Shown here one piece after another: positions 1-64,000 of a stretch of 64,000 bases of DNA. The translations under genes and the position numbers were made by a program. The stretch comes from Trypanosoma brucei (lineage: Eukaryota), in contig CM000207.1 of NCBI GenBank assembly GCA_000002445.1, positions 1,568,001-1,632,000 on the forward strand, given 5' to 3'. The notes under the pieces were generated by a model. That model saw only the letters and a list, made by a program, of their open reading frames with translations. It searched no databases and was not told the origin of the DNA. Within the stretch, counting starts at the first letter, position 1. Each line of letters begins with the position of its first letter.

Positions 1-760
1 TTTTTATTTTTCTTTTCTCCCTCTCCTTCTCTCCGATTTGATCAATTACTATTTTAAAACGAACGGAAAGAAACAACAAAATAAAAAGAACCATATCGTC
101 ACAATACAACGAGCGATCGTCTTTCCACCCCCATCTCACATCTTTCCTCAGTGTCTGTAAACGCCGCACGGCGGATGAAGAGAAGAGCGGCTCTTCAGTG
201 AACAAAGGTACACCCCTAAAAAAAAAAAAGATAAGAAACTAACGAGAACTAATGATAACAATAAATATTATAACACGTAAATGTATATAATAGAAACACA
301 CGAACCCGTCACCCGTTCATCCTCCTTACATGTTATCCTTGGCCTTCTCCTTCCTTTCAGTAATATACTCCTCTATCTAGCAGAAACTCCGACCATCAAC
401 AAAATTAAAAAAAAAACATACAGAGACATGAATGCCAAACACAGATAAAGAAAACAAGAAAGGAAAAAAGAAACTGGCATACATCTTGCCGTACGATCAG
501 CTTTGATCTTCTTCCCTTCCCTATTTGCCCTCCTTAAATCATTGCCTATTGAGTGGTACCCCTCCCCCTCCCCCTCTTCTTTTTTTTTTCAACTTTTCAT
601 CCGTACAGGGAGAGACCTCAAAACAAAACAAAAAAGAAAGTGAGGAAACCAAGTGAGCACATGGTCGAGAAATTGAGGAGAGAGGTCGACCGCTGAGAGA
701 TAAAGAAGAAAAGCGAGTAAAGAAAAAAGGAGGGCCCTGGAAGGCGCGTCTCAAACAAAA

Positions 761-1714
761 TTACTTCTTTCCGGAACCACCACTTGTGCCAAGACCAAGT
801 GTACTTTTGTATGTGTCGTAAATCCACCACTGCAAACCTGTCAGCGTGCCGATCATTATAATACGTGCCATCAGCCCTTTCGTGCAGAGGTTTCCATAAC
901 CAATTTCATTGGCGATTTGGCCGTACGACTTTCCCACATTAGAGGCTTTACCGCGGGCAGACACGAGCATATCGGCTGGATGTGAGACAATGGCACAAAC
1001 AATACCCGCAATGTAGCCAGAAGCAAAAGTTATGCTGAGCTGCGTACCCTTGCTGTACTCCTCCTTGGGTTTTGTGAAGACGTTGCTGTAAAAAAACCGC
1101 ACCACCTTCTCAAAAAAGAAAAACTTCGCCATTGTGTAGGGAATCTGACGGGACCACAGGGGCACAAGAGACTTGAAAGGGAATCCAGCAGCTGGGTCCG
1201 CCCGCATGGTGGCAACTGCAGCTCCAAGGGATGTCGGGAAGGTTCCACTTGGGGAAGTTTGCACCTTCACTTTCACCATTTCCATCGGGCATAGCGCCAC
1301 GTCAGCAAAGAATTCGGCACTTGCAGAACCTGCCAACCAAATAAGTCCTTCATACTCCTTGGCAGCCTTCTGACCGGCGAGGTTGGCGTAGAAATCTTTG
1401 AACACTTCATAGAGACCAAATTTGCAAGCACCTTGCATTGAGTAACCAATGAGGGTAGGCAACCAACCCTTCCAAATACCTTTAGCACCGAAACCATCCT
1501 CCGCGGCCAGCACCTTAAAGCCGCTTCCAATACCCCTGAACTTCTCCGGGTTCACTTGCATATTACATTTCACAACATCGAGGGGACATACGGCGGTGTG
1601 CGTTAGGCCACAGGAGAGGACGCCCCCACCTATGCATTTCAGATAGTAGCTGTTGTTGTGAGGGATGTCGGGGTTGGCGTAACGTGCGTCCCAAGTTTTG
1701 TTCTTTGCGCTCAT
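761..1714 (-). CDS. Mitochondrial phosphate carrier protein (mitochondrial carrier family, PiC/Mir1-like)
   Basis: 317 aa. Tripartite mitochondrial-carrier repeat architecture. Phosphate-carrier-like stretches in the translation (e.g. CGLTHTAVCPLDVVKCNMQV, GIWKGWLPTLIGYSMQGACKFGLYEVFK). ATG confirmed at 1712-1714 (revcomp). Confidence 0.85.
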   Translation of the reverse strand: MSAKNKTWDARYANPDIPHNNSYYLKCIGGGVLSCGLTHTAVCPLDVVKCNMQVNPEKFRGIGSGFKVLAAEDGFGAKGIWKGWLPTLIGYSMQGACKFGLYEVFKDFYANLAGQKAAKEYEGLIWLAGSASAEFFADVALCPMEMVKVKVQTSPSGTFPTSLGAAVATMRADPAAGFPFKSLVPLWSRQIPYTMAKFFFFEKVVRFFYSNVFTKPKEEYSKGTQLSITFASGYIAGIVCAIVSHPADMLVSARGKASNVGKSYGQIANEIGYGNLCTKGLMARIIMIGTLTGLQWWIYDTYKSTLGLGTSGGSGKK

Positions 1715-2140
1715 TATTTACCTTCCTTCTGTTTTTTTGCACTTTTTTATATTCCTCAAATCGTGACCCGGCCCGTCTTTTGTGATGCAAGCGGTTTCCT
1801 ATTTCTTTGTTTCTTTATAAACGTTTTCAAAGGTATTGATATTGGACTCGTATGTGGCCATATACCGAAGATACGCGAAGGGGTGGAAGCGAAACGTTTA
1901 AAGAATAGTGAAGATACCGCAAACCTTATTGGCAAAAACAACCTGACGACGGCGGGGAAGGTGCGCCGGTGCAGCATCATTCTTCTCTACTTGTCTTTAC
2001 GACTGAATTACGTGCTGAAAAGATTTTGGCAACGGGTACCGCCAAATCCGGCAGCTGTGCTTACCACAGCTTAACTTTACGCTAAAACGTACACCACATT
2101 CCCTCATGGGTGAAAAAAAAAAACAAACGAAAAACAACGG

Positions 2141-2160
2141 CACACACACACACACACACA
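2141..2160. repeat. (CA)10 microsatellite in intergenic spacer
   Basis: cacacacacacacacacaca, read directly from the sequence. Confidence 0.9.
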
Positions 2161-2917
2161 GGACAGAATTGATGACGAGGTTGATTACGCAGAAGGCGCT
2201 CAGCCAACACGGCCGGAGACAGAAAGTGTATTGGGCACGATTCGGAGCGGCAAACCCGTCCATATTAATTCAGTCCTTCCAAACCATGTCACTTGCCAAC
2301 GCCGGCATGTCATGGGGAAGAATGAATGGAATACGAAAACCTCATGAAGTGTGCGGCGCTTTCTCGAGACTTCCCCGCCAGCGGTACCGCCTTCTCTGGT
2401 GGTTGAGATAATCTCCTCTTTAAAGTGGTTGAAGGAAACACACCATACGATATCACACCAACCCGCAATAGTAAAGTAAGTAGTGGCATTGGGCGACATT
2501 GAAATAACCAGTCCCGCAAATCAAACGCTCAAAACGGGTACGACGCGAATCATCATCCCGATCAACCAAGTAATTAACGATATTTTTGGTCAAGTCCTTG
2601 TTTGGTGTAACGAGTGAAAACATCATGGATGCGGACGTAATCCATCCGAGTGGCGTGGGTGCCGATGATCCGGTGTCCCATCTGTCGAGTGAGTTCCTCC
2701 CGTTTTCATCTGCATCTGCGTTGGTGTCTTTGTGGACGCTAGAGTTATCTTCTCAAATGCGTACGCATAAAACGAGAACGAGAATGAGACGGGAAATTTC
2801 CCACTCTGTGAAGAGTAGTGATGGGTACCTCGGAATGATGTGAGATATCTCCCTACCCACGGTGTTGGTTCAAGCTGCATTTACAAAAGTGAACATTGTA
2901 CTGTTTTCAATCCCACC

Positions 2918-4396
2918 TCATTTGAGAGACTCATAAGCTTGCATGTCAGCATCCTCTAGAATCTCCACTATCGAACCTTCGAACCCATCCCGCCGGAAAA
3001 AGTGTGTCCAAATGATGGAAACCAAAATCGTTCCCCAAACTATAATAACGGTAACCAAAGCTATCTTGAGGCTTGCACACATTGATGCCACAATAAGGGT
3101 CACACTGAACGCTATGGGAACAATTCCACAAATCGCTTCACCCCACAAGCCACCGGGTACACGGTAAGGTCGCTCCAAGGTGGGTCTTTTGAGGCGTAGT
3201 TTGAGAAAGGCGAAGAGGATAGAAATCAATCGCAAGGAGTATAACACCTGGTCAATCTGTACCAATACCGTGAAGGTTAGACACACCGACAGAATCGAGG
3301 TAATCACCGTGTTGGTGACGATAGCGTTGATTGGAGTCCCCAAGTTCCTGTTATACCTTGAAAGCCAGGAAGAAACGAAAGGAAAGGCATTGAGGGTCCC
3401 CATTCCTGCTAGTGACCGTGAGGTTGTCGTTAGTTGCGTTGCCATGAGGCCGAATGTCGAGGCGGCGCCCCCAACCATCATGATTACCGCCATTTTGTAG
3501 CCTCCAACAGCATGAGCCACGCGGACCCAAAAACCGACGCCCCATTGATCAAATGGTATGTCACGCACTCCCTCTGCACTTGCTCCAACGAGCACTGGTG
3601 GTATGTAAGTCGCGAGGGCTGCGAATATCATCAGAACGAGGGCCCGTGCGAATGTTTTTTGCGGATTGGTAACCTCTTCAATGACGTTGCCGGCGCTCTC
3701 GAAGCCGGAGAAGTTCCACGCAACGACGGGAATGAACAGAGGCCAATCGATACTTTGCGGCACTGTCGTAATGCGAGCCCAGTCAAAGCCTTCAGGGATC
3801 TGGATGAAGAAAATTAACACAAACGGTATAAGTGTCAATGCCATCACAAGGACGCTCATTTTCCCCACCACATGCACTCCCAATATGTTGATGAAAGCGC
3901 AAAACCAAAGAAACCCTAGTTTGACTAGAGACTTCGAGAACGCTGAGATGCCAAGCAGCGTAGCGCAGTAATCCGCGAGGATTGTCGGATATAAGCTGTT
4001 ATCAACGAAATTGAGCATAGCCGTCCACAAAATAGTTGAGAAGCAGAGCCACGGCTTAAACGTAACGTTCACCCACATAATAGGTCCAGCATTAGAGGGG
4101 ATTGCGCATGACAGCTCCGCAACACATAGAGAAACCGGGATACCCCAGAAGATTGGTATGAGACAAAGAAATATAATGGTCAAAAGGGGACCGCCAGCGC
4201 TCACGGACTCCTCCAAGCCATAACCACCACTAATGCATGCAGTATACATGACACCCAGCAGTGTAAGGGTCGTTAACGCTGCGCGGGGTTGACTTTCAGT
4301 ATTTTGGTTGGGGTTCTGGAAACGAACCTCTGGAAGTAGCTCCCTCCTAAATTCGGTGGCCATCATCCTCTCGTCGGTGACATTAGACATGTGCAT
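2918..4396 (-). CDS. APC-superfamily amino acid / polyamine permease (~12 TM)
   Basis: 492 aa, highly hydrophobic with multiple predicted TM helices. N-terminal cytosolic tail then APC-like core (GVMYTACISGGYGLE..., FSGFESAGNVIEEV). ATG at 4394-4396. Confidence 0.7.
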   Translation of the reverse strand: MHMSNVTDERMMATEFRRELLPEVRFQNPNQNTESQPRAALTTLTLLGVMYTACISGGYGLEESVSAGGPLLTIIFLCLIPIFWGIPVSLCVAELSCAIPSNAGPIMWVNVTFKPWLCFSTILWTAMLNFVDNSLYPTILADYCATLLGISAFSKSLVKLGFLWFCAFINILGVHVVGKMSVLVMALTLIPFVLIFFIQIPEGFDWARITTVPQSIDWPLFIPVVAWNFSGFESAGNVIEEVTNPQKTFARALVLMIFAALATYIPPVLVGASAEGVRDIPFDQWGVGFWVRVAHAVGGYKMAVIMMVGGAASTFGLMATQLTTTSRSLAGMGTLNAFPFVSSWLSRYNRNLGTPINAIVTNTVITSILSVCLTFTVLVQIDQVLYSLRLISILFAFLKLRLKRPTLERPYRVPGGLWGEAICGIVPIAFSVTLIVASMCASLKIALVTVIIVWGTILVSIIWTHFFRRDGFEGSIVEILEDADMQAYESLK

Positions 4397-4439
4397 CTAA
4401 TAGACACGCCTCGCTTCCGCACTACTGCCGAGCACCAAA

Positions 4440-4530
4440 AAGGAAAAATAGAAACAGAAAAAGAAGTGGGTTGGACAATGACGATCTAGAAAAAAGCGAA
4501 AAGAAGACACCGAGCAAATTAAAAACAAAC
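4440..4530 (-). promoter_or_regulatory. Poly-pyrimidine tract (minus strand) upstream of the permease CDS; a candidate trans-splicing acceptor region
   Basis: The plus strand is purine-rich (aggaaaaatagaaacagaaaaagaagtggg...gaaaaaagcgaaaagaagac), which is poly-Y on the coding strand just 5' of the ATG at 4396. Analogous tracts precede most genes in the window (e.g. 2100-2160, 19320-19345, 24240-24300, 37560-37630). Confidence 0.4.
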
Positions 4531-5807
4531 AAAGGTAATCAAATATTTAACCCTTTGTTCCTATGACAAGCAACATACTTTCGAGCAAAGGGTTTCGCAT
4601 ATCATGACACCTTCACCCCGCAGCAGCCAGCCGGTGTGCTACGCTACAAAACCGTCTTCATCAGACATAGCTCAATAAAGGGCACCTAATCACCTCCTAA
4701 ACACTCAACAGTGTTAACGAAGCAACCCAGTAATGAAATGAACGTCAAACGGGAAAGATACCACAATGAATTCGCTTATTTGTTAGGGCGGTGGGAAACA
4801 ATCCTTTAAGAAAGGGGGTAAACATACGGGTGTATTTCATTCGAAACGGTGATTCCCTTTGCATTATGCTCATTTCCGCATGAGCTGAACCCACTGGATT
4901 TTTATGACCCCGTAATCTAGCAATCGCTCACCCTAATTGAAAAATAAATTAATACATATTTATAGTTAGCGTCGAATCCTGAGAATTTTGCTCAAACAAT
5001 GGCACAGCCCTAAAGGTTGCACACCTCGCACCCCATTCTCAAGCAGCTATATCGAAACTAAAAAAAAAAAGAAGTCCCACTTCGCACACGTAAAAAAGAA
5101 TTGCTTCAAACACATGAGCGCGCGCACCAGGTATACCTACACCAATCAGAATAACCTCGCATATAGGATTGCTTGACTAAAATACAGCAATACCACTACT
5201 TCAACCCCACGGAAAGATTGAGCAGGTCCTTCCCCGCACTTGAACAAACAACGTAAACGAATTCTCCAAAAAAGAAAAACCCATTCCCCTTTTTTTCTCA
5301 TCCATTAGCGTTCCCTTGTTTCCTTTCAGCGCAAAATGAAGCACCAAGATTGTATAGCGCTGCAGCAAAGCAAAAACAAAGAGTAGTTAAAATATGGAAA
5401 CAAATGCGGGAGGTGAGCGGGAAAGGAAAATGACAGGCCGCGGAGCAAAAATTGAGGCGTAAGTTCAGGCGGTGGATACCCTCATATTCTACGGACCAAA
5501 ATTTTCCCTTTAAGCATGTAGTTTTTTAAAATGGTGAGAAATAACCGCGGTGTGGCCACATAGCTAATAACTGCGCGCAGAGAGGTACGTAGAGAAACAT
5601 ATATCCATTTACTCACATGTACATTGATACGCGTTTCTAGCAATTGGTGGGCAGCGCGAAAAAACAGATACGCACACACCTTATCACGGCAACTGACAAG
5701 GTTAAAGAATCCACAACAACTGACATAACGCATCAATGTGCTTGCTCCACTCTCGAATTTGTGAAAAGTTCACAAAAGAACATTATTATGCAAAACAATT
5801 TCCCACA

Positions 5808-6431
5808 TTATTTACCCCGTAACATGTCAAGTCGTGCACTCAGCTCATCAAGATCCGGTTCAGCTAATTTAGTTGCCTCTGGCGCCACGGGTTGCTGCTG
5901 CGGAAGCTTTGCCTTATTGAATAACTCCTCCTTAACGGCCAGACCTTCCTCTTCAGCCACCTGCAACAGGAGTAAAGATACCTCATCCTCCGGCATGCTG
6001 GTAGACGTTGTTTGCCCTATTGCGGTTTCCATGTATTCAGATGCAACATCCATTGTTTCAAATTGTTTCTCAAATTTCTCCATGAGTTCTGATATCTTCT
6101 CTGGGTTCATGGACTGAACAACCTTGTCCATTCCATGTACCATCTGACTCATCCCTCTTGTTACTTTGTTCATCTTGATGGCTGTATCGAGGCGTGAGAC
6201 AACGGCATCCATACGCGAGGCGAGGCGGAGGTGGCTCAGGGACTCGTTCCTCTTTCGAATGCTGTTTTCAGCAAAAATACGCGCTATATCCATGTTGCCC
6301 TTCGCCATTGCCTTTTTACACTTACCCAATTCAGCCTTCTGTTCCTTCTCACATCGCGTCGAGTTTTTATTGAACTGTTTCACAACATACTTGAGTTGAA
6401 AGTGAAGGTCCTGCAGCTGATTAACAGACAT
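5808..6431 (-). CDS. ESCRT-III subunit CHMP1/Did2/Vps46 (Snf7 family)
   Basis: 207 aa, charged coiled-coil. Close match to the CHMP1 pattern (LKYVVKQFNKNSTRCEKEQKAELGKCKKAMAKGNMDIARIFAENSIRKRNE...MNPEKISELMEKFEKQFETMDV...DELSARLDMLR). ATG at 6429-6431. Confidence 0.8.
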   Translation of the reverse strand: MSVNQLQDLHFQLKYVVKQFNKNSTRCEKEQKAELGKCKKAMAKGNMDIARIFAENSIRKRNESLSHLRLASRMDAVVSRLDTAIKMNKVTRGMSQMVHGMDKVVQSMNPEKISELMEKFEKQFETMDVASEYMETAIGQTTSTSMPEDEVSLLLLQVAEEEGLAVKEELFNKAKLPQQQPVAPEATKLAEPDLDELSARLDMLRGK

Positions 6432-7179
6432 TTACACCACTCCTCTGCTTACTACTATATATTCTTTTGTTTCTATGCGGCTGCGTCCTAGAAGAGGGAA
6501 AAAAGTCGTAAATCTCCCTTATATTCAAGTTAAACCTCCGTTGCCGTAGATTCTGAATAAAAAGAAATGCGACGTACTCTTTAGTACAAGCGAAGTGAGG
6601 GAACCGGTGGAAGGAAGTAGAATCCAAAAGTGAAACAAAGTAAGGCGTGACGAACACTAAAGCAATGACAGCGGCAAACAGGCATGGAAGAAGAATATTG
6701 TAGCTAACAGAAGTCCATGGAAAACAACATACCCAACATGCACGCACACCGTGAAGTAGGTAAATAACAAACGACAACACGACTTTCAGTCCGAACGCCC
6801 TTTTAACATGTCCCAGTTCTTAAGTAAGTAATTTTGTGAGGGTAATAATTGCCGCAACCGGCGAGCTTCATGCCTCTTAACGATTTTCCCCAATGGGAAT
6901 ATCGGCCCAAGAGGATGCCAGTGTTTTTTCTTTTTTTTGCGATGCGATGCCAACGTGCCTCTCCCCTCGCACACGATATATTGGCACAAGGGGTGCGAAG
7001 ACTTTACTGTTATCGCTCCCGCTCCAATAAATAAGGCTAAGCAAGGTTTTCACTGTGCCCAAAAAGGAGTTTTCAAATCAGACAAAGTAAATTTGGTGTT
7101 TCTACTTTCCACAGTTCCACCGAAGGCGTGGAACGGCATATGTGCTAATACGAATGAAGGGAAGGAGGAAGAGAAGAGT

Positions 7180-7629
7180 TCACTCACAATTAATATGCCT
7201 CTCAACTTCCTGTAGAAGCGCCTTGTCCTCCATTGCTGCCGCCAGTCTCTCCTTGTCTGCAACCTGTTTTTCTAATTCACGCTGCCGCACGTGAGAGCCA
7301 TCCACAAGCGTAATGTCGAACTTTGCATTATTCGACAGGGAAAACACCTCCCGAAGCCTTACATAAACACATAAACATATAAACTCCATGAGACTACAGT
7401 GAGGCACAGTGGGTTGTAAGATAACTTTCACAACAACACTTGGTTTTCCGCTATCGTTGCACCCCTGCCCGCGCAACGATTGAAAATCAGCCGAACTTTC
7501 AATATATTCGACACGGCAGCGGTTCATTGCTACAACGTCAAGATCAGCCAACGTGCAATCCGGCCTTTCTGGATCTCGTATGGTGGAAAGCTCATAGAAG
7601 ACATCCTCTGCCGTTAAACGGTCCGTCAT
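7180..7629 (-). CDS. MIP18/FAM96 (CIA2-like, DUF59) cytosolic Fe-S assembly family protein
   Basis: DUF59 signature (VFYELSTIRDPERPDCTLADLDVV ... PTVPHCSLMEFICLCVYVRL). The ORF-track start at 7638 is GTG. The first ATG in frame is at 7627-7629, giving 149 aa. Confidence 0.7.
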   Translation of the reverse strand: MTDRLTAEDVFYELSTIRDPERPDCTLADLDVVAMNRCRVEYIESSADFQSLRGQGCNDSGKPSVVVKVILQPTVPHCSLMEFICLCVYVRLREVFSLSNNAKFDITLVDGSHVRQRELEKQVADKERLAAAMEDKALLQEVERHINCE

Positions 7630-8137
7630 CGCCAGCACCTCAGTGCTTCAATTGTTGAACCAACCCCTGCCTTCGTATGCTCCTATAGCTCCAATTACGA
7701 TAAGTGGGAGGAGGTGAGCTTCCCGAAGGCAACTACGATTAGTTAATCGAAGTTGGAGAATGGAGAGGGAGAAGGAGAAGGAAAAGGAAAGGGAAAGGAG
7801 CAGGGAGAGTGTGCTTCTCATTAGAAAAGCGACAGCGCGTAGCTGCCGCCAGGGGGCGCCGTGGGGGTGATCAAATAAAAATTGCGTCGGTGACCAAAAT
7901 CAATATATTACAAACAAAAATGACAAAGGCGTCTACAACATTTTAGGGGAAAAGATGTTGTTCCTCCCCTCTCCCCCTACTTCTCGTACTTCATCACCAC
8001 TCGACTCTAATAAACATGGGGTGCACCGCCCCTCCTCGACACCCACTGCACTTCCCCAGCGTCCAAAGGGTTCTTAGGAACGCTTAAATTGCATGTGGGC
8101 ATTGCTGTGGCTAGTCGGGTGCGCACAGCAGGAAATC

Positions 8138-9229
8138 CTACTGCTCCGCGGCAACACCTCTGAAGGGTATCTCAAACCAAATACACCAGTCCTCGATGTC
8201 CTGCACAATTGGATGTCTTTCACCATAAAATTTCTGTGATGTTGTGCGAGCTGAAAGAAGGTGTTCTGCTGCCTCATCGTTTTTATTCACCCACAAAAGA
8301 TACAAACCCAGTAAAAATTGCGCTCGTGCTGTCGTTGGATGTGAGATGGTGAGGCGCTCTTTCTGAATGCTAAAAATACCAAACAACATTTTGGATACAT
8401 CGGCGAGATTTTCCTTTCCAAATGCCCGTGCTGAGGCGTGGCCGACCTCATGTGTGACTTCATCATCGTCATAACGCTTAACGAGCTTAGCTGCCATCGT
8501 TTCATCAACAATGTCTTTGAGTACTCGACGTAAGTGTTTCAGCCAGATGTTTTTCACCGTATCGTAAAGTGCCATCGCCGCCTCCATGCACGCCTTGGTG
8601 GCAAAAACATTGGCCAAGTCAAAATAAGCAAAGGTTGTCAGTACATGCTCTGGGCCATTCATTACACTTAGATAATACGTGGCGCAGGTTAGGTGCTTAA
8701 CAGAAACATCTAGTTTATTGTCCGCGGCATACAGTAGTCCAAATGTCTGGTGGAGTTCCGCTTTTATGGTCGCATCTGCTTCATCTGGATTCTGAAGGAT
8801 AATAAAGTGCGCAAGGGATAATATTTCCTCCGCATTCCCGTAACGTTTCAAAAACTGGTTCGTTCGAGCAAGATGGAAGTGCGCTGGCACAAGCTTTACG
8901 CTTCCCTTTCCATAGAACCTCTCCTTCAAGCGAAGCGTTTTCACGCCTGCCTCCGCTGCTGCCTCTCCGTTTCCCTCCACAAGCAACCGTCTGCTTTCAT
9001 CCTGTGCGCGCGTCAGCAGCTGCTCAATGACCGCACCCACCTTTTCGCGATGCGCCGACCTGGCTGCAAGAGCGTTGATGCCACTAGATGGCGCATCCAT
9101 TAACTGCATCAACTCGTCAAACTTTGGCTCCAGTGTTGACCAGCCAACATTGGTGATGTCGAGTGGGTCCACCAACTCCTTGGCGGCTGCACGCGTGGAG
9201 GGGAGCACTTTTAAATTGGCGCCTTGCAT
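8138..9229 (-). CDS. Conserved hypothetical protein, TPR-like helical repeat character
   Basis: 363 aa ORF on the transcription-unit strand. ATG at 9227-9229. Helical repeat-like segments (FLLGLYLLWVNKNDEAAEHL, YGERHPIV). No family assignable by eye. Confidence 0.5.
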   Translation of the reverse strand: MQGANLKVLPSTRAAAKELVDPLDITNVGWSTLEPKFDELMQLMDAPSSGINALAARSAHREKVGAVIEQLLTRAQDESRRLLVEGNGEAAAEAGVKTLRLKERFYGKGSVKLVPAHFHLARTNQFLKRYGNAEEILSLAHFIILQNPDEADATIKAELHQTFGLLYAADNKLDVSVKHLTCATYYLSVMNGPEHVLTTFAYFDLANVFATKACMEAAMALYDTVKNIWLKHLRRVLKDIVDETMAAKLVKRYDDDEVTHEVGHASARAFGKENLADVSKMLFGIFSIQKERLTISHPTTARAQFLLGLYLLWVNKNDEAAEHLLSARTTSQKFYGERHPIVQDIEDWCIWFEIPFRGVAAEQ

Positions 9230-9981
9230 ATGACTTCAAAAACGAAACCCGATATGCCCAGCACGTGTTAATAAAGTAAAATGTAGAGGAGAGTTGGGGT
9301 TATAAATGGTGCGTCCGAGACAAACTTCAACAAGAGAAAGGTAGGAATCAAGAGAAGAAGCTGCACTCAGTTGGTGTGCCCAAAGAAGGTACCTTCTTTT
9401 TAAAGACGCATTCTACCCCCTAAAAAGCCCTTACAAAATATTTCCTCCCTTACGAAGCACCAACTTCTCTGCTACTCCCATCCCCTACACTAATCAACCA
9501 ATAGAACAAGATGAAATAGAGACTGATGGTTTGCTGTACCACATGCGCCGATAAACCTACGGAAACGAACTTGAAGGCTTCCCCAAATTGTCACTGCCGC
9601 AAAGGTACCAATTTCGCAACCCATCCTCTCGTTCAAATTCGATGTGAACATCGTTTACTTACGGCATAACAGCTTCTGTCCACTTCAGTGCATGACTACC
9701 TATTAAATTACTTATCCGCCGCTTATCATTTACTCATTATTGCCGCTACACATCGAGACATTGCCAAAAATGTGGGTGTAAAAAAAAAAGAGTGTGTAAT
9801 TATTGCAACAGATCAGAAGGTCCAAAATCCTGACAGACAAGCGGTTGAGGAACATATGTAGATCGTGAGGTCGCGTGAGCTGTGTGAGCACTCCCCGGCC
9901 GTTCAACACGGAAAAAAACTTCTTTAATACTTAAAACATACTTCAATTAATTCACAGTTAAGGTGATTGCTCTTTTTCGCT

Positions 9982-11469
9982 TTAATCGCTGTCATCGAAC
10001 CTTGTGGTATTACGGTTATTGTCGAAAGAAGGAGATGGCCGACCAAAGCCACGGCCTCCACGGTCCCCAAAGCCACGGCCTCCACGATCCCCAAAGCCGC
10101 GGCCTCCACGGTCCCCAAAGCCACGGCCTCCACGATCCCCAAAACCGCGGCCTCCACGGTCCCCAAAGCCACGGCCTCCACGATCCCCAAAGCCACGGCC
10201 TCCACGGTCCCCAAAGCCACGGCCTCCACGATCCCCAAAACCGCGGCCTCCACGATCCCCAAAACCACGGCCTCCACGATCCCCAAAACCACGGCCTCCA
10301 CGATCACCAAAGCCGCGGCCTCCACGATCACCGAAATCACGGCCTCGGCCGCGACCCCGTCCGTTTCCATTTTCATTTCGAATAAACTTTCGAACAGGCT
10401 CGTCTTCCCCCTCCTCGTCATCACCAATGGATCGCTTACCATTGGCATTCTGCTGCACCTCTTCTCCATCACTGTCAGACTCTGGCATAGGTTTCTTGGG
10501 AGCAACCTTTGGTGATGCTTTCACTGGTTTACGCACGGGCTCATCATCATCACTGTCAGACTCTGGCATAGGTTTCTTGGGAGCAACCTTTGGTGACCTC
10601 TTAGCTGGTTTACGCACGGGCTCATCATCATCACTGTCAGACTCTGGCATAGGTTTCTTGGGAGCAACCTTTGGTGACCTCTTAGCTGGTTTACGCACGG
10701 GCTCATCATCATCACTGTCAGACTCTGGCATAGGTTTCTTGGGAGCAACCTTTGGTGATGCCTTCACTGGTTTACGCACGGGTTCATCATCATCACTGTC
10801 AGACTCTGGCATAGGTTTCTTGGGAGCAACCTTTGGTGATGCTTTCACTGGTTTACGCACGGGCTCATCATCATCACTGTCAGACTCTGGCATAGGTTTC
10901 TTGGGAGCAACCTTTGGTGATGCCTTCACTGGTTTACGCACGGGTTCATCATCATCACTGTCAGACTCTGGCATAGGTTTCTTGGGAGCAACCTTTGGTG
11001 ACCTCTTAGCTGGTTTACGCACGGGCTCATCATCATCACTGTCAGACTCTGGCATAGGTTTCTTGGGAGCAACCTTTGGTGATGCCTTCACTGGTTTACG
11101 CACGGGCTCATCATCATCACTGTCAGACTCTGGCATAGGTTTCTTGGGAGCAACCTTTGGTGATGCTTTCACTGGTTTACGCACGGGCTCATCATCATCA
11201 CTGTCAGACTCTGGCATAGGTTTCTTGGGAGCAAACTTTGGTGACCTCTTAGCTGGTTTACGCACGGGCTCATCATCATCACTGTCAGTTTTATCTCGAA
11301 TATTCTTCGGTGCAGCAATGAGAGCCGAGAACTTCAGACCCCGGCCCGCCTTTTCCACTGAGGGATTACTTGCTTTCAAAGCATCCGCAGCTTCGATGTA
11401 GTTCGACTCTCTCAGATATCGGTATACCTGGGCATCAAGCTCATCTTTTGGAAGACGTAACACAGACAT
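9982..11469 (-). CDS. Nopp140-like nucleolar phosphoprotein (LisH motif + 20-aa acidic/basic repeats + C-terminal RGG/GAR domain), resembling trypanosome NoLP
   Basis: 495 aa. N-terminal LisH-like motif (LDAQVYRYLRESNYIEAADALKA). About 12 tandem 20-aa units (SDSDDDEPVRKP[V/A]K[A/R]SPKVAPKKPMPE). About 13 units of GDRGGRGF. ATG at 11467-11469. Confidence 0.65.
   Translation of the reverse strand: MSVLRLPKDELDAQVYRYLRESNYIEAADALKASNPSVEKAGRGLKFSALIAAPKNIRDKTDSDDDEPVRKPAKRSPKFAPKKPMPESDSDDDEPVRKPVKASPKVAPKKPMPESDSDDDEPVRKPVKASPKVAPKKPMPESDSDDDEPVRKPAKRSPKVAPKKPMPESDSDDDEPVRKPVKASPKVAPKKPMPESDSDDDEPVRKPVKASPKVAPKKPMPESDSDDDEPVRKPVKASPKVAPKKPMPESDSDDDEPVRKPAKRSPKVAPKKPMPESDSDDDEPVRKPAKRSPKVAPKKPMPESDSDDDEPVRKPVKASPKVAPKKPMPESDSDGEEVQQNANGKRSIGDDEEGEDEPVRKFIRNENGNGRGRGRGRDFGDRGGRGFGDRGGRGFGDRGGRGFGDRGGRGFGDRGGRGFGDRGGRGFGDRGGRGFGDRGGRGFGDRGGRGFGDRGGRGFGDRGGRGFGDRGGRGFGRPSPSFDNNRNTTRFDDSD
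10037..10340. repeat. 24-bp perfect tandem repeat (~12-13 copies), encodes the RGG/GAR domain
   Basis: Unit ccaaagccacggcctccacgrtcc repeats head-to-tail. It lies inside the C-terminal part of the minus-strand CDS. Confidence 0.85.
10440..11290. repeat. 60-bp tandem repeat (~13 copies, two alternating variants), encodes the acidic/basic 20-aa repeats
   Basis: Unit catcatcatcactgtcagactctggcataggtttcttgggagcaacctttggtga[tgc(t/c)ttcac|cctcttagc]tggtttacgcacgggct. Near-perfect copies inside the CDS. Confidence 0.85.
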
Positions 11470-11820
11470 TTAAAGAGATGTTCTTTAACTTTCCTAGGGC
11501 GACCAATAGAAAGCAAAAAGGGAAAAGGGAAAGATCAAAAGTGAGAAGTCGGATATGTGGACCGTTATCTTCCGTAGGTCACTGTCTCATTCATTGAAGA
11601 AGGATTCAAAAGAATGACCGCTCGTGGTTATGTATAACTTTTTTTTCACAGACAGATTTGCACGGAGACAAAACGCATCTCAATAAGGATTCAGCATGAT
11701 GAATACAACTTCGTGTGGGTTGGTTCCTGATTTTGCACAACAGAGGTCAACGATCAAGAGGGGGTCCTGCAGGAAGCGTCGGCTGTTGGCGTACTTCTGT
11801 TCCTGGTACACCTTCATCTG

Positions 11821-12120
11821 TTATTTCCGTCCCCTTTGAACCCTCTTATCGTATCGTATATGTCGTAGCTTCTTTCCGTGTCTACTAGTCGATGCCCCCG
11901 GTTTGACCGGGTGAGGTGTTCGCGTACGATTAAAAATCGTTTCCTCCGGGCGTCCAATGTAGTACGGTTTCGTCGTTGTCCCACACTCTTCACAGGACTC
12001 CCCTTGGTACACGCGCTGTGTAGTCCTCGTAACCCACACATGAGAGGAAGTCCACGTGTTGCTGCACACCCGGCAGCGAAAGATGCCCGGACGTCTAGCC
12101 AGTGGTGGGGGAGTAAACAT
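11821..12120 (-). CDS. Candidate small zinc-ribbon protein (C-x2-C ... C-x2-C; weak resemblance to DNL-type/Zim17-Hep1 zinc fingers)
   Basis: ORF in the spacer between the Nopp140-like gene and POLE, same strand as the transcription unit. FRCRVCSNTWTSSHVWVTRTTQRVYQGESCEECG. ATG at 12118-12120 (99 aa); an earlier in-frame ATG at 12163-12165 would add a presequence-like MLTITALLLLRPRH. The ORF-track start (12219) is GTG. Confidence 0.3.
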   Translation of the reverse strand: MFTPPPLARRPGIFRCRVCSNTWTSSHVWVTRTTQRVYQGESCEECGTTTKPYYIGRPEETIFNRTRTPHPVKPGASTSRHGKKLRHIRYDKRVQRGRK

Positions 12121-12561
12121 AATATGCCGTGGCCGCAGAAGAAGAAGAGCGGTGATAGTGAGCATAAAGAGGGTTGCTATAGATGGGAAAGTTTCTCCTT
12201 CACGCCAACATATAGACACACCCCACGTGTTTTTGACTGCTGCCGTGAGGCAGTGTCCGGAAGTCGCTACCTTGCGCGTGCACGGGAGAAAGAAGATCAG
12301 AAGAAGGGAAAGATATAGTGCTAGTAGCTACTATTATGGGACGGCAAAAACACGACCACCTTTTTACAAGCATTCGCGTGTGTTTCCTCTCCATAAGCGT
12401 TGCTCCGGTTGACAAGAAAAATTTGCGGCTCTCTGGCACTTCCTCCTGCAAGTATCATCTTGTATTCAAATATTTTTCTCTATAGAAATACCCGTTCTAT
12501 ATTTCGATTACGATCTCTATGTGTTACCGCCAGTTTGTGAAAGCTCCCTCTATCATGAAGG

Positions 12562-15500
12562 TTAGCTGAATTGAAGCGCTGTTTCAACACACTCCTCCAA
12601 CCACGCAAACCCCTGAATGACAGCGACTTTTTTGAGCGCCTGAAGCTGAGTGTGGATTGGCTTTGCCTTTCCCACGAGAGGCCCACAACATGTTTGATTG
12701 ATAGAGTTTGCTGTGACCTCGTGACACTTACCACAAACAAAGTCCTGCTTTGTATAGCTCATTACCAGTGTGTTTACTTTGCGTACGAGGTAAGACTCGA
12801 CGGCGGAGGCGAATATGGGGGCACTGCATCCATTGCAGCGCATTCGTTTCTCCCGAATGCTCAGATCAAGAAGAACATCTGCATTACAAAAGCTACATTG
12901 AAACATCAGCTGGTGGCAATCGGTGTCTGCATCAGCAGTAATCTGTGCCAGTGGAGAGAAGGGACTCACCCCACACAGCCTCAGACAGTTATTTCGTACC
13001 TTTCCCAAAACCCCGTCGTTGGGGAACAGTTCCAATAGTCGACAAACCACCTTTGTGTACTCCAGTGCGACCGCAGCACCTGTTAGAGTTGTCTCACCAG
13101 CTGGGAACCCCTTTTCATGGAGATCCTTCCGCTCCGTGAGGTCGTGAACCTCCTCAATAAGTTCGGTGTGAAGTTTTCCTTCAACCAACTTCTTGTAAAC
13201 GCCAACTATCCTCGTAAGAATTTGTTCATTTTTTGTCGCCAACACGACTGTTGGATCCTCTTGAACCTCGACAAGCACGCTCTCCCGCGCCAACGCTATC
13301 GCGCGCAAGGTCCCCTCTATTCGAACCAATAAGATGTCCCTAACCTTTTTTGGCAGCTTACTCCATATGGTGAAGGAGTACTCAACTAGCATCTCGTCTA
13401 ACACCACCTGATCTTTCTCTTTTAGAGATTTGCATCCTTCGCTCGTGACATACAAAAATACGTAGTCCCGCTTGTCAAGAATGACAAACGGGCACCAGTA
13501 ACGAATCGGTTTCAGGGACAAGAGGAGGAGCATCGGCTGGTCCTTTAAGGAATCCACCATGAATCGTGCGAAGCTCACCGTATCTTGAATGGTGTGCTTC
13601 GGAGTCAGAACAACGATGGAGTCACCATCTACCTTCACCGTACGACCACCAAGCTTCGCAAGGCTAAATAAGACAGTTGTCAGTGCACGGTGTGCCAGCG
13701 TACTCACCAACTCTAACAGCCGCGGCTCGTAACATGATGAAACGGGGTCCCGAATCCACCGAGAGAAGCTAGCGAGAAGAACATCTGCTACAGCGTTGGT
13801 TCGCACTTGACCCAACAAATCCGAGACGAGATCTCGCAGTATGTTAAAGTGTGTGGTTACACCTTGGTTGCACAGAGCATGGGCATTAGGGTCATCGCCT
13901 TCTTGAATCAACTGTGAGAACAACACGGCGACCACATCGAGCCGCGCCAAACTAAACTCAACGCCCCACGAAAGGTAACCACCGGGCATGACAACCTGCC
14001 GCGGTCGCTCCTCTATGGAATCGAAGGCGATAGATACATCACGCGAGTTCCATAAGACATGGGCACGAGCATGCAGTGCTCTCGTGAAGAGCACATCCCA
14101 AGCATGGACACTCGTGTCTTGCATCAGATTGCATAGAGGGATACGGGAGAGGCGACTAAATGAGATGCGCTCCTCTACCCAAAGTAGAGATGCACAATAG
14201 CGCTGCAGCAGCCTCCGTGCGAGTAACCGTGTCCACCGGAATGGATCAGAAAGCAGGCGTTCATCCTCCGCTGCACCAAGGATACGGAGATATGGGAGTG
14301 ATGACGGAAGGCAACGTTGTTCAATAAGTTGCGTCGTAGTGATACTACTTTCAAGGACAGCAAACAACGGTGAGCCCCCTCCTTCCATCACTCCATTTAG
14401 TGAGCGATAGACGAGTCGCCACGCATTTTCGGTATCTGCGACGACCTCCCACGTCACATCCAGCGGAACCTCAGTACTGTTGAGAGACTGTGCTGCCTCA
14501 AAGAACAATGTTCTCCAATTTATTGTTGGGGCAGGCGCCGAGGCTGGTTGAATTATAGCTACGAAAGCAGTATGATCGAAGTGGTTCACAAGCCCAATTA
14601 TGCCGCGGGTGTCGGAAGCGACGTGAAAAAGAAATACAAAACGGTTAGACGAATTTTGGAGGTAATTTCCGGTGGGGACACTCGTAAGTTCATCTACGCT
14701 AAAAGTCCCTCTTGCATATGGTCTCTGCCTCGCGTTTCGCAGATAATCGTCAACTAAAACGTTCGCACAGCACCCGATTTTTTCAATCATCACCTCAGCT
14801 CGTGTAATGTGATCCTCATAAACCATGTGGACATCCTCTCGTCCTGTGAGTAATCCATTCAGCATTCTTTCGCCCTCTCGACCCGGAGGTAAATCAACAT
14901 GCAACAGGTTTGTCGAGCTTCGACTTCGAGGTAAAACAAGCGCATTGGTAACAGGTTTCGCGGAGGGTAAAAATGCATTATGATCGGCATCAACAACAAT
15001 GCGCCGTGGAACAATGCACCGGAAGGTGTAGAGGGTTTTATCCAGAGCTGCGATAACCGCCACCGTACCGTCGTCAGCTTTGTCCGTTCGTATTTCCATG
15101 ATATGCCAGGTTGTCGATAGTGCTTTAGTTTTCACATCAATGAAGTGGCTGCTAGTTGGCTGTCCATCCGCTGTGAGTAACTCACTTTCTTTCATCATTT
15201 GTCGGCGTAACGTAGCGCGACGTGTCCACGCTTGCTTCTGCAGCTTCAACCAAGCCCCCACACGTGCATCTGCGAAGAAAGCGGCATCCATAGGGTGGTT
15301 GCTGTTCGGTGCAAAATACTTGGACTTTAGCATTTCAACATCCTCAATTTCATGTAACTCTGCCTCACGCACAAGGCGGTATCCCTCATCGTCAGACACA
15401 TTAACGATACTAGCAACGTCCGAGTCAGTACCTTCGCTTTCTTGAAGGTAGTAAACATCGCCGTTAACCACCCCTGCAGAACCATTCTTCTTACGACGCA

Positions 15501-18500
15501 CATCTTTCTCTCCACCGGATGAGGGGGCCACCCCATCGCCCGTAACAAGATCCTCCACATCAGGCACACCACCGTCACCTGGTTTAGCCTTGACGAACAT
15601 ATTTGTCAGCGTCGTTTGCTTGAATCTTGAGTTCAGTTGTTGAACACGCTTCTGAAGCCAGTCCGGGTACGGCACTCGTGGGACTGGGTTGGGGACCTGC
15701 TGTAGCGCGGCAGGAATCGTTATAATTTTCTGCACGCATGCGTTGTAGCGAGCAATGTAATAATCCCAGTCAAGCAAATGTTGAAGGTCTACATTAGCGG
15801 ATATGGAGTTGTCACCCGTCCATTTGCGTAAGAAGTGTGTGCGAATGGCAGGATCTGCCCGGAAAATAGTGAGTGGAATCGCCCGCTCAGTAACAGGGCG
15901 GCCGCTGGGAAGACGCGAGATCACGAATTGGCAAGCAAGTCCCTTATCTTTAACCATCTGTGGACCAAGGAAGTCTCCAATACGTCGAGCTGTTGTCAGT
16001 GCAAGGGACTTCTGCGAGTCAGGATATTCTGACAGACGTCGAGTCATGTTGCTGCTCTCCGACAGCTTCTCAAGAATCTCCTCTGGGTCGTAGCCCTCGC
16101 CCTTGGAGTACAACATGTCGAGTGCGACGTTAGCTGCAACGGCCGCTGAGGCATACGATTCAACCAGGGTGGTGCCGTCCAAGAAGCGACGAAACACCTG
16201 CGATTGAAAATCCTTTATAAGCATCAACTCCCCACGTCGCTTGAGCTCGAACCCCTTCAAATCAGCAAGTCGGCCGTCCGGGTCAAACACGGCGTAACGT
16301 TTCTTAATACCTTTCCCCTCCTCCCTACTCGCTGGGAGCATCATTGCTAGATAGGGCCCATCAACTTCAAAATATATGGAGCACTCGCTACGGCGTTCGT
16401 ACAAACCGGGTCCAACGCAAGTTTGGTACTGATGGTTTGTATATCCGTCATGCACCATTTTGTTGAGCACAATACAGGGGTAGGAAATAGTCACCTTTGG
16501 TGTCGATGGGTTAGTTGTTGTGAAGGTAAAGTTCTCTGGGAAGGTGTTCGGAAGGCAGCACCAAATGCCATCCGTATCCAATTCAAGGGTGACTCCAATC
16601 TGTTGTACTAGCGCACGCGCCATTTGAATCAGCGTGGCACCGAGGTATGTGACAATGCCAGCCATTTCCATGCTGTACCAGCGGCTCCCTTTGCGCATTA
16701 CGTAGCCATAGAATGAGTTCAGAATGCACTTGTGAGCTAGCTGGAGGGACTCCATTTGCACACAACGACTTTTGCAAAGCTTGATTTCTTCGGTGTCTTT
16801 GGCATTGTCCAACCTCTTCTTCCACGTTTTGAGGGCCGCTTTGTACTCGTATCTGCGGTCTCGAAACAGACGCACTGTGTCCACGTAGAAGGAGTTTTCG
16901 CGCTGACAAACAACGTCGCTCCGCATGATCTCACGGGATTCGTGGATTTTGCCGTAAGCCTTCCTGCTGTACTCGGCAAGGCGCTTCTTGAGCATGTTAA
17001 ACTTTGTGGACTCCTGTAATTTGTAATACGCCTTAGGGCCACCTGCATCCTCATCCTCATCGCTACCGGAGCCATCTTGATCCTTTTGGAACTCCTTATG
17101 CAGCAGTGCATTCCGCGCCTCCTGGCGCTGAAAGTTGTTCTCGTGCCTGTAGTCGCTCTTGACATCGTTCTGTCGTTTCGCGAAGGGGCGCCTCTTCTTT
17201 TCGTACGCAGTTCCCTCCAAAACATTGTCTTTGCGGTTGCCGTACGTTTTCTTTTGGACAGCTGATAGGTTGGCCTGCTGAATAACCGATTCCGCAAAAG
17301 ACTCGTTCTCCAGCTGCGCCTTGACACGTTGATACTCATGGCGACCCGCTGTAAGGAATTCACCCTTCCATTTCCACGCCATAGTCCTTTTGCAGAAGTG
17401 TTCGTTCGTCGGAGAATTGAAACAACATCCCGCGCACACCTCAGCCTTCGGAATGGCGTAAGGTTGCAACCTATTTGTGAGAATAATGTTCGGGTACATT
17501 GCACCGACGTCCAGATGGTATATGATGGGCGTGGCATACTGAGATGGTCGATCACGTAGAACTTCAAGTCTAGCTTTGATGCTATCACGGATTTCCTCGT
17601 AATTTGTCACTTCATTCATCTTTACACTGTTTTCCACTTCTAATGAGAATCGCAGCGCGTCGTCGAGATCGTCGATGAGCTTTTGATACATGTCAGCACT
17701 CATTTGAAAATGTATGGGAATATCACTGCGGTAAACACCACTGCGAAGAGCCTCAACCCGGCCACCGATGTATGTTTCACTATCAATCAGGTGACCGTTG
17801 AAAAATCTTTCCAATTTAATCTCCTTCTTGTTGGGAAAAATAACGTTATTTGCATACGCTTGCACCATGAGCAACGACTCGCAAAGACCACCAGAGCCCT
17901 TCCGAAGCACGTCATCCGGGGCCATGGGAATTATCGTGGATAGTGAGTAAATAAAAGGATGAACGTACTTTTGGTAAAGAAACCATGTTGACAAGGCGTC
18001 GGAGACAGAGTACGACGCCATCTGTTGTGGGTTGCTTTGTGCAAGTGGCAACATATCCTCCGGATCGACTTCTATTGGCTCATATCCCAGTTTGTACTTC
18101 GTTACCGCCTTCAGACCTTGACTACCTTGCGGGAGGTAGCTGTCCCGCTTCACCCAGTAAAAGCAATCCAAATGCACTAATTTGTTAGCTACAAACGCCC
18201 CCTCAGAGTTCTGCGAAAAGCCCAGTTCTTCTCGCATGCTTAGATGGTGGAATAATGAGCGTGCGTGGATGAAAGGAAAGTCGAAATAGTCTCCGTTATA
18301 CGTAACATACACAGTTGGCTGGTATAGACGCATCTCACTGTAGAAACGTTGCAGCAATGCCTTTTCATCTGGTTCATTAAAGGTATCAAATATCCCTTCA
18401 TACTCGGGCTTGGGCGTGTATTCGAACTGATGAATATCTGTGGCCACAATTTCGCGGTTGACGATCAGATACCCACGCCCGTCAAGCACATACGAAATCA

Positions 18501-19284
18501 TGTAAATTTGATCCACCTCAGGTTGTGGGAACTTTAGTGGTGCTTTTGTCGTTTCGATATCAAACGCACACACGCGTGGCATAGCCGGTGCGTATGCATT
18601 AAGATCACAGCGGATCAGCTGCGTTTCCCCTTCGTGAACTTTGACGTCATACCATAATCCCACAAAAACACCAAGGTCAATCCCCACACGCATGCTGTAC
18701 TTCACGTCATATTCCCGTATTTCGTGAACCCAGTCAAACCACCTTTCTGATGCGGTGGTACTATTAACAGGGTCATCCTCAAATGTTTTGGCCATCACGT
18801 CCCCGATCGACCTGTCAAGTGGGTTGAGCAGCGTATTGCTTGCGCCCATCGATGCGTTTCGTTTCACTATCTTCTCTAAACGACCACGAACGGTAGTAAG
18901 GTCCTGCACATTAGAGAAGGAAACCTTTAGGTACAGGCGCTTGCGGCCGCTCAAATGGTTAATGAGGTCAAGGTCTTCTTTCTCCACAATTTCGATATGA
19001 CAGATCAATTGCGGTCCAAACAGCGACATCATGCCGAGCTCTACCTCATGCTCGTGACCCTCAACTGCGGAGACAAATATGTAGGGATTGTAAAACAAAT
19101 TTACCTGAAATACTTCACGCTCGTGATCTGTGAATAGAAGAACCAGCGCAGCGCGTACGCCTGAGCCACCATGCCGATCAAAAGCGGACTCCGGTGCTGC
19201 AACACTTGTTGGGTGATAATTAAACAGCCAACCGGTCCGGGTGCCACTCTCCATAATCGGCCACTCATCTTGTGGGGGTGGCAT
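12562..19284 (-). CDS. POLE: DNA polymerase epsilon catalytic subunit (family B polymerase)
   Basis: About 2240 aa. N-terminal region matches Pol epsilon (GTRTGWLFNYHPT like yeast GRVGWLTNMHAT). Exonuclease and polymerase motifs including VTLELDTDGIWCCLP (motif C). C-terminal Cys-rich zinc modules (CGKCHEV...CCG). The ORF track extends to 19641 through a poly-pyrimidine 5' UTR (translates FLFLFFLFL). The first plausible ATG is 19282-19284 (MPPPQDEWPIMESG); an alternative is 10 codons downstream. Confidence 0.9.
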   Translation of the reverse strand: MPPPQDEWPIMESGTRTGWLFNYHPTSVAAPESAFDRHGGSGVRAALVLLFTDHEREVFQVNLFYNPYIFVSAVEGHEHEVELGMMSLFGPQLICHIEIVEKEDLDLINHLSGRKRLYLKVSFSNVQDLTTVRGRLEKIVKRNASMGASNTLLNPLDRSIGDVMAKTFEDDPVNSTTASERWFDWVHEIREYDVKYSMRVGIDLGVFVGLWYDVKVHEGETQLIRCDLNAYAPAMPRVCAFDIETTKAPLKFPQPEVDQIYMISYVLDGRGYLIVNREIVATDIHQFEYTPKPEYEGIFDTFNEPDEKALLQRFYSEMRLYQPTVYVTYNGDYFDFPFIHARSLFHHLSMREELGFSQNSEGAFVANKLVHLDCFYWVKRDSYLPQGSQGLKAVTKYKLGYEPIEVDPEDMLPLAQSNPQQMASYSVSDALSTWFLYQKYVHPFIYSLSTIIPMAPDDVLRKGSGGLCESLLMVQAYANNVIFPNKKEIKLERFFNGHLIDSETYIGGRVEALRSGVYRSDIPIHFQMSADMYQKLIDDLDDALRFSLEVENSVKMNEVTNYEEIRDSIKARLEVLRDRPSQYATPIIYHLDVGAMYPNIILTNRLQPYAIPKAEVCAGCCFNSPTNEHFCKRTMAWKWKGEFLTAGRHEYQRVKAQLENESFAESVIQQANLSAVQKKTYGNRKDNVLEGTAYEKKRRPFAKRQNDVKSDYRHENNFQRQEARNALLHKEFQKDQDGSGSDEDEDAGGPKAYYKLQESTKFNMLKKRLAEYSRKAYGKIHESREIMRSDVVCQRENSFYVDTVRLFRDRRYEYKAALKTWKKRLDNAKDTEEIKLCKSRCVQMESLQLAHKCILNSFYGYVMRKGSRWYSMEMAGIVTYLGATLIQMARALVQQIGVTLELDTDGIWCCLPNTFPENFTFTTTNPSTPKVTISYPCIVLNKMVHDGYTNHQYQTCVGPGLYERRSECSIYFEVDGPYLAMMLPASREEGKGIKKRYAVFDPDGRLADLKGFELKRRGELMLIKDFQSQVFRRFLDGTTLVESYASAAVAANVALDMLYSKGEGYDPEEILEKLSESSNMTRRLSEYPDSQKSLALTTARRIGDFLGPQMVKDKGLACQFVISRLPSGRPVTERAIPLTIFRADPAIRTHFLRKWTGDNSISANVDLQHLLDWDYYIARYNACVQKIITIPAALQQVPNPVPRVPYPDWLQKRVQQLNSRFKQTTLTNMFVKAKPGDGGVPDVEDLVTGDGVAPSSGGEKDVRRKKNGSAGVVNGDVYYLQESEGTDSDVASIVNVSDDEGYRLVREAELHEIEDVEMLKSKYFAPNSNHPMDAAFFADARVGAWLKLQKQAWTRRATLRRQMMKESELLTADGQPTSSHFIDVKTKALSTTWHIMEIRTDKADDGTVAVIAALDKTLYTFRCIVPRRIVVDADHNAFLPSAKPVTNALVLPRSRSSTNLLHVDLPPGREGERMLNGLLTGREDVHMVYEDHITRAEVMIEKIGCCANVLVDDYLRNARQRPYARGTFSVDELTSVPTGNYLQNSSNRFVFLFHVASDTRGIIGLVNHFDHTAFVAIIQPASAPAPTINWRTLFFEAAQSLNSTEVPLDVTWEVVADTENAWRLVYRSLNGVMEGGGSPLFAVLESSITTTQLIEQRCLPSSLPYLRILGAAEDERLLSDPFRWTRLLARRLLQRYCASLLWVEERISFSRLSRIPLCNLMQDTSVHAWDVLFTRALHARAHVLWNSRDVSIAFDSIEERPRQVVMPGGYLSWGVEFSLARLDVVAVLFSQLIQEGDDPNAHALCNQGVTTHFNILRDLVSDLLGQVRTNAVADVLLASFSRWIRDPVSSCYEPRLLELVSTLAHRALTTVLFSLAKLGGRTVKVDGDSIVVLTPKHTIQDTVSFARFMVDSLKDQPMLLLLSLKPIRYWCPFVILDKRDYVFLYVTSEGCKSLKEKDQVVLDEMLVEYSFTIWSKLPKKVRDILLVRIEGTLRAIALARESVLVEVQEDPTVVLATKNEQILTRIVGVYKKLVEGKLHTELIEEVHDLTERKDLHEKGFPAGETTLTGAAVALEYTKVVCRLLELFPNDGVLGKVRNNCLRLCGVSPFSPLAQITADADTDCHQLMFQCSFCNADVLLDLSIREKRMRCNGCSAPIFASAVESYLVRKVNTLVMSYTKQDFVCGKCHEVTANSINQTCCGPLVGKAKPIHTQLQALKKVAVIQGFAWLEECVETALQFS

Positions 19285-20091
19285 TTGTACGCTACAATTC
19301 ATTAATAGCGGTGCCAAGAACAAGAAAAACAAAAAAAGAAAGAGGTAAGTATTTTGGAAGAGCTGCAGATTGTCCGGCAAAACCCACACCTTTCGTTCAA
19401 GAATTTTTGTATCGAGGGGGGGAAGTTGAGGTGGAAAAAAGTGAGAGATCGTCCATCTATGGATGGACGAACCAGTTGAAATGGTTAAATGGGTCGTGAA
19501 CACAGGACAGTGAGAGTTAGTTGAACGAAACCGCGGAAAACAAAAAAAAATCAAAGGTGATGACTCTTTTAAAGAACCCCTCGCACAGTGATGTGCCACC
19601 ACGAACTCATCAGCTAACGTAAAAACGGGTTGATGCAACAAATTGGGTAGATCTTATAATATTTCTCCACCTTAGCAATGCACAGCGCACCGACAAGGTA
19701 CATGGGTTAAGATTATAGCTTCCATGGCAAACTGACGAGGCGTCTCTTCCTCCTCTTGTCTGCCTGCGTGGACCCACCCGTGACAACACACGGGCAGGGA
19801 AATCAGCATCCGCCAACTTAACCGAGATGAAAAATACACAACACATCCAAATGATGTGTCTGCACACTATTGGTGCCACAGAACGCACACAACTGCTCAC
19901 CGCAGTACCGTGCAAACAGGGGAGAAAATTTTTTTTAAAAAAGAAAAACGAAAATTAGGGGGAGAATGCACTGTAATACCCACACGCTCAAGGTACACCA
20001 CCGGCTGGTTCCTCCAGGTAGGTTCAAGTTAGCGTGTGGTGTCTCTCTTCACTTTCTATAGTGAGTAGCTACCTGCGTGCAGTCTCTGTGT

Positions 20092-23000
20092 CTACCAGAA
20101 ACTCAGCAGTGCGAATGCAACGCGTGCAGCCACTACGGATAAGCCAAACAAAAAGACCGTTCCCTCAAGTGGACGCCGCAACGCAACTACACCCATCCAA
20201 CAGGCGACAAACATAAAGGTAAATGATCCCACTTTTGTTAGTAGTTTCAACTTCGGGTACCGCCTGCCCAAATCTCCCATACTGTATTCTAAGCGCTCAA
20301 TCGTCCTCTCTCCCAATACCTCCTGCGATTCTAACCTTTCTCTCTGCTTTCTTTTCTTACCTTCCCGTCTCTCCTCACCGCCGCTACAGTTCGTCCCACC
20401 CACATATTGCATCTTCTTGGCGCTGCCACGATCTGTGATGCCGTCTTGATGAAGGAGTGCAAGGTACACCGTTCCGTAGACAACAGCTAAGCAGCCCTGA
20501 GCCACGGTAAGAGCAATAATTTGTTCAGGCAAACTTTCAAATCTCTCTGAGTCTGTTAGAGTTTCCGTTGGCAACATAAAGTAGTTTCGTATTAGAAGTC
20601 CACTTCCTTCAAAGTGAGTCGCCAACTGAATCGGGAATATAACAAGCAGACACAACTGTTGGTACCTTCGTCCTGTATTGGTAAACATTTCCTCAGGAAT
20701 GCACCAGAGAGAAGCAAGCGCGAAAATGCAAGATATGTTTGTGGTGACATACACGTGCATCCAGTAGACGGTGCTGTGCAGCACCATAGGAGCCAACCAC
20801 AAGAATGCAAAGGGCCACACCGCCAACCTGCCTGACGGCCGCCTAATCAACAAGGGTCGGATCACCTTGAATAGAGGCCACAACAAATAATACTGAACTT
20901 GCATCAACGACACCGATAGGACCGTTAAACAGTAACTAAACACCAAATGTACCATGTGCTCTAGTGTTACGTCCGCTGGAACGGCCGCCACCATGCGAAT
21001 CCAGGAGTGCCTGCACGTGTCCAGCCGTGGTGGCAGCGCACACAAGAATACCAGCGTGAGTGCTTCCGAAAGACTCATCATGTCTGTGATATTGCCACCC
21101 GACACCCGTGGTGGCTCCTCGTCGAGGCACACAGACAGTGTTTGTCTTACCACATGAAGGCTTGCGAGCTCGATCCCCAGGCCAACGGCTATGGCAAGAA
21201 TGGTCGGCGATACTTCGAAAAATCCTCGAACTCCCTTCTCAGGTTCACCCCCGCCTCGCGCGAGGCGGGGCACGTGGAAGACAACTATTATAACGAAGAA
21301 GAAAAGCACATAGCAACTAATAAGCTGTATGGCGACAGAATATGTTGTGCCAATTGCCATCCACCGCAAGCTGTCGTAGTTAAGGCGCCACAGCCAATAA
21401 CTGGGCTTGATCCACTCAGGGGACTGGTGCATCTTCGTGTCTTCGAAATCCATCTTTGGCTGTATGTCAGGTGTCAGCACGTAGACCACATAAACATTGG
21501 TTACGTTGAAGGGCGTCGTGTGAAAAGGGCGCCAACTGTATGTAAATGAACTAACATTTTCCACATACGGGCCGAAAAAGTACTGATTCTGGGCCTCCGG
21601 TTCATCTAACGCAACTTTCTCACCTCCCCTAAACGTCACACGAAGGGAACGCAAAGATCCACATATGGTGACGGGGTAAACTGTTCTGTTTTTCACGTAC
21701 AGAGATAAACTAGTTTCCATTTGGGAAACGCGCATATTACGAATAAGGGAGAATCTCCCGTACTTCTCCACGGAGATGTCTCCACTCAACTGCGAATAGA
21801 GTGTGGCGTCGTGAACCTCCGGTGAAGACAACTCGCGCAATGGGTCAATAACGTCGTGCTGCACAAGGGCAAAGTGGCTCACATTTACCTTTTCATTCCG
21901 AACAAAGAAACAAAATCGTGGACGAAGCCGCAGTGACGATTGCTCTCTACGCCTCCGTAGAACCTGGAAACTCAACGCGGTGCGGAGAACCGTACCCTCA
22001 GTAACGTTACTATCCTTGCGCCGGTAAGGAAGATGCAGCTTAGTAGCCAGCCGCACTTGTAAATTAGATTGAGATAAAGGCTCCTCATTTTCTTCATCAG
22101 CAACTAAAGTCAACTCCGGGAGAATTACTTCCTCCGCTTCGTATGTTGTTGCCCCAACAAAAATATGTAATGGGCTCCAGGACTCAGTGTCTTCATCTTC
22201 ACTGACGGGTAGATCTTGTAGGTTGAGTGTGCTCTGTCCGTCTGCACAGAGCCTTGTCAGACCATTCATAAAGTGCCTTCCGTCAGTCATGTGGTACTTG
22301 TCATTTTCAGAATCGTAGTGAAGGGCAGTAGTGAAGCGAAACTTCTCCGCACGGTAGGCATCTGAGTTTCGGCTCAGCGTTTCAAGAACCATTGGGAACA
22401 TTCGCTCCCTTCCCACCGGAAGGGTCGACTCCACACCAACAAGTCTACCTGCCTCGCCGGTCAGGGATGCCACAACGGTATAATACCCTGCAGAATCCAG
22501 CAACTGAACCGCGTACACGAGACCGCGGTGGCTGAGGGAGATACCACATCCCCGCAATTCTTCTGTGCATACATCTCTACGACCTGCATACGGCGGTTTC
22601 GTTGCCAACAGCGGTCGATGCTCAGGTGACGTCGAACGTCGACTGACAGTGCGCATAATATGAGAACTTCGCGGTGGAACAATATCTTCGAGGGCTCCAC
22701 CGTGAACACTGACTAGACTGACACGCTCCAACCGCCCCGCAATGTCCGCATGTGGGACACTATTCAGATTTTTCAAGAGCTCGTAGGTGCTGGACCCCGC
22801 AAGTATTTTTGACCAGTTACGCTGCGTGTTACTTATATTTGCGTATGGCACAGTTACAGCATCCTGTATGGTTTTCTGGAAGTAGACAGCTGGTAAATCG
22901 AATAGCAGAGGCGAATAGCGTAGAGGTGGGCCCGCCATAACCAAGCCAGCGTACAGCTCAGGTGCAAGCAAGGCGGCAAATACGCCTAGAACACCGCCAA

Positions 23001-23970
23001 TCGACTCTGTCCACAGCCATATCCCCTCACGTTCCACCCGTTGAACTTCTTGTCGTATGCGTTCAGTAGAAGAAAACATGGCAACCTCCTTTTTCAAGGT
23101 TGAACAGGCTGAAGGATCAGGTGAGTACTCACTCCATGTTCCACACGCACTGTCAACGTACTCGTTTTCCACAGAAGCAGCAACGGGTATCTCGGAACGA
23201 TTTCCTCCTGCGGCGTGCCGAAGGTCACCTGGTGGCTGCTTGAGAACATCGTGGTAATGATCTAGGAACCTTCGGAATAGTTCATGAACGCTATGATTCA
23301 GGTACATCGCTTCCCTCGCCATAACGATAGCACTGTGTGCATTGGATTCTTCAAGAAAGTCTGGCGCAAATAACTCCACACCCAACATTGGTGTATCAGC
23401 AACCACCATATTTTCCGCCCTTCTCTGAATATCTTTGGGGATCTGTATGCCGGCTCTGGGTAACTCCGAACCCTCATTCTTGTACAACTGAAATATCTTG
23501 TTCCTCACCCTCTCACCGTAGTGAATGGCGTTGTAACGCCGCAACCTAACGACGGACTCCCCAACGACCCTTCCGAAGAAACGCATATCTTGATAACAAC
23601 CAGCGTTCCCATGAATATAGATGACAGGGACATTGGGAAATGCCTGAGGTTGGAGCTTTCGAAATGAATCAGTTTTGTTATCACGGTACCGCCATAATTT
23701 GTAGAACTTTCCCGTGGGAGGGTCGAAGGGGACCTCCACAAAGGTGGGTTCCGCTTCAACAAGGATTGCCTGAAGATCTGTGCGAACAGTCGTGGTGAGC
23801 CATCGCACTGCTGAAAACGCAAAAAACAATGTGAATGATGCTGAAAGAAGAAGCACGAGGAGTTCTTTCCTTGACCAGGCACGGAAACAGCCTACCACTG
23901 TGCTACCTGAAAGAAGACCAACCGGCAAAGGGACAACGGGTGACTGGCGACGACCCCTTTTTCCCACCAT
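20092..23970 (-). CDS. PGAP1-like GPI inositol-deacylase family protein (N-terminal alpha/beta-hydrolase domain, multi-TM C-terminus)
   Basis: 1292 aa. VIYIHGNAGCYQDMRFF matches the PGAP1 LFIPGNAGSYKQVRS block. Putative nucleophile region WTESIGGVLG. The C-terminal third has many TM helices. ATG at 23968-23970. Confidence 0.6.
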   Translation of the reverse strand: MVGKRGRRQSPVVPLPVGLLSGSTVVGCFRAWSRKELLVLLLSASFTLFFAFSAVRWLTTTVRTDLQAILVEAEPTFVEVPFDPPTGKFYKLWRYRDNKTDSFRKLQPQAFPNVPVIYIHGNAGCYQDMRFFGRVVGESVVRLRRYNAIHYGERVRNKIFQLYKNEGSELPRAGIQIPKDIQRRAENMVVADTPMLGVELFAPDFLEESNAHSAIVMAREAMYLNHSVHELFRRFLDHYHDVLKQPPGDLRHAAGGNRSEIPVAASVENEYVDSACGTWSEYSPDPSACSTLKKEVAMFSSTERIRQEVQRVEREGIWLWTESIGGVLGVFAALLAPELYAGLVMAGPPLRYSPLLFDLPAVYFQKTIQDAVTVPYANISNTQRNWSKILAGSSTYELLKNLNSVPHADIAGRLERVSLVSVHGGALEDIVPPRSSHIMRTVSRRSTSPEHRPLLATKPPYAGRRDVCTEELRGCGISLSHRGLVYAVQLLDSAGYYTVVASLTGEAGRLVGVESTLPVGRERMFPMVLETLSRNSDAYRAEKFRFTTALHYDSENDKYHMTDGRHFMNGLTRLCADGQSTLNLQDLPVSEDEDTESWSPLHIFVGATTYEAEEVILPELTLVADEENEEPLSQSNLQVRLATKLHLPYRRKDSNVTEGTVLRTALSFQVLRRRREQSSLRLRPRFCFFVRNEKVNVSHFALVQHDVIDPLRELSSPEVHDATLYSQLSGDISVEKYGRFSLIRNMRVSQMETSLSLYVKNRTVYPVTICGSLRSLRVTFRGGEKVALDEPEAQNQYFFGPYVENVSSFTYSWRPFHTTPFNVTNVYVVYVLTPDIQPKMDFEDTKMHQSPEWIKPSYWLWRLNYDSLRWMAIGTTYSVAIQLISCYVLFFFVIIVVFHVPRLARGGGEPEKGVRGFFEVSPTILAIAVGLGIELASLHVVRQTLSVCLDEEPPRVSGGNITDMMSLSEALTLVFLCALPPRLDTCRHSWIRMVAAVPADVTLEHMVHLVFSYCLTVLSVSLMQVQYYLLWPLFKVIRPLLIRRPSGRLAVWPFAFLWLAPMVLHSTVYWMHVYVTTNISCIFALASLWCIPEEMFTNTGRRYQQLCLLVIFPIQLATHFEGSGLLIRNYFMLPTETLTDSERFESLPEQIIALTVAQGCLAVVYGTVYLALLHQDGITDRGSAKKMQYVGGTNCSGGEERREGKKRKQRERLESQEVLGERTIERLEYSMGDLGRRYPKLKLLTKVGSFTFMFVACWMGVVALRRPLEGTVFLFGLSVVAARVAFALLSFW

Positions 23971-24558
23971 TTTCGTCCTTAGTTAACCTTCCTCCTTCCC
24001 CCCCTTTCCCTCTTGATTTAGTTCCTGTTACCCAACCCCACCCTTCCTTGACCTATCAGTCTTAACGTTTTGTCCCAACCCTTAGAAAACGAAAGAAAAG
24101 AGTTAAAAGAGATGCAAACGGATAGCTGAATCCACCAAACAACGTGAAAAGGGAGGAAGAACATACCGAGCGCGTTGGATGAATCGTCCCAGTAGGGCAG
24201 GGGAAAAAACCATGAAAGTCCCGCGATGAAAAACACGTTCAGCGAGTGCGCTTGAAGGAAGAAGAAATCCGAAGGAGAAAAGAAACAAACAAGGAGTGGG
24301 AGATTCAACTAGTGTTCTGGGCCACCAGCTCCTCGCACCTTCCCTTCTTTTCTCCTTTAAAAAAAATAATAATAATATTGCAAATGAATTTGCCAAATGC
24401 GTCAGTACAGTACCCTTCTGAAGTAAAACGAAACAGCGAATAGCCGCATACACAAACAAACTAACAGGCGACAAAAAAAAATGTAACGCAAAACCACCAA
24501 AAGAAATTGATACTCGAAACAAAGTGCCCTCTACAAGAAACATGAGCACGCATCTCTG

Positions 24559-25590
24559 TCACTTGTTCAGTGCACGTCCTGTCGACGCCGCAATGTATAT
24601 CTTACCTCCTGTTTTCTCCGCCTCCTCCTCAAGGATTTTGGTTTGACGCCACTTGAGAAATATAAGCGCCGTAATCGTAATGATCTCTTCGTCTACCATG
24701 AAGAACGTAACCCAAATGGAGAACCAAATCACCCAATAGCGCAACAACGTGTCCTTAAGCTTATCCCAAAAGTCAATCGGCTCCGGTGGCTTCTGCACCC
24801 GGCACTCAAACCGCAGATCTTTTTCGGTGTGACTCACCACAAATTCTCCCTGTTCAATGAGGCTGTGTGTTTCCTCCGGCATGGGCCGAACAATTAGTTT
24901 CTTCCACATCTTTTCTGTGTCCTCCACAACCAACTCAAAGTGCCCCTTCTCCTTCACCGCCGGGATGTCGAGCACACGTTTCAAATCCTCCTCGGTTTTT
25001 ATGTCCTCCAGTGGGAGACCCAATGCAAACCAGCGGCGACCCGACGTCGGAGCGAAGCGGCAGGTCCCGAATAAACGCCGCTCAAGCAACAAGAGATCAC
25101 TGAGAAGTCTGTCGGACTCCGGTGTCGACGTGCGAACCTCAAGAAGTGTGTTATGTACAGTTCGTGTGATGATGGTGTCACGACGTACATCAAAGTTATA
25201 ATGATGTAGGACAAACCGTGTGGCTTCTCCCTTCAAGGCGGTACTGCCAGCAGTACTTAAGTAGAAACCAGCAGCCATTATTGCCTCGTGTAGCTGCAGA
25301 CGATGAAAAGGGTCGCTAACAGTAGGCTTGTACAACTCGGCTCGACATTGAGTAATACACTCGTCTAAAAGGTTACGTGCGTCGCGCTTTTGATGAAAAT
25401 TAGACAGGTCCGACAGTAGATCCAAGGCGGGAACAAGCGGAGCAACCCCCAAAAAGGGTGAAGCATCGATGGCCGCCTTTTTTGCAGCGTCAAGTTGGGC
25501 GTCTTTGAGAACATGTGGAAGTTGCACAACATTGGTGGGCACTAGTGCGGTAAAAAGGTGCACACGTCTGACAAACGTACGACATAACAT
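24559..25590 (-). CDS. Hypothetical protein with presequence-like N-terminus and C-terminal TM segment
   Basis: ORF track starts at 25818. Trimmed to the ATG at 25588-25590 (MLCRTFVRRVHLFTALVP, an amphipathic Arg-rich N-terminus). C-terminal hydrophobic WVIWFSIWVTFFMV. No family recognised. Confidence 0.45.
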   Translation of the reverse strand: MLCRTFVRRVHLFTALVPTNVVQLPHVLKDAQLDAAKKAAIDASPFLGVAPLVPALDLLSDLSNFHQKRDARNLLDECITQCRAELYKPTVSDPFHRLQLHEAIMAAGFYLSTAGSTALKGEATRFVLHHYNFDVRRDTIITRTVHNTLLEVRTSTPESDRLLSDLLLLERRLFGTCRFAPTSGRRWFALGLPLEDIKTEEDLKRVLDIPAVKEKGHFELVVEDTEKMWKKLIVRPMPEETHSLIEQGEFVVSHTEKDLRFECRVQKPPEPIDFWDKLKDTLLRYWVIWFSIWVTFFMVDEEIITITALIFLKWRQTKILEEEAEKTGGKIYIAASTGRALNK

Positions 25591-26304
25591 AGCTTGATGA
25601 TGTGTACGCCTATCTAGAGCAAATGTAGCGCTTAAAACCCTTAGTGAGTGCCTTCCCCACTTCTTACACCTCTTCCCTCGTGTATCAGGGTAATTTCTAC
25701 TTGCACTCGACGTATAATAGGCCACAAATTGTGGTACGGAGAAAGGAGTTCTTTCACTAGAAAGAATAATGATAAGCATAAAGTGTTCGTTTATTAAGCA
25801 AATAATGGATTGGATCAATTGTAGTGAGGGAAATTAATGTAAATAATATAAATTAATATATATATATTTATACGTGTATATGTTCCTTGTCGCGTCTCTC
25901 GTATTGGTTCTGTACATCACCGCGTTGATCCCCCACACACAGGGGGAGGGAAAACGCATAGTCCACACGTAGTGCATGTCATTTCGGACGAGGAAAGCGG
26001 GGATTTCAAGCTCCAAATTCGAGTTCAAACGAGTTGGCAGGAGACATATCCGTCGCGTACTTCTTGCCGGACGTGGAATGGATGGGTCACATGCGGGGAA
26101 GAATTTGCACACGCACACACACGAAAAAAACAAACAAGAATAAGTAAAGGAGGCGACCGCAGAAGAGTGAGGAAGATGTGACCAGTTGATAACGGTGCTA
26201 ATAATGACAAGAGCAGTAGCGTTAGCACAATGGACACCGTAACGTAAAACGGTTCCCCTCAGCATGAAGTTTTCCACTCTGATGGTTTGCTACCTACAAC
26301 GCCT

Positions 26305-28062
26305 CTAATCCAGAGCAAACAAATAGCGATTGTGAAAAGCAACCCCAAACAACTTCTCCGACTTCTTCGCAAAGTTGTATTCAATGCGACTCGCTGACGT
26401 TGCGGTCAACTCACCAGTTGTGGCTGCTTTGGCAGCAGAAGAGCCAGTTGTTCCATCGCATGTTGCTGGTGAAGGCTGCGGTACGGTCTTTTGATGTACC
26501 TGTGCTTCCCTACCACATCCATTACCTGTCACCCTCTGTTCAAGCCCAAGTTTTCCGCGGATATAACGACATATAGATCCAACAATCGAGTCAGGAAATT
26601 TTTCCAGCATTGCATCGATAGAATCACCTTTGCGCGTCTTCGACTCTAAACGGTGAAGCATGACAGTTAGCTGCCCTGGGGGTAACTTATCCATTTCCTC
26701 CTTGAGTGCAGGCGGGATTTCGCCCTGTTGAACGGCAGCGAGATTTTCCACATAGCTCTTTCGCTCCTGCATGACCTTCTCCTCCTCTTCCCGGAGCCGC
26801 TCCATCTTTTGTTTGTGTTCAAGTAGTTCCTTCTCTCTTCGCTCCCGTTCTATACGCTGCTCCTCCTCCTCAAGCAAAGCCGCATCGACGTCGGGTTTGG
26901 TGCCAAGGTCTGATGTCTCATCAGGAAGTTTCACGCGCAGCTTTAGCTTTAGTGTGCGTGTTTTCCGTACAAATTTGGCATCCTGCAACTCCTCGTCAAT
27001 CGGATAACCAAGCGGGACTGTGAGAAAGGGAACACCGTCTTCGCAATCAACATAGAGTAATTCTATGCGCTTGGGCGATACGCGAACGTCTACCTCTGCT
27101 ATTGTTGTCACGGTTGGTATGTGCAGTTCCACAAGGTAAGCGGCTGGCACGGTCTCGCGAAAATACGGGTTAATAGTTGGTTTGGAATGAGTAGACCAGT
27201 CGTAGATGCCCTCACTTTCAACTCTCATAACGGAGGGTTTTGGTTCCTCCGGTGGTGACGGTGAGTTTACAGTAGGGGGAGGCGCGGGTGCGGCTGCGGG
27301 TGCGGGTGCATCTGTTATTTCTTGCACAAGTTTCCCTGTCCCACTACGGCCGCCAACATTTGTCACTGGGGAAGCTGCGGTAGCATTTGCTGGGAGACGA
27401 ATCTCATCTCCCAAAGCATTGGCCACCTTCGGGGTTGTGGAAAGTCGAATTCTCTGCGGCTCCAGTGTTCCCTTAACTCTAAAAGACATGTTTCTATACT
27501 CCTGCAGGTTTAGTGTTGGCTCTGATTTTTGCTGAATCCAGTGGATACAGAGCGAAATGACGAAGCACCGAAAATCGTGATCTTGAGTGCATCTATGGAT
27601 TGTCGAAGGATTCACAATGACGTCGTACACCTTACATGGCTTGCCGCTTTTGTCAGACTCAGCACGCGCTTGACCACAACTTAAGGGAATACGAAATTTA
27701 ACCTCCGCTTCATTATCGTCGTCGATAGGTATGGGTTCGGCGATACGCTCGTGTTTGCACACATTCACAAACACCTTTCCTCCTCCCGCCACCTTGCACT
27801 TAACGCAGAATCCGGGTTCCGGAAGAATGTACATCCACTGTCCATTTTCATCACTATGAATCTCTTCTAACTTGGCCTTGGCTGATTTCATACTCTCTTC
27901 CTGGATCTTTTTCTGTAAGTCCGCCAACCACTTCTCTCGTTGTGGATCCCCCTCAGGTGGAATATTTTTAATATTTTCTTCACCACCCATCGCCCGCTGA
28001 AAAATCTCCATGAACTGCGGGTTCTGAAGGAGCGCCGCGCCTGCCTTTTGCGTGTCGGTCAT
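26305..28062 (-). CDS. PIH1-domain protein (Kintoun/DNAAF2-like; PIH N-domain + Pro/Ala linker + CS-like domain)
   Basis: 585 aa. PIH-like block LPEPGFCVKCKV...VFVNVCKHERI. APAPAAAPAPPP linker. C-terminal charged coiled coil. ATG at 28060-28062. Confidence 0.55.
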   Translation of the reverse strand: MTDTQKAGAALLQNPQFMEIFQRAMGGEENIKNIPPEGDPQREKWLADLQKKIQEESMKSAKAKLEEIHSDENGQWMYILPEPGFCVKCKVAGGGKVFVNVCKHERIAEPIPIDDDNEAEVKFRIPLSCGQARAESDKSGKPCKVYDVIVNPSTIHRCTQDHDFRCFVISLCIHWIQQKSEPTLNLQEYRNMSFRVKGTLEPQRIRLSTTPKVANALGDEIRLPANATAASPVTNVGGRSGTGKLVQEITDAPAPAAAPAPPPTVNSPSPPEEPKPSVMRVESEGIYDWSTHSKPTINPYFRETVPAAYLVELHIPTVTTIAEVDVRVSPKRIELLYVDCEDGVPFLTVPLGYPIDEELQDAKFVRKTRTLKLKLRVKLPDETSDLGTKPDVDAALLEEEEQRIERERREKELLEHKQKMERLREEEEKVMQERKSYVENLAAVQQGEIPPALKEEMDKLPPGQLTVMLHRLESKTRKGDSIDAMLEKFPDSIVGSICRYIRGKLGLEQRVTGNGCGREAQVHQKTVPQPSPATCDGTTGSSAAKAATTGELTATSASRIEYNFAKKSEKLFGVAFHNRYLFALD

Positions 28063-28553
28063 CGAAATGAAATTTGCAGTAGAAACCTATACCTTCTTCC
28101 TTTCCTCGTGTGGTAACTTCAACAACAGCAGAAACAAACTTGGATCATCATGTCTGAATATATAATTGCACATGTCGCTTCTCCTCTTACACGTAACGTC
28201 GAAGCAACAATATTAATGAAACGAAGGTGGAAGGGATGACAAGGGGGAATAAATATTCCAAGTGCATACCTTATTTGTTTGTGAGCATTTCTCCGCCGAG
28301 TAACTTTGCTGCGGGGCGGATCAACTCTCTCCACCGTGTTTTTGTCAAACGGAGATCTGGTTTTTGTGACCCGGAAAAAAATAATAATATTATTACACTC
28401 AAAGCGTAAACCGCACACGCACCTGTAATATTGCTTCCACTGTGAAACCTGATTCCGAGTGTAAACGTACGCAAAAAAAACAAAAAATAGGGCATGTTTC
28501 CTTGACTACAAATAAGTCACAAGGCAACATAGGTGACAGGACACCTTTACACG

Positions 28554-30143
28554 TTAACTGAAGCCATAATCTTCATGGAGATCGACAGGGTTAGGCATGC
28601 CATAGTATTTCTTTTTGTTCTGAAGCATTGCGTTCTCCGGGAAGGCCAACAACTCCCGTGCAAAGTGGTCCAATGTGGGAGCAACGTAGTGTGGCGTCTT
28701 ATCTCCATTCTTTTCCATCCATTCGAATTCTGTATCATTCTCCGATTTCGTGCGATACGCTACGGGCGTCACACCTACACCTGAGAGAACGTGCACGGAC
28801 GTCCATTTCCCCCCTCTTGCATTGGCACCCATTATATCCGTGTCAACATTGTCACCAACCATGAAAATTGCACGCATATCTTCCGGGTTCCAACCTAGAC
28901 GCGAGGTAACCTCCTTCATCCTGCGCTCAGCAAAGGCATAGGCAATGGCGCGTGGCTTGCCATAAGTTGTCACGTGAAGGTTCTGACCAGTGAGGCTGTA
29001 AAACACTGCATGAAGCATTTCACGGAATGCTCCGTTGCCAAGTCGAGGAAGTTCCGCCTCGGCCGCCCACAGAAAGTCATCACTGGCACAGTAAAGGGGA
29101 ATGCTCTGGGTACTTGACACGTACTTACCCACTTTACCGCGCGGCGAAAGCAACACATCAATGATCGTTTGGATATCACAAAACGCGTCCTCCGGTTCAC
29201 GAAGTACAAATACAGCGGCAATCTCTGGAAATGGAACGTTAACATCTGAGACTTTCTCAAGTGATCCCCATCTCCTGAAGGGAACCAGCTCCGGATGCTC
29301 CGCCTGAAATCGCTGTATTGATATAGCCCCATCAAAACCGTACGCCTTAGCCACGTTGGCACTCTCTAGGGAACCAACAATCAGCACTTTCTGCCCTTTG
29401 TACATTTGAGCCAATAGTTTCATCGGGGTGTGAGCGAGTAAGACTTGAGACGCGTCAATTGTACAACCCAACAGCCGCGAATATTCTTCTGCCTTCTTTT
29501 CCTCGGAGACTCCACCACCGTTTGTCATAAATAACAAGGGAATCTTCAACTCCATTAACTTGCGAATGGCCACATCAGATCCCTCAATAATCTTTCGCAT
29601 GCGATACACGACCCCGTCAACATCGAGAACAATCCCTGCCGTCCCATGCAACGGCCAGCGGAGTTCATTTCCGCGGCGCTCCACAGAAGACTCAAATTTG
29701 TATGGAATCTTTTGATGCAAGTCCGCTTTGAGCATGTCCAGCACATCATCTGAGTAACCGCCACCGCTCGATGGCGCGGCATGCGTTTTCAGTCGTGATG
29801 CATAGTCTCCGATGGCAGCCATTTTATTATTGTCGAAGTAAATCACAGGTTTTGCGCCGTATGGAACGAAGTCACGGCGCTCACGCAAAACAGCTTCGTT
29901 CCGCAAATGTAGCTCTTCTATTCGAAGCATATCAGAAGGGGATAACTCCTCGGTGAGAGCTTGCCTCTCCATTTCTTCATGGCGGGATTGCATTTTCTTT
30001 TTCGTAATCACTGGATTGCTACTCTGCATCAAGCCAGCGAAGAAATCATCAGCAGCTTTTCCATCGCGCTCCCACGGGGGAATAAAACGCCGTCGCAGTA
30101 GCGCAGTCGGCCTCGCAATTCCTCCCCAAGAGGCGGAGAACAT
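28554..30143 (-). CDS. HAD-superfamily subfamily IIA hydrolase (CECR5/HDHD5-like)
   Basis: 529 aa. HAD motif I GIVLDVDGVVY. LFMTNGGG. Late motif FMVGDNVDTDIMGA. ATG at 30141-30143. Confidence 0.7.
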   Translation of the reverse strand: MFSASWGGIARPTALLRRRFIPPWERDGKAADDFFAGLMQSSNPVITKKKMQSRHEEMERQALTEELSPSDMLRIEELHLRNEAVLRERRDFVPYGAKPVIYFDNNKMAAIGDYASRLKTHAAPSSGGGYSDDVLDMLKADLHQKIPYKFESSVERRGNELRWPLHGTAGIVLDVDGVVYRMRKIIEGSDVAIRKLMELKIPLLFMTNGGGVSEEKKAEEYSRLLGCTIDASQVLLAHTPMKLLAQMYKGQKVLIVGSLESANVAKAYGFDGAISIQRFQAEHPELVPFRRWGSLEKVSDVNVPFPEIAAVFVLREPEDAFCDIQTIIDVLLSPRGKVGKYVSSTQSIPLYCASDDFLWAAEAELPRLGNGAFREMLHAVFYSLTGQNLHVTTYGKPRAIAYAFAERRMKEVTSRLGWNPEDMRAIFMVGDNVDTDIMGANARGGKWTSVHVLSGVGVTPVAYRTKSENDTEFEWMEKNGDKTPHYVAPTLDHFARELLAFPENAMLQNKKKYYGMPNPVDLHEDYGFS

Positions 30144-30831
30144 TTGTCCCCCTCCCTATTAATCGCAAGTGACCCCGCTTGCTGTATCGCCCTCGATACT
30201 GCCTTACCTACAGTATTCTTTTTTTTTCTTTTCTTTCACACTTTTCCGTATACAGGTGTTGCCACCAGCTTCACCCGCGAAAACATACACACAAAAAAAG
30301 CGGGAATATGAAAATGAAACCCATCATTCACTTTAGTTCTTTACTGGCTGATGTGGTTAAAGGAAGATTGCACACACCCGCAGACGCACATGTACGAAAA
30401 AATTCTCTGCCTAGCTGCGTTGTGTACTGCAAAGTTAAATCTCAGTGCTATTTATCATTCCCTCTCATGTAATGTACAAGTGCATAAATATGTTTGTGAT
30501 CATCCATCTGCGTACGCCTATGAAACAAATTGAATGAGTTATAAATTGCATTTCAAGTGCGACAACAATAACGGCAAAAAAGTGGCACTTCCTCCCCTCA
30601 GCGTAGTCCCAGAGATTGTCCCGCTGCACATACACATGAAGGTCTCCGATAGCCCTCCTCCAATTTGTGACTTTGAGGCAAGTTCTGCGGGTTGTGAACC
30701 CTGCTTAATCATCTCGCTGCCCTCCTGTACATGATTATCAAGTTTTCTTCCTTCGCACAAACCACAACGCTCGCTCCGTCCGTGTTTGTACGGAAGCAAC
30801 AACAACAACAACAAAACGGGAAATTGAAGTT

Positions 30832-31236
30832 TCAACCTTTGGCATCTTCCCTATAAGCCAATCCACTATTTTCCAAACCAGCTCTATAGCTATTGTTCAT
30901 GTGTTGCACCAGCGTTACTGGTGGCAGCTTGGCGCACTCTTCAAGATCTGACTTCATACGGATCAGTACGCCTTCCACGAGGCTTAACAATATAACCAAA
31001 AGTATCAGCAGAGCAAAACAGATGATGTTTGCCATATTCATGTTCCTCAGTGAGTCTTTGAGCGTGATGGCCGTCAATATATCGTCCACATTTCCCAACC
31101 CAAGCAACAGTTCTTGCGGAAGGGAGTTGACGGTACGAGATGTGGCACTAGTCCACAAGACGAATAACACAACAGAACAAAATACAGAGAGTATACACAA
31201 GGCAAAAATGTTTGTGGTAACCAGCAGTGTGTGCAT
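30832..31236 (-). CDS. Possible small membrane protein (2 predicted TM helices), unannotatable
   Basis: 134 aa ATG-initiated ORF (31234-31236) on the transcription-unit strand within a 1.8 kb spacer. Hydrophobic segments FALCILSVFCSVVLFVLW and IICFALLILLVILLSLV. No homology recognised. Confidence 0.25.
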   Translation of the reverse strand: MHTLLVTTNIFALCILSVFCSVVLFVLWTSATSRTVNSLPQELLLGLGNVDDILTAITLKDSLRNMNMANIICFALLILLVILLSLVEGVLIRMKSDLEECAKLPPVTLVQHMNNSYRAGLENSGLAYREDAKG

Positions 31237-31936
31237 AAGTCCTAGAGTGTGGCTCTATGGAGACAATGTGATAAATAATAAGGAACACAAACATTAGGAG
31301 GTAGAAGATAGATGAAAAACAAACAACAAGAAGCTATGAGACAAATAATGACAACACATCATGTTGGAGGGGAAGATACCGAGGGCTACGCATCATTCAG
31401 TTGCAGTACCCACTGCAGACGGGTACATGCATGTATGCATATATGTGTTTGTCGTGAAAAAAATCGCGACATGTTGCATGAGGAGCCACCAGTATTTTCC
31501 ATCTTTCGCCGACCAAGCAGGTAGCTGCAACAATCACGGTAACATGGATTAAGATCGGAGAAAATATATATAAGAGAGCCACAACTAGAACATAACCAGT
31601 GGCAACTAGTGACTGCATTGATAAATGTAACTTCATACCCACCCAACCACAACAACTGAGGTACCTAAGTTTATCATACCCCGTACTCCTTCCTGGAAGT
31701 GGAGGTGTGCCCTACGCGCAGGTTTTCGAATCCTACGGTACGCCATAACCCTCAGAAACTCCACCAACATGGGTGAAATGTACGTGAATGCGTATGTGTC
31801 TGTTTGTTTGACGGCGCGATAAGTATTGAACAGAAAAAAGTTTACGATAAATGGACAGTAAATCTGGGTCCACAAACTTCCATTACATCAATTCGTCCCG
31901 CGAGTTCACGGTTAAATAGGAAAATCATACGAACCA

Positions 31937-32698
31937 TTAAATAAGTCGCTTTGACTTGAGATGCTGGTGAAATCCCTGAATATAGTCTTGCGTGCGCTGC
32001 GCAACCTTACGCTCCTCATCATCCTTTGCTTTTGCTCCCAACCATTCTGTCATGTCGGTTCCGCGCGCCTGTCCCTGTAGAATCCCACGCTGAAGCTCAA
32101 CACGGCGAACTTCGTTGCGTGACTCCGCAACAGCGAGCGCACGGCGCTTCCAGAATTGCTCGTGGTAAATGTTAGCCTCCTGCTCAAGGCGAATGGGATC
32201 CTTTTGACGTAACACTTCAATATCTGTTAACAAATCACGAGTGCGCTGGTCCAGTAGGTTCTCACCCAGTTGTGCTTGAATTACGGTTTGCAGCTTGGCC
32301 ACGCGGTAACGGGCAATAACTTGTGTTCCAACAAATAAAAAGACAAATCCGACGAACCACTTGTGAAAGTCGGTAATAAACCAATACCACGAGGCAATGT
32401 GATTTGTGGGGTGAATATAAACTGCTTTCGTGGTGTTACACAAAACTGTAATGTTGCGCCGCTTCGGCACCTCTTGAGTCTTACCGAGTGCATTTGAATT
32501 CCATTGTTGTTCCTCCTTTTGCTGCTGTTGCTTCCCACCGAATGTTTTGTTTTCACCTGAAGTCTCGAAATCACCCTCTTCGCGAGCGCATGTCGCCTGC
32601 CAGCGCTGTGATGACGCAACTACAGGCACATGCAACGCCGCGTTCGTATAAAAGAGAGTCAAACGAGACGTTATGGAGTGAAAAGCTGTTCGTTTCAT
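31937..32698 (-). CDS. Hypothetical protein: presequence-like N-terminus, one TM helix, C-terminal coiled coil
   Basis: ORF-track start 32785 is GTG. The ATG at 32696-32698 gives MKRTAFHSITSRLTLFYTNAALHV. TM WYWFITDFHKWFVGFVFLFVG. Charged coiled-coil tail. Confidence 0.45.
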   Translation of the reverse strand: MKRTAFHSITSRLTLFYTNAALHVPVVASSQRWQATCAREEGDFETSGENKTFGGKQQQQKEEQQWNSNALGKTQEVPKRRNITVLCNTTKAVYIHPTNHIASWYWFITDFHKWFVGFVFLFVGTQVIARYRVAKLQTVIQAQLGENLLDQRTRDLLTDIEVLRQKDPIRLEQEANIYHEQFWKRRALAVAESRNEVRRVELQRGILQGQARGTDMTEWLGAKAKDDEERKVAQRTQDYIQGFHQHLKSKRLI

Positions 32699-32889
32699 AT
32701 GTTCTACGCCCCAATCGTTACTAAATATATATTTATTTATTCGAATCCTTGTGCCGTTTCCCTCTTTCAGCACCGCACGCGGCACGTTCTAAGTTGGTGA
32801 GGAGCTAAAACAATGAGATAAAAGTGGACGCAGTGTGACACACATTGATTGAGTTTTTCTTTGTAATATAAAATTCCCCTTGCATGCCT

Positions 32890-32914
32890 TATATATATAT
32901 ATATATATATATAT
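32890..32914. repeat. (TA)12 microsatellite
   Basis: tatatatatatatatatatatatat, read directly from the sequence. Confidence 0.9.
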
Positions 32915-33725
32915 GCTTACATACTACAGCATTCACTCGACTCAACACTTCTACACCAGCAATCCGGTGAGATGAATCACGTCCACAAACTCGTAAAACT
33001 ACGAAAGGCACTAAACACAAATATATACACGAAAAATAAAATAAAAAAGTGAGGAAAGTTAAAGTGGGGGAAAAGCGTGCAAAGCTTTCCCTAATGGCAT
33101 TTTGTACTTTTGAAAAAAAGCCTGCGGCGCCGGTAAATAATTTAAAGAAGGGGGAAAACGAGAGTGAAAAATACAAAAACAACAAGTCAATACGAAGCGT
33201 TTCTAGTCTTACTGAATGCAGCTCCTCTCCTTTTTTTCTCTACATTGCGAGTATCCGCTTTTTTTTAAAAAAAAAAGTACATTACATTTGGTTGTGAAAA
33301 GAGCCTCCCTCTTCTCCCCTCGAAAACATGGGGGAAAAACTTGGAAAACTAAACAAACAAAACTACAAAGATAGTGACGATTATAACAGTATGTAAAAAA
33401 AAAAGAAAGAAACTGAGCACGCTGATGGGGGCAGAGCAAATTCAGATAGTGTGGGCTCAATTTTTTTTTTTAAAAAAAGCGATCCCTTGACCCCTTTCCT
33501 CTTAGGTTTCTTCATCCCAATGATCATACGCACTTCCTTTCATCACGAACACGATTCACCGCCTCTCTCTGTACAAAAAATTAAAGGAAAAAATTGTCTG
33601 AATGCAACCTAATTTATTGCGTCCGATTATCTTTAGCATTACACTACCCCCAAACCTTGCAGCATATCGCAACTGGACAATGGGCAAACGCACGTACATA
33701 CGTAACTTCAAACACGTACACGCGC

Positions 33726-33740
<15 letters not shown>

Positions 33741-33758
<18 letters not shown>

Positions 33759-33761
33759 TAT
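33741..33761. repeat. (TA)10 microsatellite
   Basis: Read directly from the sequence. Confidence 0.9.
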
Positions 33762-34420
33762 GCGTCTTCACAAAGAGTGATAAGATAAAATAAAAAAAAT
33801 AAAACAAAATGGAAACAAAACGTACATTTTTACAATTCATTTATTGACCTATTTTACGAGCATATATTTAGCATAATCAAACTTCCCACCTTATTTCCCC
33901 CCCTTTCCCGCAAGTGCGCACTTAATCGCATCTGCAGACACCACATCCCACAAACTTCCCTTTTCCGCTTCTTTCTTTTTTTTTTTCACTCTTACCTTCA
34001 ACCTACTGTCACATGACCAAAAGTTACGTACTGATATAAGTCCCGTAAATTTACAATATTTCCTTTTTGAAGCCTGTTGTGTGTTGAAGCAGGTTTCGCA
34101 CAAGAAGATGGTGATAATCGTGAATGTTGACGGCTCCGTTTTCCTTTAAGGGGTGATAACGCGAATGACAACAACGGAGAAAGAAAGGGAGAGCACTGCG
34201 GAGTCATTTTTAAGAAAGTAAGTGATTGTATATTTTAAATTGATGGAAAGCAGGAATCAAAAAGAGGGGAAAGAGTCAAAAGGGGATAAACTTGAGGATC
34301 TGGAAAAGCATGAAATTTCTTCATACAAACAGTTGCATGTCATTTTTCCTTTTTTTTTTTTTATGGCGTTTCCGGCATCCCCCCCTCCCCCACACCCGCC
34401 TCGTGTAGCGGTAACAGCAA

Positions 34421-37400
34421 CTACCTCGAAGAATAAGAATAACCGCTGGTACCCGTCTGCAATCTTCTCAACGTGCCGCGTAAGGCGTTTATTTCCTCTA
34501 CTTTTGCCTGCAGGTCCCTGCGCAACTCATCAATTCCGCTCTTACGTTCGTGTCGGTTAGCATATATTTTTTCCATTTCGTAAAAGTTACATTCTTCTAG
34601 ACGCCTTGCAATCTCTTCCGTCGTTATAGATGGGTCATGCCTCAAGTCAAACGTCACATGAAGCTCAACACCATCATCGCGGTAGTCAACATCCAATACA
34701 TAATCCTCAGGTAAGTGGCAAGCAGCTGCTACGTCATGCACGATGGCGTTCACGAGAGCTTCCGGTGTGTTGGCCGCCACTAAACCCCAGTCGTCTCCAG
34801 GGAACTTTTTAGAGTGAAATGTCGTGTGTTGCGAACTTGTTGTCCGCGGGCGCCAGCGCTCGTCATGTAGCAATGCATCTTCCAGAGCATCAGCAGCAGT
34901 CTTCAGACACATTTCAAGCATCCTCGCCTCTGATGCGTGCATATCGCGGTCTGCCTCCAGAGTGGCTCGATTGGCCTTAAGTTGCTCTATATAAGTACAG
35001 AGAGCAGTGAAAACGCCACCAGAGTGGTCAACACCCTCTTCCTCTAACAAGTTAATCAACCACTGATCCTGTACTGTGTTCGCAGAGTTGAACGTTTCGG
35101 CCACTTCGGTAGTTTGTTGCTCATCGTCGCCATCCATGAAGTCCATACCAGACTTTTTACTGTTGGGCCTCCGCGCACCGTGAACATCTGCGTCCTTGTT
35201 GCCATCGGTTGCTCGCTTCAGTGCTTTTGTTAGTGCCTCCACTTCGGCTTGCAGTACTTGTACCTCCTCATCCAGCTCCGTGCGTTGATTGGTCACCTGC
35301 TCCAAGTCCAGGAGAAGGGTTTCCTCCTTTTTCTCCAACTCCCGACACTTTTGTTGCTCACGCGTGAGCAGCTCTTGGATTAGTTCACGGTCGTACATTG
35401 CCTCAACCAAACGATCTTTAATCAGAATTACATCGTTGTCACCCACGTCATCCACGACATTCTTCAAACGCTCTAAGGCGTGAGTTTGAGCATGAGCATC
35501 CCTCCTCGTGGTTATGCGAGATGTTCGATGCTCCGTGCACTCATCACTCCGCTCAGAAAAGAGGTGTGTGCTCGGTAGTCGCGAGGCGCCAAGTTCCATC
35601 ATCGCCTGCTCTACATCTAGTAAGCATGAGTGAAGGTCTTCCTTTTCAACGTATTGCTGGTGCTTCAAGGGTCCTTCCTGAGTCCGACTCAAGCACTCTC
35701 GAAGGATAGAAAGCGCCCTCTGTTGGCAACCCTCTAAGTTTGAGACTTCACGCTGGAGGGCAATGGTTTCCTTGACGTATTCCGCTTTTAATTCGTTTAG
35801 AGCCATATCATTTGAGCTTCGTGTCTCCCGCAGCTGCAACATGAACCGCTCCTGTATTTCTATTGTGCCGAGGCGCATACGGTTTACCTCTTCGTCCTGC
35901 AGTAGGCAAAGTATGCGGAAGTTCAGTCCACAACCCCGATTTACCCTCCTTTCGCTGTCTTCATCTGATCTACTCCTCACATGTTTCTTAAGACTCTTCG
36001 TCTCTTCCTCAGTCTTGCCCCACACATCCCGAAGTTCATCCTCCTTTTCTCTGAGATGGCCCTCCAGCTCATTGATGCGCTTCATAGCTCTCGACAGCTT
36101 CCTCTCGGAGTCGGCTGACTTCGAGGAAATGTTATTTGGGCGATCCCTGAGGCTGGTGGTGTCGCGGTGCATGATCTTCCAACGTTCGGCTGTAAACATC
36201 TGGTGAAGGTCGAAGAGTGATCCCAACTCCCGTGCAACCAGACGCAAACGCTCAATCGACTGATTGCAGAATATATGTGTTAAGCCAGTTGGTGCGGTAG
36301 AGACATAGGACTCAGTGACGTGTCGATCCCCAGCAACACGAGTTGCGACATTTGACCCGCGAGGAGTGCCCCGAAGCTGCTTCGACGCTGCACTCCGGAT
36401 TTGCGCAATACTATCCCGCTTAAGAATCATCTCCCTTGACTTCAAGGGGCCTGTAAGTGGTATCAGTTTGCAGAAGATAGACATTTGGAGTACCACTACT
36501 TTTTCGTCTGTGCGCACGAAGGATATTTCTCCTGATTCACTAAAGCTCCGAACAGTCATTTTAACACTGTCTTCACCATCTCTCCCCGAAAAGGGCCTCA
36601 CCCTCGTACTTGAGTTTCCACTCCGGAGCGAAGCAGAAAATTTGCTGCCCTGTGCGCCCATTGTGTCCGACAACTGGTCGTCGATCATCCGGAGGGAGGC
36701 ACGAGCCTTGTAGAGATAAACTTCGCTTGTCACCCACTTTTGAAGGAGCCCAGCGAGACGATTGTTGGCACTCACCACTGTGAAGTCAAAGAGGCGATCG
36801 CTCAAATATTTTTCATTTAGAGCATCAGCCAGTGCGTCATCCATGCGAACGGCATTTGGATCTGAGAGAAGGTCTGTAAATGCGCTAGAAGCCATGAACC
36901 GCTTCATCTGATCCCATTCATCGCTTTCAGATGAGGCCACCAGCTCAATGCACAAGAGTTCAAAAACTGCTCTCACTGCGCGCAACACAGCCTTTGGGGC
37001 CTCCTTCAGTCTCATCAACTCTTTCCACGATTCACGACTTATGTTTCGTATATCTTTCCTAATCCCCTCAACGATATTTTCTCTGCGCATAACATCATGC
37101 ACATACAATTCACGCGATATCCTCTCTCGTCTTTCCTGGGCTGTCTCCACCACCCTTTCCTCCCGCTCAGGCACATCATCCTTTGAATTCCAAACAACCT
37201 TCCAGCACAACAGTGATACGAGTCCGGGATCCGTTACAGCTGGGCTGCTGCCAACACCATCAGCGGTGGCACCATCGGAAACAACCGTGCCAATAGCCCA
37301 CATCCATTTCCCCTTGGAAACAAATTGGAAAGCCACAATACTACCCTCGGCGATATGTGTTTTTTCATCAACCGTCTCCACATAAACAGAGGTATACTCC

Positions 37401-37552
37401 TTTTTATCATCCGCCCGATGTCGACCGGGAACACGAGGTGAAACAATGCCGCGAGCTGCCCTTCGATCGGAACCACGAGGTGTAGCAGTCCCGGATAAAC
37501 CTTGAGACACTTCGAGGAGGCTCTCCTTATCCTTGCCACCACGTCGGCTCAT
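34421..37552 (-). CDS. Large coiled-coil hypothetical protein (~1040 aa)
   Basis: Long minus-strand ORF. ORF-track start 37639 is GTG. ATG at 37550-37552 (MSRRGGKDKESLLE). Extensive heptad-like charged regions. No enzymatic motif seen. Confidence 0.5.
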   Translation of the reverse strand: MSRRGGKDKESLLEVSQGLSGTATPRGSDRRAARGIVSPRVPGRHRADDKKEYTSVYVETVDEKTHIAEGSIVAFQFVSKGKWMWAIGTVVSDGATADGVGSSPAVTDPGLVSLLCWKVVWNSKDDVPEREERVVETAQERRERISRELYVHDVMRRENIVEGIRKDIRNISRESWKELMRLKEAPKAVLRAVRAVFELLCIELVASSESDEWDQMKRFMASSAFTDLLSDPNAVRMDDALADALNEKYLSDRLFDFTVVSANNRLAGLLQKWVTSEVYLYKARASLRMIDDQLSDTMGAQGSKFSASLRSGNSSTRVRPFSGRDGEDSVKMTVRSFSESGEISFVRTDEKVVVLQMSIFCKLIPLTGPLKSREMILKRDSIAQIRSAASKQLRGTPRGSNVATRVAGDRHVTESYVSTAPTGLTHIFCNQSIERLRLVARELGSLFDLHQMFTAERWKIMHRDTTSLRDRPNNISSKSADSERKLSRAMKRINELEGHLREKEDELRDVWGKTEEETKSLKKHVRSRSDEDSERRVNRGCGLNFRILCLLQDEEVNRMRLGTIEIQERFMLQLRETRSSNDMALNELKAEYVKETIALQREVSNLEGCQQRALSILRECLSRTQEGPLKHQQYVEKEDLHSCLLDVEQAMMELGASRLPSTHLFSERSDECTEHRTSRITTRRDAHAQTHALERLKNVVDDVGDNDVILIKDRLVEAMYDRELIQELLTREQQKCRELEKKEETLLLDLEQVTNQRTELDEEVQVLQAEVEALTKALKRATDGNKDADVHGARRPNSKKSGMDFMDGDDEQQTTEVAETFNSANTVQDQWLINLLEEEGVDHSGGVFTALCTYIEQLKANRATLEADRDMHASEARMLEMCLKTAADALEDALLHDERWRPRTTSSQHTTFHSKKFPGDDWGLVAANTPEALVNAIVHDVAAACHLPEDYVLDVDYRDDGVELHVTFDLRHDPSITTEEIARRLEECNFYEMEKIYANRHERKSGIDELRRDLQAKVEEINALRGTLRRLQTGTSGYSYSSR

Positions 37553-38943
37553 CTCAATCAAGCGCTCGAATCTTTTGGTACGATTTCTCTTTCTTGCCTT
37601 TTTTTTTTCTTCTTCCCCCTTGTTTTTGTATTCCTTCACTTAAAACTCCAGGGGGTTCCTATTACACGCTGAGATTTGCCTTTACTACGGTTTGAATGTT
37701 ATATCAAACTTTTCCGCACCCGGTTACACAAAACGCGTACGACGCGTCTCTCTGCAGGGTCATCATCAAGTAGGTAATGCACCAAAAGAAAGAATGTGGG
37801 TAGAAGAAGGGGGGAAGGCAAAAGAAGAGAAAGTAAATAAATAAAAAAGAGTGAAACAAAAAAAAAAAAAGAAAACTGAACCGTCGTTACCCACCAGTAT
37901 ATGGATAAACAAACATACTTTCCCCACACCATTGTTCACACATCCCCCTTTTCCATATCAAAGTAGACACGATTTGGTATCCAAGTTTGTCTGATTCTTT
38001 CCTCAAGTATTTTCCTCCATGAGGCTACACCAACCCCGTACAATGCACGCGACAGAGGTAGCGGTGTACATTTTCCCACAACTCTTGCATACGTAAGGTT
38101 TTAAATGTGTAGCAAAACCCCCGTTTTCATGGTGACATGCAACCCACCAACTTCCTGCACTGCTGTATGAACAACCTCCGGCGGCTCTTTTTATTTCCAC
38201 CTTAAAAACCTAAGGTCCAAATACCGTGGATTTCATTGTTCATCCCTGCCGCCGCTATAGTTCTAAGTGCATGCACATGACGCTCATCCACCAAAGGAAG
38301 AAGAGGAGGAAAAAATGTTTTGTTACACCCCATCATAAATTCCACCTTTACGCAGGAAACAGAGTTCATAGTCGAGCAGGGGGTGGCGAAAGAATAATAA
38401 CGCCTCAGAGCACTACGTTTCAATTAAAAAAAAAAAACGTAAGTCTCCCCACCATTCTTCTTTTTTTTTTTAATGTATTTCCTTGTTTTTTTTTCTGTCT
38501 TTGTGCCTGATCCCCCCACACTCTTTACAGCTTCACACCCAAAACCGAGGTCCCCGCCGACGCAGCGGAGGGACCGACGCCTGCTCTATCAAAGGTTCTA
38601 TGGATAAATCGACGTTGTGGCGACATGCAACTACAAAAAAAAGCTCCGACAGCAACGTCTTGCCGAATATATAAGATAAAATATGCAAACACATTCGTGT
38701 ATATATGTATGAAAAATGAATACAACGAGTAAGTGAAGGTTATCAACACACACATACATGCCGCACCGGTAACGGGAGACACGTGTAATAAGCACAACAT
38801 GAAGTGGAACTTCTCCACATCTGTAGACATACAATCAATTCTGCGCCCGGTTTTTGGCTCCAACAGCACGTGGACGGTAACAACAACAACAACAGGACTT
38901 GTTGGAATTATTCCTCTTCGCAAAGGTTTCGTCCATCATGTTA

Positions 38944-41124
38944 TTAGAAGTATGAGCTCCTCACATTGTCAATCGGAACATTATATTCATTTCTAACAGT
39001 GGGAGCGTCGTTTACACCAGTTTTGTGTGTATCGTCGCTGAAGAAACTTTTGGTGGCAAACGGTTGCATGGTGCTGCTCGACATCCCATTAGCCACCTTG
39101 GAGTCCAAAGGAGCCCGAGCCAGTTGCCCATTTGACCGTTTATGTTCCGCTTTGTTTTGCTCCGACAGCACTGCACTAACTGAACTTCCTGCCAACAATG
39201 TTGAGTTTGACGAGGTGCCGTTGGCCGTACCATTACCAAATGACTTCACTGATTGCTGTGCTTCGAACTGTTTTTCTACCTCGCCTAACCTGCCGTCAGG
39301 TTTGCGTTCCTCTCCATAGCCGCTAGGGCCCTTGGTGGCATTCATTGACAAAACTCCGTCGTTGTTTTCAACAATACCGCGTGATGCGTGGGCATTAAAT
39401 TGCCGATATGTTGTGCTCGCATTCTTGTTCAGCTCCTTATACACACCAAAGGAGGGAGGTGCATAATTACCATTAAACCCTGCCGCCATGGGGTCACCCG
39501 TACGGACATCATTACTACCGTTACTAAGGGAAGGAATTAAACCAGAGTTCCAACGCCTTCCACTAATACTCGTGCCGCGCTGGAGAGAAATGAGGGCATC
39601 GTTTGCGCACCTCAGCTCATTTGCTAGCTTACTGCGAGCGTCGTCTGTTTTCTCCAACTGATCTCGCAGTTCGGTAACCTTGCTTTGAAGCGCCTGGAGT
39701 TTTTCAGTGGAAGATGATAACTCACCCCTCAGTTGCATAATAGTGTTTTCCTTCTCTTGAATCAGACCATCCTGGCTATGAATCTGGCTTCGCATCATAC
39801 GACTCCTGGTCTTTAACGATTTAATGTTTTTTAGTTGTGTGGAGATGATATGATGCGCCTTCGATAATGAAGCCTCCTCCTTTGCTTTCTGCTCCGTCAA
39901 CTGCTCATTTTGTGACGCCAAGATACGGACGTAATTGTCCTGCTTTTTATATTGATCACGGAGCATCTTATGTTCCTTTTCTCTTGATTCAAGTACGTGC
40001 TCCAGACCCCGTAACCGCTCCTGCAGCTTGACGCAATTCAATTCATTCTCGGAGAGTGAACTGGTTGCTTGCGAGCGGAAAGCTTGAAGTTCACCGTTTG
40101 CGGATCGCAGTTCCTCCAGATCCTTCGCCTGGACCTTACGTGTATCTTCGCTAACGCGCAACTCTGACCGCATTTTGATGACTTCCGAATCCAACGATGC
40201 TATGCGTTTTCGTGCCTCGTTAAGCTCCATCTCCTTCACTTGCAATTCCTCCCGCAGCCGCTTTTGCGTCTCTTCCGCGCGTTGTGCTGTGTGCCGTAGA
40301 TCGGCTTCCAGTGTGGCGCGCAACTGAGACAGTTGACTGGCATGTTCTTCCCGTAGCTGACCAATACTTGTTAGTTGATTTCTTTTGCATTCACTCGTGG
40401 TCGAATCCAATCTATCACGTAAGGCAGTGGAGGTTTCCTCCAAGGTGGCCACTTCCCTTTTTAACGCTTCTATGTTTGCTGCAGCTTCTGTAGCTTCTTT
40501 ACGATGTTCCTCAATTGCTGTGGTGTAAGCGCGCTCAAAGTGGCGGAATCGTTCCGCAAGGTACCGTTTCTGACCACTATCACCCTGGCGCAGAAGTATC
40601 AGCGAAATATGCTCCACCGTCCGAAACTCCGTGCGCTCCAATACGCGAAGTGTTCCACGCGTCGTATCCCTGTTGTCCACAACAAACGACACAACGTACG
40701 GTACAATTCCACTGCAAACATTATCCAACATGGTTACGAGATATTTTGGGAAACCACTGAAGTCGACGAGTAGTTCCAACTTTTGTTTAAAGACTCCATA
40801 ATCATCCTCGAGTAGGTCCAGTTCAAAAAGGAAAAATGGGTCGCCAGGATCCGTTAGTCGCATGCACACACGCCGTGACAGTCCATTACTGCCACCTTTC
40901 CCAGTTTGAATGGAAACTCCCAAATCGCGGCAAACTTCCTCACGATCCTCCAATTTAGCATGTACCGGAAGCAGAACCTCCAGTAGAGCAGTTTTGTCGG
41001 AGCTGCAACCCGTCAACGTATGAGTCGGTTCATTAAGGGCAGAAAATTCTGGATTCAAACTACGGTTGGGGTCACGCCATGATGTCACGTCGCGTAGGGC
41101 ACTTGTGTCTACGCTACGACTCAT
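38944..41124 (-). CDS. SAS6: SAS-6 centriole/basal-body cartwheel protein homologue (N-terminal head with PISA motif + long coiled coil + Ser/Asn-rich tail)
   Basis: 726 aa. RLTDPGDPFFLFELDLLEDDYGVFKQKLELLVDFSGFPKYLVTMLD matches the SAS-6 PISA motif. About 330 aa of coiled coil follow. ATG at 41122-41124. Confidence 0.7.
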   Translation of the reverse strand: MSRSVDTSALRDVTSWRDPNRSLNPEFSALNEPTHTLTGCSSDKTALLEVLLPVHAKLEDREEVCRDLGVSIQTGKGGSNGLSRRVCMRLTDPGDPFFLFELDLLEDDYGVFKQKLELLVDFSGFPKYLVTMLDNVCSGIVPYVVSFVVDNRDTTRGTLRVLERTEFRTVEHISLILLRQGDSGQKRYLAERFRHFERAYTTAIEEHRKEATEAAANIEALKREVATLEETSTALRDRLDSTTSECKRNQLTSIGQLREEHASQLSQLRATLEADLRHTAQRAEETQKRLREELQVKEMELNEARKRIASLDSEVIKMRSELRVSEDTRKVQAKDLEELRSANGELQAFRSQATSSLSENELNCVKLQERLRGLEHVLESREKEHKMLRDQYKKQDNYVRILASQNEQLTEQKAKEEASLSKAHHIISTQLKNIKSLKTRSRMMRSQIHSQDGLIQEKENTIMQLRGELSSSTEKLQALQSKVTELRDQLEKTDDARSKLANELRCANDALISLQRGTSISGRRWNSGLIPSLSNGSNDVRTGDPMAAGFNGNYAPPSFGVYKELNKNASTTYRQFNAHASRGIVENNDGVLSMNATKGPSGYGEERKPDGRLGEVEKQFEAQQSVKSFGNGTANGTSSNSTLLAGSSVSAVLSEQNKAEHKRSNGQLARAPLDSKVANGMSSSTMQPFATKSFFSDDTHKTGVNDAPTVRNEYNVPIDNVRSSYF

Positions 41125-42106
41125 GTTAATAATAATGTGCTTATTTGACTAAATGACACACACACACACACAAAAATAAAATTAAAAAAATGAAGTCTGC
41201 GCCAACTAAGAACGGAGGAAAATATAATCCTACACGCCCTTGTGTACGCAAGGAGGGGTGGGACGGTAAGGGCCACGGTAAAGACGTTCTCTTCCCCTCC
41301 ACGGTTGTGGCAAAACTATATTTCAAATATTTTTTTTTAAAAAAAAGGAAGGAAAAATAGGAATTAGCAAATGAATTAGAAGTGCAGCAATGATATGAAT
41401 CATAGGGGGGGGGGGGAAACAGAACCCTTTTCCACCCTTCTTACATCTTTTTTGTTTTTGTTGTTGTTGTTTTTTCATGGTATGAGGTGGGAGAAAGGTT
41501 ATATGTTTATTTATTTATTTTTGGCTTATAAGAAATGTTCTGGCAACACGATTTCAGATGGGGCCTGTCATTTGAAACTCGGCGTACTCGGACACAGCTG
41601 CAAGTGCGCTGTCATTATCGTCGTGCTTCGCTAAGATGAAAAATATTTCTTAATTCGTTTCATTACTTGTTATATTATCCTTCTCACACACGCCGCAGAT
41701 GCCTACAGTGCTCCAACATTCCCACAGTTAGAACACGGAATGGACAATAAAAAGGATAAATGCATACAAAAATTGAAGAGGGAAAATGCAGGTGGGGTGG
41801 AATGTGTTGCGTGAGGAAGCGGCCAAAAAAAAAAACAGAAAGAAGAATGGAGGAGGAGGAAAAGGATGTAAGAAGGGCTAAGGAGGTGATAAATTTACCA
41901 GCAAAGAACGAACAAATCAATTCAGTGATAATTTTCACTTTCTTCTTCCATCCATATTTTCCGCTTCCTCACGCAATACGCCCCACTCCACATTAAAACA
42001 TCACCTGCTTTTTCCAACCCCTTCGCCCCCTCCCCACCAAAAAAAAAAAACGAAAAAAAAGTGAGAACTTTAAACCTCGTCCTTCTGTTCCTCACTACAG
42101 ATGCAT

Positions 42107-42146
42107 AAAAACACAAACACAAACACAAACACGCAAACGCACACAG
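42107..42146. repeat. (AAACAC)n-like hexamer repeat
   Basis: aaaaacacaaacacaaacacaaacacgcaaacgcacacag. Confidence 0.8.
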
Positions 42147-42601
42147 AGACATACATACGCATGTTTATAAGAATGATAATGTGTGCTACGTCTAAGAAGA
42201 TATGGCATGAATGTGACATCTAATCCTATAAGCGTGAACCAATAACCAAAAAAAAACACTCCATCAATATTCCTCTTCCTACTCCTCCGCGTAAACCCAA
42301 CAAAAAAAGGGTAGATCAAAAAATAATAATAATAATAATATGAGAAGTCGAATCTCGTGGCATACTTTAACTCTTCCTTCGATATATTCGTCAACCGATA
42401 AACACCAGAGTATCATAACATCATCATCCACATTCCGCCATCCAAAACCAGAACAAGAGCCCAAAATGTAAAAAAAATGTGAAAAATGCGAGAAAAATAT
42501 TTGATTTTTTTTTTTCTTCCCCCCCCCTCTCTCTCTCCTATTCGCCTTCTTCAAGTTCTTTCCCCAAACTTTCCCCCTTTCTATTTTTTTTTTCACAACT
42601 C

Positions 42602-43108
42602 TTAGTTGGAAGTACGGCTTTCATGTAAGAAACGGCGACGGAGTGCGGTGTCTCGCTGCTGCCTGGAGCTCGCTTCATTCAAACCTTCTTCACTAGCAAC
42701 CTCTTCAGCAGCTGAAAAGGCACTATGGCGACCCTTTTGAATGCGCTCGTTAAATGCCTTTCGTGCGGGAGCTCCAGATACCCGATCCGCCACATAATCT
42801 ATAGGCGTTTCGTAAAATGTGCCTTCACTCAGCACCATGGCTAAGTAAAAGAATATAATGGCATTGCGCGCAAGTGTCAGGTGTGATGACTTCACTTCCG
42901 GGTTCTGCCGCCACTTTCGGCGAAACCATGAAATAATGGGGAGTTGAAATGAGGTAGGCATCCAGTGTTCGGCTGTGTCGTGAAGCAAAACGGCAATGGG
43001 AATGCCCACAGCCACAGCGGTCACTACAGTCCGGCTGCGCACAAGCGGGATGTGAAAGTTTTCGGCGCAGTGCACCATAGAACTCACACTGTGTGCAAGG
43101 CTATCCAT
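42602..43108 (-). CDS. Hypothetical small membrane protein (2 TM)
   Basis: 168 aa. ATG at 43106-43108. Hydrophobic TVVTAVAVGIPIAVLL and IIFFYLAMVL. No family recognised. Confidence 0.35.
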   Translation of the reverse strand: MDSLAHSVSSMVHCAENFHIPLVRSRTVVTAVAVGIPIAVLLHDTAEHWMPTSFQLPIISWFRRKWRQNPEVKSSHLTLARNAIIFFYLAMVLSEGTFYETPIDYVADRVSGAPARKAFNERIQKGRHSAFSAAEEVASEEGLNEASSRQQRDTALRRRFLHESRTSN

Positions 43109-43881
43109 ATTGCCTTATTTCTTTTGTATATTAATTTTATTTACCCCTTATTTTTCTTCTCTTCTTTTTTCAAAAAAAAAACCTTCAATAGCACGCACAC
43201 CACTGCAACTTCATTTAATCACAGAAAGAGATGGAGGAAGAAATAGATGTGCATAGTCGCATTTGCACGCGTGAGTAGTGAGACGTAAGCGCTAAACGCT
43301 TGGTATATTAACACCCTTCCACTGGTTAACTTTAAGTTGTCAAACATTAACGTAGCACGTCAATATACTTTCCCTCCTTGCTGGCCCTATGCACTCCCAC
43401 ACTCCCACTTCCCTTTCCTTTGCTTTTCTCTTCTTTTTCGCTCGTCTTACCGGACCTTTTGTTTCACTCCTCGTGTCACATTTTTCCTCTCAATTCTTAC
43501 ACTAAAGATTAGTTCCTAGACTTTTCCCCCCTCACGCTAACTGAGGTACTTCCTCTTTTTATCCCGAAAATGTTAAAGCAACAGTACACAAACACCTTTC
43601 AGCGAGTCATGTCCCTTCCAACTTCCCATAGCCACACTTACACGCATAAGCACCACAAAATTCCCTCATGAATGGTAAGTTGGTGTAGACACTTCAAGGT
43701 ATGGAAAATAGACATACAGAACAGAAAAAAATATATAATACGAGGACAGACACTAACAATGCACCGCTTTCTTACAAATGCATACAGTACTATTCTGTTC
43801 ACCACGTGTCGCAGACGGATTTAATAACGAAACACTAGGCACAAGCAGCCGCTCAACACCAAAAACCAAGGGGCAAAATTT

Positions 43882-44847
43882 TTATTTCTGAGCGGCACCC
43901 TCTCCTTTGCCTTGTCGAGCGCAATCATCGCACACCTTAACAGCCTCTGTAAATCCAACGGATGGGATGGTTGCCAGAGCTCCACTGCATTTGGCACACA
44001 CCAGCCGACCACAGTTACGGCAGTGATGCCGAGAGAAGCGCCCAATCGACCCACGGCAAACCATACAAGTGGTGGTAGAGTCATCCGGCTGCCAAACTTT
44101 TACGCGTCGCTGCTTCTGACGGAAACAAACCGTGCATTCCCACAAGGACGGTGGCAAACTAAACTTTGTACCACATTCAGGGCATTTGGGAGCATATATG
44201 CGGTTAAACAAGTCTTTGTTCACCTGTGAAGGGCCCTTCGCAGTGTGTTGAACCTTCTTTTGTTCTATAGTTTGTTTCACCTCACAAAACTCCAACGGAT
44301 GGGAGGCAACATATTCTTCCCAAGCTGCCTTCTGCGATTTTCGTTCCTCTTTGCGTCTTGCTTCTTCTGCAGCCAATGCCTCCTCCTCTGCCCGAAGTTG
44401 CCGTTCCCGCTCCCGTGCCTCACGACGGAGTCGGCGCCTCTCTTCCTTTTGTCTCCTTTCCTCTTCCCTAGCGAGTGCTGCCGCCTCCTCTGCAGCTTCC
44501 TGCTCTGCTAGCGCTGCGGCTTCTTCAGCTGCTAACTCTTCCTCTCGTCTCTTGCGGCGTTCCTCTCGGCGCCGCTCCCGTTCCTCTTCCTCTTCCCGTT
44601 GCCGCCTTTCCTCTTCTTCCTGTTGTCGCCTCTCCTCTTCTGCCTCCTGCTGCCGACGGAGTTCCTCCTCCTCCTCACGTTCCCGTTGCTGACGTAACAA
44701 CTCGGCTTTACGTCGCTCCGATCGTTCCCTGCGTTCCTGAAGGGCAGCACGAAGTTCACCCCAAATTTTCTCCGCATGATGGTCAGTGGCCATTTCGCTG
44801 TATATTTTTGCCATGTCCATTACTGAGACATGCTCGAGAAGGGCCAT
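43882..44847 (-). CDS. FYVE zinc-finger protein with Glu/Arg-rich coiled coil
   Basis: C-terminal FYVE signature (W...CMVC...RHHCRNCGRLVCAKC...VCDDC) preceded by a C4 module (CPECG...CTVC). The central ~120 aa is almost pure E/R/Q. ORF-track start 44883 is TTG; the first ATG is at 44845-44847. Confidence 0.75.
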   Translation of the reverse strand: MALLEHVSVMDMAKIYSEMATDHHAEKIWGELRAALQERRERSERRKAELLRQQREREEEEELRRQQEAEEERRQQEEEERRQREEEEERERRREERRKRREEELAAEEAAALAEQEAAEEAAALAREEERRQKEERRRLRREARERERQLRAEEEALAAEEARRKEERKSQKAAWEEYVASHPLEFCEVKQTIEQKKVQHTAKGPSQVNKDLFNRIYAPKCPECGTKFSLPPSLWECTVCFRQKQRRVKVWQPDDSTTTCMVCRGSIGRFSRHHCRNCGRLVCAKCSGALATIPSVGFTEAVKVCDDCARQGKGEGAAQK

Positions 44848-45268
44848 CTCATCCTCGGAGATATTCCCCTTCAGCGCCTTCAACAGGCGCTGAACGGGTT
44901 CTCCGAGATCCTCAAACCGGATAGTGCCTTTGGTGGACAGTGCGCCTGGTGGTATGAACTACCTTGTGAAAAGATACGGAGAATGAAGGCTGAAAGCAAT
45001 GAAACAGTTCACAATGAACAGGTGAAATAAGGAAGCGGACAAGCAATAATACACACACATATGTATTTATTTATTTTTTTTAGAAACTGGTAGTGAAGGG
45101 TAAACAGGTGTTACAGGGGGTCATATTCATTTTTTAAAAAAAAGTACACACAGAGGGAACAAACGCCATGATGTACACGTAGATCATAAGACCCTTCTGC
45201 CTCCTCTCCCCCTTTCTATTCCCCTTGGGTTCGCGAGCGTAAGAGTTACAACTTATTGTGGGACAAAC

Positions 45269-46135
45269 TTATTTGGCATCTTTTTCACTTTTCATATTAC
45301 TACCAATGTTACTCGCTGCCGATGCCGCAGTACTCCTCTTCACCCCCGCCCAAATATAATGACCGGTGTATAACCTACTGGAAAGACGGAAGCTTAAATG
45401 TAATTGACGTGAGGCAAAAGTCTTAAGAACGTCTGGACACGCTACAATATGCCGCATCTCTATTTGTGAAACACCATGGTTAAGCGCACATCTTGACAGA
45501 TCAGCGGGTGGAATAAACTTGGCCCAGTCGTGCGTTCCGGGTTCCACTATGCCAGTGATATGTTCCGCCACGACAATAAAGCTCAATGCGGTAAAAAGTG
45601 ACTTATCCATGGTGGAAATTACAAGCACGCCACCGGGTTTTGTTGCTGCGCAAATATCGTGCAAAAATGCCGCCGCATCGCTCACGTGTTCAATTACCTC
45701 CGAAGCCACTACAAGTTCAAATTGCCGTCCTTCTCCCTCCACCACCTCGTGAAGTGGCACACAACGATATGCAAGCGATGCTTGTGGAGTAATATCACGG
45801 AGAACTCGCTGACGCCGCTCCTCTGCTACGGCAATACTTTCCTTACACATGTCAATGCCCAATACATCACCACCTAATCGTGCAATGCTCTCAGAAAGAA
45901 TACCTCCACCACAACCAACATCCAATACACTCATTCCTGGTCTTATTCCTGCTGTAGCAGCCAAGTCGGATGGAGTAAATGCGCACCGGCATGCCTTATT
46001 TATGAACTCAACGCGTACAGGATTGAATTGATGTAATGTACGTAAGGGACCTTGCGGGCACCACCAATATTTCTGCAAGCGACTGAACTTAGAAATCTCA
46101 GCAGCTGATACGCCGCGAGCCATTGCTGAGGACAT
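45269..46135 (-). CDS. COQ3: Ubiquinone biosynthesis O-methyltransferase COQ3/UbiG (class I SAM-dependent methyltransferase)
   Basis: AEISKFSRLQKYWWCPQGPLRTLHQFNPVRVEFI is the UbiG/Coq3 N-terminal signature. SAM motif I VLDVGCGGGILSE. ORF-track start 46159 is TTG; ATGs at 46133-46135 and 46121-46123. Confidence 0.85.
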   Translation of the reverse strand: MSSAMARGVSAAEISKFSRLQKYWWCPQGPLRTLHQFNPVRVEFINKACRCAFTPSDLAATAGIRPGMSVLDVGCGGGILSESIARLGGDVLGIDMCKESIAVAEERRQRVLRDITPQASLAYRCVPLHEVVEGEGRQFELVVASEVIEHVSDAAAFLHDICAATKPGGVLVISTMDKSLFTALSFIVVAEHITGIVEPGTHDWAKFIPPADLSRCALNHGVSQIEMRHIVACPDVLKTFASRQLHLSFRLSSRLYTGHYIWAGVKRSTAASAASNIGSNMKSEKDAK

Positions 46136-46650
46136 GTGAAAACACCACGAAACCGACAAATAACAAATAATAGCCGTGGTAATATACCAAACTATAATAA
46201 TAATTATTATTATATATAGATGGATATATATAGATACAGATACAGATATATGCTACTGATATATTCGCTATGAACTTTCTTGTAACTAACCGCGTAGGGG
46301 CGCCGGATTCTTCTCTTTTTTTTTTCCTTTTCACCTTCCCCCCCTACCTTTTTTAGTCAAAAGTGCGAGGGTGATAATCACCTAACATTTAAAGGTGTCG
46401 CAACCATAGGGAGGAACAGAGAAAAAAAAGGCACAAAGACATTAATATATGAATAAATATATGTGAGGAGAACGTAGACAGGAGCAGAGGAAAAAGAAAA
46501 TAATCGCGAATAGTGAAGCAATCGAGATACCGTTACGGGGAAGTGTAAACGCATCGCCGTAAAAAGTCTACATTTTATCGTTTCTTTTCAAAAATTTTCT
46601 TCACCCTTCGTATTTGTGGGCGCGTGTGTGAGAAATTAGTTTCTTGTGTA

Positions 46651-46695
46651 TCTCTCTCTCTCTCTCTCTGTGTGTTTGTTTGTTTGTTTGTTTTA
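46651..46695. repeat. Compound (TC)10(TG)3(TTTG)5 microsatellite
   Basis: tctctctctctctctctctgtgtgtttgtttgtttgtttg. Confidence 0.9.
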
Positions 46696-47488
46696 TTGCT
46701 ATTATTACTTTTTCCCCTTCCTTTTGTCTTCGCGCCCTTTAATCGGTATCCCATTCAGAGGGGGGTTTTCCTCTACGTGAAAGTTTAAAAATCCAAATGT
46801 GAAGCGGTAGCGGCGAAAGTTATGGTAACACCATTACCGAAATGACAAACAAGAAAAATACAAATAAAATCAAGTAATAGACGATAGTAAGTGGTCAAGG
46901 TTTTTTCTTTTCATTTTCAAAGAAAAAAAAGAAAAAAAGAAACTAAAAGAACGAAAGAGTAAACACACTAGATGCTTTTAATCGACTCCTTCGGGGGTAT
47001 TGAAAAATAATAAAACACCGCTCGAGAGGATGGGAAGGGGAGGTATAAAAAGAAGCAACTCATCACACTCGAATTTTTTACTTTTATCCGTTTTCATACA
47101 AATGCATGGACATATATATATATATATATACGCAACAAGACAAAACAAGCACAACGTATCGTATCGTATACCGTCGTATCGCCTCCATTTTTCTTTTTTT
47201 TCCCCTGCTTCTGCTGCTGCTACTGTTTTTGTTGTCTGTCTGTTTTATTTGTTTTATTTTGCTTCTACTCTCGTAGCCTTCGATTCCACTCGCCTTCCGT
47301 TACCTTCTGCCAAATGTACGAAAAGAAAAAAAGGAAAAGAAACGTTTTACAACAATCCTTCTCACGAGGCAAATTCACACGTATCATTTCCCCCCTCTCT
47401 AACCACTTCTCCTTTTGTTTATATATCTATTTATTTATTACCACGCCTTTTTCCACCTTATGTCCTCCGAGTTTCCCTTCACCGTATA

Positions 47489-47513
47489 CATATATATATA
47501 TATATATATATAT
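47489..47513. repeat. (TA)12 microsatellite
   Basis: Read directly from the sequence. A similar (TA)n lies at 47113-47130. Confidence 0.85.
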
Positions 47514-49386
47514 TCCCAATAGTTTCTTTGATCCCACACTCTTTTTTTCTTTTCCTTATCCTTTTTTTTCTCTAACAATGGAAAAGAATTATCATCGCAG
47601 CCACCAGGTAGCGACGAAAAAAAAAACAAACAAAGAAACAAAAGAAGAAAATAACAACAACACCAAAAGTGTCCAGAAAATAAAGGGGAGGGGAGGAAAG
47701 AAAAAAAAGAATGAGTAAAAATATTTAAAATATTTAATGTCATCCGTAAGAACATGCCATAAGGAAGGTTTGGAAAAAAAAAATGAGATATTCGGGATGA
47801 TGAAGTAACCGGCACCGCTTAAGGAGGTAAAGAGGTAACAAAAGATTGAGAGAAGTGAAAAAAAAATGAGGATGAAAATGTAACGAAAAGGGGAAAGAAC
47901 AAGAAGGAGAGGAAAGGGGAGAAAAAAAGAGAGAGAGAGTAGAAAACAAAACAAACAAACAAACAATAATAATTATTATTATTATTATATTAATTAAGTA
48001 CACCCATGCACAGGAGGGAAGGGAAAGGGAAAATATGATGGGGTAAAGCCGCTGTATTCCACTCCTTATAGTTTTAAAACTTATGTACATTCACAAAAGC
48101 ACGCATTCGTGTGGTACAATAAGTCAAGTTTGGAGCGAATAGGAAAGGTGGGCAGAGAAGATGTAACGAACAACGAAGATAAATGGAAGGGGAATTTTTT
48201 AAGTGAAGGAAGAAAAGAGGGAGAAAACAATTCATGCGCACTGCTCGTTTCTCCATTTACTTTTTTTGTTGCTGTTGTTTATTAATTAATTTCTCTTTTA
48301 TTACTTCTTTCCGTTTAACGGAAGAAATATAAATATATACACAAGAATCCCCCCTTTCACATTACTAACTGGAAAAATAATTACTTGAGCAAGTAGTATT
48401 AGTAAACACACACCTTTCTAATTTTTCAACAAAAAGCGCAGAAATAAGATATAATACCGATGGTAATTTAATTGATCATAGAGCTTACTTCGCTTAATGA
48501 CGCACCGACCTTCACAAACATACACTCATGTATGAAAGTTTACGTTTGTTTTCACACAAAAATGTAACTGAGAAAACAAACAAAATTCGAAACCGTACAT
48601 AAATTGTTACTCACTGCAAGAGCCGAAAGACGACCACTCCCAAATATAAACAAACATAAGCGTAAGCGCAAACGGACAATAAAAACGAGTACATATACAT
48701 ATATACATATATATATATATGATCTGTATGCATAATGATAATAATAGTAACAGTGACTTTTATACAGTAGCTACGCACGGACTCAGTTGCCGTTGCAGCG
48801 CGTCTAACTGTACATTCAATATATAAAAAAGGTAAAAAAATATTTAAAGATAGAAAAATGGCATGTCGTTGATAAGTATTGGGGAACGCCTTAAATCTAA
48901 AGTACGCAAAAGGGCCACGAATCCCTGACCGGGTACACACGCACAACCAAAGAGAACTACAAGAAAAAAAACATTGTTGACTTACGATGTTCGAGTCTGT
49001 ATTCACAGAGCCGTTGCGTACCTGTTATTTAAAAACGTTGTTGCGACATTGTTTGCTTGCTTCTTTTTTTGTTTTTTTTGTTATTGTTTTCGCCATCGTT
49101 GTTATTGTGACAACGTCTATAAGTATAAGCACGCACAAAAAACACATGCACACACAAATGGCGATAGTACGGAGCTGCAGCAGGAAGGAGAAGTAACTGT
49201 CATTAATCGACTCACCGCAGTCATTTTCCACGACAAAAAAAAAAAGGAACTGCAGCACTAAAATGACGTGCCACCAGTGTCCTTTCCTTCCCTTTACTTC
49301 ATTTTTACCTTTTTCTTTGTCTGTCACTCTCTCTCTCTCAAACACACACGTCGCCGGATTCGAACACAATCAAATCCATTCAATAC

Positions 49387-50187
49387 TTACAGAATTCCTA
49401 ACGCAGAACACCACGCTGCCTTCTTTGCAGTAATACCTACGAGCGTCCTGTCCGTGATCATTTCCGGTCGTACATTTGCGCGCCGGAGGGTAACAAGCGC
49501 CTGCAAAGCCTCAGGATTTTGAAGACAACTGCCCACTTCAGCAGGACAACATTGATGAGCCGCTATAACACCTATTGCAGGAGACCGAAGTATCATATGT
49601 GAAATACGCCCAACATTCCCTTCTAATCGCGCAGTGAAGGGAACATTCAAAATAAGTGAAGGAACTGGCGCCTCCGTGTTGCCGCCCGTCTGCACCAAAC
49701 ACCTGCTCGCTGTTGCTGTTGTGTTCCCCAATTCATTAATATTATTAGTAGAAACCTTTGTTGCATCACACTCAGACGGGGAGGGACATTTCTCAAGACT
49801 GTGCGTAACGGGCTGCGGGCACCAGCCAAGAAATGGACGAGTATGTGCCAATACAATAGTTCCTTGAAACTGACAAGGATCAGCAGCACCACTCGTCGTT
49901 AAGTGCCGTTCCACTTTCACATGTTCAAAGTCGAATCCACAAAGAAGAGTAATGAAAAAATCCTCTACGAGTTTTGCACCACCCACCTGCCCATTAACCT
50001 GGCAGGTGAAATCGCTGTCATGCGTACGCATACCACTAAAAGTTTCACCAAATCCATATGTATGTAAGTCAGGTCCCTTAACGCCTTTGCAAAAGGGGCT
50101 CCAAAACCGCTGCATCACACGCCCCATGTCGAATGGATTGTGCGGTTCTTGCAGTGGACAGCGGACGACACGCGTACGCCACGACAT
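49387..50187 (-). CDS. Hypothetical protein
   Basis: ORF-track start 50271 is TTG. The first ATG is at 50185-50187 (MSWRTRVVRC...), giving 266 aa. Cys/His-rich. No family recognised. Confidence 0.4.
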   Translation of the reverse strand: MSWRTRVVRCPLQEPHNPFDMGRVMQRFWSPFCKGVKGPDLHTYGFGETFSGMRTHDSDFTCQVNGQVGGAKLVEDFFITLLCGFDFEHVKVERHLTTSGAADPCQFQGTIVLAHTRPFLGWCPQPVTHSLEKCPSPSECDATKVSTNNINELGNTTATASRCLVQTGGNTEAPVPSLILNVPFTARLEGNVGRISHMILRSPAIGVIAAHQCCPAEVGSCLQNPEALQALVTLRRANVRPEMITDRTLVGITAKKAAWCSALGIL

Positions 50188-51754
50188 GTTATGCCGAAGC
50201 AACGGAGTTGCCGAAACAAAAAACGGTAGCGGCCGCAGTGGAAGTTTCAATGAGGGAATCCGGAGAAACAAAAAGGGACGGCTGGTGCCGATATTTTAAT
50301 ACTTATTTATAGATTAATTGATGTCTGTTCACTAAAGTTAAGCCCCGTATATTAACTTTTAGTTGCTGTTTTTTTTTCCCGGTCCGAAGTGCTTGGATGC
50401 AATTTACCCTCTACTATTATGGGAACAGAGTAGTAGTTATTGTTATTTCTACTACTCGTCTTATCCTAACTCCACCAAGCCACAACCCGTTCTGTCAAAT
50501 TTTCTTTGTAACCTCTTATTTTTTTTTCCTCTATTCTTCCGTAACTATGGGAGAACAGCTGTAAATAAATATATATATATATGTAGTATATATCAGGCAA
50601 TGCACCTGAGCACTACAAGGCTACACTGATATATTCCCTATAAGTTTGCGAAATAGGTGTAAAATCCCCGCCGCGTACCGTAATTCAGGGCGGATGAAAA
50701 CACACAAAAGAAAACTATTGATTTCACGTTTACTTTCCGCATGCAACAACGCAAAATAAAAGAAAACAATAAGAAACAAACAATAAAATGTGGGAAAGAA
50801 AGTTAATGGCGTATACTTTAGGTAAATTTCACAACATGAGCAACCAATAACAGGCGACAACAGCAGTAAAGTAATACTCCGTTCCCACTCCTAATACAAA
50901 GTAGCGAGACTCAGAATGTGGTGAACGAAGGGCAGAGGGAGCAAAAAACGCTGTCAAACAAGAATAAAGGAAGGATAAAACTTTTTTTTTTAATAAAAGG
51001 GGGAGAGCAAGGGAGAACAACCATATAGAAAGAAGATAATAATGATAACAATAAATAATAATAATTTATTTATTTATTTTTTGGGGGGAAGGGCAGCGCT
51101 GCGTAGCAGGTAGCCTATGTGTAACTTTCCATTTGAAAAGAAGTTCCGCTATCATAAGTGAATTAAAGTACACATGGCGCCTAAGGAACCACGCCCCTCC
51201 CTCTCGTGTAAAATAGTCATGTGAATTGGAAATAATAAGACTGTACACGCGGCGCAGTGGAATATTTTCTTTGGTTAATTTGCTCTCCTCTTCGTTTGTA
51301 CTTTCTTGTTGTTGCTGTTGTTTTTTTTTTGCTTCTTTTTTTTCCGTACAAATTCTACTTTCCTCCCTTTCCACTTCAGGAACCCCATGTATGATAGTGA
51401 TGTCGTAGTACTTTCTTTGGTTTTTTTTTCCCCTCCCTGTCAACTTCCAGCGTACACACGGTATTTCACCCGTCACTGACCTCCTTCCCAAAAATTATTG
51501 CCAGAGTGCTTGTGAAACAACGGAGAAAAAAAACAAAGAGGTATCGTATCCTGACAGTGGCCATATTGTCGTGGACACCGTTATGTAAAGGGTCATGGTT
51601 GCACGTTGAAGCAAAAAAAAAAAGATGAGAAGACAAAAAGTAATCAACAGAATGAATAAAAGGAAGTCGGTAACCATGGGGAAATACCGGCTGTTGATTG
51701 GAAGAAACACAGATGATAATTATTTGAGTAACAACTTAACTACCCCCCGCCCGT

Positions 51755-54022
51755 TCATTTCAGCAAAGGGTAGTTTGTGTAACTGACACCATCCTTCAGG
51801 ATTCTAGAAATTGTTAAAGCAATATACGACATCCAAAAAATCACAAAGAACAAAATCTCACCACGCATCCAATACCGTGGCACAAACAGCATCGAGAAAC
51901 TCACAAGGGTCGCTAGCACTGCAGCTGCCATACCACCAAGTACCATTCTGTTGAGCCCTGAAAAGTTACGGGAAAATGGACTCTCAAATTGAGTGTGGAA
52001 AAGAGCAGGATCATGCTGACACGTGAGTAGAGAAACGGCATCCTGTTTCTGTCCATCAAAGAAATTTTGTTGCCACCAGCGGCGCAGTGCGATTCGCACC
52101 ACATCAAACGTGGCCGGTCCCCATTCCCCAGTTAGTAGAAAGTCCACAAAATGGGGGTCGCTTCCAGCGTACAACCTGGAAAGTGAAATTCCCAGTTCAA
52201 CCCACATATGCTTACATCTCTCTACGCTGCAATGAAACTCACCATTCCCTCGCGCTCCGTCACTTCCATCATCCTCATCTTCATACTCATCCTCATCGTC
52301 ACTGAGGTTCATTTCTTCCCCATGCCCAAGTACATACCTAATCATCTGAGGAAGAATGTTAATAGCAATCATGGACTGAACAAGGTTTGTCCGATCCAAG
52401 CAATCCAAACAGTTCACCCGAACGTAATGTTTCTGCTGGTGGACAAGAACCAACTCGCAAGTCGCCCCGTCAGCATCAGCGGTGCTGGGAACAGATGGAG
52501 GCGATGACCCACTCGATGGAGACGGATGTCCTTCATTGCTAAACTTCCAAAAATCTACGAACTGCGATCCACCTTCGTTTTTCCTATTTAGCAGAGTATC
52601 AACTTCCATTCGCATTAAGTTGTAAGGCGCATTTTTAGCCCTCCGTTCCTTTACGTTGTATTTTGTATAATAAACGTCAACGGGCCTTGAGAGAGCGCCA
52701 TTCCCTTCACGAAGTTTTAATGCCGCTGCTTCGAACGCCTTTGAAATTGGCAACTCGGCTTTGCTAAGCGACGTGGTGTCAAGACAATGGATAGATGTCA
52801 TCCCATCGAATAAAGCCAAAAGGGCATTTAAATGCAAGACCAGTTCATCAACCCCTGACGATGGCGAAGATATGGTAATCGTGGGGATGAATGTTAAATT
52901 CGCTGGCTGACTCCAGCAACGAGGCACAGAACCACGAAGAATGGTAAAGGCTGCCACGCGCTGCTTTTCATTAGCGGCCTTATCCCCCTCGTTTCCCGAC
53001 GCTAAAGGAAAGACCCAAAGCGTTGATGCAGAAAAGTTCGCTGCAATCCCACTACCAGCATTGTCAAGCCCACGCCGATTGTATCGCGTACCCGCCCACC
53101 GGTAACTAAGGCGATTGATGAGCAACATCTGAACACCCTCCTCGGGGGAAGTAGTCGCCTCCACAATACCCCTAATAAACGCAGGAACGTACACGTGGTA
53201 ATCACAATTCAGCGAAGCTACAACCTCATCAAACGCACCAAGCAGAGGCGAATTCCACTGGAAAACCACCCGCTGCGATATTTGTCCCTCGGAAGAAATC
53301 GCTAAAGAAAAGGCGCCACCACCCTTCACGCTGCTGCCATTCAACGACGGCGTGAGTACCTCCTTCATACCCTTCACAACATCACCAGGTTCCAGGGTTA
53401 AGTTCGCAGTCGGTGAATAGTAAAAATAAGAAGCACCGCAATGTTGCTCCGACTGCGCACAAAAGCTATCGACAACCCTACAATACTCTAAAACCATTTC
53501 TTCCCTGGCATGGCTTTGTGAAGAACCCTGCGAAGCGCTTGCTTCATCTTTCTCGCCTGAACCACCATCACCACCGTCCCCACTCTTATTCACGGACAGG
53601 TCAGACGCTGTTTCCGGTAGTCGAAGCCACGACAGCTGCTTTACCGCAAACACGTCGTGGGTCTCCCCAATAGTTAATGTGGTAATACGTTCCCGTTCAG
53701 AAACATACAAAAGTATCGACGCAGAGCCAATGCGAAGAACACCAAATAAAGCATAACAGGGAATACAACGGACCGGTGTAAACTCTTCAAATCCAGAGGA
53801 GGAAGCATCGGACATAACTCCATCATCAACCACATCACAAACCGCCTTTTCAGAATCTTTGCTAACATGAGAAACGGCATCATCCGCAGCCACATTACTC
53901 GGCAACACGAAACATTGACGCTCCAAATTCCAAATAAGTCTGGGATAAGAATCATCATTAGGGACAAAAGAGGCAGATTCACCATCAATAACGATATTTC
54001 CAAAAAAATCCCCTACAGACAT
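51755..54022 (-). CDS. SAC1-like phosphoinositide phosphatase (Sac domain, C-terminal TM anchors)
   Basis: 755 aa. Catalytic CX5R(T/S) motif RVNCLDCLDRTNLVQ. Sac-domain blocks (RYNRRGLDNAGSGIAANF). Two C-terminal TM helices. ATG at 54020-54022. Confidence 0.8.
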   Translation of the reverse strand: MSVGDFFGNIVIDGESASFVPNDDSYPRLIWNLERQCFVLPSNVAADDAVSHVSKDSEKAVCDVVDDGVMSDASSSGFEEFTPVRCIPCYALFGVLRIGSASILLYVSERERITTLTIGETHDVFAVKQLSWLRLPETASDLSVNKSGDGGDGGSGEKDEASASQGSSQSHAREEMVLEYCRVVDSFCAQSEQHCGASYFYYSPTANLTLEPGDVVKGMKEVLTPSLNGSSVKGGGAFSLAISSEGQISQRVVFQWNSPLLGAFDEVVASLNCDYHVYVPAFIRGIVEATTSPEEGVQMLLINRLSYRWAGTRYNRRGLDNAGSGIAANFSASTLWVFPLASGNEGDKAANEKQRVAAFTILRGSVPRCWSQPANLTFIPTITISSPSSGVDELVLHLNALLALFDGMTSIHCLDTTSLSKAELPISKAFEAAALKLREGNGALSRPVDVYYTKYNVKERRAKNAPYNLMRMEVDTLLNRKNEGGSQFVDFWKFSNEGHPSPSSGSSPPSVPSTADADGATCELVLVHQQKHYVRVNCLDCLDRTNLVQSMIAINILPQMIRYVLGHGEEMNLSDDEDEYEDEDDGSDGARGNGEFHCSVERCKHMWVELGISLSRLYAGSDPHFVDFLLTGEWGPATFDVVRIALRRWWQQNFFDGQKQDAVSLLTCQHDPALFHTQFESPFSRNFSGLNRMVLGGMAAAVLATLVSFSMLFVPRYWMRGEILFFVIFWMSYIALTISRILKDGVSYTNYPLLK

Positions 54023-54321
54023 AATTCACCTACAACTAAAAATAAAAAACAATAAATGTCAAACTATTTCCTAAGGGGTAAAGATAATTATGCACTCACC
54101 AACATAAATCTCCAAAAAAAAAAGGAAATATAAATACAAGAAAAAGCAAAAAAAAAACAAAAACTCGCTACAAACAAAACAACTACATAAAATAGAATAA
54201 ACAAAAAATTAAAAGAACAATATAACAAACATTATCCAGCGGAAAAAACAAAGACTTACACAAAAAAAAAACATCAAACAACAACCTAATCCACAAAGCA
54301 AAAAGTTATTTTCAAAAAAGA

Positions 54322-57300
54322 ACACCCAAACACTTACTCAGAAGTCAAACAGACAAAATTAACTGATGTCAGCATCAAATAAATTCAGCTGAAACACGGA
54401 TTTGACAGACTCATCATTGACACAAAACAAGGTAAGAGCAACACCACCAAACAGTTCAGAGCAGGAATAAGAAGGAGGGCGGCATGTACATATGTGTGTG
54501 GGGTAATGTTGGTGTAATGGGGAAAAGGTGAGAAAGTTACCGTACGCCTCGGACGCAGGACGCACGCGGCTGGAATGTTGTGCGGCGCCCCAGAAACTAT
54601 CGTAACACTCGTGCTCAATCCATGTTCGGGTGTGTGTCATAAGACCGTCGTAAGTGGTTTATCGTCATGGGCAAAGTACAAGGTGTATCCGCAGTGACCA
54701 AAGAGACAATGCAGAATCTGGCAAAGAGAAAGGGCGAAAGCCAAGCAATAAGGGTGGTTTCAAATGTAAAACAAGGAAAAAGGGAGGGGAGGGGGGTGAC
54801 AGTAACCACACACATGGTATGATAACGTGCCACGACGAAACCAAACACCATCAGCCGGGGAAAGAAGAATATTCTTTAAATGGGTTATTGTCATTCAAAT
54901 ACACTCAGAGACTCCAGTCCATTGATGTCATCAAGTAGCGCGTTTACGACAGGTTAGGTGTACCGCAAAGCAACTCTCGGAGCGCACCAAGATGGCCTAC
55001 GGCATGCAATCACAAAACGGCCGCTCCATGGCTAAAGCCCCTTTTTCATTTTTGTTGTCCATAAAAACACTGAAGGGAGAAAACAGAGGAAGGAGAAGGT
55101 AACAATATCAAACAAGAGAAGAGTGTGCACTAACCAATAACCTCCGTTATAATTCTCGGACCACGTGAGTGTGCAAACAAGGACACAGAAATGTTAGCCC
55201 AAGACACAACTCCAATGTGGGCCTTCCCCTACGGTTACTGCCCCAACACATAATTGTAATTATAATAATAACCATAATCATAATTATACACCTGACGTCA
55301 AGTGAAAAAAACTCGGCGCGTCAGAAACAATATTAGCGTCACGGGTTCTGTTCAGATGTTGCTGTTAATTTGTTATATTAGGTATTCATCACACGCACCT
55401 ACTCGCCGAACTGCTAACCCCACACGTCAGCTCGGAGCGAAAGATAGAGTTCACAGTTGCATCGACATAGTGTGTTTCCGTTCCGCCTACGCGGTATCGG
55501 AAGCTCTTTCATCAGTGGCGGGGAACGACGGATGGGGGATAAACACTTAACAGAGGGGAAAATGTGCATGAAATAGGTAATACAATAAGAGAAGGGGGAA
55601 GTAAACAGGGAATCACGGAAGTAAGGTTCAGTGCAGGTCTGTGTTATGGTGTCCTCACAGGTTCTCGGTGCAATTTGAACATATTGTACATCGTCACCTA
55701 CTACATTCCCTCTCGACTACCCCGCCACTCACAACATTATACTGCCGCCCACATTAGCCATTCCAAACTCACTGCGGTAATGTATCCTCGTGTGTGCTTG
55801 CGTGTATATGTGTATATATGTGTATGTGTATGGAGTCGCGCCCAAGTGCCCGAGGTTGAGTACCTGAAGGACACGATAGCCATCAGACCCGAAAGGTGAT
55901 TTGTGTTGTATAGATCCCTCATGAATATGACGTCGGAACATGTTTGGACGCTCAACTAGTTTCCATCATCGGCCACACACATACACAAACATACAAGCAC
56001 ACACACACACACACACACTCACATATATATATATATATATACATACACGACAAACCTCCGCACACCCAAACACTTACTCAGAAGTCAAACAGACAAAATT
56101 AACTGATGTCAGCATCAAATAAATTCAGCTGAAACACGGATTTGACAGACTCATCATTGACACAAAACAAGGTAAGAGCAACACCACCAAACAGTTCAGA
56201 GCAGGAATAAGAAGGAGGGCGGCATGTACATATGTGTGTGGGGTAATGTTGGTGTAATGGGGAAAAGGTGAGAAAGTTACCGTACGCCTCGGACGCAGGA
56301 CGCACGCGGCTGGAATGTTGTGCGGCGCCCCAGAAACTATCGTAACACTCGTGCTCAATCCATGTTCGGGTGTGTGTCATAAGACCGTCGTAAGTGGTTT
56401 ATCGTCATGGGCAAAGTACAAGGTGTATCCGCAGTGACCAAAGAGACAATGCAGAATCTGGCAAAGAGAAAGGGCGAAAGCCAAGCAATAAGGGTGGTTT
56501 CAAATGTAAAACAAGGAAAAAGGGAGGGGAGGGGGGTGACAGTAACCACACACATGGTATGATAACGTGCCACGACGAAACCAAACACCATCAGCCGGGG
56601 AAAGAAGAATATTCTTTAAATGGGTTATTGTCATTCAAATACACTCAGAGACTCCAGTCCATTGATGTCATCAAGTAGCGCGTTTACGACAGGTTAGGTG
56701 TACCGCAAAGCAACTCTCGGAGCGCACCAAGATGGCCTACGGCATGCAATCACAAAACGGCCGCTCCATGGCTAAAGCCCCTTTTTCATTTTTGTTGTCC
56801 ATAAAAACACTGAAGGGAGAAAACAGAGGAAGGAGAAGGTAACAATATCAAACAAGAGAAGAGTGTGCACTAACCAATAACCTCCGTTATAATTCTCGGA
56901 CCACGTGAGTGTGCAAACAAGGACACAGAAATGTTAGCCCAAGACACAACTCCAATGTGGGCCTTCCCCTACGGTTACTGCCCCAACACATAATTGTAAT
57001 TATAATAATAACCATAATCATAATTATACACCTGACGTCAAGTGAAAAAAACTCGGCGCGTCAGAAACAATATTAGCGTCACGGGTTCTGTTCAGATGTT
57101 GCTGTTAATTTGTTATATTAGGTATTCATCACACGCACCTACTCGCCGAACTGCTAACCCCACACGTCAGCTCGGAGCGAAAGATAGAGTTCACAGTTGC
57201 ATCGACATAGTGTGTTTCCGTTCCGCCTACGCGGTATCGGAAGCTCTTTCATCAGTGGCGGGGAACGACGGATGGGGGATAAACACTTAACAGAGGGGAA

Positions 57301-60300
57301 AATGTGCATGGAATAGGTAATACAATAAGAGAAGGGGGAAGTAAACAGGGAATCACGGAAGTAAGGTTCAGTGCAGGTCTGTGTTATGGTGTCCTCACAG
57401 GTTCTCGGTGCAATTTGAACATATTGTACATCGTCACCCACTACATTCCCTCTCGACTACCCCGCCACTCACAACATTATACTGCCGCCCACATTAGCCA
57501 TTCCAAACTCACTGCGGTAATGTATCCTCGTGTGTGCTTGCGTGTATATGTGTATATATGTGTATATATGTGTATGTGTATGGAGTCGCGCCCAAGTGCC
57601 CGAGGTTGAGTACCTGAAGGACACGATAGCCATCAGACCCGAAAGGTGATTTGTGTTGTATAGATCCCTCATGAATATGACGTCGGAACATGTTTGGACG
57701 CTCAACTAGTTTCCATCATCGGCCACACACATACACAAACATACAAGCACACACACATACACACACTCACATATATATATATATATATATATACATACAC
57801 GACAAACCTCCGCACACCCAAACACTTACTCAGAAGTCAAACAGACAAAATTAACTGATGTCAGCATCAAATAAATTCAGCTGAAACACGGATTTGACAG
57901 ACTCATCATTGACACAAAACAAGGTAAGAGCAACACCACCAAACAGTTCAGAGCAGGAATAAGAAGGAGGGCGGCATGTACATATGTGTGTGGGGTAATC
58001 TTGGTGTAATGGGGAAAAGGTGAGAAAGTTACCGTACGCCTCGGACGCAGGACGCACGCGGCTGGAATGTTGTGCGGCGCCCCAGAAACTATCGTAACAC
58101 TCGTGCTCAATCCATGTTCGGGTGTGTGTCATAAGACCGTCGTAAGTGGTTTATCGTCATGGGCAAAGTACAAGGTGTATCCGCAGTGACCAAAGAGACA
58201 ATGCAGAATCTGGCAAAGAGAAAGGGCGAAAGCCAAGCAATAAGGGTGGTTTCAAATGTAAAACAAGGAAAAAGGGAGGGGAGGGGGGTGACAGTAACCA
58301 CACACATGGTATGATAACGTGCCACGACGAAACCAAACACCATCAGCCGGGGAAAGAAGAATATTCTTTAAATGGGTTATTGTCATTCAAATACACTCAG
58401 AGACTCCAGTCCATTGATGTCATCAAGTAGCGCGTTTACGACAGGTTAGGTGTACCGCAAAGCAACTCTCGGAGCGCACCAAGATGGCCTACGGCATGCA
58501 ATCACAAAACGGCCGCTCCATGGCTAAAGCCCCTTTTTCATTTTTGTTGTCCATAAAAACACTGAAGGGAGAAAACAGAGGAAGGAGAAGGTAACAATAT
58601 CAAACAAGAGAAGAGTGTGCACTAACCAATAACCTCCGTTATAATTCTCGGACCACGTGAGTGTGCAAACAAGGACACAGAAATGTTAGCCCAAGACACA
58701 ACTCCAATGTGGGCCTTCCCCTACGGTTACTGCCCCAACACATAATTGTAATTATAATAATAACCATAATCATAATTATACACCTGACGTCAAGTGAAAA
58801 AAACTCGGCGCGTCAGAAACAATATTAGCGTCACGGGTTCTGTTCAGATGTTGCTGTTAATTTGTTATATTAGGTATTCATCACACGCACCTACTCGCCG
58901 AACTGCTAACCCCACACGTCAGCTCGGAGCGAAAGATAGAGTTCACAGTTGCATCGACATAGTGTGTTTCCGTTCCGCCTACGCGGTATCGGAAGCTCTT
59001 TCATCAGTGGCGGGGAACGACGGATGGGGGATAAACACTTAACAGAGGGGAAAATGTGCATGGAATAGGTAATACAATAAGAAAAGGGGGAAGTAAACAG
59101 GGAATCACGGAAGTAAGGTTCAGTGCAGGTCTGTGTTATGGTGTCCTCACAGGTTCTCGGTGCAATTTGAACATATTGTACATCGTCACCCACTACATTC
59201 CCTCTCGACTACCCCGCCACTCACAACATTATACTGCCGCCCACATTAGCCATTCCAAACTCACTGCGGTAATGTATCCTCGTGTGTGCTTGCGTGTATA
59301 TGTGTATATATGTGTATGTGTATGGAGTCGCGCCCAAGTGCCCGAGGTTGAGTACCTGAAGGACACGATAGCCATCAGACCCGAAAGGTGATTTGTGTTG
59401 TATAGATCCCTCATGAATATGACGTCGGAACATGTTTGGACGCTCAACTAGTTTCCATCATCGGCCACACACATACACAAACATACAAGCACACACACAC
59501 ACACACACACTCACATATATATATATATATATACATATATATACACGACAAACCTCCGCACACCCAAACACTTACTCAGAAGTCAAACAGACAAAATTAA
59601 CTGATGTCAGCATCAAATAAATTCAGCTGAAACACGGATTTGACAGACTCATCATTGACACAAAACAAGGTAAGAGCAACACCACCAAACAGTTCAGAGC
59701 AGGAATAAGAAGGAGGGCGGCATGTACATATGTGTGTGGGGTAATCTTGGTGTAATGGGGAAAAGGTGAGAAAGTTACCGTACGCCTCGGACGCAGGACG
59801 CACGCGGCTGGAATGTTGTGCGGCGCCCCAGAAACTATCGTAACACTCGTGCTCAATCCATGTTCGGGTGTGTGTCATAAGACCGTCGTAAGTGGTTTAT
59901 CGTCATGGGCAAAGTACAAGGTGTATCCGCAGTGACCAAAGAGACAATGCAGAATCTGGCAAAGAGAAAGGGCGAAAGCCAAGCAATAAGGGTGGTTTCA
60001 AATGTAAAACAAGGAAAAAGGGAGGGGAGGGGGGTGACAGTAACCACACACATGGTATGATAACGTGCCACGACGAAACCAAACACCATCAGCCGGGGAA
60101 AGAAGAATATTCTTTAAATGGGTTATTGTCATTCAAATACACTCAGAGACTCCAGTCCATTGATGTCATCAAGTAGCGCGTTTACGACAGGTTAGGTGTA
60201 CCGCAAAGCAACTCTCGGAGCGCACCAAGATGGCCTACGGCATGCAATCACAAAACGGCCGCTCCATGGCTAAAGCCCCTTTTTCATTTTTGTTGTCCAT

Positions 60301-63300
60301 AAAAACACTGAAGGGAGAAAACAGAGGAAGGAGAAGGTAACAATATCAAACAAGAGAAGAGTGTGCACTAACCAATAACCTCCGTTATAATTCTCGGACC
60401 ACGTGAGTGTGCAAACAAGGACACAGAAATGTTAGCCCAAGACACAACTCCGATGTGGGCCTTCCCCTACGGTTACTGCCCCAACACATAATTGTAATTA
60501 TAATAATAACCATAATCATAATTATACACCTGACGTCAAGTGAAAAAAACTCGGCGCGTCAGAAACAATATTAGCGTCACGGGTTCTGTTCAGATGTTGC
60601 TGTTAATTTGTTATATTAGGTATTCATCACACGCACCTACTCGCCGAACTGCTAACCCCACACGTCAGCTCGGAGCGAAAGATAGAGTTCACAGTTGCAT
60701 CGACATAGTGTGTTTCCGTTCCGCCTACGCGGTATCGGAAGCTCTTTCATCAGTGGCGGGGAACGACGGATGGGGGATAAACACTTAACAGAGGGGAAAA
60801 TGTGCATGGAATAGGTAATACAATAAGAGAAGGGGGAAGTAAACAGGGAATCACGGAAGTAAGGTTCAGTGCAGGTCTGTGTTATGGTGTCCTCACAGGT
60901 TCTCGGTGCAATTTGAACATATTGTACATCGTCACCCACTACATTCCCTCTCGACTACCCCGCCACTCACAACATTATACTGCCGCCCACATTAGCCATT
61001 CCAAACTCACTGCGGTAATGTATCCTCGTGTGTGCTTGCGTGTATATGTGTATATATGTGTATGTGTATGGAGTCGCGCCCAAGTGCCCGAGGTTGAGTA
61101 CCTGAAGGACACGATAGCCATCAGACCCGAAAGGTGATTTGTGTTGTATAGATCCCTCATGAATATGACGTCGGAACATGTTTGGACGCTCAACTAGTTT
61201 CCATCATCGGCCACACACATACACAAACATACAAGCACACACACACACACACACACTCACATATATATATATATATATACATACACGACAAACCTCCGCA
61301 CACCCAAACACTTACTCAGAAGTCAAACAGACAAAATTAACTGATGTCAGCATCAAATAAATTCAGCTGAAACACGGATTTGACAGACTCATCATTGACA
61401 CAAAACAAGGTAAGAGCAACACCACCAAACAGTTCAGAGCAGGAATAAGAAGGAGGGCGGCATGTACATATGTGTGTGGGGTAATCTTGGTGTAATGGGG
61501 AAAAGGTGAGAAAGTTACCGTACGCCTCGGACGCAGGACGCACGCGGCTGGAATGTTGTGCGGCGCCCCAGAAACTATCGTAACACTCGTGCTCAATCCA
61601 TGTTCGGGTGTGTGTCATAAGACCGTCGTAAGTGGTTTATCGTCATGGGCAAAGTACAAGGTGTATCCGCAGTGACCAAAGAGACAATGCAGAATCTGGC
61701 AAAGAGAAAGGGCGAAAGCCAAGCAATAAGGGTGGTTTCAAATGTAAAACAAGGAAAAAGGGAGGGGAGGGGGGTGACAGTAACCACACACATGGTATGA
61801 TAACGTGCCACGACGAAACCAAACACCATCAGCCGGGGAAAGAAGAATATTCTTTAAATGGGTTATTGTCATTCAAATACACTCAGAGACTCCAGTCCAT
61901 TGATGTCATCAAGTAGCGCGTTTACGACAGGTTAGGTGTACCGCAAAGCAACTCTCGGAGCGCACCAAGATGGCCTACGGCATGCAATCACAAAACGGCC
62001 GCTCCATGGCTAAAGCCCCTTTTTCATTTTTGTTGTCCATAAAAACACTGAAGGGAGAAAACAGAGGAAGGAGAAGGTAACAATATCAAACAAGAGAAGA
62101 GTGTGCACTAACCAATAACCTCCGTTATAATTCTCGGACCACGTGAGTGTGCAAACAAGGACACAGAAATGTTAGCCCAAGACACAACTCCAATGTGGGC
62201 CTTCCCCTACGGTTACTGCCCCAACACATAATTGTAATTATAATAATAACCATAATCATAATTATACACCTGACGTCAAGTGAAAAAAACTCGGCGCGTC
62301 AGAAACAATATTAGCGTCACGGGTTCTGTTCAGATGTTGCTGTTAATTTGTTATATTAGGTATTCATCACACGCACCTACTCGCCGAACTGCTAACCCCA
62401 CACGTCAGCTCGGAGCGAAAGATAGAGTTCACAGTTGCATCGACATAGTGTGTTTCCGTTCCGCCTACGCGGTATCGGAAGCTCTTTCATCAGTGGCGGG
62501 GAACGATGGATGGGGGATAAACACTTAACAGAGGGGAAAATGTGCATGGAATAGGTAATACAATAAGAGAAGGGGGAAGTAAACAGGGAATCACGGAAGT
62601 AAGGTTCAGTGCAGGTCTGTGTTATGGTGTCCTCACAGGTTCTCGGTGCAATTTGAACATATTGTACATCGTCACCCACTACATTCCCTCTCGACTACCC
62701 CGCCACTCACAACATTATACTGCCGCCCACATTAGCCATTCCAAACTCACTGCGGTAATGTATCCTCGTGTGTGCTTGCGTGTATATGTGTATATATGTG
62801 TATGTGTATGGAGTCGCGCCCAAGTGCCCGAGGTTGAGTACCTGAAGGACACGATAGCCATCAGACCCGAAAGGTGATTTGTGTTGTATAGATCCCTCAT
62901 GAATATGACGTCGGAACATGTTTGGACGCTCAACTAGTTTCCATCATCGGCCACACACATACACAAACATACAAGCACACACACACACACACACTCACAT
63001 ATATATATATATATATATACATACACGACAAACCTCCGCACACCCAAACACTTACTCAGAAGTCAAACAGACAAAATTAACTGATGTCAGCATCAAATAA
63101 ATTCAGCTGAAACACGGATTTGACAGACTCATCATTGACACAAAACAAGGTAAGAGCAACACCACCAAACAGTTCAGAGCAGGAATAAGAAGGAGGGCGG
63201 CATGTACATATGTGTGTGGGGTAATGTTGGTGTAATGGGGAAAAGGTGAGAAAGTTACCGTACGCCTCGGACGCAGGACGCACGCGGCTGGAATGTTGTG

Positions 63301-64000
63301 CGGCGCCCCAGAAACTATCGTAACACTCGTGCTCAATCCATGTTCGGGTGTGTGTCATAAGACCGTCGTAAGTGGTTTATCGTCATGGGCAAAGTACAAG
63401 GTGTATCCGCAGTGACCAAAGAGACAATGCAGAATCTGGCAAAGAGAAAGGGCGAAAGCCAAGCAATAAGGGTGGTTTCAAATGTAAAACAAGGAAAAAG
63501 GGAGGGGAGGGGGGTGACAGTAACCACACACATGGTATGATAACGTGCCACGACGAAACCAAACACCATCAGCCGGGGAAAGAAGAATATTCTTTAAATG
63601 GGTTATTGTCATTCAAATACACTCAGAGACTCCAGTCCATTGATGTCATCAAGTAGCGCGTTTACGACAGGTTAGGTGTACCGCAAAGCAACTCTCGGAG
63701 CGCACCAAGATGGCCTACGGCATGCAATCACAAAACGGCCGCTCCATGGCTAAAGCCCCTTTTTCATTTTTGTTGTCCATAAAAACACTGAAGGGAGAAA
63801 ACAGAGGAAGGAGAAGGTAACAATATCAAACAAGAGAAGAGTGTGCACAAACCAATAACCTCCGTTATAATTCTCGGACCACGTGAGTGTGCAAACAAGG
63901 ACACAGAAATGTTAGCCCAAGACACAACTCCAATGTGGGCCTTCCCCTACGGTTACTGCCCCAACACATAATTGTAATTATAATAATAACCATAATCATA
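54322..64000. repeat. Head-to-tail tandem array of a ~1.74 kb unit (5 full copies + 1 partial, truncated by the window edge)
   Basis: Unit boundaries 54322, 56062, 57814, 59560, 61300, 63040, giving unit lengths 1740/1752/1746/1740/1740. About 99.5% identity. Length differences map to internal (TGTATATA)n and (CA)n(TA)n microsatellites. The identical short ORFs in the six-frame track recur at these offsets. Confidence 0.95.
55999..56040. repeat. Compound (CA)n(TA)n microsatellite inside each 1.74 kb unit (recurs in every copy, length-variable)
   Basis: acacacacacacacacacactcacatatatatatatatatat. Copies near 57746-57797, 59480-59536, 61236-61279 and 62976-63019 differ in repeat number. Confidence 0.9.

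What the first reader, a model, noticed from the sequence alone, without database searches (positions are those of the whole stretch)
9982..11469. Nopp140-like nucleolar protein built from two perfect DNA-level tandem arrays, where the usual SRP40-type C-terminus is replaced by an RGG/GAR domain
**Seen in sequence.**
- The protein has a LisH-like N-terminus.
- About 12 units follow, each a phospho-acidic Ser/Asp cluster plus a basic K/P stretch of 20 aa. They are encoded by near-perfect 60-bp DNA repeats in two alternating variants, VKAS and AKRS.
- Then about 13 GDRGGRGF units follow, encoded by a 24-bp repeat.

**Established knowledge.** Nopp140 proteins have LisH plus alternating acidic/basic repeats. 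Trypanosomes have a Nopp140-like paralogue, NoLP, that ends in a GAR domain.

**Inference.** The nucleotide-level perfection implies recent expansion or contraction, so repeat number is probably strain-variable and prone to collapse in assemblies. Out-of-frame translations of the same repeats create large spurious ORFs on both strands (e.g. plus 10004-11401).
Basis: partly seen in the sequence, partly recalled or inferred. Interest (0 to 1): 0.5.

Follow-up and report, generated by a model that had tools for sequence, protein, structure and literature searches.

The report
Trypanosome Nopp140-like nucleolar repeat protein
This is a real Trypanosoma brucei chromosome 9 gene for a Nopp140-like nucleolar protein, almost certainly the already published TbNoLP, built from two tandem repeat arrays whose copy numbers differ between genome assemblies.

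Summary
The minus-strand ORF 9982-11469 (495 aa) is a genuine gene, and the window is T. brucei TREU927 chromosome 9.

**Architecture**
- An N-terminal LisH motif scores above Pfam's cut-off.
- Ten 27-aa acidic-serine/basic-lysine-proline units follow, encoded by 81-bp repeats.
- Then come an acidic linker and twelve identical GDRGGRGF units, encoded by 24-bp repeats.
- It ends in a short conserved acidic tail. No SRP40_C domain is detectable.

- The units are 81 bp/27 aa x10, not 60 bp/20 aa x12.
- The VKAS and AKRS variants do not alternate.
- The arrays are 91-93% identical, not perfect. Every difference in the glycine-arginine-rich (GAR) array is synonymous.

**Interpretation holds**
- The repeat units match those of SRP40_C-bearing kinetoplastid Nopp140 far better than composition-matched shuffles.
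- Syntenic orthologues with the same architecture exist in T. b. gambiense, T. theileri, T. vivax and Leishmania donovani.
- Copy number differs between assemblies (10/12, 12/13, 3/about 12), and several assemblies break or gap inside the arrays.
- Literature describes a T. brucei Nopp140-like protein. It also describes a nucleolar, RGG-rich, PRMT1-associated protein, Tb927.9.10400, which is very probably this gene.

Verdict: already known, ordinary and correctly interpreted.

The parts
9982..11469 (-). Complete coding sequence, 495 aa plus stop; the Nopp140-like protein (NoLP-type)
   Evidence: - The ORF is listed.
- It lies on the same strand as every other long ORF in the window, as expected for a polycistronic unit.
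- Syntenic orthologues sit between DNA polymerase epsilon/Zn-ribbon and TAX-1 in T. b. gambiense, T. b. equiperdum, T. theileri, T. vivax and L. donovani.
11374..11445 (-). LisH motif (residues 9-32), a presumed dimerisation module
   Evidence: - Pfam PF08513 scores 26.0 bits, E 8.5e-6, on the isolated N-terminus (cut-off 21.6); orthologues score 23, 20.7 and 12.3 bits.
- The AlphaFold model is helical with pLDDT 84-87 over residues 11-40.
- Its top Foldseek PDB matches are nearly all LisH proteins: TBL1, LIS1, SMU1, WDR47, Twa1 and Topless. None is individually significant (E >= 0.6).
10480..11289 (-). Ten 27-aa/81-bp acidic-serine + basic Lys/Pro units ([ST]DSDDDEPVRKP[VKAS/AKRS]PK[V/F]APKKPMPE), residues 61-330; TRF array 10467-11288
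   Evidence: - TRF gives period 81, 10.1 copies, 93% matches and score 1435.
- Pairwise unit identity is 75-81 of 81 nt.
- The protein has 24 S/T-x-x-D/E (CK2-type) sites.
10369..10479 (-). Degenerate 11th acidic cluster and unique acidic linker (SDSDGEEVQQNANGKRSIGDDEEGEDEPVRKFIRNEN), residues 331-367
   Evidence: Read from the translations. The segment pI of 4.56 was computed on residues 339-367 only. It has one substitution (Q/P) against gambiense.
10039..10368 (-). GAR/RGG domain, residues 368-477: an RG lead-in (GNGRGRGRGRDF), then 12 identical GDRGGRGF units (10045-10332)
   Evidence: - TRF gives period 24, 12.7 copies and 91% matches.
- The 12 units are identical in amino acids but use 8 DNA variants, differing only at synonymous third positions.
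- This is the only ORF in the window with more than 2 RGG motifs.
9985..10038 (-). Conserved acidic C-terminal tail PSPSFDNNRNTTRFDDSD
   Evidence: The tail is conserved in T. theileri (…NNRTSTKFEDSD), T. vivax (…PSRTTTKFDDSD) and a metagenomic relative (…KTSTKFDDE). It has no significant match to SRP40_C.
11494..11548 (-). Polypyrimidine tract ending in AG, 24 nt upstream of the ATG; a candidate trans-splice acceptor (inferred only)
   Evidence: The tract is 55 nt and 82% pyrimidine, followed by AG. This is inferred from general knowledge of trypanosome trans-splicing, with no RNA data examined.

Best explanation
The ORF encodes the trypanosomatid Nopp140-like nucleolar protein, the NoLP paralogue of Nopp140. 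It is very probably gene Tb927.9.10400 of T. brucei TREU927.

Proposed mechanism (inferred, not shown here):
- The N-terminal LisH helices dimerise the protein.
- The ten acidic-serine clusters are CK2-type phosphorylation sites. They alternate with Lys/Pro-rich basic stretches to form a long disordered multivalent scaffold, like the Nopp140 central domain. That domain chaperones snoRNPs and associates with RNA polymerase I in the nucleolus.
- The canonical SRP40_C domain is replaced by a glycine-arginine-rich domain of 12 GDRGGRGF units. This domain binds RNA, is a likely substrate or partner of the arginine methyltransferase PRMT1, and helps partition the protein into the fibrillarin-containing nucleolar subcompartment.

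Both arrays are kept homogeneous within a species by unequal recombination or slippage, so copy number varies between strains. Selection preserves the peptide sequence.
For: **Shown here**
- Origin: neighbouring proteins match TREU927 entries exactly. A TrypTag primer for Tb927.9.10370 matches the adjacent TAX-1 start codon exactly. A TB9Cs2H1 snoRNA cluster marks chromosome 9.
- Architecture: LisH + 10 x 27-aa units + GAR + tail.
- The reading frame is under purifying selection, since all variation in the GAR array is synonymous.
- The repeat unit is homologous to units of SRP40_C-bearing kinetoplastid Nopp140, with z of 9-11 against shuffles.
- The N-terminus aligns with canonical Nopp140 N-termini in LisH register.
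- The same architecture occurs in the same syntenic slot in four other trypanosomatid species or subspecies (T. b. gambiense, T. theileri, T. vivax, L. donovani). The T. b. equiperdum copy, a fifth genome, reads out of frame within the GAR array.
- Copy number varies between assemblies.

**From papers**
- T. brucei has Nopp140 plus a Nopp140-like protein, both phosphorylated and co-precipitating with Pol I (PMC8311968).
- Tb927.9.10400 is a nucleolar protein with numerous RGG repeats. It is in the top 5% of TbPRMT1 interactors, is mRNA-bound, and shows more RNA association when PRMT1 is lost (PMC6299225).
- TrypTag places Tb927.9.10400 in the 'fibrillarin-like' nuclear class (PMC9981465).
- Drosophila makes an analogous Nopp140-RGG isoform and shows repeat-length polymorphism in Nopp140 (bioRxiv 10.1101/513978).
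Against: - The published TbNoLP sequence could not be compared. Kelly et al. 2006 is not held, and T. brucei-group NoLP proteins cannot be retrieved from the protein collection.
- The link to Tb927.9.10400 is an inference. It rests on adjacency to Tb927.9.10370 and on this being the only RGG-rich ORF in 64 kb.
- The N-terminal similarity to canonical Nopp140 is weak (hhalign probability 36%). LisH is a short, widespread motif.
- A canonical T. brucei Nopp140 was not retrieved with the tools.
- Dimerisation, phosphorylation, methylation and snoRNP chaperoning are not shown by anything done here.
- Differences in copy number could partly be assembly artefacts rather than true alleles.
Confidence: 0.85

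Rival explanations
1. It is the canonical Nopp140/SRP40 orthologue of T. brucei, not a separate paralogue.
For: It has LisH plus alternating acidic/basic repeats, and its units are homologous to those of canonical kinetoplastid Nopp140.
Against: - No SRP40_C match appears at E <= 10 on the whole protein or on the C-terminal region. The same scan gives 52-54 bits on canonical kinetoplastid proteins.
- hhalign against an SRP40_C alignment gives probability 0.7%.
- The N-termini of the two groups are clearly distinct families.
- Literature reports two separate genes in T. brucei.
Confidence: 0.04
2. It is an unrelated RGG/GAR nucleolar RNA-binding protein, of the NOPP44/46 or nucleolin kind. On this view it resembles Nopp140 only through low-complexity composition.
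For: - The full-length search is dominated by RGG-containing helicases and RRM proteins.
- T. brucei has other acidic + RGG nucleolar phosphoproteins, such as NOPP44/46, named.
Against: - Unit order, not just composition, matches Nopp140 units, with 0 of 5000 shuffles reaching the score.
- The conserved motif S-x-S-D-D-D-E-P-V-R-K-P…S-P-K is shared with SRP40_C proteins.
- LisH is present, and no RRM or other domain is found.
Confidence: 0.07
3. It is a non-coding minisatellite pair, and the long ORF is an accident of repetition.
For: Repeats of 81 and 24 bp are multiples of 3, so they open long ORFs in several frames on both strands.
Against: - Only the minus-strand frame starts with ATG plus a LisH domain.
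- Variation in the GAR array is exclusively synonymous in that frame.
- The same protein architecture is conserved in synteny from Trypanosoma to Leishmania, although the DNA units differ.
- Proteomic detection of the probable gene product is reported.
Confidence: 0.01

Closest known systems
TbNoLP, the Nopp140-like protein of Trypanosoma brucei (Kelly et al. 2006, Eukaryot Cell 5:876; cited in PMC8311968)
   Same: It is from the same organism. From my own recollection of that paper, not verifiable here, TbNoLP has the same architecture: a Nopp140-type N-terminus and acidic/basic repeats with a C-terminal GAR domain. The review says it is phosphorylated and co-precipitates with Pol I.
   Different: No difference is known, and this is most probably the same gene. 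The sequence and gene ID from that paper could not be checked.
Canonical Nopp140 / NOLC1 / yeast Srp40 (Pfam SRP40_C, PF05022)
   Same: Both have an N-terminal LisH-type motif, a long disordered centre of alternating CK2-type acidic serine clusters and basic Lys/Pro stretches, and a nucleolar setting. The repeat unit is homologous to those of kinetoplastid SRP40_C proteins.
   Different: It lacks the SRP40_C domain and has a GAR domain plus a short acidic tail instead. Its N-terminal domain belongs to a distinct subfamily.
Drosophila melanogaster Nopp140-RGG isoform (Waggener and DiMario 2002, as described in bioRxiv 10.1101/513978)
   Same: It has the same domain logic: LisH, acidic/basic repeats and a C-terminal RGG domain in place of the conserved Nopp140 C-terminus. 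Repeat-length polymorphism is documented in the central domain.
   Different: In the fly the RGG form arises by alternative splicing of one gene. In trypanosomatids it is a separate, syntenically conserved gene. No sequence homology between the RGG tails was tested.
Other GAR-domain nucleolar proteins (fibrillarin/NOP1, GAR1, nucleolin, T. brucei NOPP44/46)
   Same: Both have RGG/GAR repeats. The probable gene product shows PRMT1 association and a fibrillarin-like nucleolar pattern.
   Different: No methyltransferase, RRM or GAR1 core domain is present. Only LisH is detected.

Membership tests
Nopp140/SRP40 (NOLC1) family | N-terminal LisH motif | tested here: met
   PF08513 scores 26.0 bits against a cut-off of 21.6 on the isolated N-terminus, and 21.6 on the whole protein. 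The fold model's top matches are LisH proteins, at non-significant E-values.
Nopp140/SRP40 (NOLC1) family | Central domain of alternating acidic serine clusters (CK2 sites) and basic Lys/Pro-rich stretches | tested here: met
   There are ten 27-aa units and 24 S/T-x-x-D/E sites. Unit order is homologous to canonical kinetoplastid Nopp140 units, with z of 9-11 and 0 of 5000 shuffles reaching the score.
Nopp140/SRP40 (NOLC1) family | C-terminal SRP40_C domain (PF05022) | tested here: not met
   No hit appears at E <= 10 on the whole protein or on the C-terminal regions of three orthologues. Canonical kinetoplastid proteins score 52-54 bits in the same scan. hhalign probability is 0.7%.
Nopp140/SRP40 (NOLC1) family | Nucleolar phosphoprotein associated with Pol I/snoRNPs | not testable with these tools
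   Literature only: PMC8311968, and TrypTag and the PRMT1 study for Tb927.9.10400. The gene-ID link is inferred.
Trypanosomatid NoLP (Nopp140-like protein) | LisH + acidic/basic repeats + C-terminal GAR domain instead of SRP40_C | tested here: met
Trypanosomatid NoLP (Nopp140-like protein) | Conserved gene across trypanosomatids, distinct from the canonical Nopp140 gene | tested here: met
   - Syntenic orthologues (PolE - Zn-ribbon - NoLP - TAX-1) with GAR tails occur in T. b. gambiense, T. theileri, T. vivax and L. donovani.
- Separate SRP40_C proteins exist in other kinetoplastids.
- The canonical T. brucei gene itself was not retrieved.
Trypanosomatid NoLP (Nopp140-like protein) | Sequence identity with the published TbNoLP | not testable with these tools
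   Kelly et al. 2006 is not held. T. brucei-group NoLP proteins are absent from exact look-up, even where the gene is called.
GAR-domain RNA-binding proteins (fibrillarin, GAR1, nucleolin, NOPP44/46) | RGG/GAR repeats together with the family's core domain (methyltransferase, GAR1 core, RRM) | tested here: not met
   There are 12 RGG motifs, but Pfam finds no domain other than LisH.

The most novel reading that the evidence does not exclude
The NoLP lineage may have arisen from a duplicated Nopp140 gene in which the SRP40_C domain was overwritten in place by tandem amplification of an RGG-containing segment. On this view only the extreme C-terminal motif ([ST]-x-[KR]-F-[DE]-D-S-[DE]) survives; compare canonical kinetoplastid …YQFPDSDDE. 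The large allelic range of repeat number (3 to 12 acidic/basic units within the T. brucei group) would then tune the valency of a nucleolar scaffold. The family also seems older than the trypanosomatids: a metagenomic relative has two LisH-like modules, a GAR domain and the same tail.
Probability: 0.15. Interest if true: 0.35.

Novelty: already known. Interest (0 to 1): 0.15.

Why it matters
- **Biology:** little is new. A Nopp140-like protein with a GAR domain has been described in T. brucei since 2006, and an RGG-ended Nopp140 isoform is known in Drosophila.
[quoted passage not shown] One ascribes topoisomerase-like similarity to it. Linking the locus to NoLP would correct that.
- **Assembly:** the gene is truncated, frame-shifted or gapped in several public trypanosomatid assemblies.
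- **Marker use:** its repeat number differs between T. brucei-group genomes, so it could serve as a minor length marker.
- **Gene prediction:** it is a known trap for gene callers, because large out-of-frame ORFs open on both strands.

Tried and rejected
- **Full-length protein search.** It was swamped by RGG helicases and RRM proteins, so it was uninformative. A query with collapsed repeats worked.
- **SRP40_C remnant in the C-terminal region.** hmmscan at E <= 10 found nothing. hhalign aligned only 7 terminal residues (TTRFDDS with AYQFPDS) at probability 0.7%. I rejected this as evidence and keep it only as a speculative lead.
- **Retrieving canonical T. brucei Nopp140.** A kinetoplastid SRP40_C query returned only 4 proteins, none from T. 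brucei (Leptomonas, Strigomonas and Lotmaria, plus one unnamed).
- **Reading Kelly et al. 2006.** The paper is not held.
- **Paper searches.** 'NoLP', 'TbNoLP' and 'Tb927.9.10380' gave nothing.
- **Proving the gene ID from TrypTag primers.** There were no hits, because the stored primer table is truncated. The same approach did confirm the neighbour Tb927.9.10370.
- **Exact look-up of the 495-aa protein and the gambiense 559-aa protein.** Both are 'not in the collection', even though the gambiense gene is called there. No biological conclusion can be drawn from this absence.
- **Profile search with the N-terminal domain against 1.84 billion proteins.** It gave only 13 hits. These were orthologues, a few short LisH-like N-terminal fragments and repeat-protein noise. 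None carried SRP40_C.
- **PDB sequence search with the N-terminal profile.** Only sub-significant LisH hits appeared (TBL1, LIS1).
Full report
**What is there.** The minus strand of 9982-11469 holds an ATG-to-stop ORF of 495 aa. Tandem Repeats Finder reports two arrays inside it. One has an 81-bp period with 10.1 copies at 10467-11288 (93% matches, score 1435). The other has a 24-bp period with 12.7 copies at 10043-10346 (91% matches, score 489). An independent repeat finder confirms both. They are the only tandem arrays scoring 100 or more in the 64-kb window.

**Protein layout.**
- Residues 1-60 form a unique N-terminus.
- Residues 61-330 are ten 27-aa units of the form [ST]DSDDDEPVRKP(VKAS|AKRS)PK(V|F)APKKPMPE.
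- A degenerate eleventh acidic cluster and an acidic linker follow.
- Next is an RG lead-in and twelve identical GDRGGRGF units (residues 380-475).
- The protein ends in the acidic tail PSPSFDNNRNTTRFDDSD.

- The acidic/basic unit is 81 bp/27 aa, not 60 bp/20 aa.
- There are 10 units, not about 12, and 12 GAR units, not about 13.
- The two variants occur in the order A V V A V V V A A V rather than alternating.
- The arrays are not perfect at DNA level. The 81-bp units share 75-81 of 81 nt.
- The 12 GAR units use eight DNA variants that differ only at four third-codon, synonymous positions. The chance that four variable sites all fall on third positions is about 0.007. This shows purifying selection on this reading frame.
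- The large out-of-frame ORFs on both strands are real, for example plus 10004-11401 at 465 aa.

**Origin of the window.**
- The neighbouring ORFs are exact matches to T. brucei brucei TREU927 proteins: TAX-1 (EAN76995), an amino-acid transporter (EAN76992), a Zn-ribbon protein (EAN76997) and a PGAP1-like protein (EAN76999).
- The PGAP1-like match is specific to TREU927.
- TAX-1 is Tb927.9.10370 (PMC10629824).
- The TrypTag TREU927 tagging primer for that gene matches window 9202-9229 exactly.
- Six tandem copies of the chromosome-9 snoRNA TB9Cs2H1 lie at 55-64 kb.
- All long ORFs are on the minus strand, as in a trypanosome polycistron.

**Is it Nopp140-like beyond low complexity?**
- Pfam finds LisH at residues 9-32. 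It scores 21.6 bits on the whole protein and 26.0 bits on the isolated N-terminus, against a cut-off of 21.6.
- An AlphaFold model of the N-terminus is helical, with pLDDT 84-87 over residues 11-40.
- Its best PDB matches are almost all LisH domains (TBL1, LIS1, SMU1, WDR47, Twa1, Topless), though none is individually significant.
- The 27-aa unit aligns with the repeat units of kinetoplastid proteins that carry SRP40_C (P0005, P0033, P0036). Scores are 9-11 SD above composition-matched shuffles, with 0 of 5000 reaching the observed score. The resemblance therefore lies in residue order (SxSDDDEPVRKP…SPK.A.KK), not only composition.
- The N-terminus aligns with canonical kinetoplastid Nopp140 N-termini in LisH register (hhalign P 3.8e-4, probability 36%). 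This is weak but consistent.
- The SRP40_C domain is absent. No hit appears at E <= 10, while canonical proteins score 52-54 bits in the same scan. Profile-profile probability is 0.7%.
- The protein therefore works like, and is related to, Nopp140. It fails one defining feature of the canonical family and fits the separate 'Nopp140-like' (NoLP) type.

**Conservation.** The gene sits in the conserved order DNA polymerase epsilon - Zn-ribbon - NoLP - TAX-1 - Snf7.

| Genome | What the locus shows |
|---|---|
| T. b. gambiense DAL972 | 559 aa |
| T. b. equiperdum IVM-t1 | same slot; details below |
| T. theileri | LisH, 26-aa units, GDRGGRGF array, tail …TSTKFEDSD |
| T. vivax | more than 20 units with frameshifts, GAR, tail …TTTKFDDSD |
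| Leishmania donovani BPK282A1 | LisH, about 30-aa units, GGDRGGFRGG repeats |

Units are more alike within a species than between species, which indicates concerted evolution. An exhaustive profile search with the N-terminal domain found only 13 proteins. One is a metagenomic protein with two LisH-like modules, a GAR domain and the tail …KTSTKFDDE. The type may therefore predate the trypanosomatids.

**Copy-number variation and assembly fragility.**
- The window has 10 acidic/basic units and 12 GAR units.
- DAL972 has 12 and 13, in a different variant order and with two 28-aa units.
- IVM-t1 has 3 acidic/basic units and about 12 GAR units with frameshifts.
- The T. equiperdum OVI contig begins at window position 10515, about 35 bp downstream of the last full 81-bp unit, and keeps only 4.7 GAR copies.
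- Three short-read contigs end 20-30 bp into the GAR array.
- T. theileri has an N-gap in the acidic/basic array, and L. donovani has N-gaps in both arrays.
However, real alleles cannot be separated from assembly collapse without reads.

**Literature.**
[quoted passage not shown] 2006). The primary paper is not held.
- Tb927.9.10400 lies three ID steps from TAX-1. [quoted passage not shown] It is mRNA-bound, in the top 5% of TbPRMT1 interactors, and more RNA-associated when PRMT1 is deleted (PMC6299225).
- TrypTag lists Tb927.9.10400 among 25 'fibrillarin-like' nuclear proteins (PMC9981465).
- This ORF is the only one in the 64-kb window with more than two RGG motifs, so I equate it with Tb927.9.10400 at roughly 85-90% confidence. 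I could not prove the link.
- Drosophila provides the closest analogue outside kinetoplastids. Its Nopp140-RGG isoform is made by alternative splicing, and a 96-bp repeat-length polymorphism is documented in its central domain (bioRxiv 10.1101/513978).

**Mechanism.** The domain architecture, frame selection, homology of units, synteny and copy-number differences are shown here. The following steps are inferred:
- LisH-mediated dimerisation.
- CK2 phosphorylation of the 24 S/T-x-x-D/E sites.
- A multivalent disordered scaffold or chaperone role for snoRNPs and Pol I.
- RNA binding and PRMT1 interaction through the GAR domain.
- Nucleolar sub-compartment targeting.
- A candidate trans-splice acceptor: a 55-nt tract, 82% pyrimidine, ending in AG 24 nt upstream of the ATG.

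**Verdict.** It is already described in the literature, so interest is low. Its practical value lies in annotation and assembly quality control.

Noticed in passing
window 55154-63941 (minus strand): Six tandem copies, at about 1.74-kb spacing, of the H/ACA snoRNA TB9Cs2H1 (RF01554, 84-87 bits). The surrounding 54-64 kb stretch has no long ORFs and a strong AT skew. This is a reiterated snoRNA gene cluster of T. brucei chromosome 9. TRF missed it because the period exceeds 500 bp.
   Followed up: partly
window 9982-11469; L009:1568-3247: The 495-aa protein and the T. b. gambiense 559-aa orthologue are both 'not in the collection' by exact look-up. Homology searches also return no T. brucei-group member. 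Yet the gambiense gene is called in the same resource, and all neighbouring proteins are found. The cause is unknown, and no biological meaning is attached to it.
   Followed up: partly
L011:5001-6715 (L. donovani BPK282A1 chr 35) and L007:6001-7424 (T. theileri): Reference annotations split or truncate the orthologue into a 91-aa or 118-aa 'partial' gene plus a separate downstream piece. The cause is runs of N inside the repeat arrays.
   Followed up: yes
L010:2760-3791 (JGI metagenome 3300045138): A 343-aa protein has two consecutive LisH-like modules, acidic stretches, a GAR domain and a …KTSTKFDDE tail. It may be a NoLP-type protein from an unidentified organism outside the trypanosomatids.
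   Followed up: partly
literature on Tb927.9.10400: [quoted passage not shown] No such domain was found here. The similarity is likely a low-complexity artefact.
   Followed up: partly
window 11821-12165 (minus strand): A 114-aa 3CxxC-type zinc-ribbon protein (EAN76997) lies immediately upstream of the NoLP gene. It keeps this position in T. b. gambiense, T. b. equiperdum and L. donovani.
   Followed up: no

What the first reader, a model, noticed from the sequence alone, without database searches (positions are those of the whole stretch)
54322..64000. Open-ended array of near-identical 1.74 kb tandem repeats that may be a reiterated snoRNA gene cluster
**Seen in sequence.** At least 5.5 head-to-tail copies of a 1740-1752 bp unit start at 54322 and run off the window edge, at about 99.5% identity. 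The unit is about 45% GC, so it is not AT-rich satellite. It has no ORF with protein-like composition: only overlapping 60-111 aa ORFs on both strands, low-complexity and without recognisable homology. Its minus strand is the same sense as the 20-gene transcription unit immediately downstream. That strand carries several arrangements matching the C/D-box snoRNA grammar (RUGAUGA ... CUGA ... UGAUG ... CUGA) at small-RNA spacing (see the next two findings).

**Established knowledge.** In trypanosomatids, snoRNAs are typically encoded in tandemly reiterated clusters. Each repeat contains several C/D and H/ACA-like snoRNAs and is transcribed by Pol II within or alongside polycistronic transcription units.

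**Inference.** This array is most likely such a cluster, or another reiterated small-RNA locus, rather than coding or centromeric DNA. If the guide sequences turn out not to match known modification sites, it could represent an undescribed RNA family.
Basis: partly seen in the sequence, partly recalled or inferred. Interest (0 to 1): 0.72.

Follow-up and report, generated by a model that had tools for sequence, protein, structure and literature searches.

The report
Known T. brucei snoRNA gene array

Summary
Five complete units and one partial unit (1740-1752 bp, 99.6-99.9% identical, about 45% GC) run from 54322 off the window end.

The window is T. brucei brucei TREU927 chromosome 9, shown by exact protein matches. 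The repeat is the published TB9Cs2 snoRNA cluster.

- **Gene content.** Each unit carries nine genes on the minus strand, in the order C3, C4, C5, C6, H1, H2, C7, C1, C2. The window holds 50 gene copies.
- **Rfam.** RF01554 (TB9Cs2H1) hits once per unit at 84-87 bits against a gathering score of 45.
- **Published oligonucleotides.** Nine oligos for TB9Cs2C3 and TB9Cs2C5 match exactly, once per unit.
- **C/D guides.** I fetched independent kinetoplastid rDNA for this test. Ten of twelve antisense elements next to D/D' boxes select, by the +5 rule, the nucleotides published as Nm sites for these snoRNAs.
- **H/ACA pockets.** The H1 and H2 pockets land on the published Ψ680 and Ψ1248 sites.
- **Context.** The array lies inside a same-strand gene run. 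Its copy number differs between subspecies assemblies.

No evidence for a new RNA family was found. Novelty: already known. Interest: low.

The parts
54322..64000 (-). Tandem array of the TB9Cs2 snoRNA cluster: 5 complete units and 1 partial unit, open at the window end. Gene order per unit in the direction of transcription: C3-C4-C5-C6-H1-H2-C7-C1-C2.
   Evidence: period and identity. (gene content).
57630..57726 (-). TB9Cs2C3, box C/D snoRNA (reference unit). C box AUGAUGG 57719-57713, D' CCGA 57686-57683, C' AUGAGGG 57672-57666, D CUGA 57636-57633. The 3' end is approximate.
   Evidence: The published sense primer GTGGCCGATGATGGAAACTA matches at the 5' end. The D guide pairs with ACCCGAAAGGUGGU (14 bp) in 106 of 120 kinetoplastid LSU loci, with +5 = G at about LSUα 921 (published Gm925). 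The D' guide selects a U 11 nt upstream (published Um914) but was found in only 1 locus.
57364..57438 (-). TB9Cs2C4, box C/D snoRNA. C GUGACGA 57437-57431, D' CCGA 57408-57405, C' UGUGAGG 57399-57393, D CUGA 57371-57368. Ends are approximate.
   Evidence: The D guide pairs with GCAGGUCUGUG, with +5 = G at SSU 1867 by primer anchor. This equals the published Gm 'SSU_1895', which is position 1867 in mature numbering, context CA(Gm)G, assigned to TB9Cs2C4. No conserved target was found for the D' guide.
57164..57259 (-). TB9Cs2C5, box C/D snoRNA, 96 nt. C CUGAUGA 57255-57249, D CUGA 57170-57167.
   Evidence: Both ends are set by published oligos labelled nt 1-20 and nt 76-96, which match exactly. 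The D guide pairs with UCGGAGCGAAAGA (13 bp) in 89 of 120 loci, with +5 = G at LSUα 1024. This equals the published Gm1024.
57057..57138 (-). TB9Cs2C6, box C/D snoRNA. C GUGAUGA 57132-57126, D' CUGA 57095-57092, C' CGUGACG 57083-57077, D CUGA 57064-57061. It has a 6-bp terminal stem.
   Evidence: Found by the strict C/D scan. The D' guide pairs with UGUUGCUGUUAA, with +5 = U in the SSU at about 663-669 in free-living kinetoplastids. The published site is Um714 (= 686), context U(Um)GC, assigned to TB9Cs2C6. No conserved target was found for the D guide.
56894..56963 (-). TB9Cs2H1, single-hairpin H/ACA-like snoRNA with a 3' AGA box.
   Evidence: Rfam RF01554, 86.8 bits against a gathering score of 45, full model length. 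The pocket pairs 5+9 bp with UGAGU-UU-GACUCCAGU at LSUβ about 679, 14 nt from the AGA box, in 10 of 11 rDNA units. This equals the published Ψ680.
56712..56768 (-). TB9Cs2H2, H/ACA-like hairpin with the AGA box at 56717-56715. The assignment is by elimination and by target. The 5' end and the upper stem are uncertain.
   Evidence: The lower stem GGAGC/GCUCC is followed by G-AGA. The best pocket target is GCACCAAG-UG-GGCC in 11 of 11 rDNA units at LSUα about 1238, with the P3 arm starting 14 nt before the AGA box. The published site is Ψ1248, context AAGΨG, assigned to TB9Cs2H2. There is no Rfam family for it.
56590..56682 (-). TB9Cs2C7, box C/D snoRNA. C UUGAUGA 56674-56668, D' CUGA 56648-56645, C' GAAUGAC 56636-56630, D CUGA 56594-56591.
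   Evidence: Found by the strict C/D scan. The D guide pairs with CGGGGAAAGAAGA, +5 = G at LSUβ 658. The D' guide pairs with GACUCCAGUCUG, +5 = U at LSUβ 684. The published sites are LSUβ Gm659 and Um685.
56327..56412 (-). TB9Cs2C1, box C/D snoRNA, assigned by elimination and by target. C AUGACGA 56408-56402, D' AUGA 56380-56377, putative non-canonical D CUGG 56333-56330. The 3' end is uncertain.
   Evidence: The D' guide pairs with AGACCGUCGUGAG (13 bp) in 13 loci, with +5 = C. The published site is LSUβ Cm1413 (C1351 in earlier numbering) for TB9Cs2C1.
56077..56160 (-). TB9Cs2C2, box C/D snoRNA. C AUGAUGA 56157-56151, D' CUGA 56128-56125, C' UUGAUGC 56118-56112, D CUGA 56081-56078.
   Evidence: Both guides are complementary to the published T. 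brucei LSUα 736-755 primer GAAACACGGACCAAGGAGTC. The +5 nucleotides are A738 and C755. The published sites are A742/A743 and C760 in a numbering offset by about 5. The match to the metagenomic loci is circular for this gene, because those loci were fetched with this sequence.
55880..55976 (-). TB9Cs2C3 copy
   Evidence: Identical to the reference copy.
59372..59468 (-). TB9Cs2C3 copy
   Evidence: Identical to the reference copy.
61118..61214 (-). TB9Cs2C3 copy
   Evidence: Identical to the reference copy.
62858..62954 (-). TB9Cs2C3 copy
   Evidence: Identical to the reference copy.
55624..55698 (-). TB9Cs2C4 copy
   Evidence: Identical to the reference copy.
59116..59190 (-). TB9Cs2C4 copy
   Evidence: Identical to the reference copy.
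60862..60936 (-). TB9Cs2C4 copy
   Evidence: Identical to the reference copy.
62602..62676 (-). TB9Cs2C4 copy
   Evidence: Identical to the reference copy.
55424..55519 (-). TB9Cs2C5 copy
   Evidence: Identical to the reference copy.
58916..59011 (-). TB9Cs2C5 copy
   Evidence: Identical to the reference copy.
60662..60757 (-). TB9Cs2C5 copy
   Evidence: Identical to the reference copy.
62402..62497 (-). TB9Cs2C5 copy
   Evidence: Identical to the reference copy.
55317..55398 (-). TB9Cs2C6 copy
   Evidence: Identical to the reference copy.
58809..58890 (-). TB9Cs2C6 copy
   Evidence: Identical to the reference copy.
60555..60636 (-). TB9Cs2C6 copy
   Evidence: Identical to the reference copy.
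62295..62376 (-). TB9Cs2C6 copy
   Evidence: Identical to the reference copy.
55154..55223 (-). TB9Cs2H1 copy
   Evidence: RF01554, 86.8 bits.
58646..58715 (-). TB9Cs2H1 copy
   Evidence: RF01554, 86.8 bits.
60392..60461 (-). TB9Cs2H1 copy with one substitution. This is the only variant among the 50 gene copies.
   Evidence: RF01554, 83.9 bits. One mismatch.
62132..62201 (-). TB9Cs2H1 copy
   Evidence: RF01554, 86.8 bits.
63872..63941 (-). TB9Cs2H1 copy
   Evidence: RF01554, 86.8 bits.
54972..55028 (-). TB9Cs2H2 copy
   Evidence: Identical to the reference copy.
58464..58520 (-). TB9Cs2H2 copy
   Evidence: Identical to the reference copy.
60210..60266 (-). TB9Cs2H2 copy
   Evidence: Identical to the reference copy.
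61950..62006 (-). TB9Cs2H2 copy
   Evidence: Identical to the reference copy.
63690..63746 (-). TB9Cs2H2 copy
   Evidence: Identical to the reference copy.
54850..54942 (-). TB9Cs2C7 copy
   Evidence: Identical to the reference copy.
58342..58434 (-). TB9Cs2C7 copy
   Evidence: Identical to the reference copy.
60088..60180 (-). TB9Cs2C7 copy
   Evidence: Identical to the reference copy.
61828..61920 (-). TB9Cs2C7 copy
   Evidence: Identical to the reference copy.
63568..63660 (-). TB9Cs2C7 copy
   Evidence: Identical to the reference copy.
54587..54672 (-). TB9Cs2C1 copy
   Evidence: Identical to the reference copy.
58079..58164 (-). TB9Cs2C1 copy
   Evidence: Identical to the reference copy.
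59825..59910 (-). TB9Cs2C1 copy
   Evidence: Identical to the reference copy.
61565..61650 (-). TB9Cs2C1 copy
   Evidence: Identical to the reference copy.
63305..63390 (-). TB9Cs2C1 copy
   Evidence: Identical to the reference copy.
54337..54420 (-). TB9Cs2C2 copy, the last gene of the array. Repeat homology ends 15 nt downstream of it, at 54322.
   Evidence: Identical to the reference copy. Junction read.
57829..57912 (-). TB9Cs2C2 copy
   Evidence: Identical to the reference copy.
59575..59658 (-). TB9Cs2C2 copy
   Evidence: Identical to the reference copy.
61315..61398 (-). TB9Cs2C2 copy
   Evidence: Identical to the reference copy.
63055..63138 (-). TB9Cs2C2 copy
   Evidence: Identical to the reference copy.
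57540..57600 (.). (TA/TG)n microsatellite in the C3-C4 spacer. Unit 2 carries a 10-nt expansion here. A second (TA/TG)n tract at about 57745-57800, in the C2-C3 spacer, also varies between units.
   Evidence: All indels between units and between subspecies lie in the spacers.
54023..54321 (-). Pyrimidine/T-rich (in the minus-strand sense) intergenic stretch between the end of the array and the start codon of the synaptojanin-like gene (51755-54022, minus strand).
   Evidence: Sequence read. Gene identity (XP_827348.1).

Best explanation
The array is the TB9Cs2 snoRNA gene cluster of Trypanosoma brucei brucei TREU927, chromosome 9. Each 1.74 kb unit encodes, on the minus strand, seven box C/D snoRNAs (C1-C7) and two single-hairpin H/ACA-like snoRNAs with an AGA box (H1, H2).

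How it works. The first step is inferred from context and literature, the rest is shown in published work.
1. RNA polymerase II reads through the array as part of the minus-strand polycistronic unit.
2. The long precursor is cut and trimmed into individual RNAs of about 57-97 nt.
3. The C/D RNAs assemble with the methyltransferase NOP1/fibrillarin. They 2'-O-methylate the rRNA nucleotide paired to the fifth position upstream of their D or D' box.
4. The H/ACA-like RNAs assemble with CBF5. They convert the unpaired U in their bipartite pocket to pseudouridine.
5. According to published knock-downs, C1, C3 and C5 are also needed for the trypanosome-specific cleavages that fragment the large-subunit rRNA.

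Tandem reiteration multiplies gene dosage. This fits C1, C5 and C3 being among the most abundant snoRNAs in the cell.
For: **Identity.**
- Two proteins encoded in the window are exact matches to T. b. brucei TREU927 entries on a 3,057,547 bp record.
- Nine published oligonucleotides for TB9Cs2C3 and TB9Cs2C5 (PMC6411936 Table S1) match 20/20 or 21/21. Each matches once per unit, in the orientation expected for minus-strand genes.
- Rfam RF01554 TB9Cs2H1 hits once per unit at 83.9-86.8 bits, against a gathering score of 45.

**Content.**
- The published list of cluster members is C1-C7, H1 and H2, nine in total. I find nine genes per unit.

**Guide function, tested on independent data.**
- The test used 120 kinetoplastid rDNA loci from metagenomes, 11 of them near-complete units.
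- The unit's minus strand has 7 exact antisense elements of at least 11 nt conserved in at least 9 of 11 rDNA units. All 7 lie 0-1 nt upstream of CUGA.
- The plus strand has 1 such element. Shuffles average 0.65-0.76 (maximum 3-4). The other 54 kb of the window has 57 such elements, none followed by CUGA.
- By the +5 rule, 10 of 12 guides select a nucleotide of the same identity as the published Nm site for that snoRNA. Where a primer anchor is near, the position is the same or within a few nt. Examples: C5 selects G1024 of LSUα, C4 selects G1867 of SSU, and C7 selects G658 and U684 of LSUβ.
- The H1 and H2 pockets land on the published Ψ680 and Ψ1248 sites at the canonical 14 nt from the AGA box.

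**Expression and function (literature).**
- All nine have non-zero RPKM in three small-RNA libraries. C1, C5 and C3 fall in the 96th-98th percentile of one library.
- Published snoRNAi phenotypes exist for C1, C3 and C5.

**Context.**
- Same-strand genes flank the array on both sides.
- Published work states that trypanosome snoRNA clusters are transcribed polycistronically by Pol II (PMC3273796).
Against: Nothing contradicts the identification. The caveats are these:
- The rDNA used for the guide test comes from environmental kinetoplastids, not T. brucei. Positions are estimated from primer anchors and can differ by a few nucleotides, and by more in the variable SSU region around Um714.
- The two C2 guide matches are circular, because the loci were fetched with that sequence.
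- The C3 D' target was found in only one locus.
- The bipartite H/ACA scan is not specific on its own. Shuffled guides often reach 10-11 loci. Its weight comes from coincidence with experimentally mapped Ψ sites.
- C1 and H2 were assigned by elimination plus target match, not by a published sequence. C1 has a non-canonical putative D box (CUGG), and the H2 upper stem is weak.
- RNA ends other than those of C5 are approximate.
- Pol II read-through transcription is inferred, not tested here.
Confidence: 0.97

Rival explanations
1. A reiterated locus for an undescribed small-RNA family. This was the first reader's fallback reading: snoRNA-like boxes, but guides that match no known modification site.
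For: At gathering score Rfam recognises only one of the nine genes. Two antisense elements (C4 D' and C6 D) have no conserved rRNA target in the kinetoplastid rDNA set.
Against: All nine genes correspond to named, published TB9Cs2 members. Ten of twelve guides and both H/ACA pockets hit published modification sites. Rfam simply holds few trypanosomatid C/D families.
Confidence: 0.02
2. A non-functional satellite, centromeric or structural repeat whose snoRNA-like motifs are incidental.
For: The array is long, head-to-tail and near-identical, has no protein-coding capacity, and contains TA/TG microsatellites.
Against: The unit is 45% GC and complex. It contains nine expressed snoRNA genes. Its density of rRNA-antisense elements is 7 per 1.75 kb on one strand only, each abutting a D box, against about 0.9 per 1.75 kb elsewhere with none abutting a D box. 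The array lies inside a gene run rather than at a strand-switch or repeat-rich region.
Confidence: 0.005
3. An assembly artefact: a single-copy or low-copy cluster inflated by mis-assembly.
For: Near-identical tandem repeats are hard to assemble. The copy number differs between assemblies: at least 5.5 units in TREU927, 3 full units plus a partial in gambiense DAL972, and 4 plus a partial in equiperdum.
Against: Tandem organisation is seen in three independent assemblies, each with unit-specific SNPs and microsatellite lengths. Published work describes T. brucei snoRNA clusters as repeated. Only the exact copy number is uncertain.
Confidence: 0.005

Closest known systems
TB9Cs2 snoRNA cluster of Trypanosoma brucei (Liang et al. 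2005, RNA 11:619; Michaeli et al. 2012, PMC3273796; Chikne et al. 2019, PMC6411936)
   Same: It is the same locus. The evidence is exact matches to published oligos, the Rfam family named after its H1 member, the same nine members, the same rRNA targets, and the same genome.
   Different: Nothing differs biologically. I could not read the original 2005 description, so the published gene boundaries and repeat number were not compared.
Other reiterated trypanosomatid snoRNA clusters (for example TB6Cs1, TB11Cs2 with SLA1/snR30, and the clusters of Leishmania major and Leptomonas collosoma)
   Same: They share mixed C/D and single-hairpin AGA-box H/ACA-like genes, short spacers, tandem reiteration, and Pol II polycistronic transcription followed by processing (PMC3273796 introduction).
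   Different: They carry different guide sets and targets. Homologous clusters in other genera were not fetched here.
Yeast and human functional counterparts
   Same: A review equates TB9Cs2C3 with snR39b and TB9Cs2C5 with snR60 (PMC6562600). From my own memory, not tested here: the C2 D' target (GAAAC in UUGAAACACGGA) corresponds to the U18 site, and the C4 target (CAGGUCUGUG of 18S) corresponds to the snR56/U25 site.
   Different: The yeast and human genes are mostly independently transcribed or intronic, not in 1.7 kb tandem arrays. Eukaryotic H/ACA RNAs outside trypanosomatids and Euglena normally have two hairpins and an ACA box.
Polycistronic snoRNA clusters of plants
   Same: Several snoRNAs are processed from one precursor.
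   Different: Plant clusters are generally not reiterated head-to-tail at more than 99% identity. This comparison rests on general knowledge and was not tested here.

Membership tests
TB9Cs2 cluster (identity of the locus) | Sequence identity to published TB9Cs2 snoRNA oligonucleotides | tested here: met
   Nine oligos for TB9Cs2C3 and TB9Cs2C5 match exactly, once per unit, in the correct orientation.
TB9Cs2 cluster (identity of the locus) | Located in the T. brucei genome, chromosome 9 | tested here: met
   The flanking proteins are identical to TREU927 XP_827348.1 and XP_827339.1 on a 3.06 Mb record. The chromosome number is implied by the 'TB9' nomenclature and the size of the record. It was not read from an annotation.
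TB9Cs2 cluster (identity of the locus) | Nine members (C1-C7, H1, H2) with the published targets | tested here: met
   Nine genes per unit. The targets agree with the published sites for all nine.
Box C/D snoRNA | C box (RUGAUGA) near the 5' end and D box (CUGA) near the 3' end | tested here: met
   The C boxes have 0-1 mismatch in all seven genes. A canonical CUGA D box is present in six. C1 has only a putative CUGG.
Box C/D snoRNA | An antisense element of at least 10 nt directly upstream of D or D', with the modified nucleotide paired to position +5 | tested here: met
   Duplexes of 11-14 bp with no mismatch, G·U pairs allowed (the seven conserved elements are exact Watson-Crick over at least 11 nt), for 10 of 12 guides. 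The +5 nucleotide has the same identity as the published Nm site.
Box C/D snoRNA | Terminal 5'/3' stem | tested here: inconclusive
   C3, C6 and C7 have 6-bp stems. The stems of C1, C2, C4 and C5 are weak or absent, which is common in trypanosomatid C/D snoRNAs.
Box C/D snoRNA | Stable RNA of about 70-100 nt bound by NOP1/fibrillarin, and loss of Nm on depletion | not testable with these tools
   Literature only: read counts, and reduced Gm1024, Um914 and Gm925 after snoRNAi.
Trypanosomatid H/ACA-like snoRNA | Single hairpin followed by an AGA box near the 3' end | tested here: met
   H1 gives a full-length match to the RF01554 structure. H2 has a lower stem followed by G-AGA, but its upper stem is weak and the fold z-score is only -0.3.
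Trypanosomatid H/ACA-like snoRNA | Bipartite pocket complementary to rRNA, with the target U about 14-15 nt upstream of the box | tested here: met
   H1 pairs 5+9 bp at the Ψ680 site and H2 pairs 8+4 bp at the Ψ1248 site, both 14 nt from the AGA box. The scan alone is not specific. Support comes from coincidence with mapped Ψ sites.
Reiterated trypanosomatid snoRNA cluster within a Pol II polycistronic unit | Head-to-tail repeats mixing C/D and H/ACA-like genes, flanked by same-strand protein genes | tested here: met
   In gambiense the array lies between a VMA21-like gene plus a 131-aa ORF and the synaptojanin gene, all on one strand.
Reiterated trypanosomatid snoRNA cluster within a Pol II polycistronic unit | Transcription by Pol II as a polycistron, followed by nucleolytic processing | not testable with these tools
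   Stated in the literature (PMC3273796). It was not tested here.

The most novel reading that the evidence does not exclude
The cluster itself is known, but some details are not settled by my evidence. Two antisense elements in canonical guide position have no conserved rRNA target: C4 D' (57430-57409) and C6 D (57076-57065). The H1 pocket pairs poorly with the H69 Ψ518 site that the literature attributes to it. These elements could have undescribed targets, such as T. brucei-specific rRNA segments, spacers, or non-rRNA substrates. Ψ518 could be made by a different guide.
Probability: 0.12. Interest if true: 0.3.

Novelty: already known. Interest (0 to 1): 0.08.

Why it matters
This locus matters little as a discovery. 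TB9Cs2 has been catalogued since 2005, and its members have been characterised functionally: rRNA methylation and pseudouridylation, and roles of C1, C3 and C5 in the trypanosome-specific fragmentation of LSU rRNA.

The result is useful as a validation. A reader without tools correctly recognised a reiterated snoRNA cluster from box grammar and genomic context. The guide test on environmental kinetoplastid rDNA, run without using the published site assignments, reproduced the published modification map.

Tried and rejected
- **G·U-tolerant 10-mer antisense scan**. It was too permissive, covered most of each snoRNA, and was discarded.
- **Box-anchored duplex scoring with mismatches**. The controls were too high. 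It was kept only for the anchored positions of C4, C5 and C2.
- **Apparent 23-nt sense-orientation match of the H2 interior to rDNA loci**. It was an artefact of merging overlapping 11-mers from different loci.
- **Control chunk 1-1752, which scored 4 antisense elements**. None of them abuts a D box, so this is chance.
- **First H/ACA pocket scan.** It timed out and was rewritten. Its shuffle control shows low specificity.
- **Search for extra RNAs in the spacers.** A CGAGA motif in the C3-C4 spacer resembles the 3' ends of H1 and H2. Folding nine spacer segments gave z-scores from +0.4 to -2.0, so nothing is convincing.
- **Sub-threshold Rfam hits.** These were SNORD96, snoR38, snoZ266, SNORD126, and mir-297 on the microsatellites. 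They are not meaningful for family membership.
- **Repeated plus-strand ORFs of 101-111 aa.** No Pfam match.
- **Liang et al. 2005 (PMC1370750).** Not held in the library.
I judged a full homology search too costly for a copy number.
- **Selection test comparing gene and spacer substitutions between TREU927 and gambiense.** There were too few differences to be informative: 2 in 740 gene nt against 6 in 1010 spacer nt.

Full report
**1. The observation**

The repeat finder places six in-register copies at 54322, 56062, 57814, 59560, 61300 and 63040. The spacings are 1740, 1752, 1746, 1740 and 1740. The last copy is cut by the window end after 961 nt.

An alignment of the units has only 30 variable columns. 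Pairwise identity of the complete units is 99.60-99.89%. All length differences fall in two TA/TG microsatellites. GC is 0.44-0.46 across the array. The only ORFs of at least 100 aa in the array are repeated plus-strand ORFs of 101-111 aa without a Pfam match.

Every ORF of at least 200 aa in the rest of the window is on the minus strand, except one antisense shadow ORF.

**2. What the sequence is**

A gathering-threshold Rfam scan of the whole window returns one family only: RF01554, 'Trypanosomatid snoRNA TB9Cs2H1'. It hits once per unit on the minus strand, full length, at 86.8 bits against a gathering score of 45. One copy scores 83.9 bits because of a single substitution.

The name points to snoRNA cluster 2 of T. 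brucei chromosome 9. An exact look-up of two proteins encoded in the window returns T. brucei brucei TREU927 entries on a 3,057,547 bp record. They are XP_827348.1, a synaptojanin N-terminal-domain protein at 51755-54022 (minus strand), and XP_827339.1.

The oligonucleotide table of Chikne et al. 2019 (PMC6411936, Table S1) lists primers for TB9Cs2C3 and TB9Cs2C5. All nine that I tested match the window exactly. Each matches once per unit, with sense primers on the minus strand. The primers labelled 'TB9Cs2C5 (1-20 nt)' and '(76-96 nt)' fix that gene at 57259-57164 in the second unit.

**3. Anatomy of a unit**

Table S2 of the same paper lists nine members for this cluster: C1-C7, H1 and H2. 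All have non-zero read counts in three libraries.

Reading the minus strand and locating the boxes gives nine genes per unit. In the direction of transcription they are:

| Gene | Coordinates in unit 2 | Type |
|---|---|---|
| C3 | 57726-57630 | box C/D |
| C4 | 57438-57364 | box C/D |
| C5 | 57259-57164 | box C/D |
| C6 | 57138-57057 | box C/D |
| H1 | 56963-56894 | H/ACA-like |
| H2 | 56768-56712 | H/ACA-like |
| C7 | 56682-56590 | box C/D |
| C1 | 56412-56327 | box C/D |
| C2 | 56160-56077 | box C/D |

The spacers are 25-190 nt long. Most are pyrimidine-rich, and two carry microsatellites.

The window holds 50 gene copies: six each of H1, H2, C7, C1 and C2, and five each of C3-C6. All are identical except for one substitution in the H1 copy at 60392-60461. 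C boxes have 0-1 mismatch to RUGAUGA. Six genes have a canonical CUGA D box. C1 has only a putative CUGG.

**4. Independent test of guide function**

No T. brucei rRNA is available in the tools, so I fetched real kinetoplastid rDNA. I joined the published LSUα 736-755 primer (GAAACACGGACCAAGGAGTC) to the 8 nt that the C2 D-guide predicts should follow it.

These contigs carry the kinetoplastid SSU 5' signature. They also carry exact copies of published T. brucei primers for SSU, 5.8S, LSUα and LSUβ in the expected order. Eleven contigs hold near-complete rDNA units.

An unbiased search then asked which exact stretches of at least 11 nt in the unit are antisense to sites conserved in at least 9 of the 11 rDNA units.

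| Sequence searched | Conserved antisense elements | Followed within 0-1 nt by CUGA |
|---|---|---|
| Unit, minus strand | 7 | all 7 |
| Unit, plus strand | 1 | none |
| 300 shuffles of the unit | mean 0.65-0.76, maximum 3-4 | not assessed |
| Remaining 54 kb of the window, both strands | 57 | none |

Two of the seven minus-strand elements belong to C2 and are circular, because that sequence was used to fetch the loci. The other five are independent.

I then applied the +5 rule with contiguous pairing. The predicted nucleotides are compared below with the published Nm sites for the same snoRNAs.

| Guide | Predicted nucleotide and position | Published site |
|---|---|---|
| C3 D | G, LSUα about 921 | Gm925 |
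| C3 D' | U, 11 nt upstream (one locus only) | Um914 |
| C4 D | G, SSU 1867 | 'SSU_1895' = 1867 in mature numbering, CA(Gm)G |
| C5 D | G, LSUα 1024 | Gm1024 |
| C6 D' | U in UGUUGC | Um714 = 686, U(Um)GC |
| C7 D | G, LSUβ 658 | Gm659 |
| C7 D' | U, LSUβ 684 | Um685 |
| C1 D' (box AUGA) | C in AGACCGUCGUGAG | LSUβ Cm1413 |
| C2 D' | A, LSUα 738 | A742/A743 |
| C2 D | C, LSUα 755 | C760 |

The published C2 sites use a numbering offset by about 5. The C4 D' and C6 D elements have no conserved target.

**5. The two H/ACA-like RNAs**

With the pocket defined by the Rfam structure, the best bipartite target for H1 is 5'-UGAGU-UU-GACUCCAGU-3' at LSUβ about 679. It pairs 5+9 bp, lies 14 nt from the AGA box, and is found in 10 of 11 rDNA units. 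The published Ψ table lists TB9Cs2H1 for LSUβ Ψ680.

The H2 candidate has a lower stem followed by G-AGA. Its best target, found in 11 of 11 units, is 5'-GCACCAAG-UG-GGCC-3' at LSUα about 1238. The P3 arm starts 14 nt before the AGA box. The published target of TB9Cs2H2 is LSUα Ψ1248, in the context AAGΨG.

This kind of scan is not specific on its own. Shuffled guides frequently yield a candidate shared by 10-11 loci. The evidence is the coincidence with experimentally mapped sites.

**6. Context and boundaries**

On the side nearest the protein genes, repeat homology ends at 54322, which is 15 nt after a complete C2. A T-rich stretch (in the minus-strand sense) then runs to the synaptojanin start codon at 54022.

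The far end is outside the window. In T. b. gambiense DAL972 and T. b. equiperdum the same interval holds smaller arrays with a period of about 1672. They have 3 and 4 full units respectively, each preceded by a partial unit H1-H2-C7-C1-C2.

In those assemblies the array is preceded by same-strand genes: BBS1, a VMA21-like gene, and a 131-aa ORF. The upstream junction cuts into the 5' stem strand of the first H1 copy, which reads GCGACAC instead of GGCCCAC and scores 70.5 bits.

The array is therefore embedded in a long same-strand gene run. Published work states that trypanosome snoRNA clusters are transcribed polycistronically by Pol II and then processed (PMC3273796).

**7. Mechanism**

Shown here:
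- gene content, box architecture and strand;
- antisense complementarity at canonical positions;
- tandem reiteration with near-perfect homogenisation.

Taken from the literature:
- expression of all nine members, with C1, C5 and C3 in the 96th-98th percentile of one library;
- loss of Gm1024, Um914 and Gm925 on snoRNAi;
- LSU rRNA processing defects after depletion of C1, C3 or C5.

Inferred:
- read-through Pol II transcription from the upstream genes;
- gene dosage as the reason for reiteration.

**8. Verdict**

The locus is the already described TB9Cs2 cluster. The alternative that it represents an undescribed RNA family is excluded. Novelty: already known. Interest: low.

Noticed in passing
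window 56894-56963 (H1), and loci L030 and L041: The published tables attribute both LSUβ Ψ680 and the H69 site Ψ518 to TB9Cs2H1. On real kinetoplastid rDNA the H1 pocket pairs 5+9 bp at the Ψ680 site. At GGGAG-UA-ACUAUGAC (Ψ518) it pairs poorly: in the Rfam register neither arm starts with more than one pair. By my own reading of the sequences, not by a script, a register shifted by one nucleotide gives at most about 3+3 contiguous bp. In the published CBF5-depletion data Ψ680 drops by 86% and Ψ518 by only 24%. The Ψ518 assignment may deserve a second look.
   Followed up: partly
window 57285-57826 and 57045-57524: The published 'Antisense T7 TB9Cs2C3' northern primer maps to the 3' end of C4, not C3, so a probe made with that pair spans C3, the spacer and C4. 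The published silencing-construct primer pairs bracket C3+C4 (57826-57285) and C4+C5+C6 (57524-57045). If those amplicons were used as they stand, the dsRNA would cover neighbouring snoRNAs as well.
   Followed up: partly
window 57409-57430 (C4 D' guide) and 57065-57076 (C6 D guide): These two antisense elements sit in canonical guide position but have no conserved rRNA target in 120 kinetoplastid rDNA loci. No second site is listed for these snoRNAs in the published tables I read.
   Followed up: partly
L001 3783-3852 and L002 2113-2182: In the gambiense and equiperdum assemblies the array begins inside H1. The first H1 copy has three substitutions in the 5' strand of its basal stem (GCGACAC instead of GGCCCAC) and scores 70.5 bits instead of 86.8. 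It may be a dead copy at the array edge.
   Followed up: partly
window 56330-56333 (C1): TB9Cs2C1 has no canonical CUGA D box. The only candidate next to the terminal GCC/GGC pairing is CUGG, and its methylation guide uses an AUGA D' box. The published 3' end was not available for comparison.
   Followed up: no
window 57347-57358: A 12-nt stretch just 3' of C4 (CCGUGAUUCCCU on the minus strand) is identical in sense, not antisense, to a site conserved in 10 of 11 rDNA units. This is probably chance, since the background is about one such element per unit.
   Followed up: no
window 57586-57626: A hairpin immediately downstream of C3 (UCGUGUCC...GGGCGCGA) contributes to the only spacer segment with a fold z-score near -2 (6 of 200 shuffles fold as well; nine segments were tested). 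It could be a processing signal or it could be noise.
   Followed up: no
window 9982-11469 (minus strand): A 495-aa ORF contains two internal tandem repeats: 24 nt x 12.7 copies (10043-10346) and 81 nt x 10.1 copies (10467-11288). It is a repeat-rich protein gene unrelated to the finding.
   Followed up: no
window 46000-49000: This is the lowest-GC stretch of the window (0.34-0.37), with no ORF of at least 200 aa between 46159 and 49387. It has no Rfam or tRNA hit. It was not examined further.
   Followed up: no

What the first reader, a model, noticed from the sequence alone, without database searches (positions are those of the whole stretch)
54334..54420. C/D-box snoRNA-like element on the minus strand at the start of each repeat unit
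Reverse complement of plus 54334-54424 reads:
...gtgtca-AUGAUGA-gtctgtcaaatccgtgtttcag-CUGA-atttatt-UGAUGC-tgacatcagttaattttgtctgtttgactt-CUGA-gtaag.

- C box AUGAUGA: plus tcatcat, 54411-54417.
- About 22 nt, then a D'-like CUGA.
- About 7 nt, then a C'-like UGAUGC.
- About 30 nt, then D box CUGA: plus tcag, 54338-54341.

Total length is about 85 nt. Order, spacing and size fit a canonical two-guide C/D snoRNA. A terminal stem is not obvious; it is often weak in trypanosome snoRNAs.

The same element recurs near the start of every later unit, at 56074-56160, 57826-57912, 59572-59658, 61312-61398 and 63052-63138.
Basis: partly seen in the sequence, partly recalled or inferred. Interest (0 to 1): 0.5.

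Follow-up and report, generated by a model that had tools for sequence, protein, structure and literature searches.

The report
Known trypanosome methylation-guide snoRNA TB9Cs2C2
The flagged 87-base element is a real box C/D small nucleolar RNA gene, but it is ordinary. It is almost certainly the catalogued Trypanosoma brucei snoRNA TB9Cs2C2, which guides ribose methylation at A742/A743 and C760 of the large-subunit ribosomal RNA.

Summary
On the minus strand at 54417-54338 lie AUGAUGA, a 22-nt spacer, CUGA, a C'-like box, a spacer and CUGA. The stretch is present six times, all identical.

The window is the Trypanosoma brucei chromosome-9 snoRNA cluster TB9Cs2. Rfam finds TB9Cs2H1 in every unit, and eight published T. 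brucei primers for TB9Cs2C3 and TB9Cs2C5 match exactly.

The two guides pair with one stretch of kinetoplastid-type large-subunit (LSU) rRNA.
- D' guide: 12 bp, and the fifth pair is the second A of GAAAC.
- D guide: 14 bp, and the fifth pair is the C of GAGUC.
- The two predicted sites lie 17 nt apart.

Published RiboMeth-seq assigns LSU-alpha Am742, Am743 and Cm760 to TB9Cs2C2. Those sites lose methylation when NOP1 is silenced.

In the syntenic T. cruzi cluster the boxes and both guides are unchanged, while the spacers and flanks have diverged.

- The C' box is better read as AUGCUGA.
- The element is the last gene of the array in the direction of transcription.

Novelty: already known. Interest is low.

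The parts
54334..54420 (-). Box C/D snoRNA gene, copy 1. It is the 3'-most copy in the direction of transcription. Inferred to be TB9Cs2C2.
   Evidence: Sequence read. Identical to the five other copies. Conserved island against T. cruzi, 54416-54337 matching L121 3714-3790.
54411..54417 (-). C box AUGAUGA
   Evidence: The UGAUGA core is invariant in the three intact T. cruzi copies.
54389..54400 (-). D' guide, paired part (UCCGUGUUUCAG). It pairs with LSU rRNA 5'-UUGAAACACGGA-3'. The fifth pair is the second A of GAAAC, taken to be T. brucei LSU-alpha A743.
   Evidence: 12 bp with 1 G-U, the best anchored match in three rDNA units. Identical in the three intact T. cruzi copies. Nm at A742/A743 is assigned to TB9Cs2C2.
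54385..54388 (-). D' box CUGA
   Evidence: Invariant in T. cruzi.
54369..54375 (-). C' box, best read as AUGCUGA (one mismatch to RUGAUGA).
   Evidence: GAUGCUGA is identical in T. brucei and the three intact T. cruzi copies, whereas UGAUGC becomes CGAUGC in T. cruzi.
54342..54355 (-). D guide, paired part (UGUCUGUUUGACUU). It pairs with LSU rRNA 5'-GAGUCAAACAGAC(G/A)-3'. The fifth pair is the C of GUC, taken to be T. brucei LSU-alpha C760.
   Evidence: 14 bp with 1-2 G-U, the best anchored match. UUUGUCUGUUUGACUUCUGA is invariant in all T. cruzi copies. Cm760 is assigned to TB9Cs2C2.
54338..54341 (-). D box CUGA
   Evidence: Invariant in T. cruzi.
56074..56160 (-). snoRNA gene, copy 2 (identical)
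57826..57912 (-). snoRNA gene, copy 3 (identical)
59572..59658 (-). snoRNA gene, copy 4 (identical)
61312..61398 (-). snoRNA gene, copy 5 (identical)
63052..63138 (-). snoRNA gene, copy 6 (identical)
54322..64000 (-). Tandem snoRNA array, cluster TB9Cs2. Units are 1740-1752 nt and the array runs off the window end. Inferred order per unit on the minus strand: C3, C4, C5, C6, H1, a probable H2, C7, C1, C2.
   Evidence: Repeat families. TB9Cs2H1 in every unit. Published C3 and C5 primers match exactly. Guides of the other members hit rRNA with the published target nucleotide. The conserved islands are collinear with T. cruzi.
55154..55223 (-). TB9Cs2H1 H/ACA-like snoRNA. It is the cluster marker; the unit-1 copy is given here.
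   Evidence: Rfam RF01554, 86.8 bits against a gathering score of 45.

Best explanation
The element is a box C/D small nucleolar RNA gene of Trypanosoma brucei. It is almost certainly the catalogued snoRNA TB9Cs2C2. There are at least six identical copies, one per unit of the tandem TB9Cs2 cluster on chromosome 9.

**Proposed mechanism**
1. The array lies in the same orientation as all flanking protein-coding genes. It is presumably transcribed as part of a polycistronic precursor, from which an RNA of about 85-90 nt is trimmed. This step is inferred from established trypanosomatid biology.
2. The C/D and C'/D' box pairs would assemble the core proteins, including the methyltransferase NOP1 (fibrillarin). 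This step is also inferred.
3. The 12 nt upstream of D' pair with LSU-alpha rRNA 5'-UUGAAACACGGA-3'. This places the second A of GAAAC (A743) at the fifth pair. The adjacent A742 is also attributed to this snoRNA in the literature.
4. The 14 nt upstream of D pair with 5'-GAGUCAAACAGAC-3'. This places C760 at the fifth pair.
5. Both nucleotides then receive 2'-O-methylation. The two target sites are 17 nt apart in the same conserved segment of LSU domain II.

**Shown here:** the boxes, the copies, the pairing and its register, conservation in T. cruzi, and the identity of the cluster.

**Taken from the literature:** that these positions are methylated, that the methylation falls on NOP1 silencing, and that they are assigned to TB9Cs2C2.
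For: **Cluster identity**
- Rfam TB9Cs2H1 sits once per unit at 84-87 bits, against a gathering score of 45.
- Eight published T. brucei primers for TB9Cs2C3 and TB9Cs2C5 each match the window exactly five times.

**Element**
- The four boxes have canonical spacing.
- The six copies are identical.
- The four-box pattern hits only these six places in the window and 0 of 5000 shuffles of one unit.

**Targets**
- A metagenome scan with GAAACACGGA-N6-AGTCAAACAGAC returned at least 120 contigs.
- All but one read CCCGTCTTGAAACACGGACCAAGGAGTCAAACAGAC. The exception has one substitution in the spacer.
- 41 of them also carry the T. brucei 5.8S primer sequence.
- Three long contigs are complete rDNA units by Rfam.
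- In all three the best anchored duplex is 12 bp for the D' guide and 14 bp for the D guide. The fifth nucleotides are A and C, 17 nt apart, which equals 760 minus 743.
- Shuffled guides reach these scores in 29 of 1000 (D') and 13 of 1000 (D) trials, taken separately.
- Registering the sequence with that A as 743 reproduces the published nucleotide at 742 (A), 743 (A), 746 (A), 747 (C) and 760 (C).

**Positive control**
- The same scan gives the published target nucleotide for C3 (G), C4 (G), C5 (G), C6 (U) and C7 (U and G).
- The two C7 sites are 26 nt apart, which equals 685 minus 659.

**Literature**
- PMC9283944 Table 2 lists LSUa_742 (0.59), LSUa_743 (0.92) and LSUa_760 (0.82), all with snoRNA TB9Cs2C2.
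- All three scores fall on NOP1 silencing. The drop is significant for 743 (p = 0.0074) and 760 (p = 0.0003) but not for 742 (p = 0.085).

**Conservation**
- The syntenic T. cruzi cluster lies upstream of the orthologous SacI-domain gene.
- It holds three intact copies with UGAUGA, the D' guide plus CUGA, GAUGCUGA and the D guide plus CUGA all unchanged.
- Overall identity is only 75%, and the spacers and flanks differ.

**Orientation**
- All ORFs of at least 200 aa are on the minus strand, apart from one antisense ORF within a repeat.
Against: - The name TB9Cs2C2 is inferred. It rests on the target sites, on the cyclic gene order relative to the primer-anchored C3 and C5, and on the nucleotide identities. 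The papers that print the sequence (Liang 2005, Rajan 2020) are not held.
- The rRNA used for pairing comes from environmental kinetoplastid-type contigs, not from T. brucei. The scan pattern was derived from the guides.
- Each guide match alone is only modestly unlikely (p about 0.03 and 0.013).
- No terminal stem is present in T. brucei, and the RNA folds no better than shuffles (z = +1.35). This is common for trypanosomatid C/D snoRNAs.
- No Rfam family covers the element. The best hit is SNORD126 at E = 0.84.
- A742 sits at the fourth pair, not the fifth, so its assignment to this guide does not follow the strict +5 rule.
- Expression, RNA ends and protein binding were not tested here.
Confidence: 0.93

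Rival explanations
1. The RNA acts mainly as a pre-rRNA folding or processing chaperone. Its two guides would clamp two rRNA segments 17 nt apart in LSU domain II, and methylation would be secondary. This does not exclude the main explanation.
For: Several members of the same cluster (TB9Cs2C1, C3, C5) affect trypanosome-specific LSU processing when silenced (PMC6411936, PMC3273796). The two guides of this element bind adjacent segments of one rRNA stretch.
Against: The held papers report no processing role for TB9Cs2C2 and do not list it among the abundant processing snoRNAs. Both duplexes obey the +5 register at sites with measured Nm. No conserved complementarity exists outside the two guides, because the rest of the RNA diverges in T. 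cruzi.
Confidence: 0.1
2. The boxes are a chance arrangement of short motifs inside a repeat that is amplified for other reasons. No RNA product is made.
For: The bare C...D pattern does occur by chance, with 30 hits in a coding tandem repeat at 10467-11288. The RNA has no stable fold. Each guide match alone is reached by 1-3% of shuffles.
Against: The four-box pattern is absent from the rest of the window and from 5000 shuffles. Both guides hit the same rRNA stretch in the +5 register at mapped Nm sites. The boxes and guides are invariant in T. cruzi while the spacers and flanks diverge.
Confidence: 0.01
3. The element is a decayed or silent paralogue. The functional guide for A743 and C760 is encoded elsewhere in the genome.
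For: One of the four T. cruzi copies (L121, about 5250-5335) has a damaged C box, D' guide and C' box. Copies in such arrays can therefore decay, unless these are assembly errors.
Against: All six T. brucei copies are identical and intact. They sit in the cluster whose name the published guide carries. Three T. cruzi copies are intact.
Confidence: 0.03

Closest known systems
Trypanosoma brucei TB9Cs2C2, a box C/D snoRNA of the chromosome-9 cluster TB9Cs2 (nomenclature of Liang et al. 2005; targets listed in PMC9283944 Table 2)
   Same: It lies in the same cluster, identified by H1 (Rfam) and by exact C3 and C5 primer matches. It occupies the position between C1 and C3 in the cyclic order. Its predicted targets are an A and a C 17 nt apart in GAAAC...GAGUC, matching the published LSU-alpha A742/A743 and C760.
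   Different: No difference was found. The published sequence could not be read here, so identity is inferred rather than checked base by base.
Trypanosoma cruzi ortholog in the syntenic cluster (CM026627.1; L121 507-583, 3714-3790, 6801-6877)
   Same: The C box core, D' guide, D' box, GAUGCUGA, D guide and D box are all identical. It has the same neighbours, with a C3-like gene downstream and a C1-like gene upstream. It also has the same position relative to H1.
   Different: The spacers and flanks have diverged, with 75% identity over 80 nt. The D'-C' spacer is 3 nt shorter. T. cruzi has a possible 3-bp terminal stem that T. brucei lacks. One T. cruzi copy is degenerate. A 364-aa ORF lies between the T. 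cruzi array and the SacI-domain gene, and none does in T. brucei.
Yeast snR58 and human SNORD104 (U104), guides for 25S Cm663 and 28S Cm1327. This assignment is from my own knowledge and was not tested.
   Same: T. brucei C760 is the positional equivalent of yeast C663 and human C1327. This follows from PMC3542256, which equates T. brucei TB10Cs2C2 and its A site with yeast A649 and human A1313, plus the 14-nt offset in the universal sequence.
   Different: Rfam detects no sequence-family relationship. The trypanosome rRNA reads GUCAAACAGAC, where I recall most eukaryotes read GUCUAAC (the common eukaryotic form was not checked here), and the guide has co-varied with it. This snoRNA also carries a second guide for A742/A743.
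Yeast snR18, human U18 and T. brucei TB10Cs2C2
   Same: They target the same rRNA stretch, GAAACACGG.
   Different: They guide A746/C747 in T. brucei (yeast A649/C650), three to four nucleotides downstream of the A742/A743 guided here. TB10Cs2C2 is a different snoRNA in a different cluster.

Membership tests
Box C/D snoRNA (2'-O-methylation guide) | C box RUGAUGA near the 5' end and D box CUGA near the 3' end | tested here: met
   AUGAUGA at 54417-54411 and CUGA at 54341-54338. Both are conserved in T. cruzi.
Box C/D snoRNA (2'-O-methylation guide) | Internal D' and C' boxes in the order C, D', C', D | tested here: met
   D' CUGA at 54388-54385. C' AUGCUGA at 54375-54369, with one mismatch to the consensus. 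Both are conserved in T. cruzi.
Box C/D snoRNA (2'-O-methylation guide) | At least 10 nt of complementarity to rRNA directly upstream of D or D', with the fifth paired nucleotide a 2'-O-methylated site | tested here: met
   Duplexes of 12 bp (D') and 14 bp (D) form with kinetoplastid-type LSU rRNA. The fifth nucleotides correspond to published Am743 and Cm760. The rRNA was environmental, not T. brucei itself.
Box C/D snoRNA (2'-O-methylation guide) | Short terminal stem bringing the C and D boxes together | tested here: not met
   The flanks GUGUCA and GUAAGU do not pair. The minimum-energy fold leaves the ends unpaired, with z = +1.35. T. cruzi has at most 3 bp. From my own knowledge this feature is dispensable and often absent in trypanosomatid C/D snoRNAs.
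Box C/D snoRNA (2'-O-methylation guide) | Discrete stable RNA of about 70-100 nt bound by fibrillarin/NOP1, Nop56, Nop58 and Snu13 | not testable with these tools
   Only indirect evidence exists: the assigned Nm sites fall on NOP1 silencing (PMC9283944 Table 2).
Box C/D snoRNA (2'-O-methylation guide) | Boxes and guides conserved between species while the spacers drift | tested here: met
   T. brucei against T. cruzi.
T. brucei cluster TB9Cs2, member C2 | Located in the reiterated chromosome-9 cluster that contains TB9Cs2H1, C3 and C5 | tested here: met
   Rfam RF01554 in every unit. Exact primer matches for C3 and C5.
T. brucei cluster TB9Cs2, member C2 | Guides LSU-alpha A742/A743 and C760 | tested here: met
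   The predicted targets are an A and a C 17 nt apart in the right sequence context. The register reproduces the published nucleotides at 742, 743, 746, 747 and 760.
T. brucei cluster TB9Cs2, member C2 | Sequence identical to the published TB9Cs2C2 | not testable with these tools
   Liang 2005 and Rajan 2020 are not held, and the held supplements do not print the sequence.
Rfam C/D families (SNORD104, snR58, SNORD18 and others) | Score at or above the family gathering threshold | tested here: not met
   The gathering scan finds only TB9Cs2H1. In E-value mode the best hit on the element is SNORD126 at 20.4 bits against a gathering score of 55, E = 0.84.

The most novel reading that the evidence does not exclude
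The most novel reading not excluded is that a single D' guide directs methylation of two adjacent adenosines. A743 would sit at the canonical fifth pair and A742 at the fourth. Alternatively, the two guides, which bind 17 nt apart, act together as a clamp that also helps fold LSU domain II in trypanosomes. Either would be a small mechanistic nuance on a known snoRNA.
Probability: 0.15. Interest if true: 0.15.

Novelty: already known. Interest (0 to 1): 0.06.

Why it matters
It matters little beyond correct annotation. The element belongs to a snoRNA cluster described in T. brucei since 2005, and its target methylations have been mapped by RiboMeth-seq. The result does show that the first-stage reader can recognise a genuine C/D snoRNA from sequence alone. 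It also gives a fully anchored map of the TB9Cs2 unit in this window.

Tried and rejected
- **Rfam.** The gathering and E-value scans find no family for the element. Only a weak partial SNORD126 hit appears, at E = 0.84.
- **Papers.** Liang 2005 (PMC1370750) and Rajan 2020 (PMC7549662), which should print the sequence, are not held. The supplements of PMC3273796, PMC6411936 and PMC9283944 do not contain the element's sequence.
- **Structure.** There is no terminal stem and no fold better than shuffles. A 5-bp hairpin, UGAUG-CUGA-CAUCA, around the C' box in T. brucei is not conserved in T. cruzi and was dismissed.
- **More orthologs.** Contigs carrying the SacI-domain ortholog from four other sources (L122-L125) end before, or lack, the C2 gene. 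L123 retains only an H1 copy at 365-431. The T. congolense protein has no contig on record. Leishmania was not reached.
- **Covariation.** No covariation analysis was possible. There are only two species, and the functional parts are invariant.
- **Bare C...D pattern.** It was rejected as evidence because it also hits a coding repeat 30 times.
- **T. brucei rRNA.** It could not be fetched, so environmental kinetoplastid-type rDNA was used instead.
Full report
**1. The observation**

Read on the minus strand, window 54420-54334 contains the following:
- AUGAUGA at 54417-54411.
- A 22-nt spacer.
- CUGA at 54388-54385.
- 7 nt, then UGAUGC at 54377-54372.
- 30 nt, then CUGA at 54341-54338.

The copies lie in tandem units of 1740-1752 nt.

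A pattern requiring all four boxes at C/D-like spacing hits only these six places in the 64-kb window. It hit 0 times in 5000 shuffles of one unit. The bare pattern of RUGAUGA, 45-95 nt, then CUGA is not informative. It also hits 30 times inside an 81-nt coding tandem repeat at 10467-11288.

**2. Where we are**

Rfam finds the trypanosomatid H/ACA-like snoRNA TB9Cs2H1 (RF01554) once per unit on the minus strand, at 84-87 bits against a gathering score of 45.

Eight oligonucleotides published for T. brucei TB9Cs2C3 and TB9Cs2C5 each match the window exactly, five times, at one position per unit (PMC6411936, supplementary table S1). The window is therefore the T. brucei chromosome-9 snoRNA cluster TB9Cs2.

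All ORFs of at least 200 aa are on the minus strand, apart from one antisense ORF in a repeat. The array is thus co-oriented with the surrounding genes. Trypanosomatid snoRNA clusters are known to be processed from polycistronic transcripts. That is established knowledge and was not tested here.

Identity between units ends at 54322. On the transcribed strand the flagged copy is therefore the last gene of the array, about 300 nt upstream of a SacI-domain protein gene at 54022-51755.

**3. What the guides pair with**

From the guides alone I predicted a target of UUGAAACACGGA, six bases, then AGUCAAACAGAC. The first half is the universal LSU sequence. As I recall it, the second half differs from the common eukaryotic AGUCUAAC; that comparison was not checked here.

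A metagenome scan for GAAACACGGA-N6-AGTCAAACAGAC returned at least 120 contigs.
- All but one read CCCGTCTTGAAACACGGACCAAGGAGTCAAACAGAC. The exception has one substitution in the spacer.
- 41 of them also carry the first 20 nt of T. brucei 5.8S rRNA.
- Three long contigs are complete SSU-5.8S-LSU units by Rfam.

I then ran an anchored-duplex scan on those units. It allows no gaps, allows G-U pairs, and starts at the first or second base before the box. Results for this element:

| Guide | Best duplex | Fifth paired nucleotide |
|---|---|---|
| D' | 12 bp, UUGAAACACGGA | second A of GAAAC |
| D | 14 bp, GAGUCAAACAGAC(G/A) | C of GUC |

The two sites are 17 nt apart. Shuffled guides reach these scores in 29 of 1000 trials for D' and 13 of 1000 for D, taken separately. 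Each match alone is only moderately unlikely. The strength lies in both guides landing side by side in the +5 register.

**4. Agreement with published modification maps**

Table 2 of PMC9283944 gives RiboMeth-seq scores for T. brucei rRNA:

| Site | Nucleotide | Score | Assigned snoRNA |
|---|---|---|---|
| LSUa_742 | A | 0.59 | TB9Cs2C2 |
| LSUa_743 | A | 0.92 | TB9Cs2C2 |
| LSUa_760 | C | 0.82 | TB9Cs2C2 |

All three scores fall on NOP1 silencing. The drop is significant for 743 (p = 0.0074) and 760 (p = 0.0003) but not for 742 (p = 0.085).

The distance 760 minus 743 is 17, as predicted. Setting the fifth-pair A to 743 in the recovered rRNA sequence also reproduces the published nucleotide at 742 (A), 746 (A), 747 (C) and 760 (C).

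The same scan serves as a positive control for the rest of the unit. It gives the published target nucleotide for C3 (G), C4 (G), C5 (G), C6 (U) and C7 (U and G). The two C7 sites are 26 nt apart, which equals 685 minus 659.

With C3 and C5 anchored by primers, the order on the minus strand is C1, C2, C3, C4, C5, C6, H1, C7. The flagged element takes the C2 slot.

The sense primer of the published C3 silencing construct starts at 56074, the last base of the flagged interval of the next copy.

**5. Conservation**

The SacI-domain neighbour has orthologs in other trypanosomes. In the T. cruzi locus (CM026627.1, L121) the syntenic cluster lies upstream, with three TB9Cs2H1 copies.

T. brucei and T. 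cruzi units share a collinear series of conserved islands that coincide with the snoRNA genes. The flagged element aligns to L121 507-583, 3714-3790 and 6801-6877 at 75% identity. Within it these parts are unchanged:
- UGAUGA.
- AAUCCGUGUUUCAG-CUGA.
- GAUGCUGA.
- UUUGUCUGUUUGACUU-CUGA.

The D'-C' spacer, the region after C' and both flanks differ. This is the conservation pattern expected of a two-guide C/D snoRNA.

It also shows that the C' box is better read as AUGCUGA (54375-54369), because UGAUGC becomes CGAUGC in T. cruzi. A fourth T. cruzi copy is damaged in the C box, the D' guide and C'.

**6. Structure**

The RNA has no terminal stem in T. brucei and folds no better than shuffles, with z = +1.35. 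That fits unstructured guide regions. T. cruzi could form about 3 bp at the termini.

**7. Mechanism and comparison**

The best explanation is a canonical methylation guide.
- The C/D and C'/D' motifs recruit the core proteins, including NOP1.
- Each guide pairs with LSU-alpha.
- The nucleotide at the fifth pair is 2'-O-methylated (A743 and C760).
- A742, at the fourth pair, is attributed to the same guide in the literature.

PMC3542256 equates TB10Cs2C2 and its A site with yeast A649 and human A1313. It follows that C760 corresponds to yeast C663 and human C1327. From memory, those sites are guided by snR58 and SNORD104. A743 corresponds to yeast A646.

No Rfam C/D family reaches threshold on the element. 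The relationship to those snoRNAs is one of target site, not detectable sequence family.

**8. Verdict**

The element is an already-known snoRNA, inferred to be TB9Cs2C2. The one formal gap is that the published sequence of TB9Cs2C2 and the T. brucei rRNA itself could not be read with the tools available. Interest is low.

Noticed in passing
window 54972-55041 (-), and once per unit: There is a conserved island between H1 and C7. It is a hairpin with lower stem GGGGC/GCUCC, followed by GAGA (an AGA box), and it is conserved in T. cruzi with one compensatory pair in the lower stem. It looks like a second single-hairpin H/ACA-like snoRNA, possibly the TB9Cs2H2 mentioned in PMC3542256. Rfam does not detect it.
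   Followed up: partly
window 54546-54668 (-), and once per unit: This is the most conserved island of the unit, at 84% identity to T. cruzi over 124 nt. It starts with AUGACGA and sits in the slot of TB9Cs2C1, the abundant snoRNA implicated in LSU and srRNA-2 processing. It has no canonical CUGA D box at the expected place and is longer than a typical C/D snoRNA.
   Followed up: partly
window 10467-11288 (and 10043-10346): An 81-nt tandem repeat (10 copies) and a 24-nt tandem repeat lie inside a minus-strand ORF (9982-11469). Each 81-nt unit reads ATGATGA...CTGA on the minus strand and so mimics a bare C...D box pattern, giving 30 false hits.
   Followed up: partly
window 55624-55976 (-): The published northern-probe primer pair for TB9Cs2C3 (PMC6411936, table S1, numbers 57 and 58) spans 353 nt in this sequence. 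It runs from the start of C3 to the end of the next snoRNA, inferred to be C4. Such a probe would detect two snoRNAs.
   Followed up: no
window 55974-56048, 57724-57773, 59466-59545, 61212-61261, 62952-62999: (CA)n, (TA)n and (TG)n microsatellites lie between C2 and C3. Other sequence-variable stretches lie within units (for example 55781-56048, 94-95% identity between units). The differences in unit length (1740, 1746, 1752 nt) may arise from them. The snoRNA genes themselves are identical.
   Followed up: partly
L121 (T. cruzi CM026627.1) 5250-5335, 1399-2328 and 7742-8836: One of the four T. cruzi C2 copies carries small deletions or substitutions in the C box, the D' guide and C'. This is either a decaying copy or assembly error. 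The T. cruzi array is interrupted by an Oxidored_FMN gene. A 364-aa ORF separates it from the SacI-domain gene, unlike in T. brucei.
   Followed up: no
window 54369-54381 (-): The C' region of T. brucei can form a 5-bp hairpin, UGAUG-CUGA-CAUCA, which contains a third CUGA. It is not conserved in T. cruzi, so it is probably incidental.
   Followed up: yes

What the first reader, a model, noticed from the sequence alone, without database searches (positions are those of the whole stretch)
55318..55518. Two adjacent C/D-box-like elements on the minus strand in the middle of the repeat unit
Both elements are read from the reverse complement of plus ~55315-55520.

**Element 1.** ...ccac-UGAUGA-aagagcttccgataccgcgtaggcggaacggaaacacactatgtcgatgcaactgtgaactctatctttcgctccgag-CUGA-cgtgtgg...
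- C box: plus tcatca, 55509-55514.
- D box: plus tcag, 55427-55430.
- Length about 95 nt.
- Flanking ccac/gtgg could form a short terminal stem.

**Element 2.** Follows 30 nt downstream: ...gcgt-GUGAUGA-atacctaatataacaaattaacagcaacat-CUGA-acagaacccgtgacgctaatattgttt-CUGA-cgcgcc.
- Perfect RUGAUGA C box: plus 55386-55392.
- Internal D'-like CUGA.
- D box: plus tcag, 55321-55324.
- Flanking gcg/cgc complementarity.

Two closely spaced C/D-like genes on the same strand are the typical layout of kinetoplastid snoRNA clusters. The 3' end of element 2 overlaps an 8-bp perfect palindrome, tgacgtca.
Basis: partly seen in the sequence, partly recalled or inferred. Interest (0 to 1): 0.5.

Follow-up and report, generated by a model that had tools for sequence, protein, structure and literature searches.

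The report
Two known trypanosome C/D snoRNA genes
The two elements are real box C/D small nucleolar RNA genes, but both are already described in Trypanosoma brucei (TB9Cs2C5 and TB9Cs2C6) and guide known ribose methylations of ribosomal RNA, so the finding is correct but ordinary.

Summary
All box coordinates are exact, and both elements are identical in all five copies in the window. Such C-box/D-box/terminal-stem combinations are rare in shuffled sequence.

The window carries the Trypanosoma brucei-group chromosome-9 snoRNA cluster TB9Cs2. It consists of about 1.74-kb tandem units with genes on the minus strand and an Rfam TB9Cs2H1 hit in every unit.

- **Element 1 (55519-55424) is TB9Cs2C5.** Published primers for its 5' and 3' ends match exactly. 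Its D-box guide pairs with LSU-alpha 1025-1034+ and places G1028 at the +5 position, which is the published Gm1028. This snoRNA has been silenced experimentally and shown to act in srRNA1/srRNA4 processing.
- **Element 2 (about 55399-55315) is TB9Cs2C6.** Its D' guide UUAACAGCAACA pairs with SSU 711-722 and places U714 at +5. Um714 is the site published for TB9Cs2C6. Every other named member of the cluster maps elsewhere in the unit.

The syntenic T. cruzi and T. conorhini-like clusters keep the boxes, these two guides and the terminal stems, while the spacers diverge in length and sequence.

Two details of the finding need correction. The TGACGTCA palindrome lies 20 nt downstream of element 2's D box rather than overlapping the RNA. 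The second (D) guide of element 2 is not conserved and has no evident rRNA target.

Verdict: already known, low interest.

The parts
55424..55519 (-). TB9Cs2C5 box C/D snoRNA gene (element 1), about 96 nt
   Evidence: Published primers match exactly. They are 'Sense TB9Cs2C5 (1-20 nt) GCCACTGATGAAAGAGCTTC' and the antisense primer ...ACGTCAGCTCGGAGCGAAAG. The element is identical in 5 copies. It is conserved in T. cruzi and in L003.
55509..55514 (-). C box of TB9Cs2C5 (cUGAUGA)
   Evidence: Read directly. It is GUGAUGA in T. cruzi.
55432..55444 (-). D-box guide of TB9Cs2C5 (UCUUUCGCUCCGA)
   Evidence: It has a 13-nt perfect complement in the LSU of 15 kinetoplastid-type rDNA contigs. The T. 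brucei LSU-alpha letters at 1025-1034 are UCGGAGCGAA, with Gm1028 at the +5 position. The guide is invariant in T. cruzi and L003.
55427..55430 (-). D box of TB9Cs2C5 (CUGA)
   Evidence: Read directly. Invariant in the orthologues.
55315..55399 (-). TB9Cs2C6 box C/D snoRNA gene (element 2), about 85 nt. The ends are inferred from the terminal stem.
   Evidence: Its +5 target is the published TB9Cs2C6 site Um714. All other named cluster members map elsewhere in the unit. The terminal stem GGUGCGU/ACGCGCC is predicted by folding. It is identical in 5 copies.
55386..55392 (-). C box of TB9Cs2C6 (GUGAUGA)
   Evidence: Read directly. The GAUGA core is invariant in the orthologues, where the box reads ACGAUGA.
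55357..55368 (-). D' guide of TB9Cs2C6 (UUAACAGCAACA)
   Evidence: It is complementary to SSU 711-722, UGUUGCUGUUAA. The T. brucei letters for 710-721 are. The same segment occurs in 119 SSU-bearing contigs. It is 100% conserved in T. cruzi and L003.
55352..55355 (-). D' box of TB9Cs2C6 (CUGA)
   Evidence: Read directly. Invariant in the orthologues.
55336..55342 (-). Probable C' box of TB9Cs2C6 (GUGACGC)
   Evidence: The UGACGC core is invariant in three species, although the flanking positions vary. The assignment rests on position only and is an inference.
55325..55335 (-). D-box 'guide' of TB9Cs2C6 (UAAUAUUGUUU), apparently an orphan
   Evidence: It is not conserved: AAAUCGUGUUG in T. cruzi and GAGUCGUGUUG in L003. 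No convincing rRNA complement was found in the proxy rDNA contigs.
55321..55324 (-). D box of TB9Cs2C6 (CUGA)
   Evidence: Read directly. Invariant, together with the following CGC.

Best explanation
[quoted passage not shown] They are TB9Cs2C5 (element 1) and TB9Cs2C6 (element 2).

**How they are made and act.** From established knowledge of trypanosomatid snoRNA clusters, both are transcribed on the minus strand as part of a polycistronic precursor. They are trimmed to about 96 nt and about 85 nt. They assemble through their C/D (and C'/D') boxes with SNU13, NOP56, NOP58 and the methyltransferase NOP1/fibrillarin. Each base-pairs with pre-rRNA so that the nucleotide opposite the fifth guide position upstream of the D or D' box is 2'-O-methylated.

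**TB9Cs2C5.** It uses the 13-nt guide upstream of its D box to methylate G1028 of LSU-alpha (Gm1024 in older numbering). According to published silencing and cross-linking work, it also contacts srRNA1/ITS3 and the 3' ETS and is needed for release of srRNA1 and srRNA4.

**TB9Cs2C6.** It uses the 12-nt guide upstream of its D' box to methylate U714 of the SSU rRNA. Its second guide position, upstream of the D box, appears unused.

**What is shown and what is inferred.**
- Shown here: sequence identity with the published primers, box architecture, guide/target register, and cross-species conservation.
- Taken from the literature: the methylation sites, the silencing phenotypes and RNP sedimentation.
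- Inferred: polycistronic processing and the exact 5' and 3' ends of C6.
For: **Cluster identity**
- Rfam finds TB9Cs2H1 in all six units at 84-87 bits.
- Published T. brucei primers for the TB9Cs2C3 and TB9Cs2C5 constructs match the window with 0 mismatches, once per unit, in the five units that hold each site.

**Element 1 = C5**
- The primers for its 5' (1-20 nt) and 3' ends match exactly.
- The D guide is UCUUUCGCUCCGA|g|CUGA, set against LSU-alpha 1025-1034 UCGGmAGCGAA. G1028 falls at +5 and is listed as Gm guided by TB9Cs2C5.
- In a complete rDNA contig (L019, annotated by Rfam), the C3 and C5 target sites lie 103 nt apart. That equals the distance from G925 to G1028 in T. brucei.
- Silencing reduces this Gm and causes accumulation of LSU precursors.

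**Element 2 = C6**
- The D' guide is UUAACAGCAACA|u|CUGA, set against SSU 710-721 CUGUUmGCUGUUA. U714 falls at +5 and is listed as Um guided by TB9Cs2C6.
- Guides of the other candidates in the unit match the published targets of C1, C2, C3, C4 and C7. C6 is the only name left.

**Conservation**
- A syntenic tandem cluster lies upstream of the same Syja_N gene in T. cruzi (L002) and in L003.
- The boxes, the C6 D' guide and the C5 D guide are invariant there.
- The C6 terminal stem changes from CUGCG/CGCAG to GUGCG/CGCGC, which includes a compensatory C-G to G-C swap.
- The distance from the C5 D box to the C6 C box is 34 nt in T. brucei and about 130 nt in T. cruzi.

**Chance control:**
Against: - No sequence labelled 'TB9Cs2C6' could be read. 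The paper that defines the cluster (Liang et al. 2005, PMC1370750) and the RNA-seq supplements are not held. The name of element 2 therefore rests on target identity plus elimination.
- Rfam has no family for either RNA. Element 2 gives only sub-threshold hits: SNORD96 at 22.7 bits against 43, and snoR38 at 22.7 bits against 45.
- The published text places the srRNA1 interaction of C5 'directly upstream of D box'. My scan shows the same guide matching LSU-alpha G1028. I could not check the T. brucei srRNA1 sequence to see whether both pair there.
- Folding energies of both RNAs are no better than shuffles. This is expected for C/D snoRNAs, but it means structure gives no independent support beyond the terminal stems.
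- The five in-window copies are identical and so are the spacers. The within-array comparison therefore carries no information.
Confidence: 0.96

Rival explanations
1. The box motifs are chance occurrences in repeat-unit spacer DNA, and no RNA is made from these positions.
For: C and D boxes are short. Overall folding energy is no better than shuffles. Rfam gathering thresholds are not reached.
Against: - Shuffles almost never give such candidates.
- Published northern and chimera primers for TB9Cs2C5 match exactly.
- Both guides hit mapped Nm sites in the +5 register.
- Boxes and guides are invariant in T. cruzi and L003, while the spacers are unalignable.
Confidence: 0.01
2. Element 2 is a real C/D snoRNA but not the one published as TB9Cs2C6. 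It could be an unnamed paralogue that also targets U714, with the named C6 lying elsewhere.
For: I could not read a published C6 sequence. The assignment is by target and elimination.
Against: - The 1.74-kb unit was read in full.
- Every other candidate maps to another published target.
- No second guide for U714 was seen in the unit.
- Published tables list a single guide, TB9Cs2C6, for Um714.
Confidence: 0.03
3. Element 1 acts mainly as a pre-rRNA processing chaperone, and its methylation-guide activity is secondary. This is a nuance rather than a true rival.
For: Published work reports the following:
- co-sedimentation with early 90S-type complexes;
- cross-links to ITS3/srRNA1 and the 3' ETS;
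- loss of srRNA1 and srRNA4 on silencing;
- no detectable Gm126 on srRNA1.

An internal hairpin downstream of the C box is retained in T. cruzi.
Against: - Gm1028 is present and drops on silencing.
- The primers listed as the C5 silencing construct span 55307-55784. That stretch also contains C4 and C6, so the processing phenotype may not be attributable to C5 alone.
Confidence: 0.4

Closest known systems
TB9Cs2C5 (T. brucei box C/D snoRNA; Chikne et al., NAR 2019, PMC6411936)
   Same: The published end primers match exactly. The D guide places LSU-alpha G1028 (older numbering G1024) at +5. The length is about 96 nt, the D' box is degenerate, and it lies in the TB9Cs2 tandem array.
   Different: Nothing detectable. 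Element 1 is this gene.
TB9Cs2C6 (T. brucei box C/D snoRNA guiding SSU Um714; tables in PMC9283944 and PMC10662448)
   Same: The D' guide places SSU U714 at +5 with 12 contiguous Watson-Crick pairs. It lies in the TB9Cs2 cluster and is the only unit member not assigned to another published target.
   Different: The published sequence could not be read, so identity is inferred. The second (D) guide has no published or detectable target.
Generic eukaryotic box C/D methylation-guide snoRNAs (for example SNORD96 and plant snoR38, the best sub-threshold Rfam hits)
   Same: The C/D'/C'/D architecture, the terminal stem, the +5 rule and the length of about 85 nt.
   Different: There is no family-level sequence homology, with 22.7 bits against gathering scores of 43-45. 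The target site and the clustered, tandemly repeated, polycistronic gene organisation are typical of trypanosomatids.

Membership tests
Box C/D snoRNA | C box (RUGAUGA) near the 5' end and D box (CUGA) near the 3' end | tested here: met
   Element 1 has cUGAUGA at 55514-55509 and CUGA at 55430-55427. Element 2 has GUGAUGA at 55392-55386 and CUGA at 55324-55321. The box cores are invariant in the orthologues.
Box C/D snoRNA | Short terminal stem that brings the C and D boxes together | tested here: met
   Element 2 pairs GGUGCGU with ACGCGCC, 7 bp in the minimum-free-energy fold. The T. cruzi orthologue pairs CUGCG with CGCAG, with one compensatory pair change. Element 1 pairs CCAC with GUGG (4 bp), and T. 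cruzi pairs GCCGC with GCGGC.
Box C/D snoRNA | Guide of at least 10 nt complementary to the target RNA, ending next to D or D', with the modified nucleotide opposite guide position 5 | tested here: met
   The element 2 D' guide forms 12 bp with SSU 711-722, with U714 at +5. The element 1 D guide forms 13 bp with LSU-alpha from 1025, with G1028 at +5. The rRNA letters come from PMC10662448 supplementary file 13 and from rDNA contigs.
Box C/D snoRNA | 2'-O-methylation present at the predicted site and dependent on the snoRNA | not testable with these tools
   From the literature: Um714 and Gm1028 were mapped by RiboMeth-seq and by other methods. Gm1024/1028 is reduced on TB9Cs2C5 silencing. No C6-specific depletion was found in the papers read.
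Box C/D snoRNA | Expressed as a stable small RNA bound by fibrillarin/NOP1, NOP56, NOP58 and SNU13 | not testable with these tools
   From the literature for C5: northern probes, sucrose-gradient RNPs and abundance in small-RNP RNA-seq. For C6 there is only the attribution in the Nm tables.
TB9Cs2 cluster (T. brucei chromosome 9 snoRNA array) | Contains TB9Cs2H1 and the published C-series snoRNAs in a tandem repeat | tested here: met
   There are six TB9Cs2H1 hits at 84-87 bits with spacings of 1740-1752 nt. The C3 and C5 construct primers match with 0 mismatches. The guides of C1, C2, C3, C4 and C7 were recognised in the unit.
An Rfam C/D family (SNORD96, snoR38, snoZ266) | Score at or above the family's gathering threshold | tested here: not met
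   The scores are 22.7, 22.7 and 18.9 bits against thresholds of 43, 45 and 43. These hits reflect generic C/D architecture only. Neither element is filed under these families.

The most novel reading that the evidence does not exclude
The non-conserved 11-nt segment between the C' box and the D box of TB9Cs2C6 (UAAUAUUGUUU, 55335-55325) might be a lineage-specific guide for a non-rRNA or pre-rRNA spacer target in T. brucei.

Alternatively, it might be a self-pairing element that masks the D' guide. In T. cruzi the equivalent segment plus the D box reads UGUUGCUG. That copies the rRNA target and is predicted to pair with the D' guide.
Probability: 0.08. Interest if true: 0.3.

Novelty: already known. 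Interest (0 to 1): 0.08.

Why it matters
It matters little beyond annotation. It shows that the first-stage reader can recognise genuine C/D snoRNA genes from raw sequence.

It also gives window coordinates for two published T. brucei snoRNAs and for their seven neighbours in the unit.

One practical point may interest specialists. The primers listed for the published TB9Cs2C5 and TB9Cs2C3 silencing constructs delimit fragments of about 480 and 530 bp. These fragments also cover neighbouring snoRNAs (C4 and C6 for the first, C4 for the second). Phenotypes ascribed to single snoRNAs may therefore be composite.

Tried and rejected
- **Rfam.** At gathering thresholds it finds only TB9Cs2H1. At E<=10 it gives only generic sub-threshold C/D hits for element 2 and nothing for element 1. 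No Rfam family exists for these RNAs.
- **Defining papers.** I tried to read Liang et al. 2005 by PubMed id and two PMC ids, and it is not held. No supplements are held for PMC3273796 or PMC13487219. No published C6 sequence was therefore seen.
- **Within-array comparison.** The five copies are identical and the spacers almost so, which makes it uninformative.
- **Synteny.** The T. grayi-like contig (L005) and L004 do not reach the relevant part of the cluster. L004 starts inside C7, and L005 has no H1 hit.
- **rRNA target for the C6 D guide.** I searched 119 SSU/rDNA contigs for T. brucei, T. cruzi and L003 versions of the guide, allowing G-U pairs. Only 9-11-bp matches with wobble pairs turned up, with no shared site. 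It is treated as an orphan.
- **TGACGTCA palindrome as part of the RNA or as a conserved signal.** It lies outside the RNA and is absent in T. cruzi.
- **Thermodynamic stability as evidence.** The z-scores are about 0.
Full report
**1. The observation**

Reading the minus strand of 55200-55650 confirms every coordinate in the finding.
- Element 1 has UGAUGA at 55514-55509 and CUGA at 55430-55427, flanked by CCAC and GUGG.
- Element 2 has GUGAUGA at 55392-55386, an internal CUGA at 55355-55352 and a terminal CUGA at 55324-55321. It is flanked by GGUGCG and CGCGCC.

The region lies in a tandem array of about 1740-1752-bp units occupying 54.2-64.0 kb. The copies are identical except for one base 9 nt upstream of element 1 in one copy.

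I ran a motif control: UGAUGA, then 50-120 nt, then CUGA, with a terminal stem of at least 4 bp.
- The real unit contains three candidates.
- 500 dinucleotide-preserving shuffles gave a mean of 0.07, and 0.4% reached three.
- With the stricter RUGAUGA form, the array's minus strand has 0.51 candidates per kb. The other 54 kb has 0.02 per kb or less.

The TGACGTCA palindrome sits at 55300-55293, 20 nt beyond the D box.

**2. Context**

Rfam at curated thresholds finds the trypanosomatid H/ACA-like snoRNA TB9Cs2H1 once per unit, at 84-87 bits against a gathering score of 45. This identifies the array as the TB9Cs2 snoRNA cluster of Trypanosoma brucei.

Primers published for T. brucei TB9Cs2C3 and TB9Cs2C5 constructs match the window with no mismatch, once per unit, in the five units that hold each site.

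The adjacent 755-aa Syja_N (synaptojanin-like) protein is found with identical sequence in an NCBI assembly of a T. brucei-group genome. From memory, GCA_001457755.2 is T. equiperdum OVI. Its closest named homologues are from T. congolense, T. cruzi and T. rangeli.

**3. Element 1 is TB9Cs2C5**

Supplementary Table S1 of Chikne et al. 2019 (PMC6411936) lists two primers:
- 'Sense TB9Cs2C5 (1-20 nt) GCCACTGATGAAAGAGCTTC'.
- An antisense primer ending ACGTCAGCTCGGAGCGAAAG.

They match 55519-55500 and 55443-55424 on the minus strand exactly. This bounds a 96-nt RNA.

The 13 nt upstream of its D box (UCUUUCGCUCCGA, 55444-55432) have a perfect complement in the LSU of 15 kinetoplastid-type rDNA contigs. 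The per-nucleotide table in PMC10662448 gives T. brucei LSU-alpha 1025-1034 as U-C-G-Gm-A-G-C-G-A-A, with Gm1028 attributed to TB9Cs2C5. In the guide-target duplex G1028 lies opposite the fifth guide nucleotide upstream of the D box, which is the canonical register.

As an internal check I used L019, a complete rDNA contig with SSU, 5.8S and LSU confirmed by Rfam. There the predicted C3 and C5 sites are 103 nt apart, exactly the G925 to G1028 distance in T. brucei.

The literature shows that silencing lowers this Gm (called Gm1024 there), causes 5.9/5.1/3.9-kb LSU precursors to accumulate and reduces srRNA1 and srRNA4. It also shows that the RNA cross-links to ITS3/srRNA1 and the 3' ETS.

**4. 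Element 2 is TB9Cs2C6**

Published Nm tables assign these targets to the cluster:

| snoRNA | Published target |
|---|---|
| C1 | LSU-beta C1413 |
| C2 | LSU-alpha A742, A743, C760 |
| C3 | LSU-alpha G925 (and U914) |
| C4 | SSU G1895 |
| C5 | LSU-alpha G1028 |
| C6 | SSU U714 |
| C7 | LSU-beta G659, U685 |

I read the whole unit and matched the guides of each candidate to rDNA contigs. That placed the other members as follows, all on the minus strand:

| Member | Coordinates | Basis |
|---|---|---|
| C3 | 55973-55880 | guide to ACCCGAAAGG |
| C4 | about 55700-55628 | guide to CAGGUCUGUG |
| C7 | 54935-54850 | guides to CGGGGAAAGAAGA and GACUCCAGUC, 26 nt apart as for 659 and 685 |
| C1 | about 54672-54592 | guide to AGACCGUCGU |
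| C2 | 54420-54340 | guides to UGAAACACGGA and AGUCAAACAGAC, 17 nt apart as for 743 and 760 |

Only C6 remains for element 2.

Independently, the D' guide of element 2 (UUAACAGCAACA, 55368-55357) is the exact complement of UGUUGCUGUUAA. The PMC10662448 table gives T. brucei SSU 710-721 as C-U-G-U-Um-G-C-U-G-U-U-Am, with Um714 attributed to TB9Cs2C6. U714 falls at +5 from the D' box.

I took the 20-mer TGTTGCTGTTAAAGGGTTCG from my memory of kinetoplastid 18S. A metagenome scan found it in 119 contigs with SSU context. One of them is L019, whose SSU is 2180 nt long. That retrieval is partly circular for the 12-nt core, so the T. brucei letters are the decisive evidence.

**5. Comparative evidence**

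The orthologous Syja_N gene in T. cruzi (L002) is preceded by a tandem array with TB9Cs2H1 repeating about every 1543 bp. A second trypanosome contig (L003, GCA_003719485.1, which I believe is T. conorhini) carries the end of the same array.

BLAST and alignment show orthologues of every unit member in the same order.

For element 2 the invariant blocks are as follows:
- the GAUGA core of the C box;
- the D' guide plus D' box (UUAACAGCAACAUCUGA);
- a UGACGC block that I read as the C' box;
- the D box plus CGC.

The terminal stem is kept with a compensatory change: CUGCG/CGCAG in T. cruzi and GUGCG/CGCGC in T. brucei.

For element 1, the C box, the D guide plus D box (GUGAACUCnAUCUUUCGCUCCGAnCUGA) and an internal hairpin are kept.

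In contrast, the distance from the C5 D box to the C6 C box is 34 nt in T. brucei and about 130 nt in T. cruzi, and that spacer is unalignable. It had to come from other species, because concerted evolution has homogenised the in-window copies.

**6. What is not supported**

The 11 nt between the putative C' box and the D box of element 2 differ between species: UAAUAUUGUUU, AAAUCGUGUUG and GAGUCGUGUUG. They have no shared or convincing rRNA complement in the proxy rDNA set. No second target is published for C6. I treat this as an unused guide position.

Rfam has no family for either RNA, and element 2's best hits are far below threshold. Folding energies are indistinguishable from shuffles, as is usual for C/D snoRNAs.

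**7. Mechanism**

- **Shown here:** gene identity, box architecture, guide register and conservation.
- **From established knowledge of trypanosomatid snoRNA clusters and of C/D RNPs:** polycistronic transcription and processing, assembly with SNU13, NOP56, NOP58 and NOP1, and methylation of the nucleotide paired to guide position 5.
- **From the cited papers:** Um714 and Gm1028 exist, and C5 also functions in LSU processing.

**8. Verdict**

Novelty: already known. Interest is low.

The only loose ends are the orphan D-side segment of C6, and the fact that the published silencing-construct primers span several snoRNAs of the unit.

Noticed in passing
window 54335-56075 (minus strand), repeated in each unit: The unit holds nine snoRNA genes in this order:
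- C3 (55973-55880)
- C4 (about 55700-55628)
- C5
- C6
- H1 (55223-55154)
- a second single-hairpin AGA-box candidate, presumably TB9Cs2H2 (about 55045-54960)
- C7 (54935-54850)
- C1 (about 54672-54592, with degenerate AUGACGA and CUGG boxes)
- C2 (54420-54340)

The assignments are by guide/target match to rDNA contigs and by the published target lists. All are conserved in T. cruzi.
   Followed up: partly
window 55307-55784 and 55545-56074: The primers listed as 'silencing construct' for TB9Cs2C5 and TB9Cs2C3 in PMC6411936 Table S1 delimit fragments of about 478 and 530 bp. These also contain C4 and C6 (C5 construct) or C4 (C3 construct), and the two fragments overlap by about 240 bp. If these fragments are the dsRNA triggers, the reported phenotypes may not be specific to a single snoRNA.
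   Followed up: partly
window 55325-55335 (minus); L002 4408-4424: The D-side guide of C6 is not conserved. In T. cruzi and L003 the segment plus the D box reads UGUUGCUG, the same sequence as the rRNA target. It is predicted to pair with the snoRNA's own D' guide. In T. brucei a different pairing (AACAAAUUAA with UAAUAUUGUU) is predicted. This could be chance or a self-masking structure.
   Followed up: partly
window 55478-55503 (minus); L002 4145-4174: TB9Cs2C5 has an internal hairpin just downstream of the C box. It reads UUCCG..CCGC-GUAG-GCGG..CGGAA in T. brucei and UUUUUGACGCC-AUGU-GGCGU..AAAAC in T. cruzi. It is predicted in both species despite sequence differences. This is unusual for a plain methylation guide, and the RNA has a published processing role.
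   Followed up: no
window 55293-55300: The 8-bp palindrome TGACGTCA (a CRE-like motif) follows a T7 run 20 nt downstream of the C6 D box. It is present in every unit but absent from the T. cruzi orthologous position. It is probably fortuitous.
   Followed up: yes
window 55974-56050, 57545-57575, 57724-57773, 59466-59545 and equivalents: (CA)n/(TA)n/(TATG)n microsatellites between C2 and C3 account for the unit-length differences of 1740, 1746 and 1752 bp. They produce spurious sub-threshold mir-297 hits.
   Followed up: yes
window 54232-54335: This is the edge of the array. The first-unit copy of the stretch that holds the microsatellites (54234-54533) is only 78-80% identical to the later copies. 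The motif AAGTGTTTGGGTGT marks the unit boundary at 54335 and 56075. The array abuts the start of the Syja_N gene (51755-54022, minus). In T. cruzi a further called ORF of 364 aa lies between them.
   Followed up: no
window 10043-11288: Two long tandem repeats lie far from the snoRNA array: 24 bp x 12.7 copies and 81 bp x 10.1 copies, at 91-93% identity. They are probably a repetitive protein-coding segment.
   Followed up: no
window 1-54000: Gene order downstream of the Syja_N gene (a methyltransferase at 45269-46159 and a FYVE-type protein at 43882-44883) is syntenic with T. cruzi and two other trypanosome contigs.
   Followed up: partly
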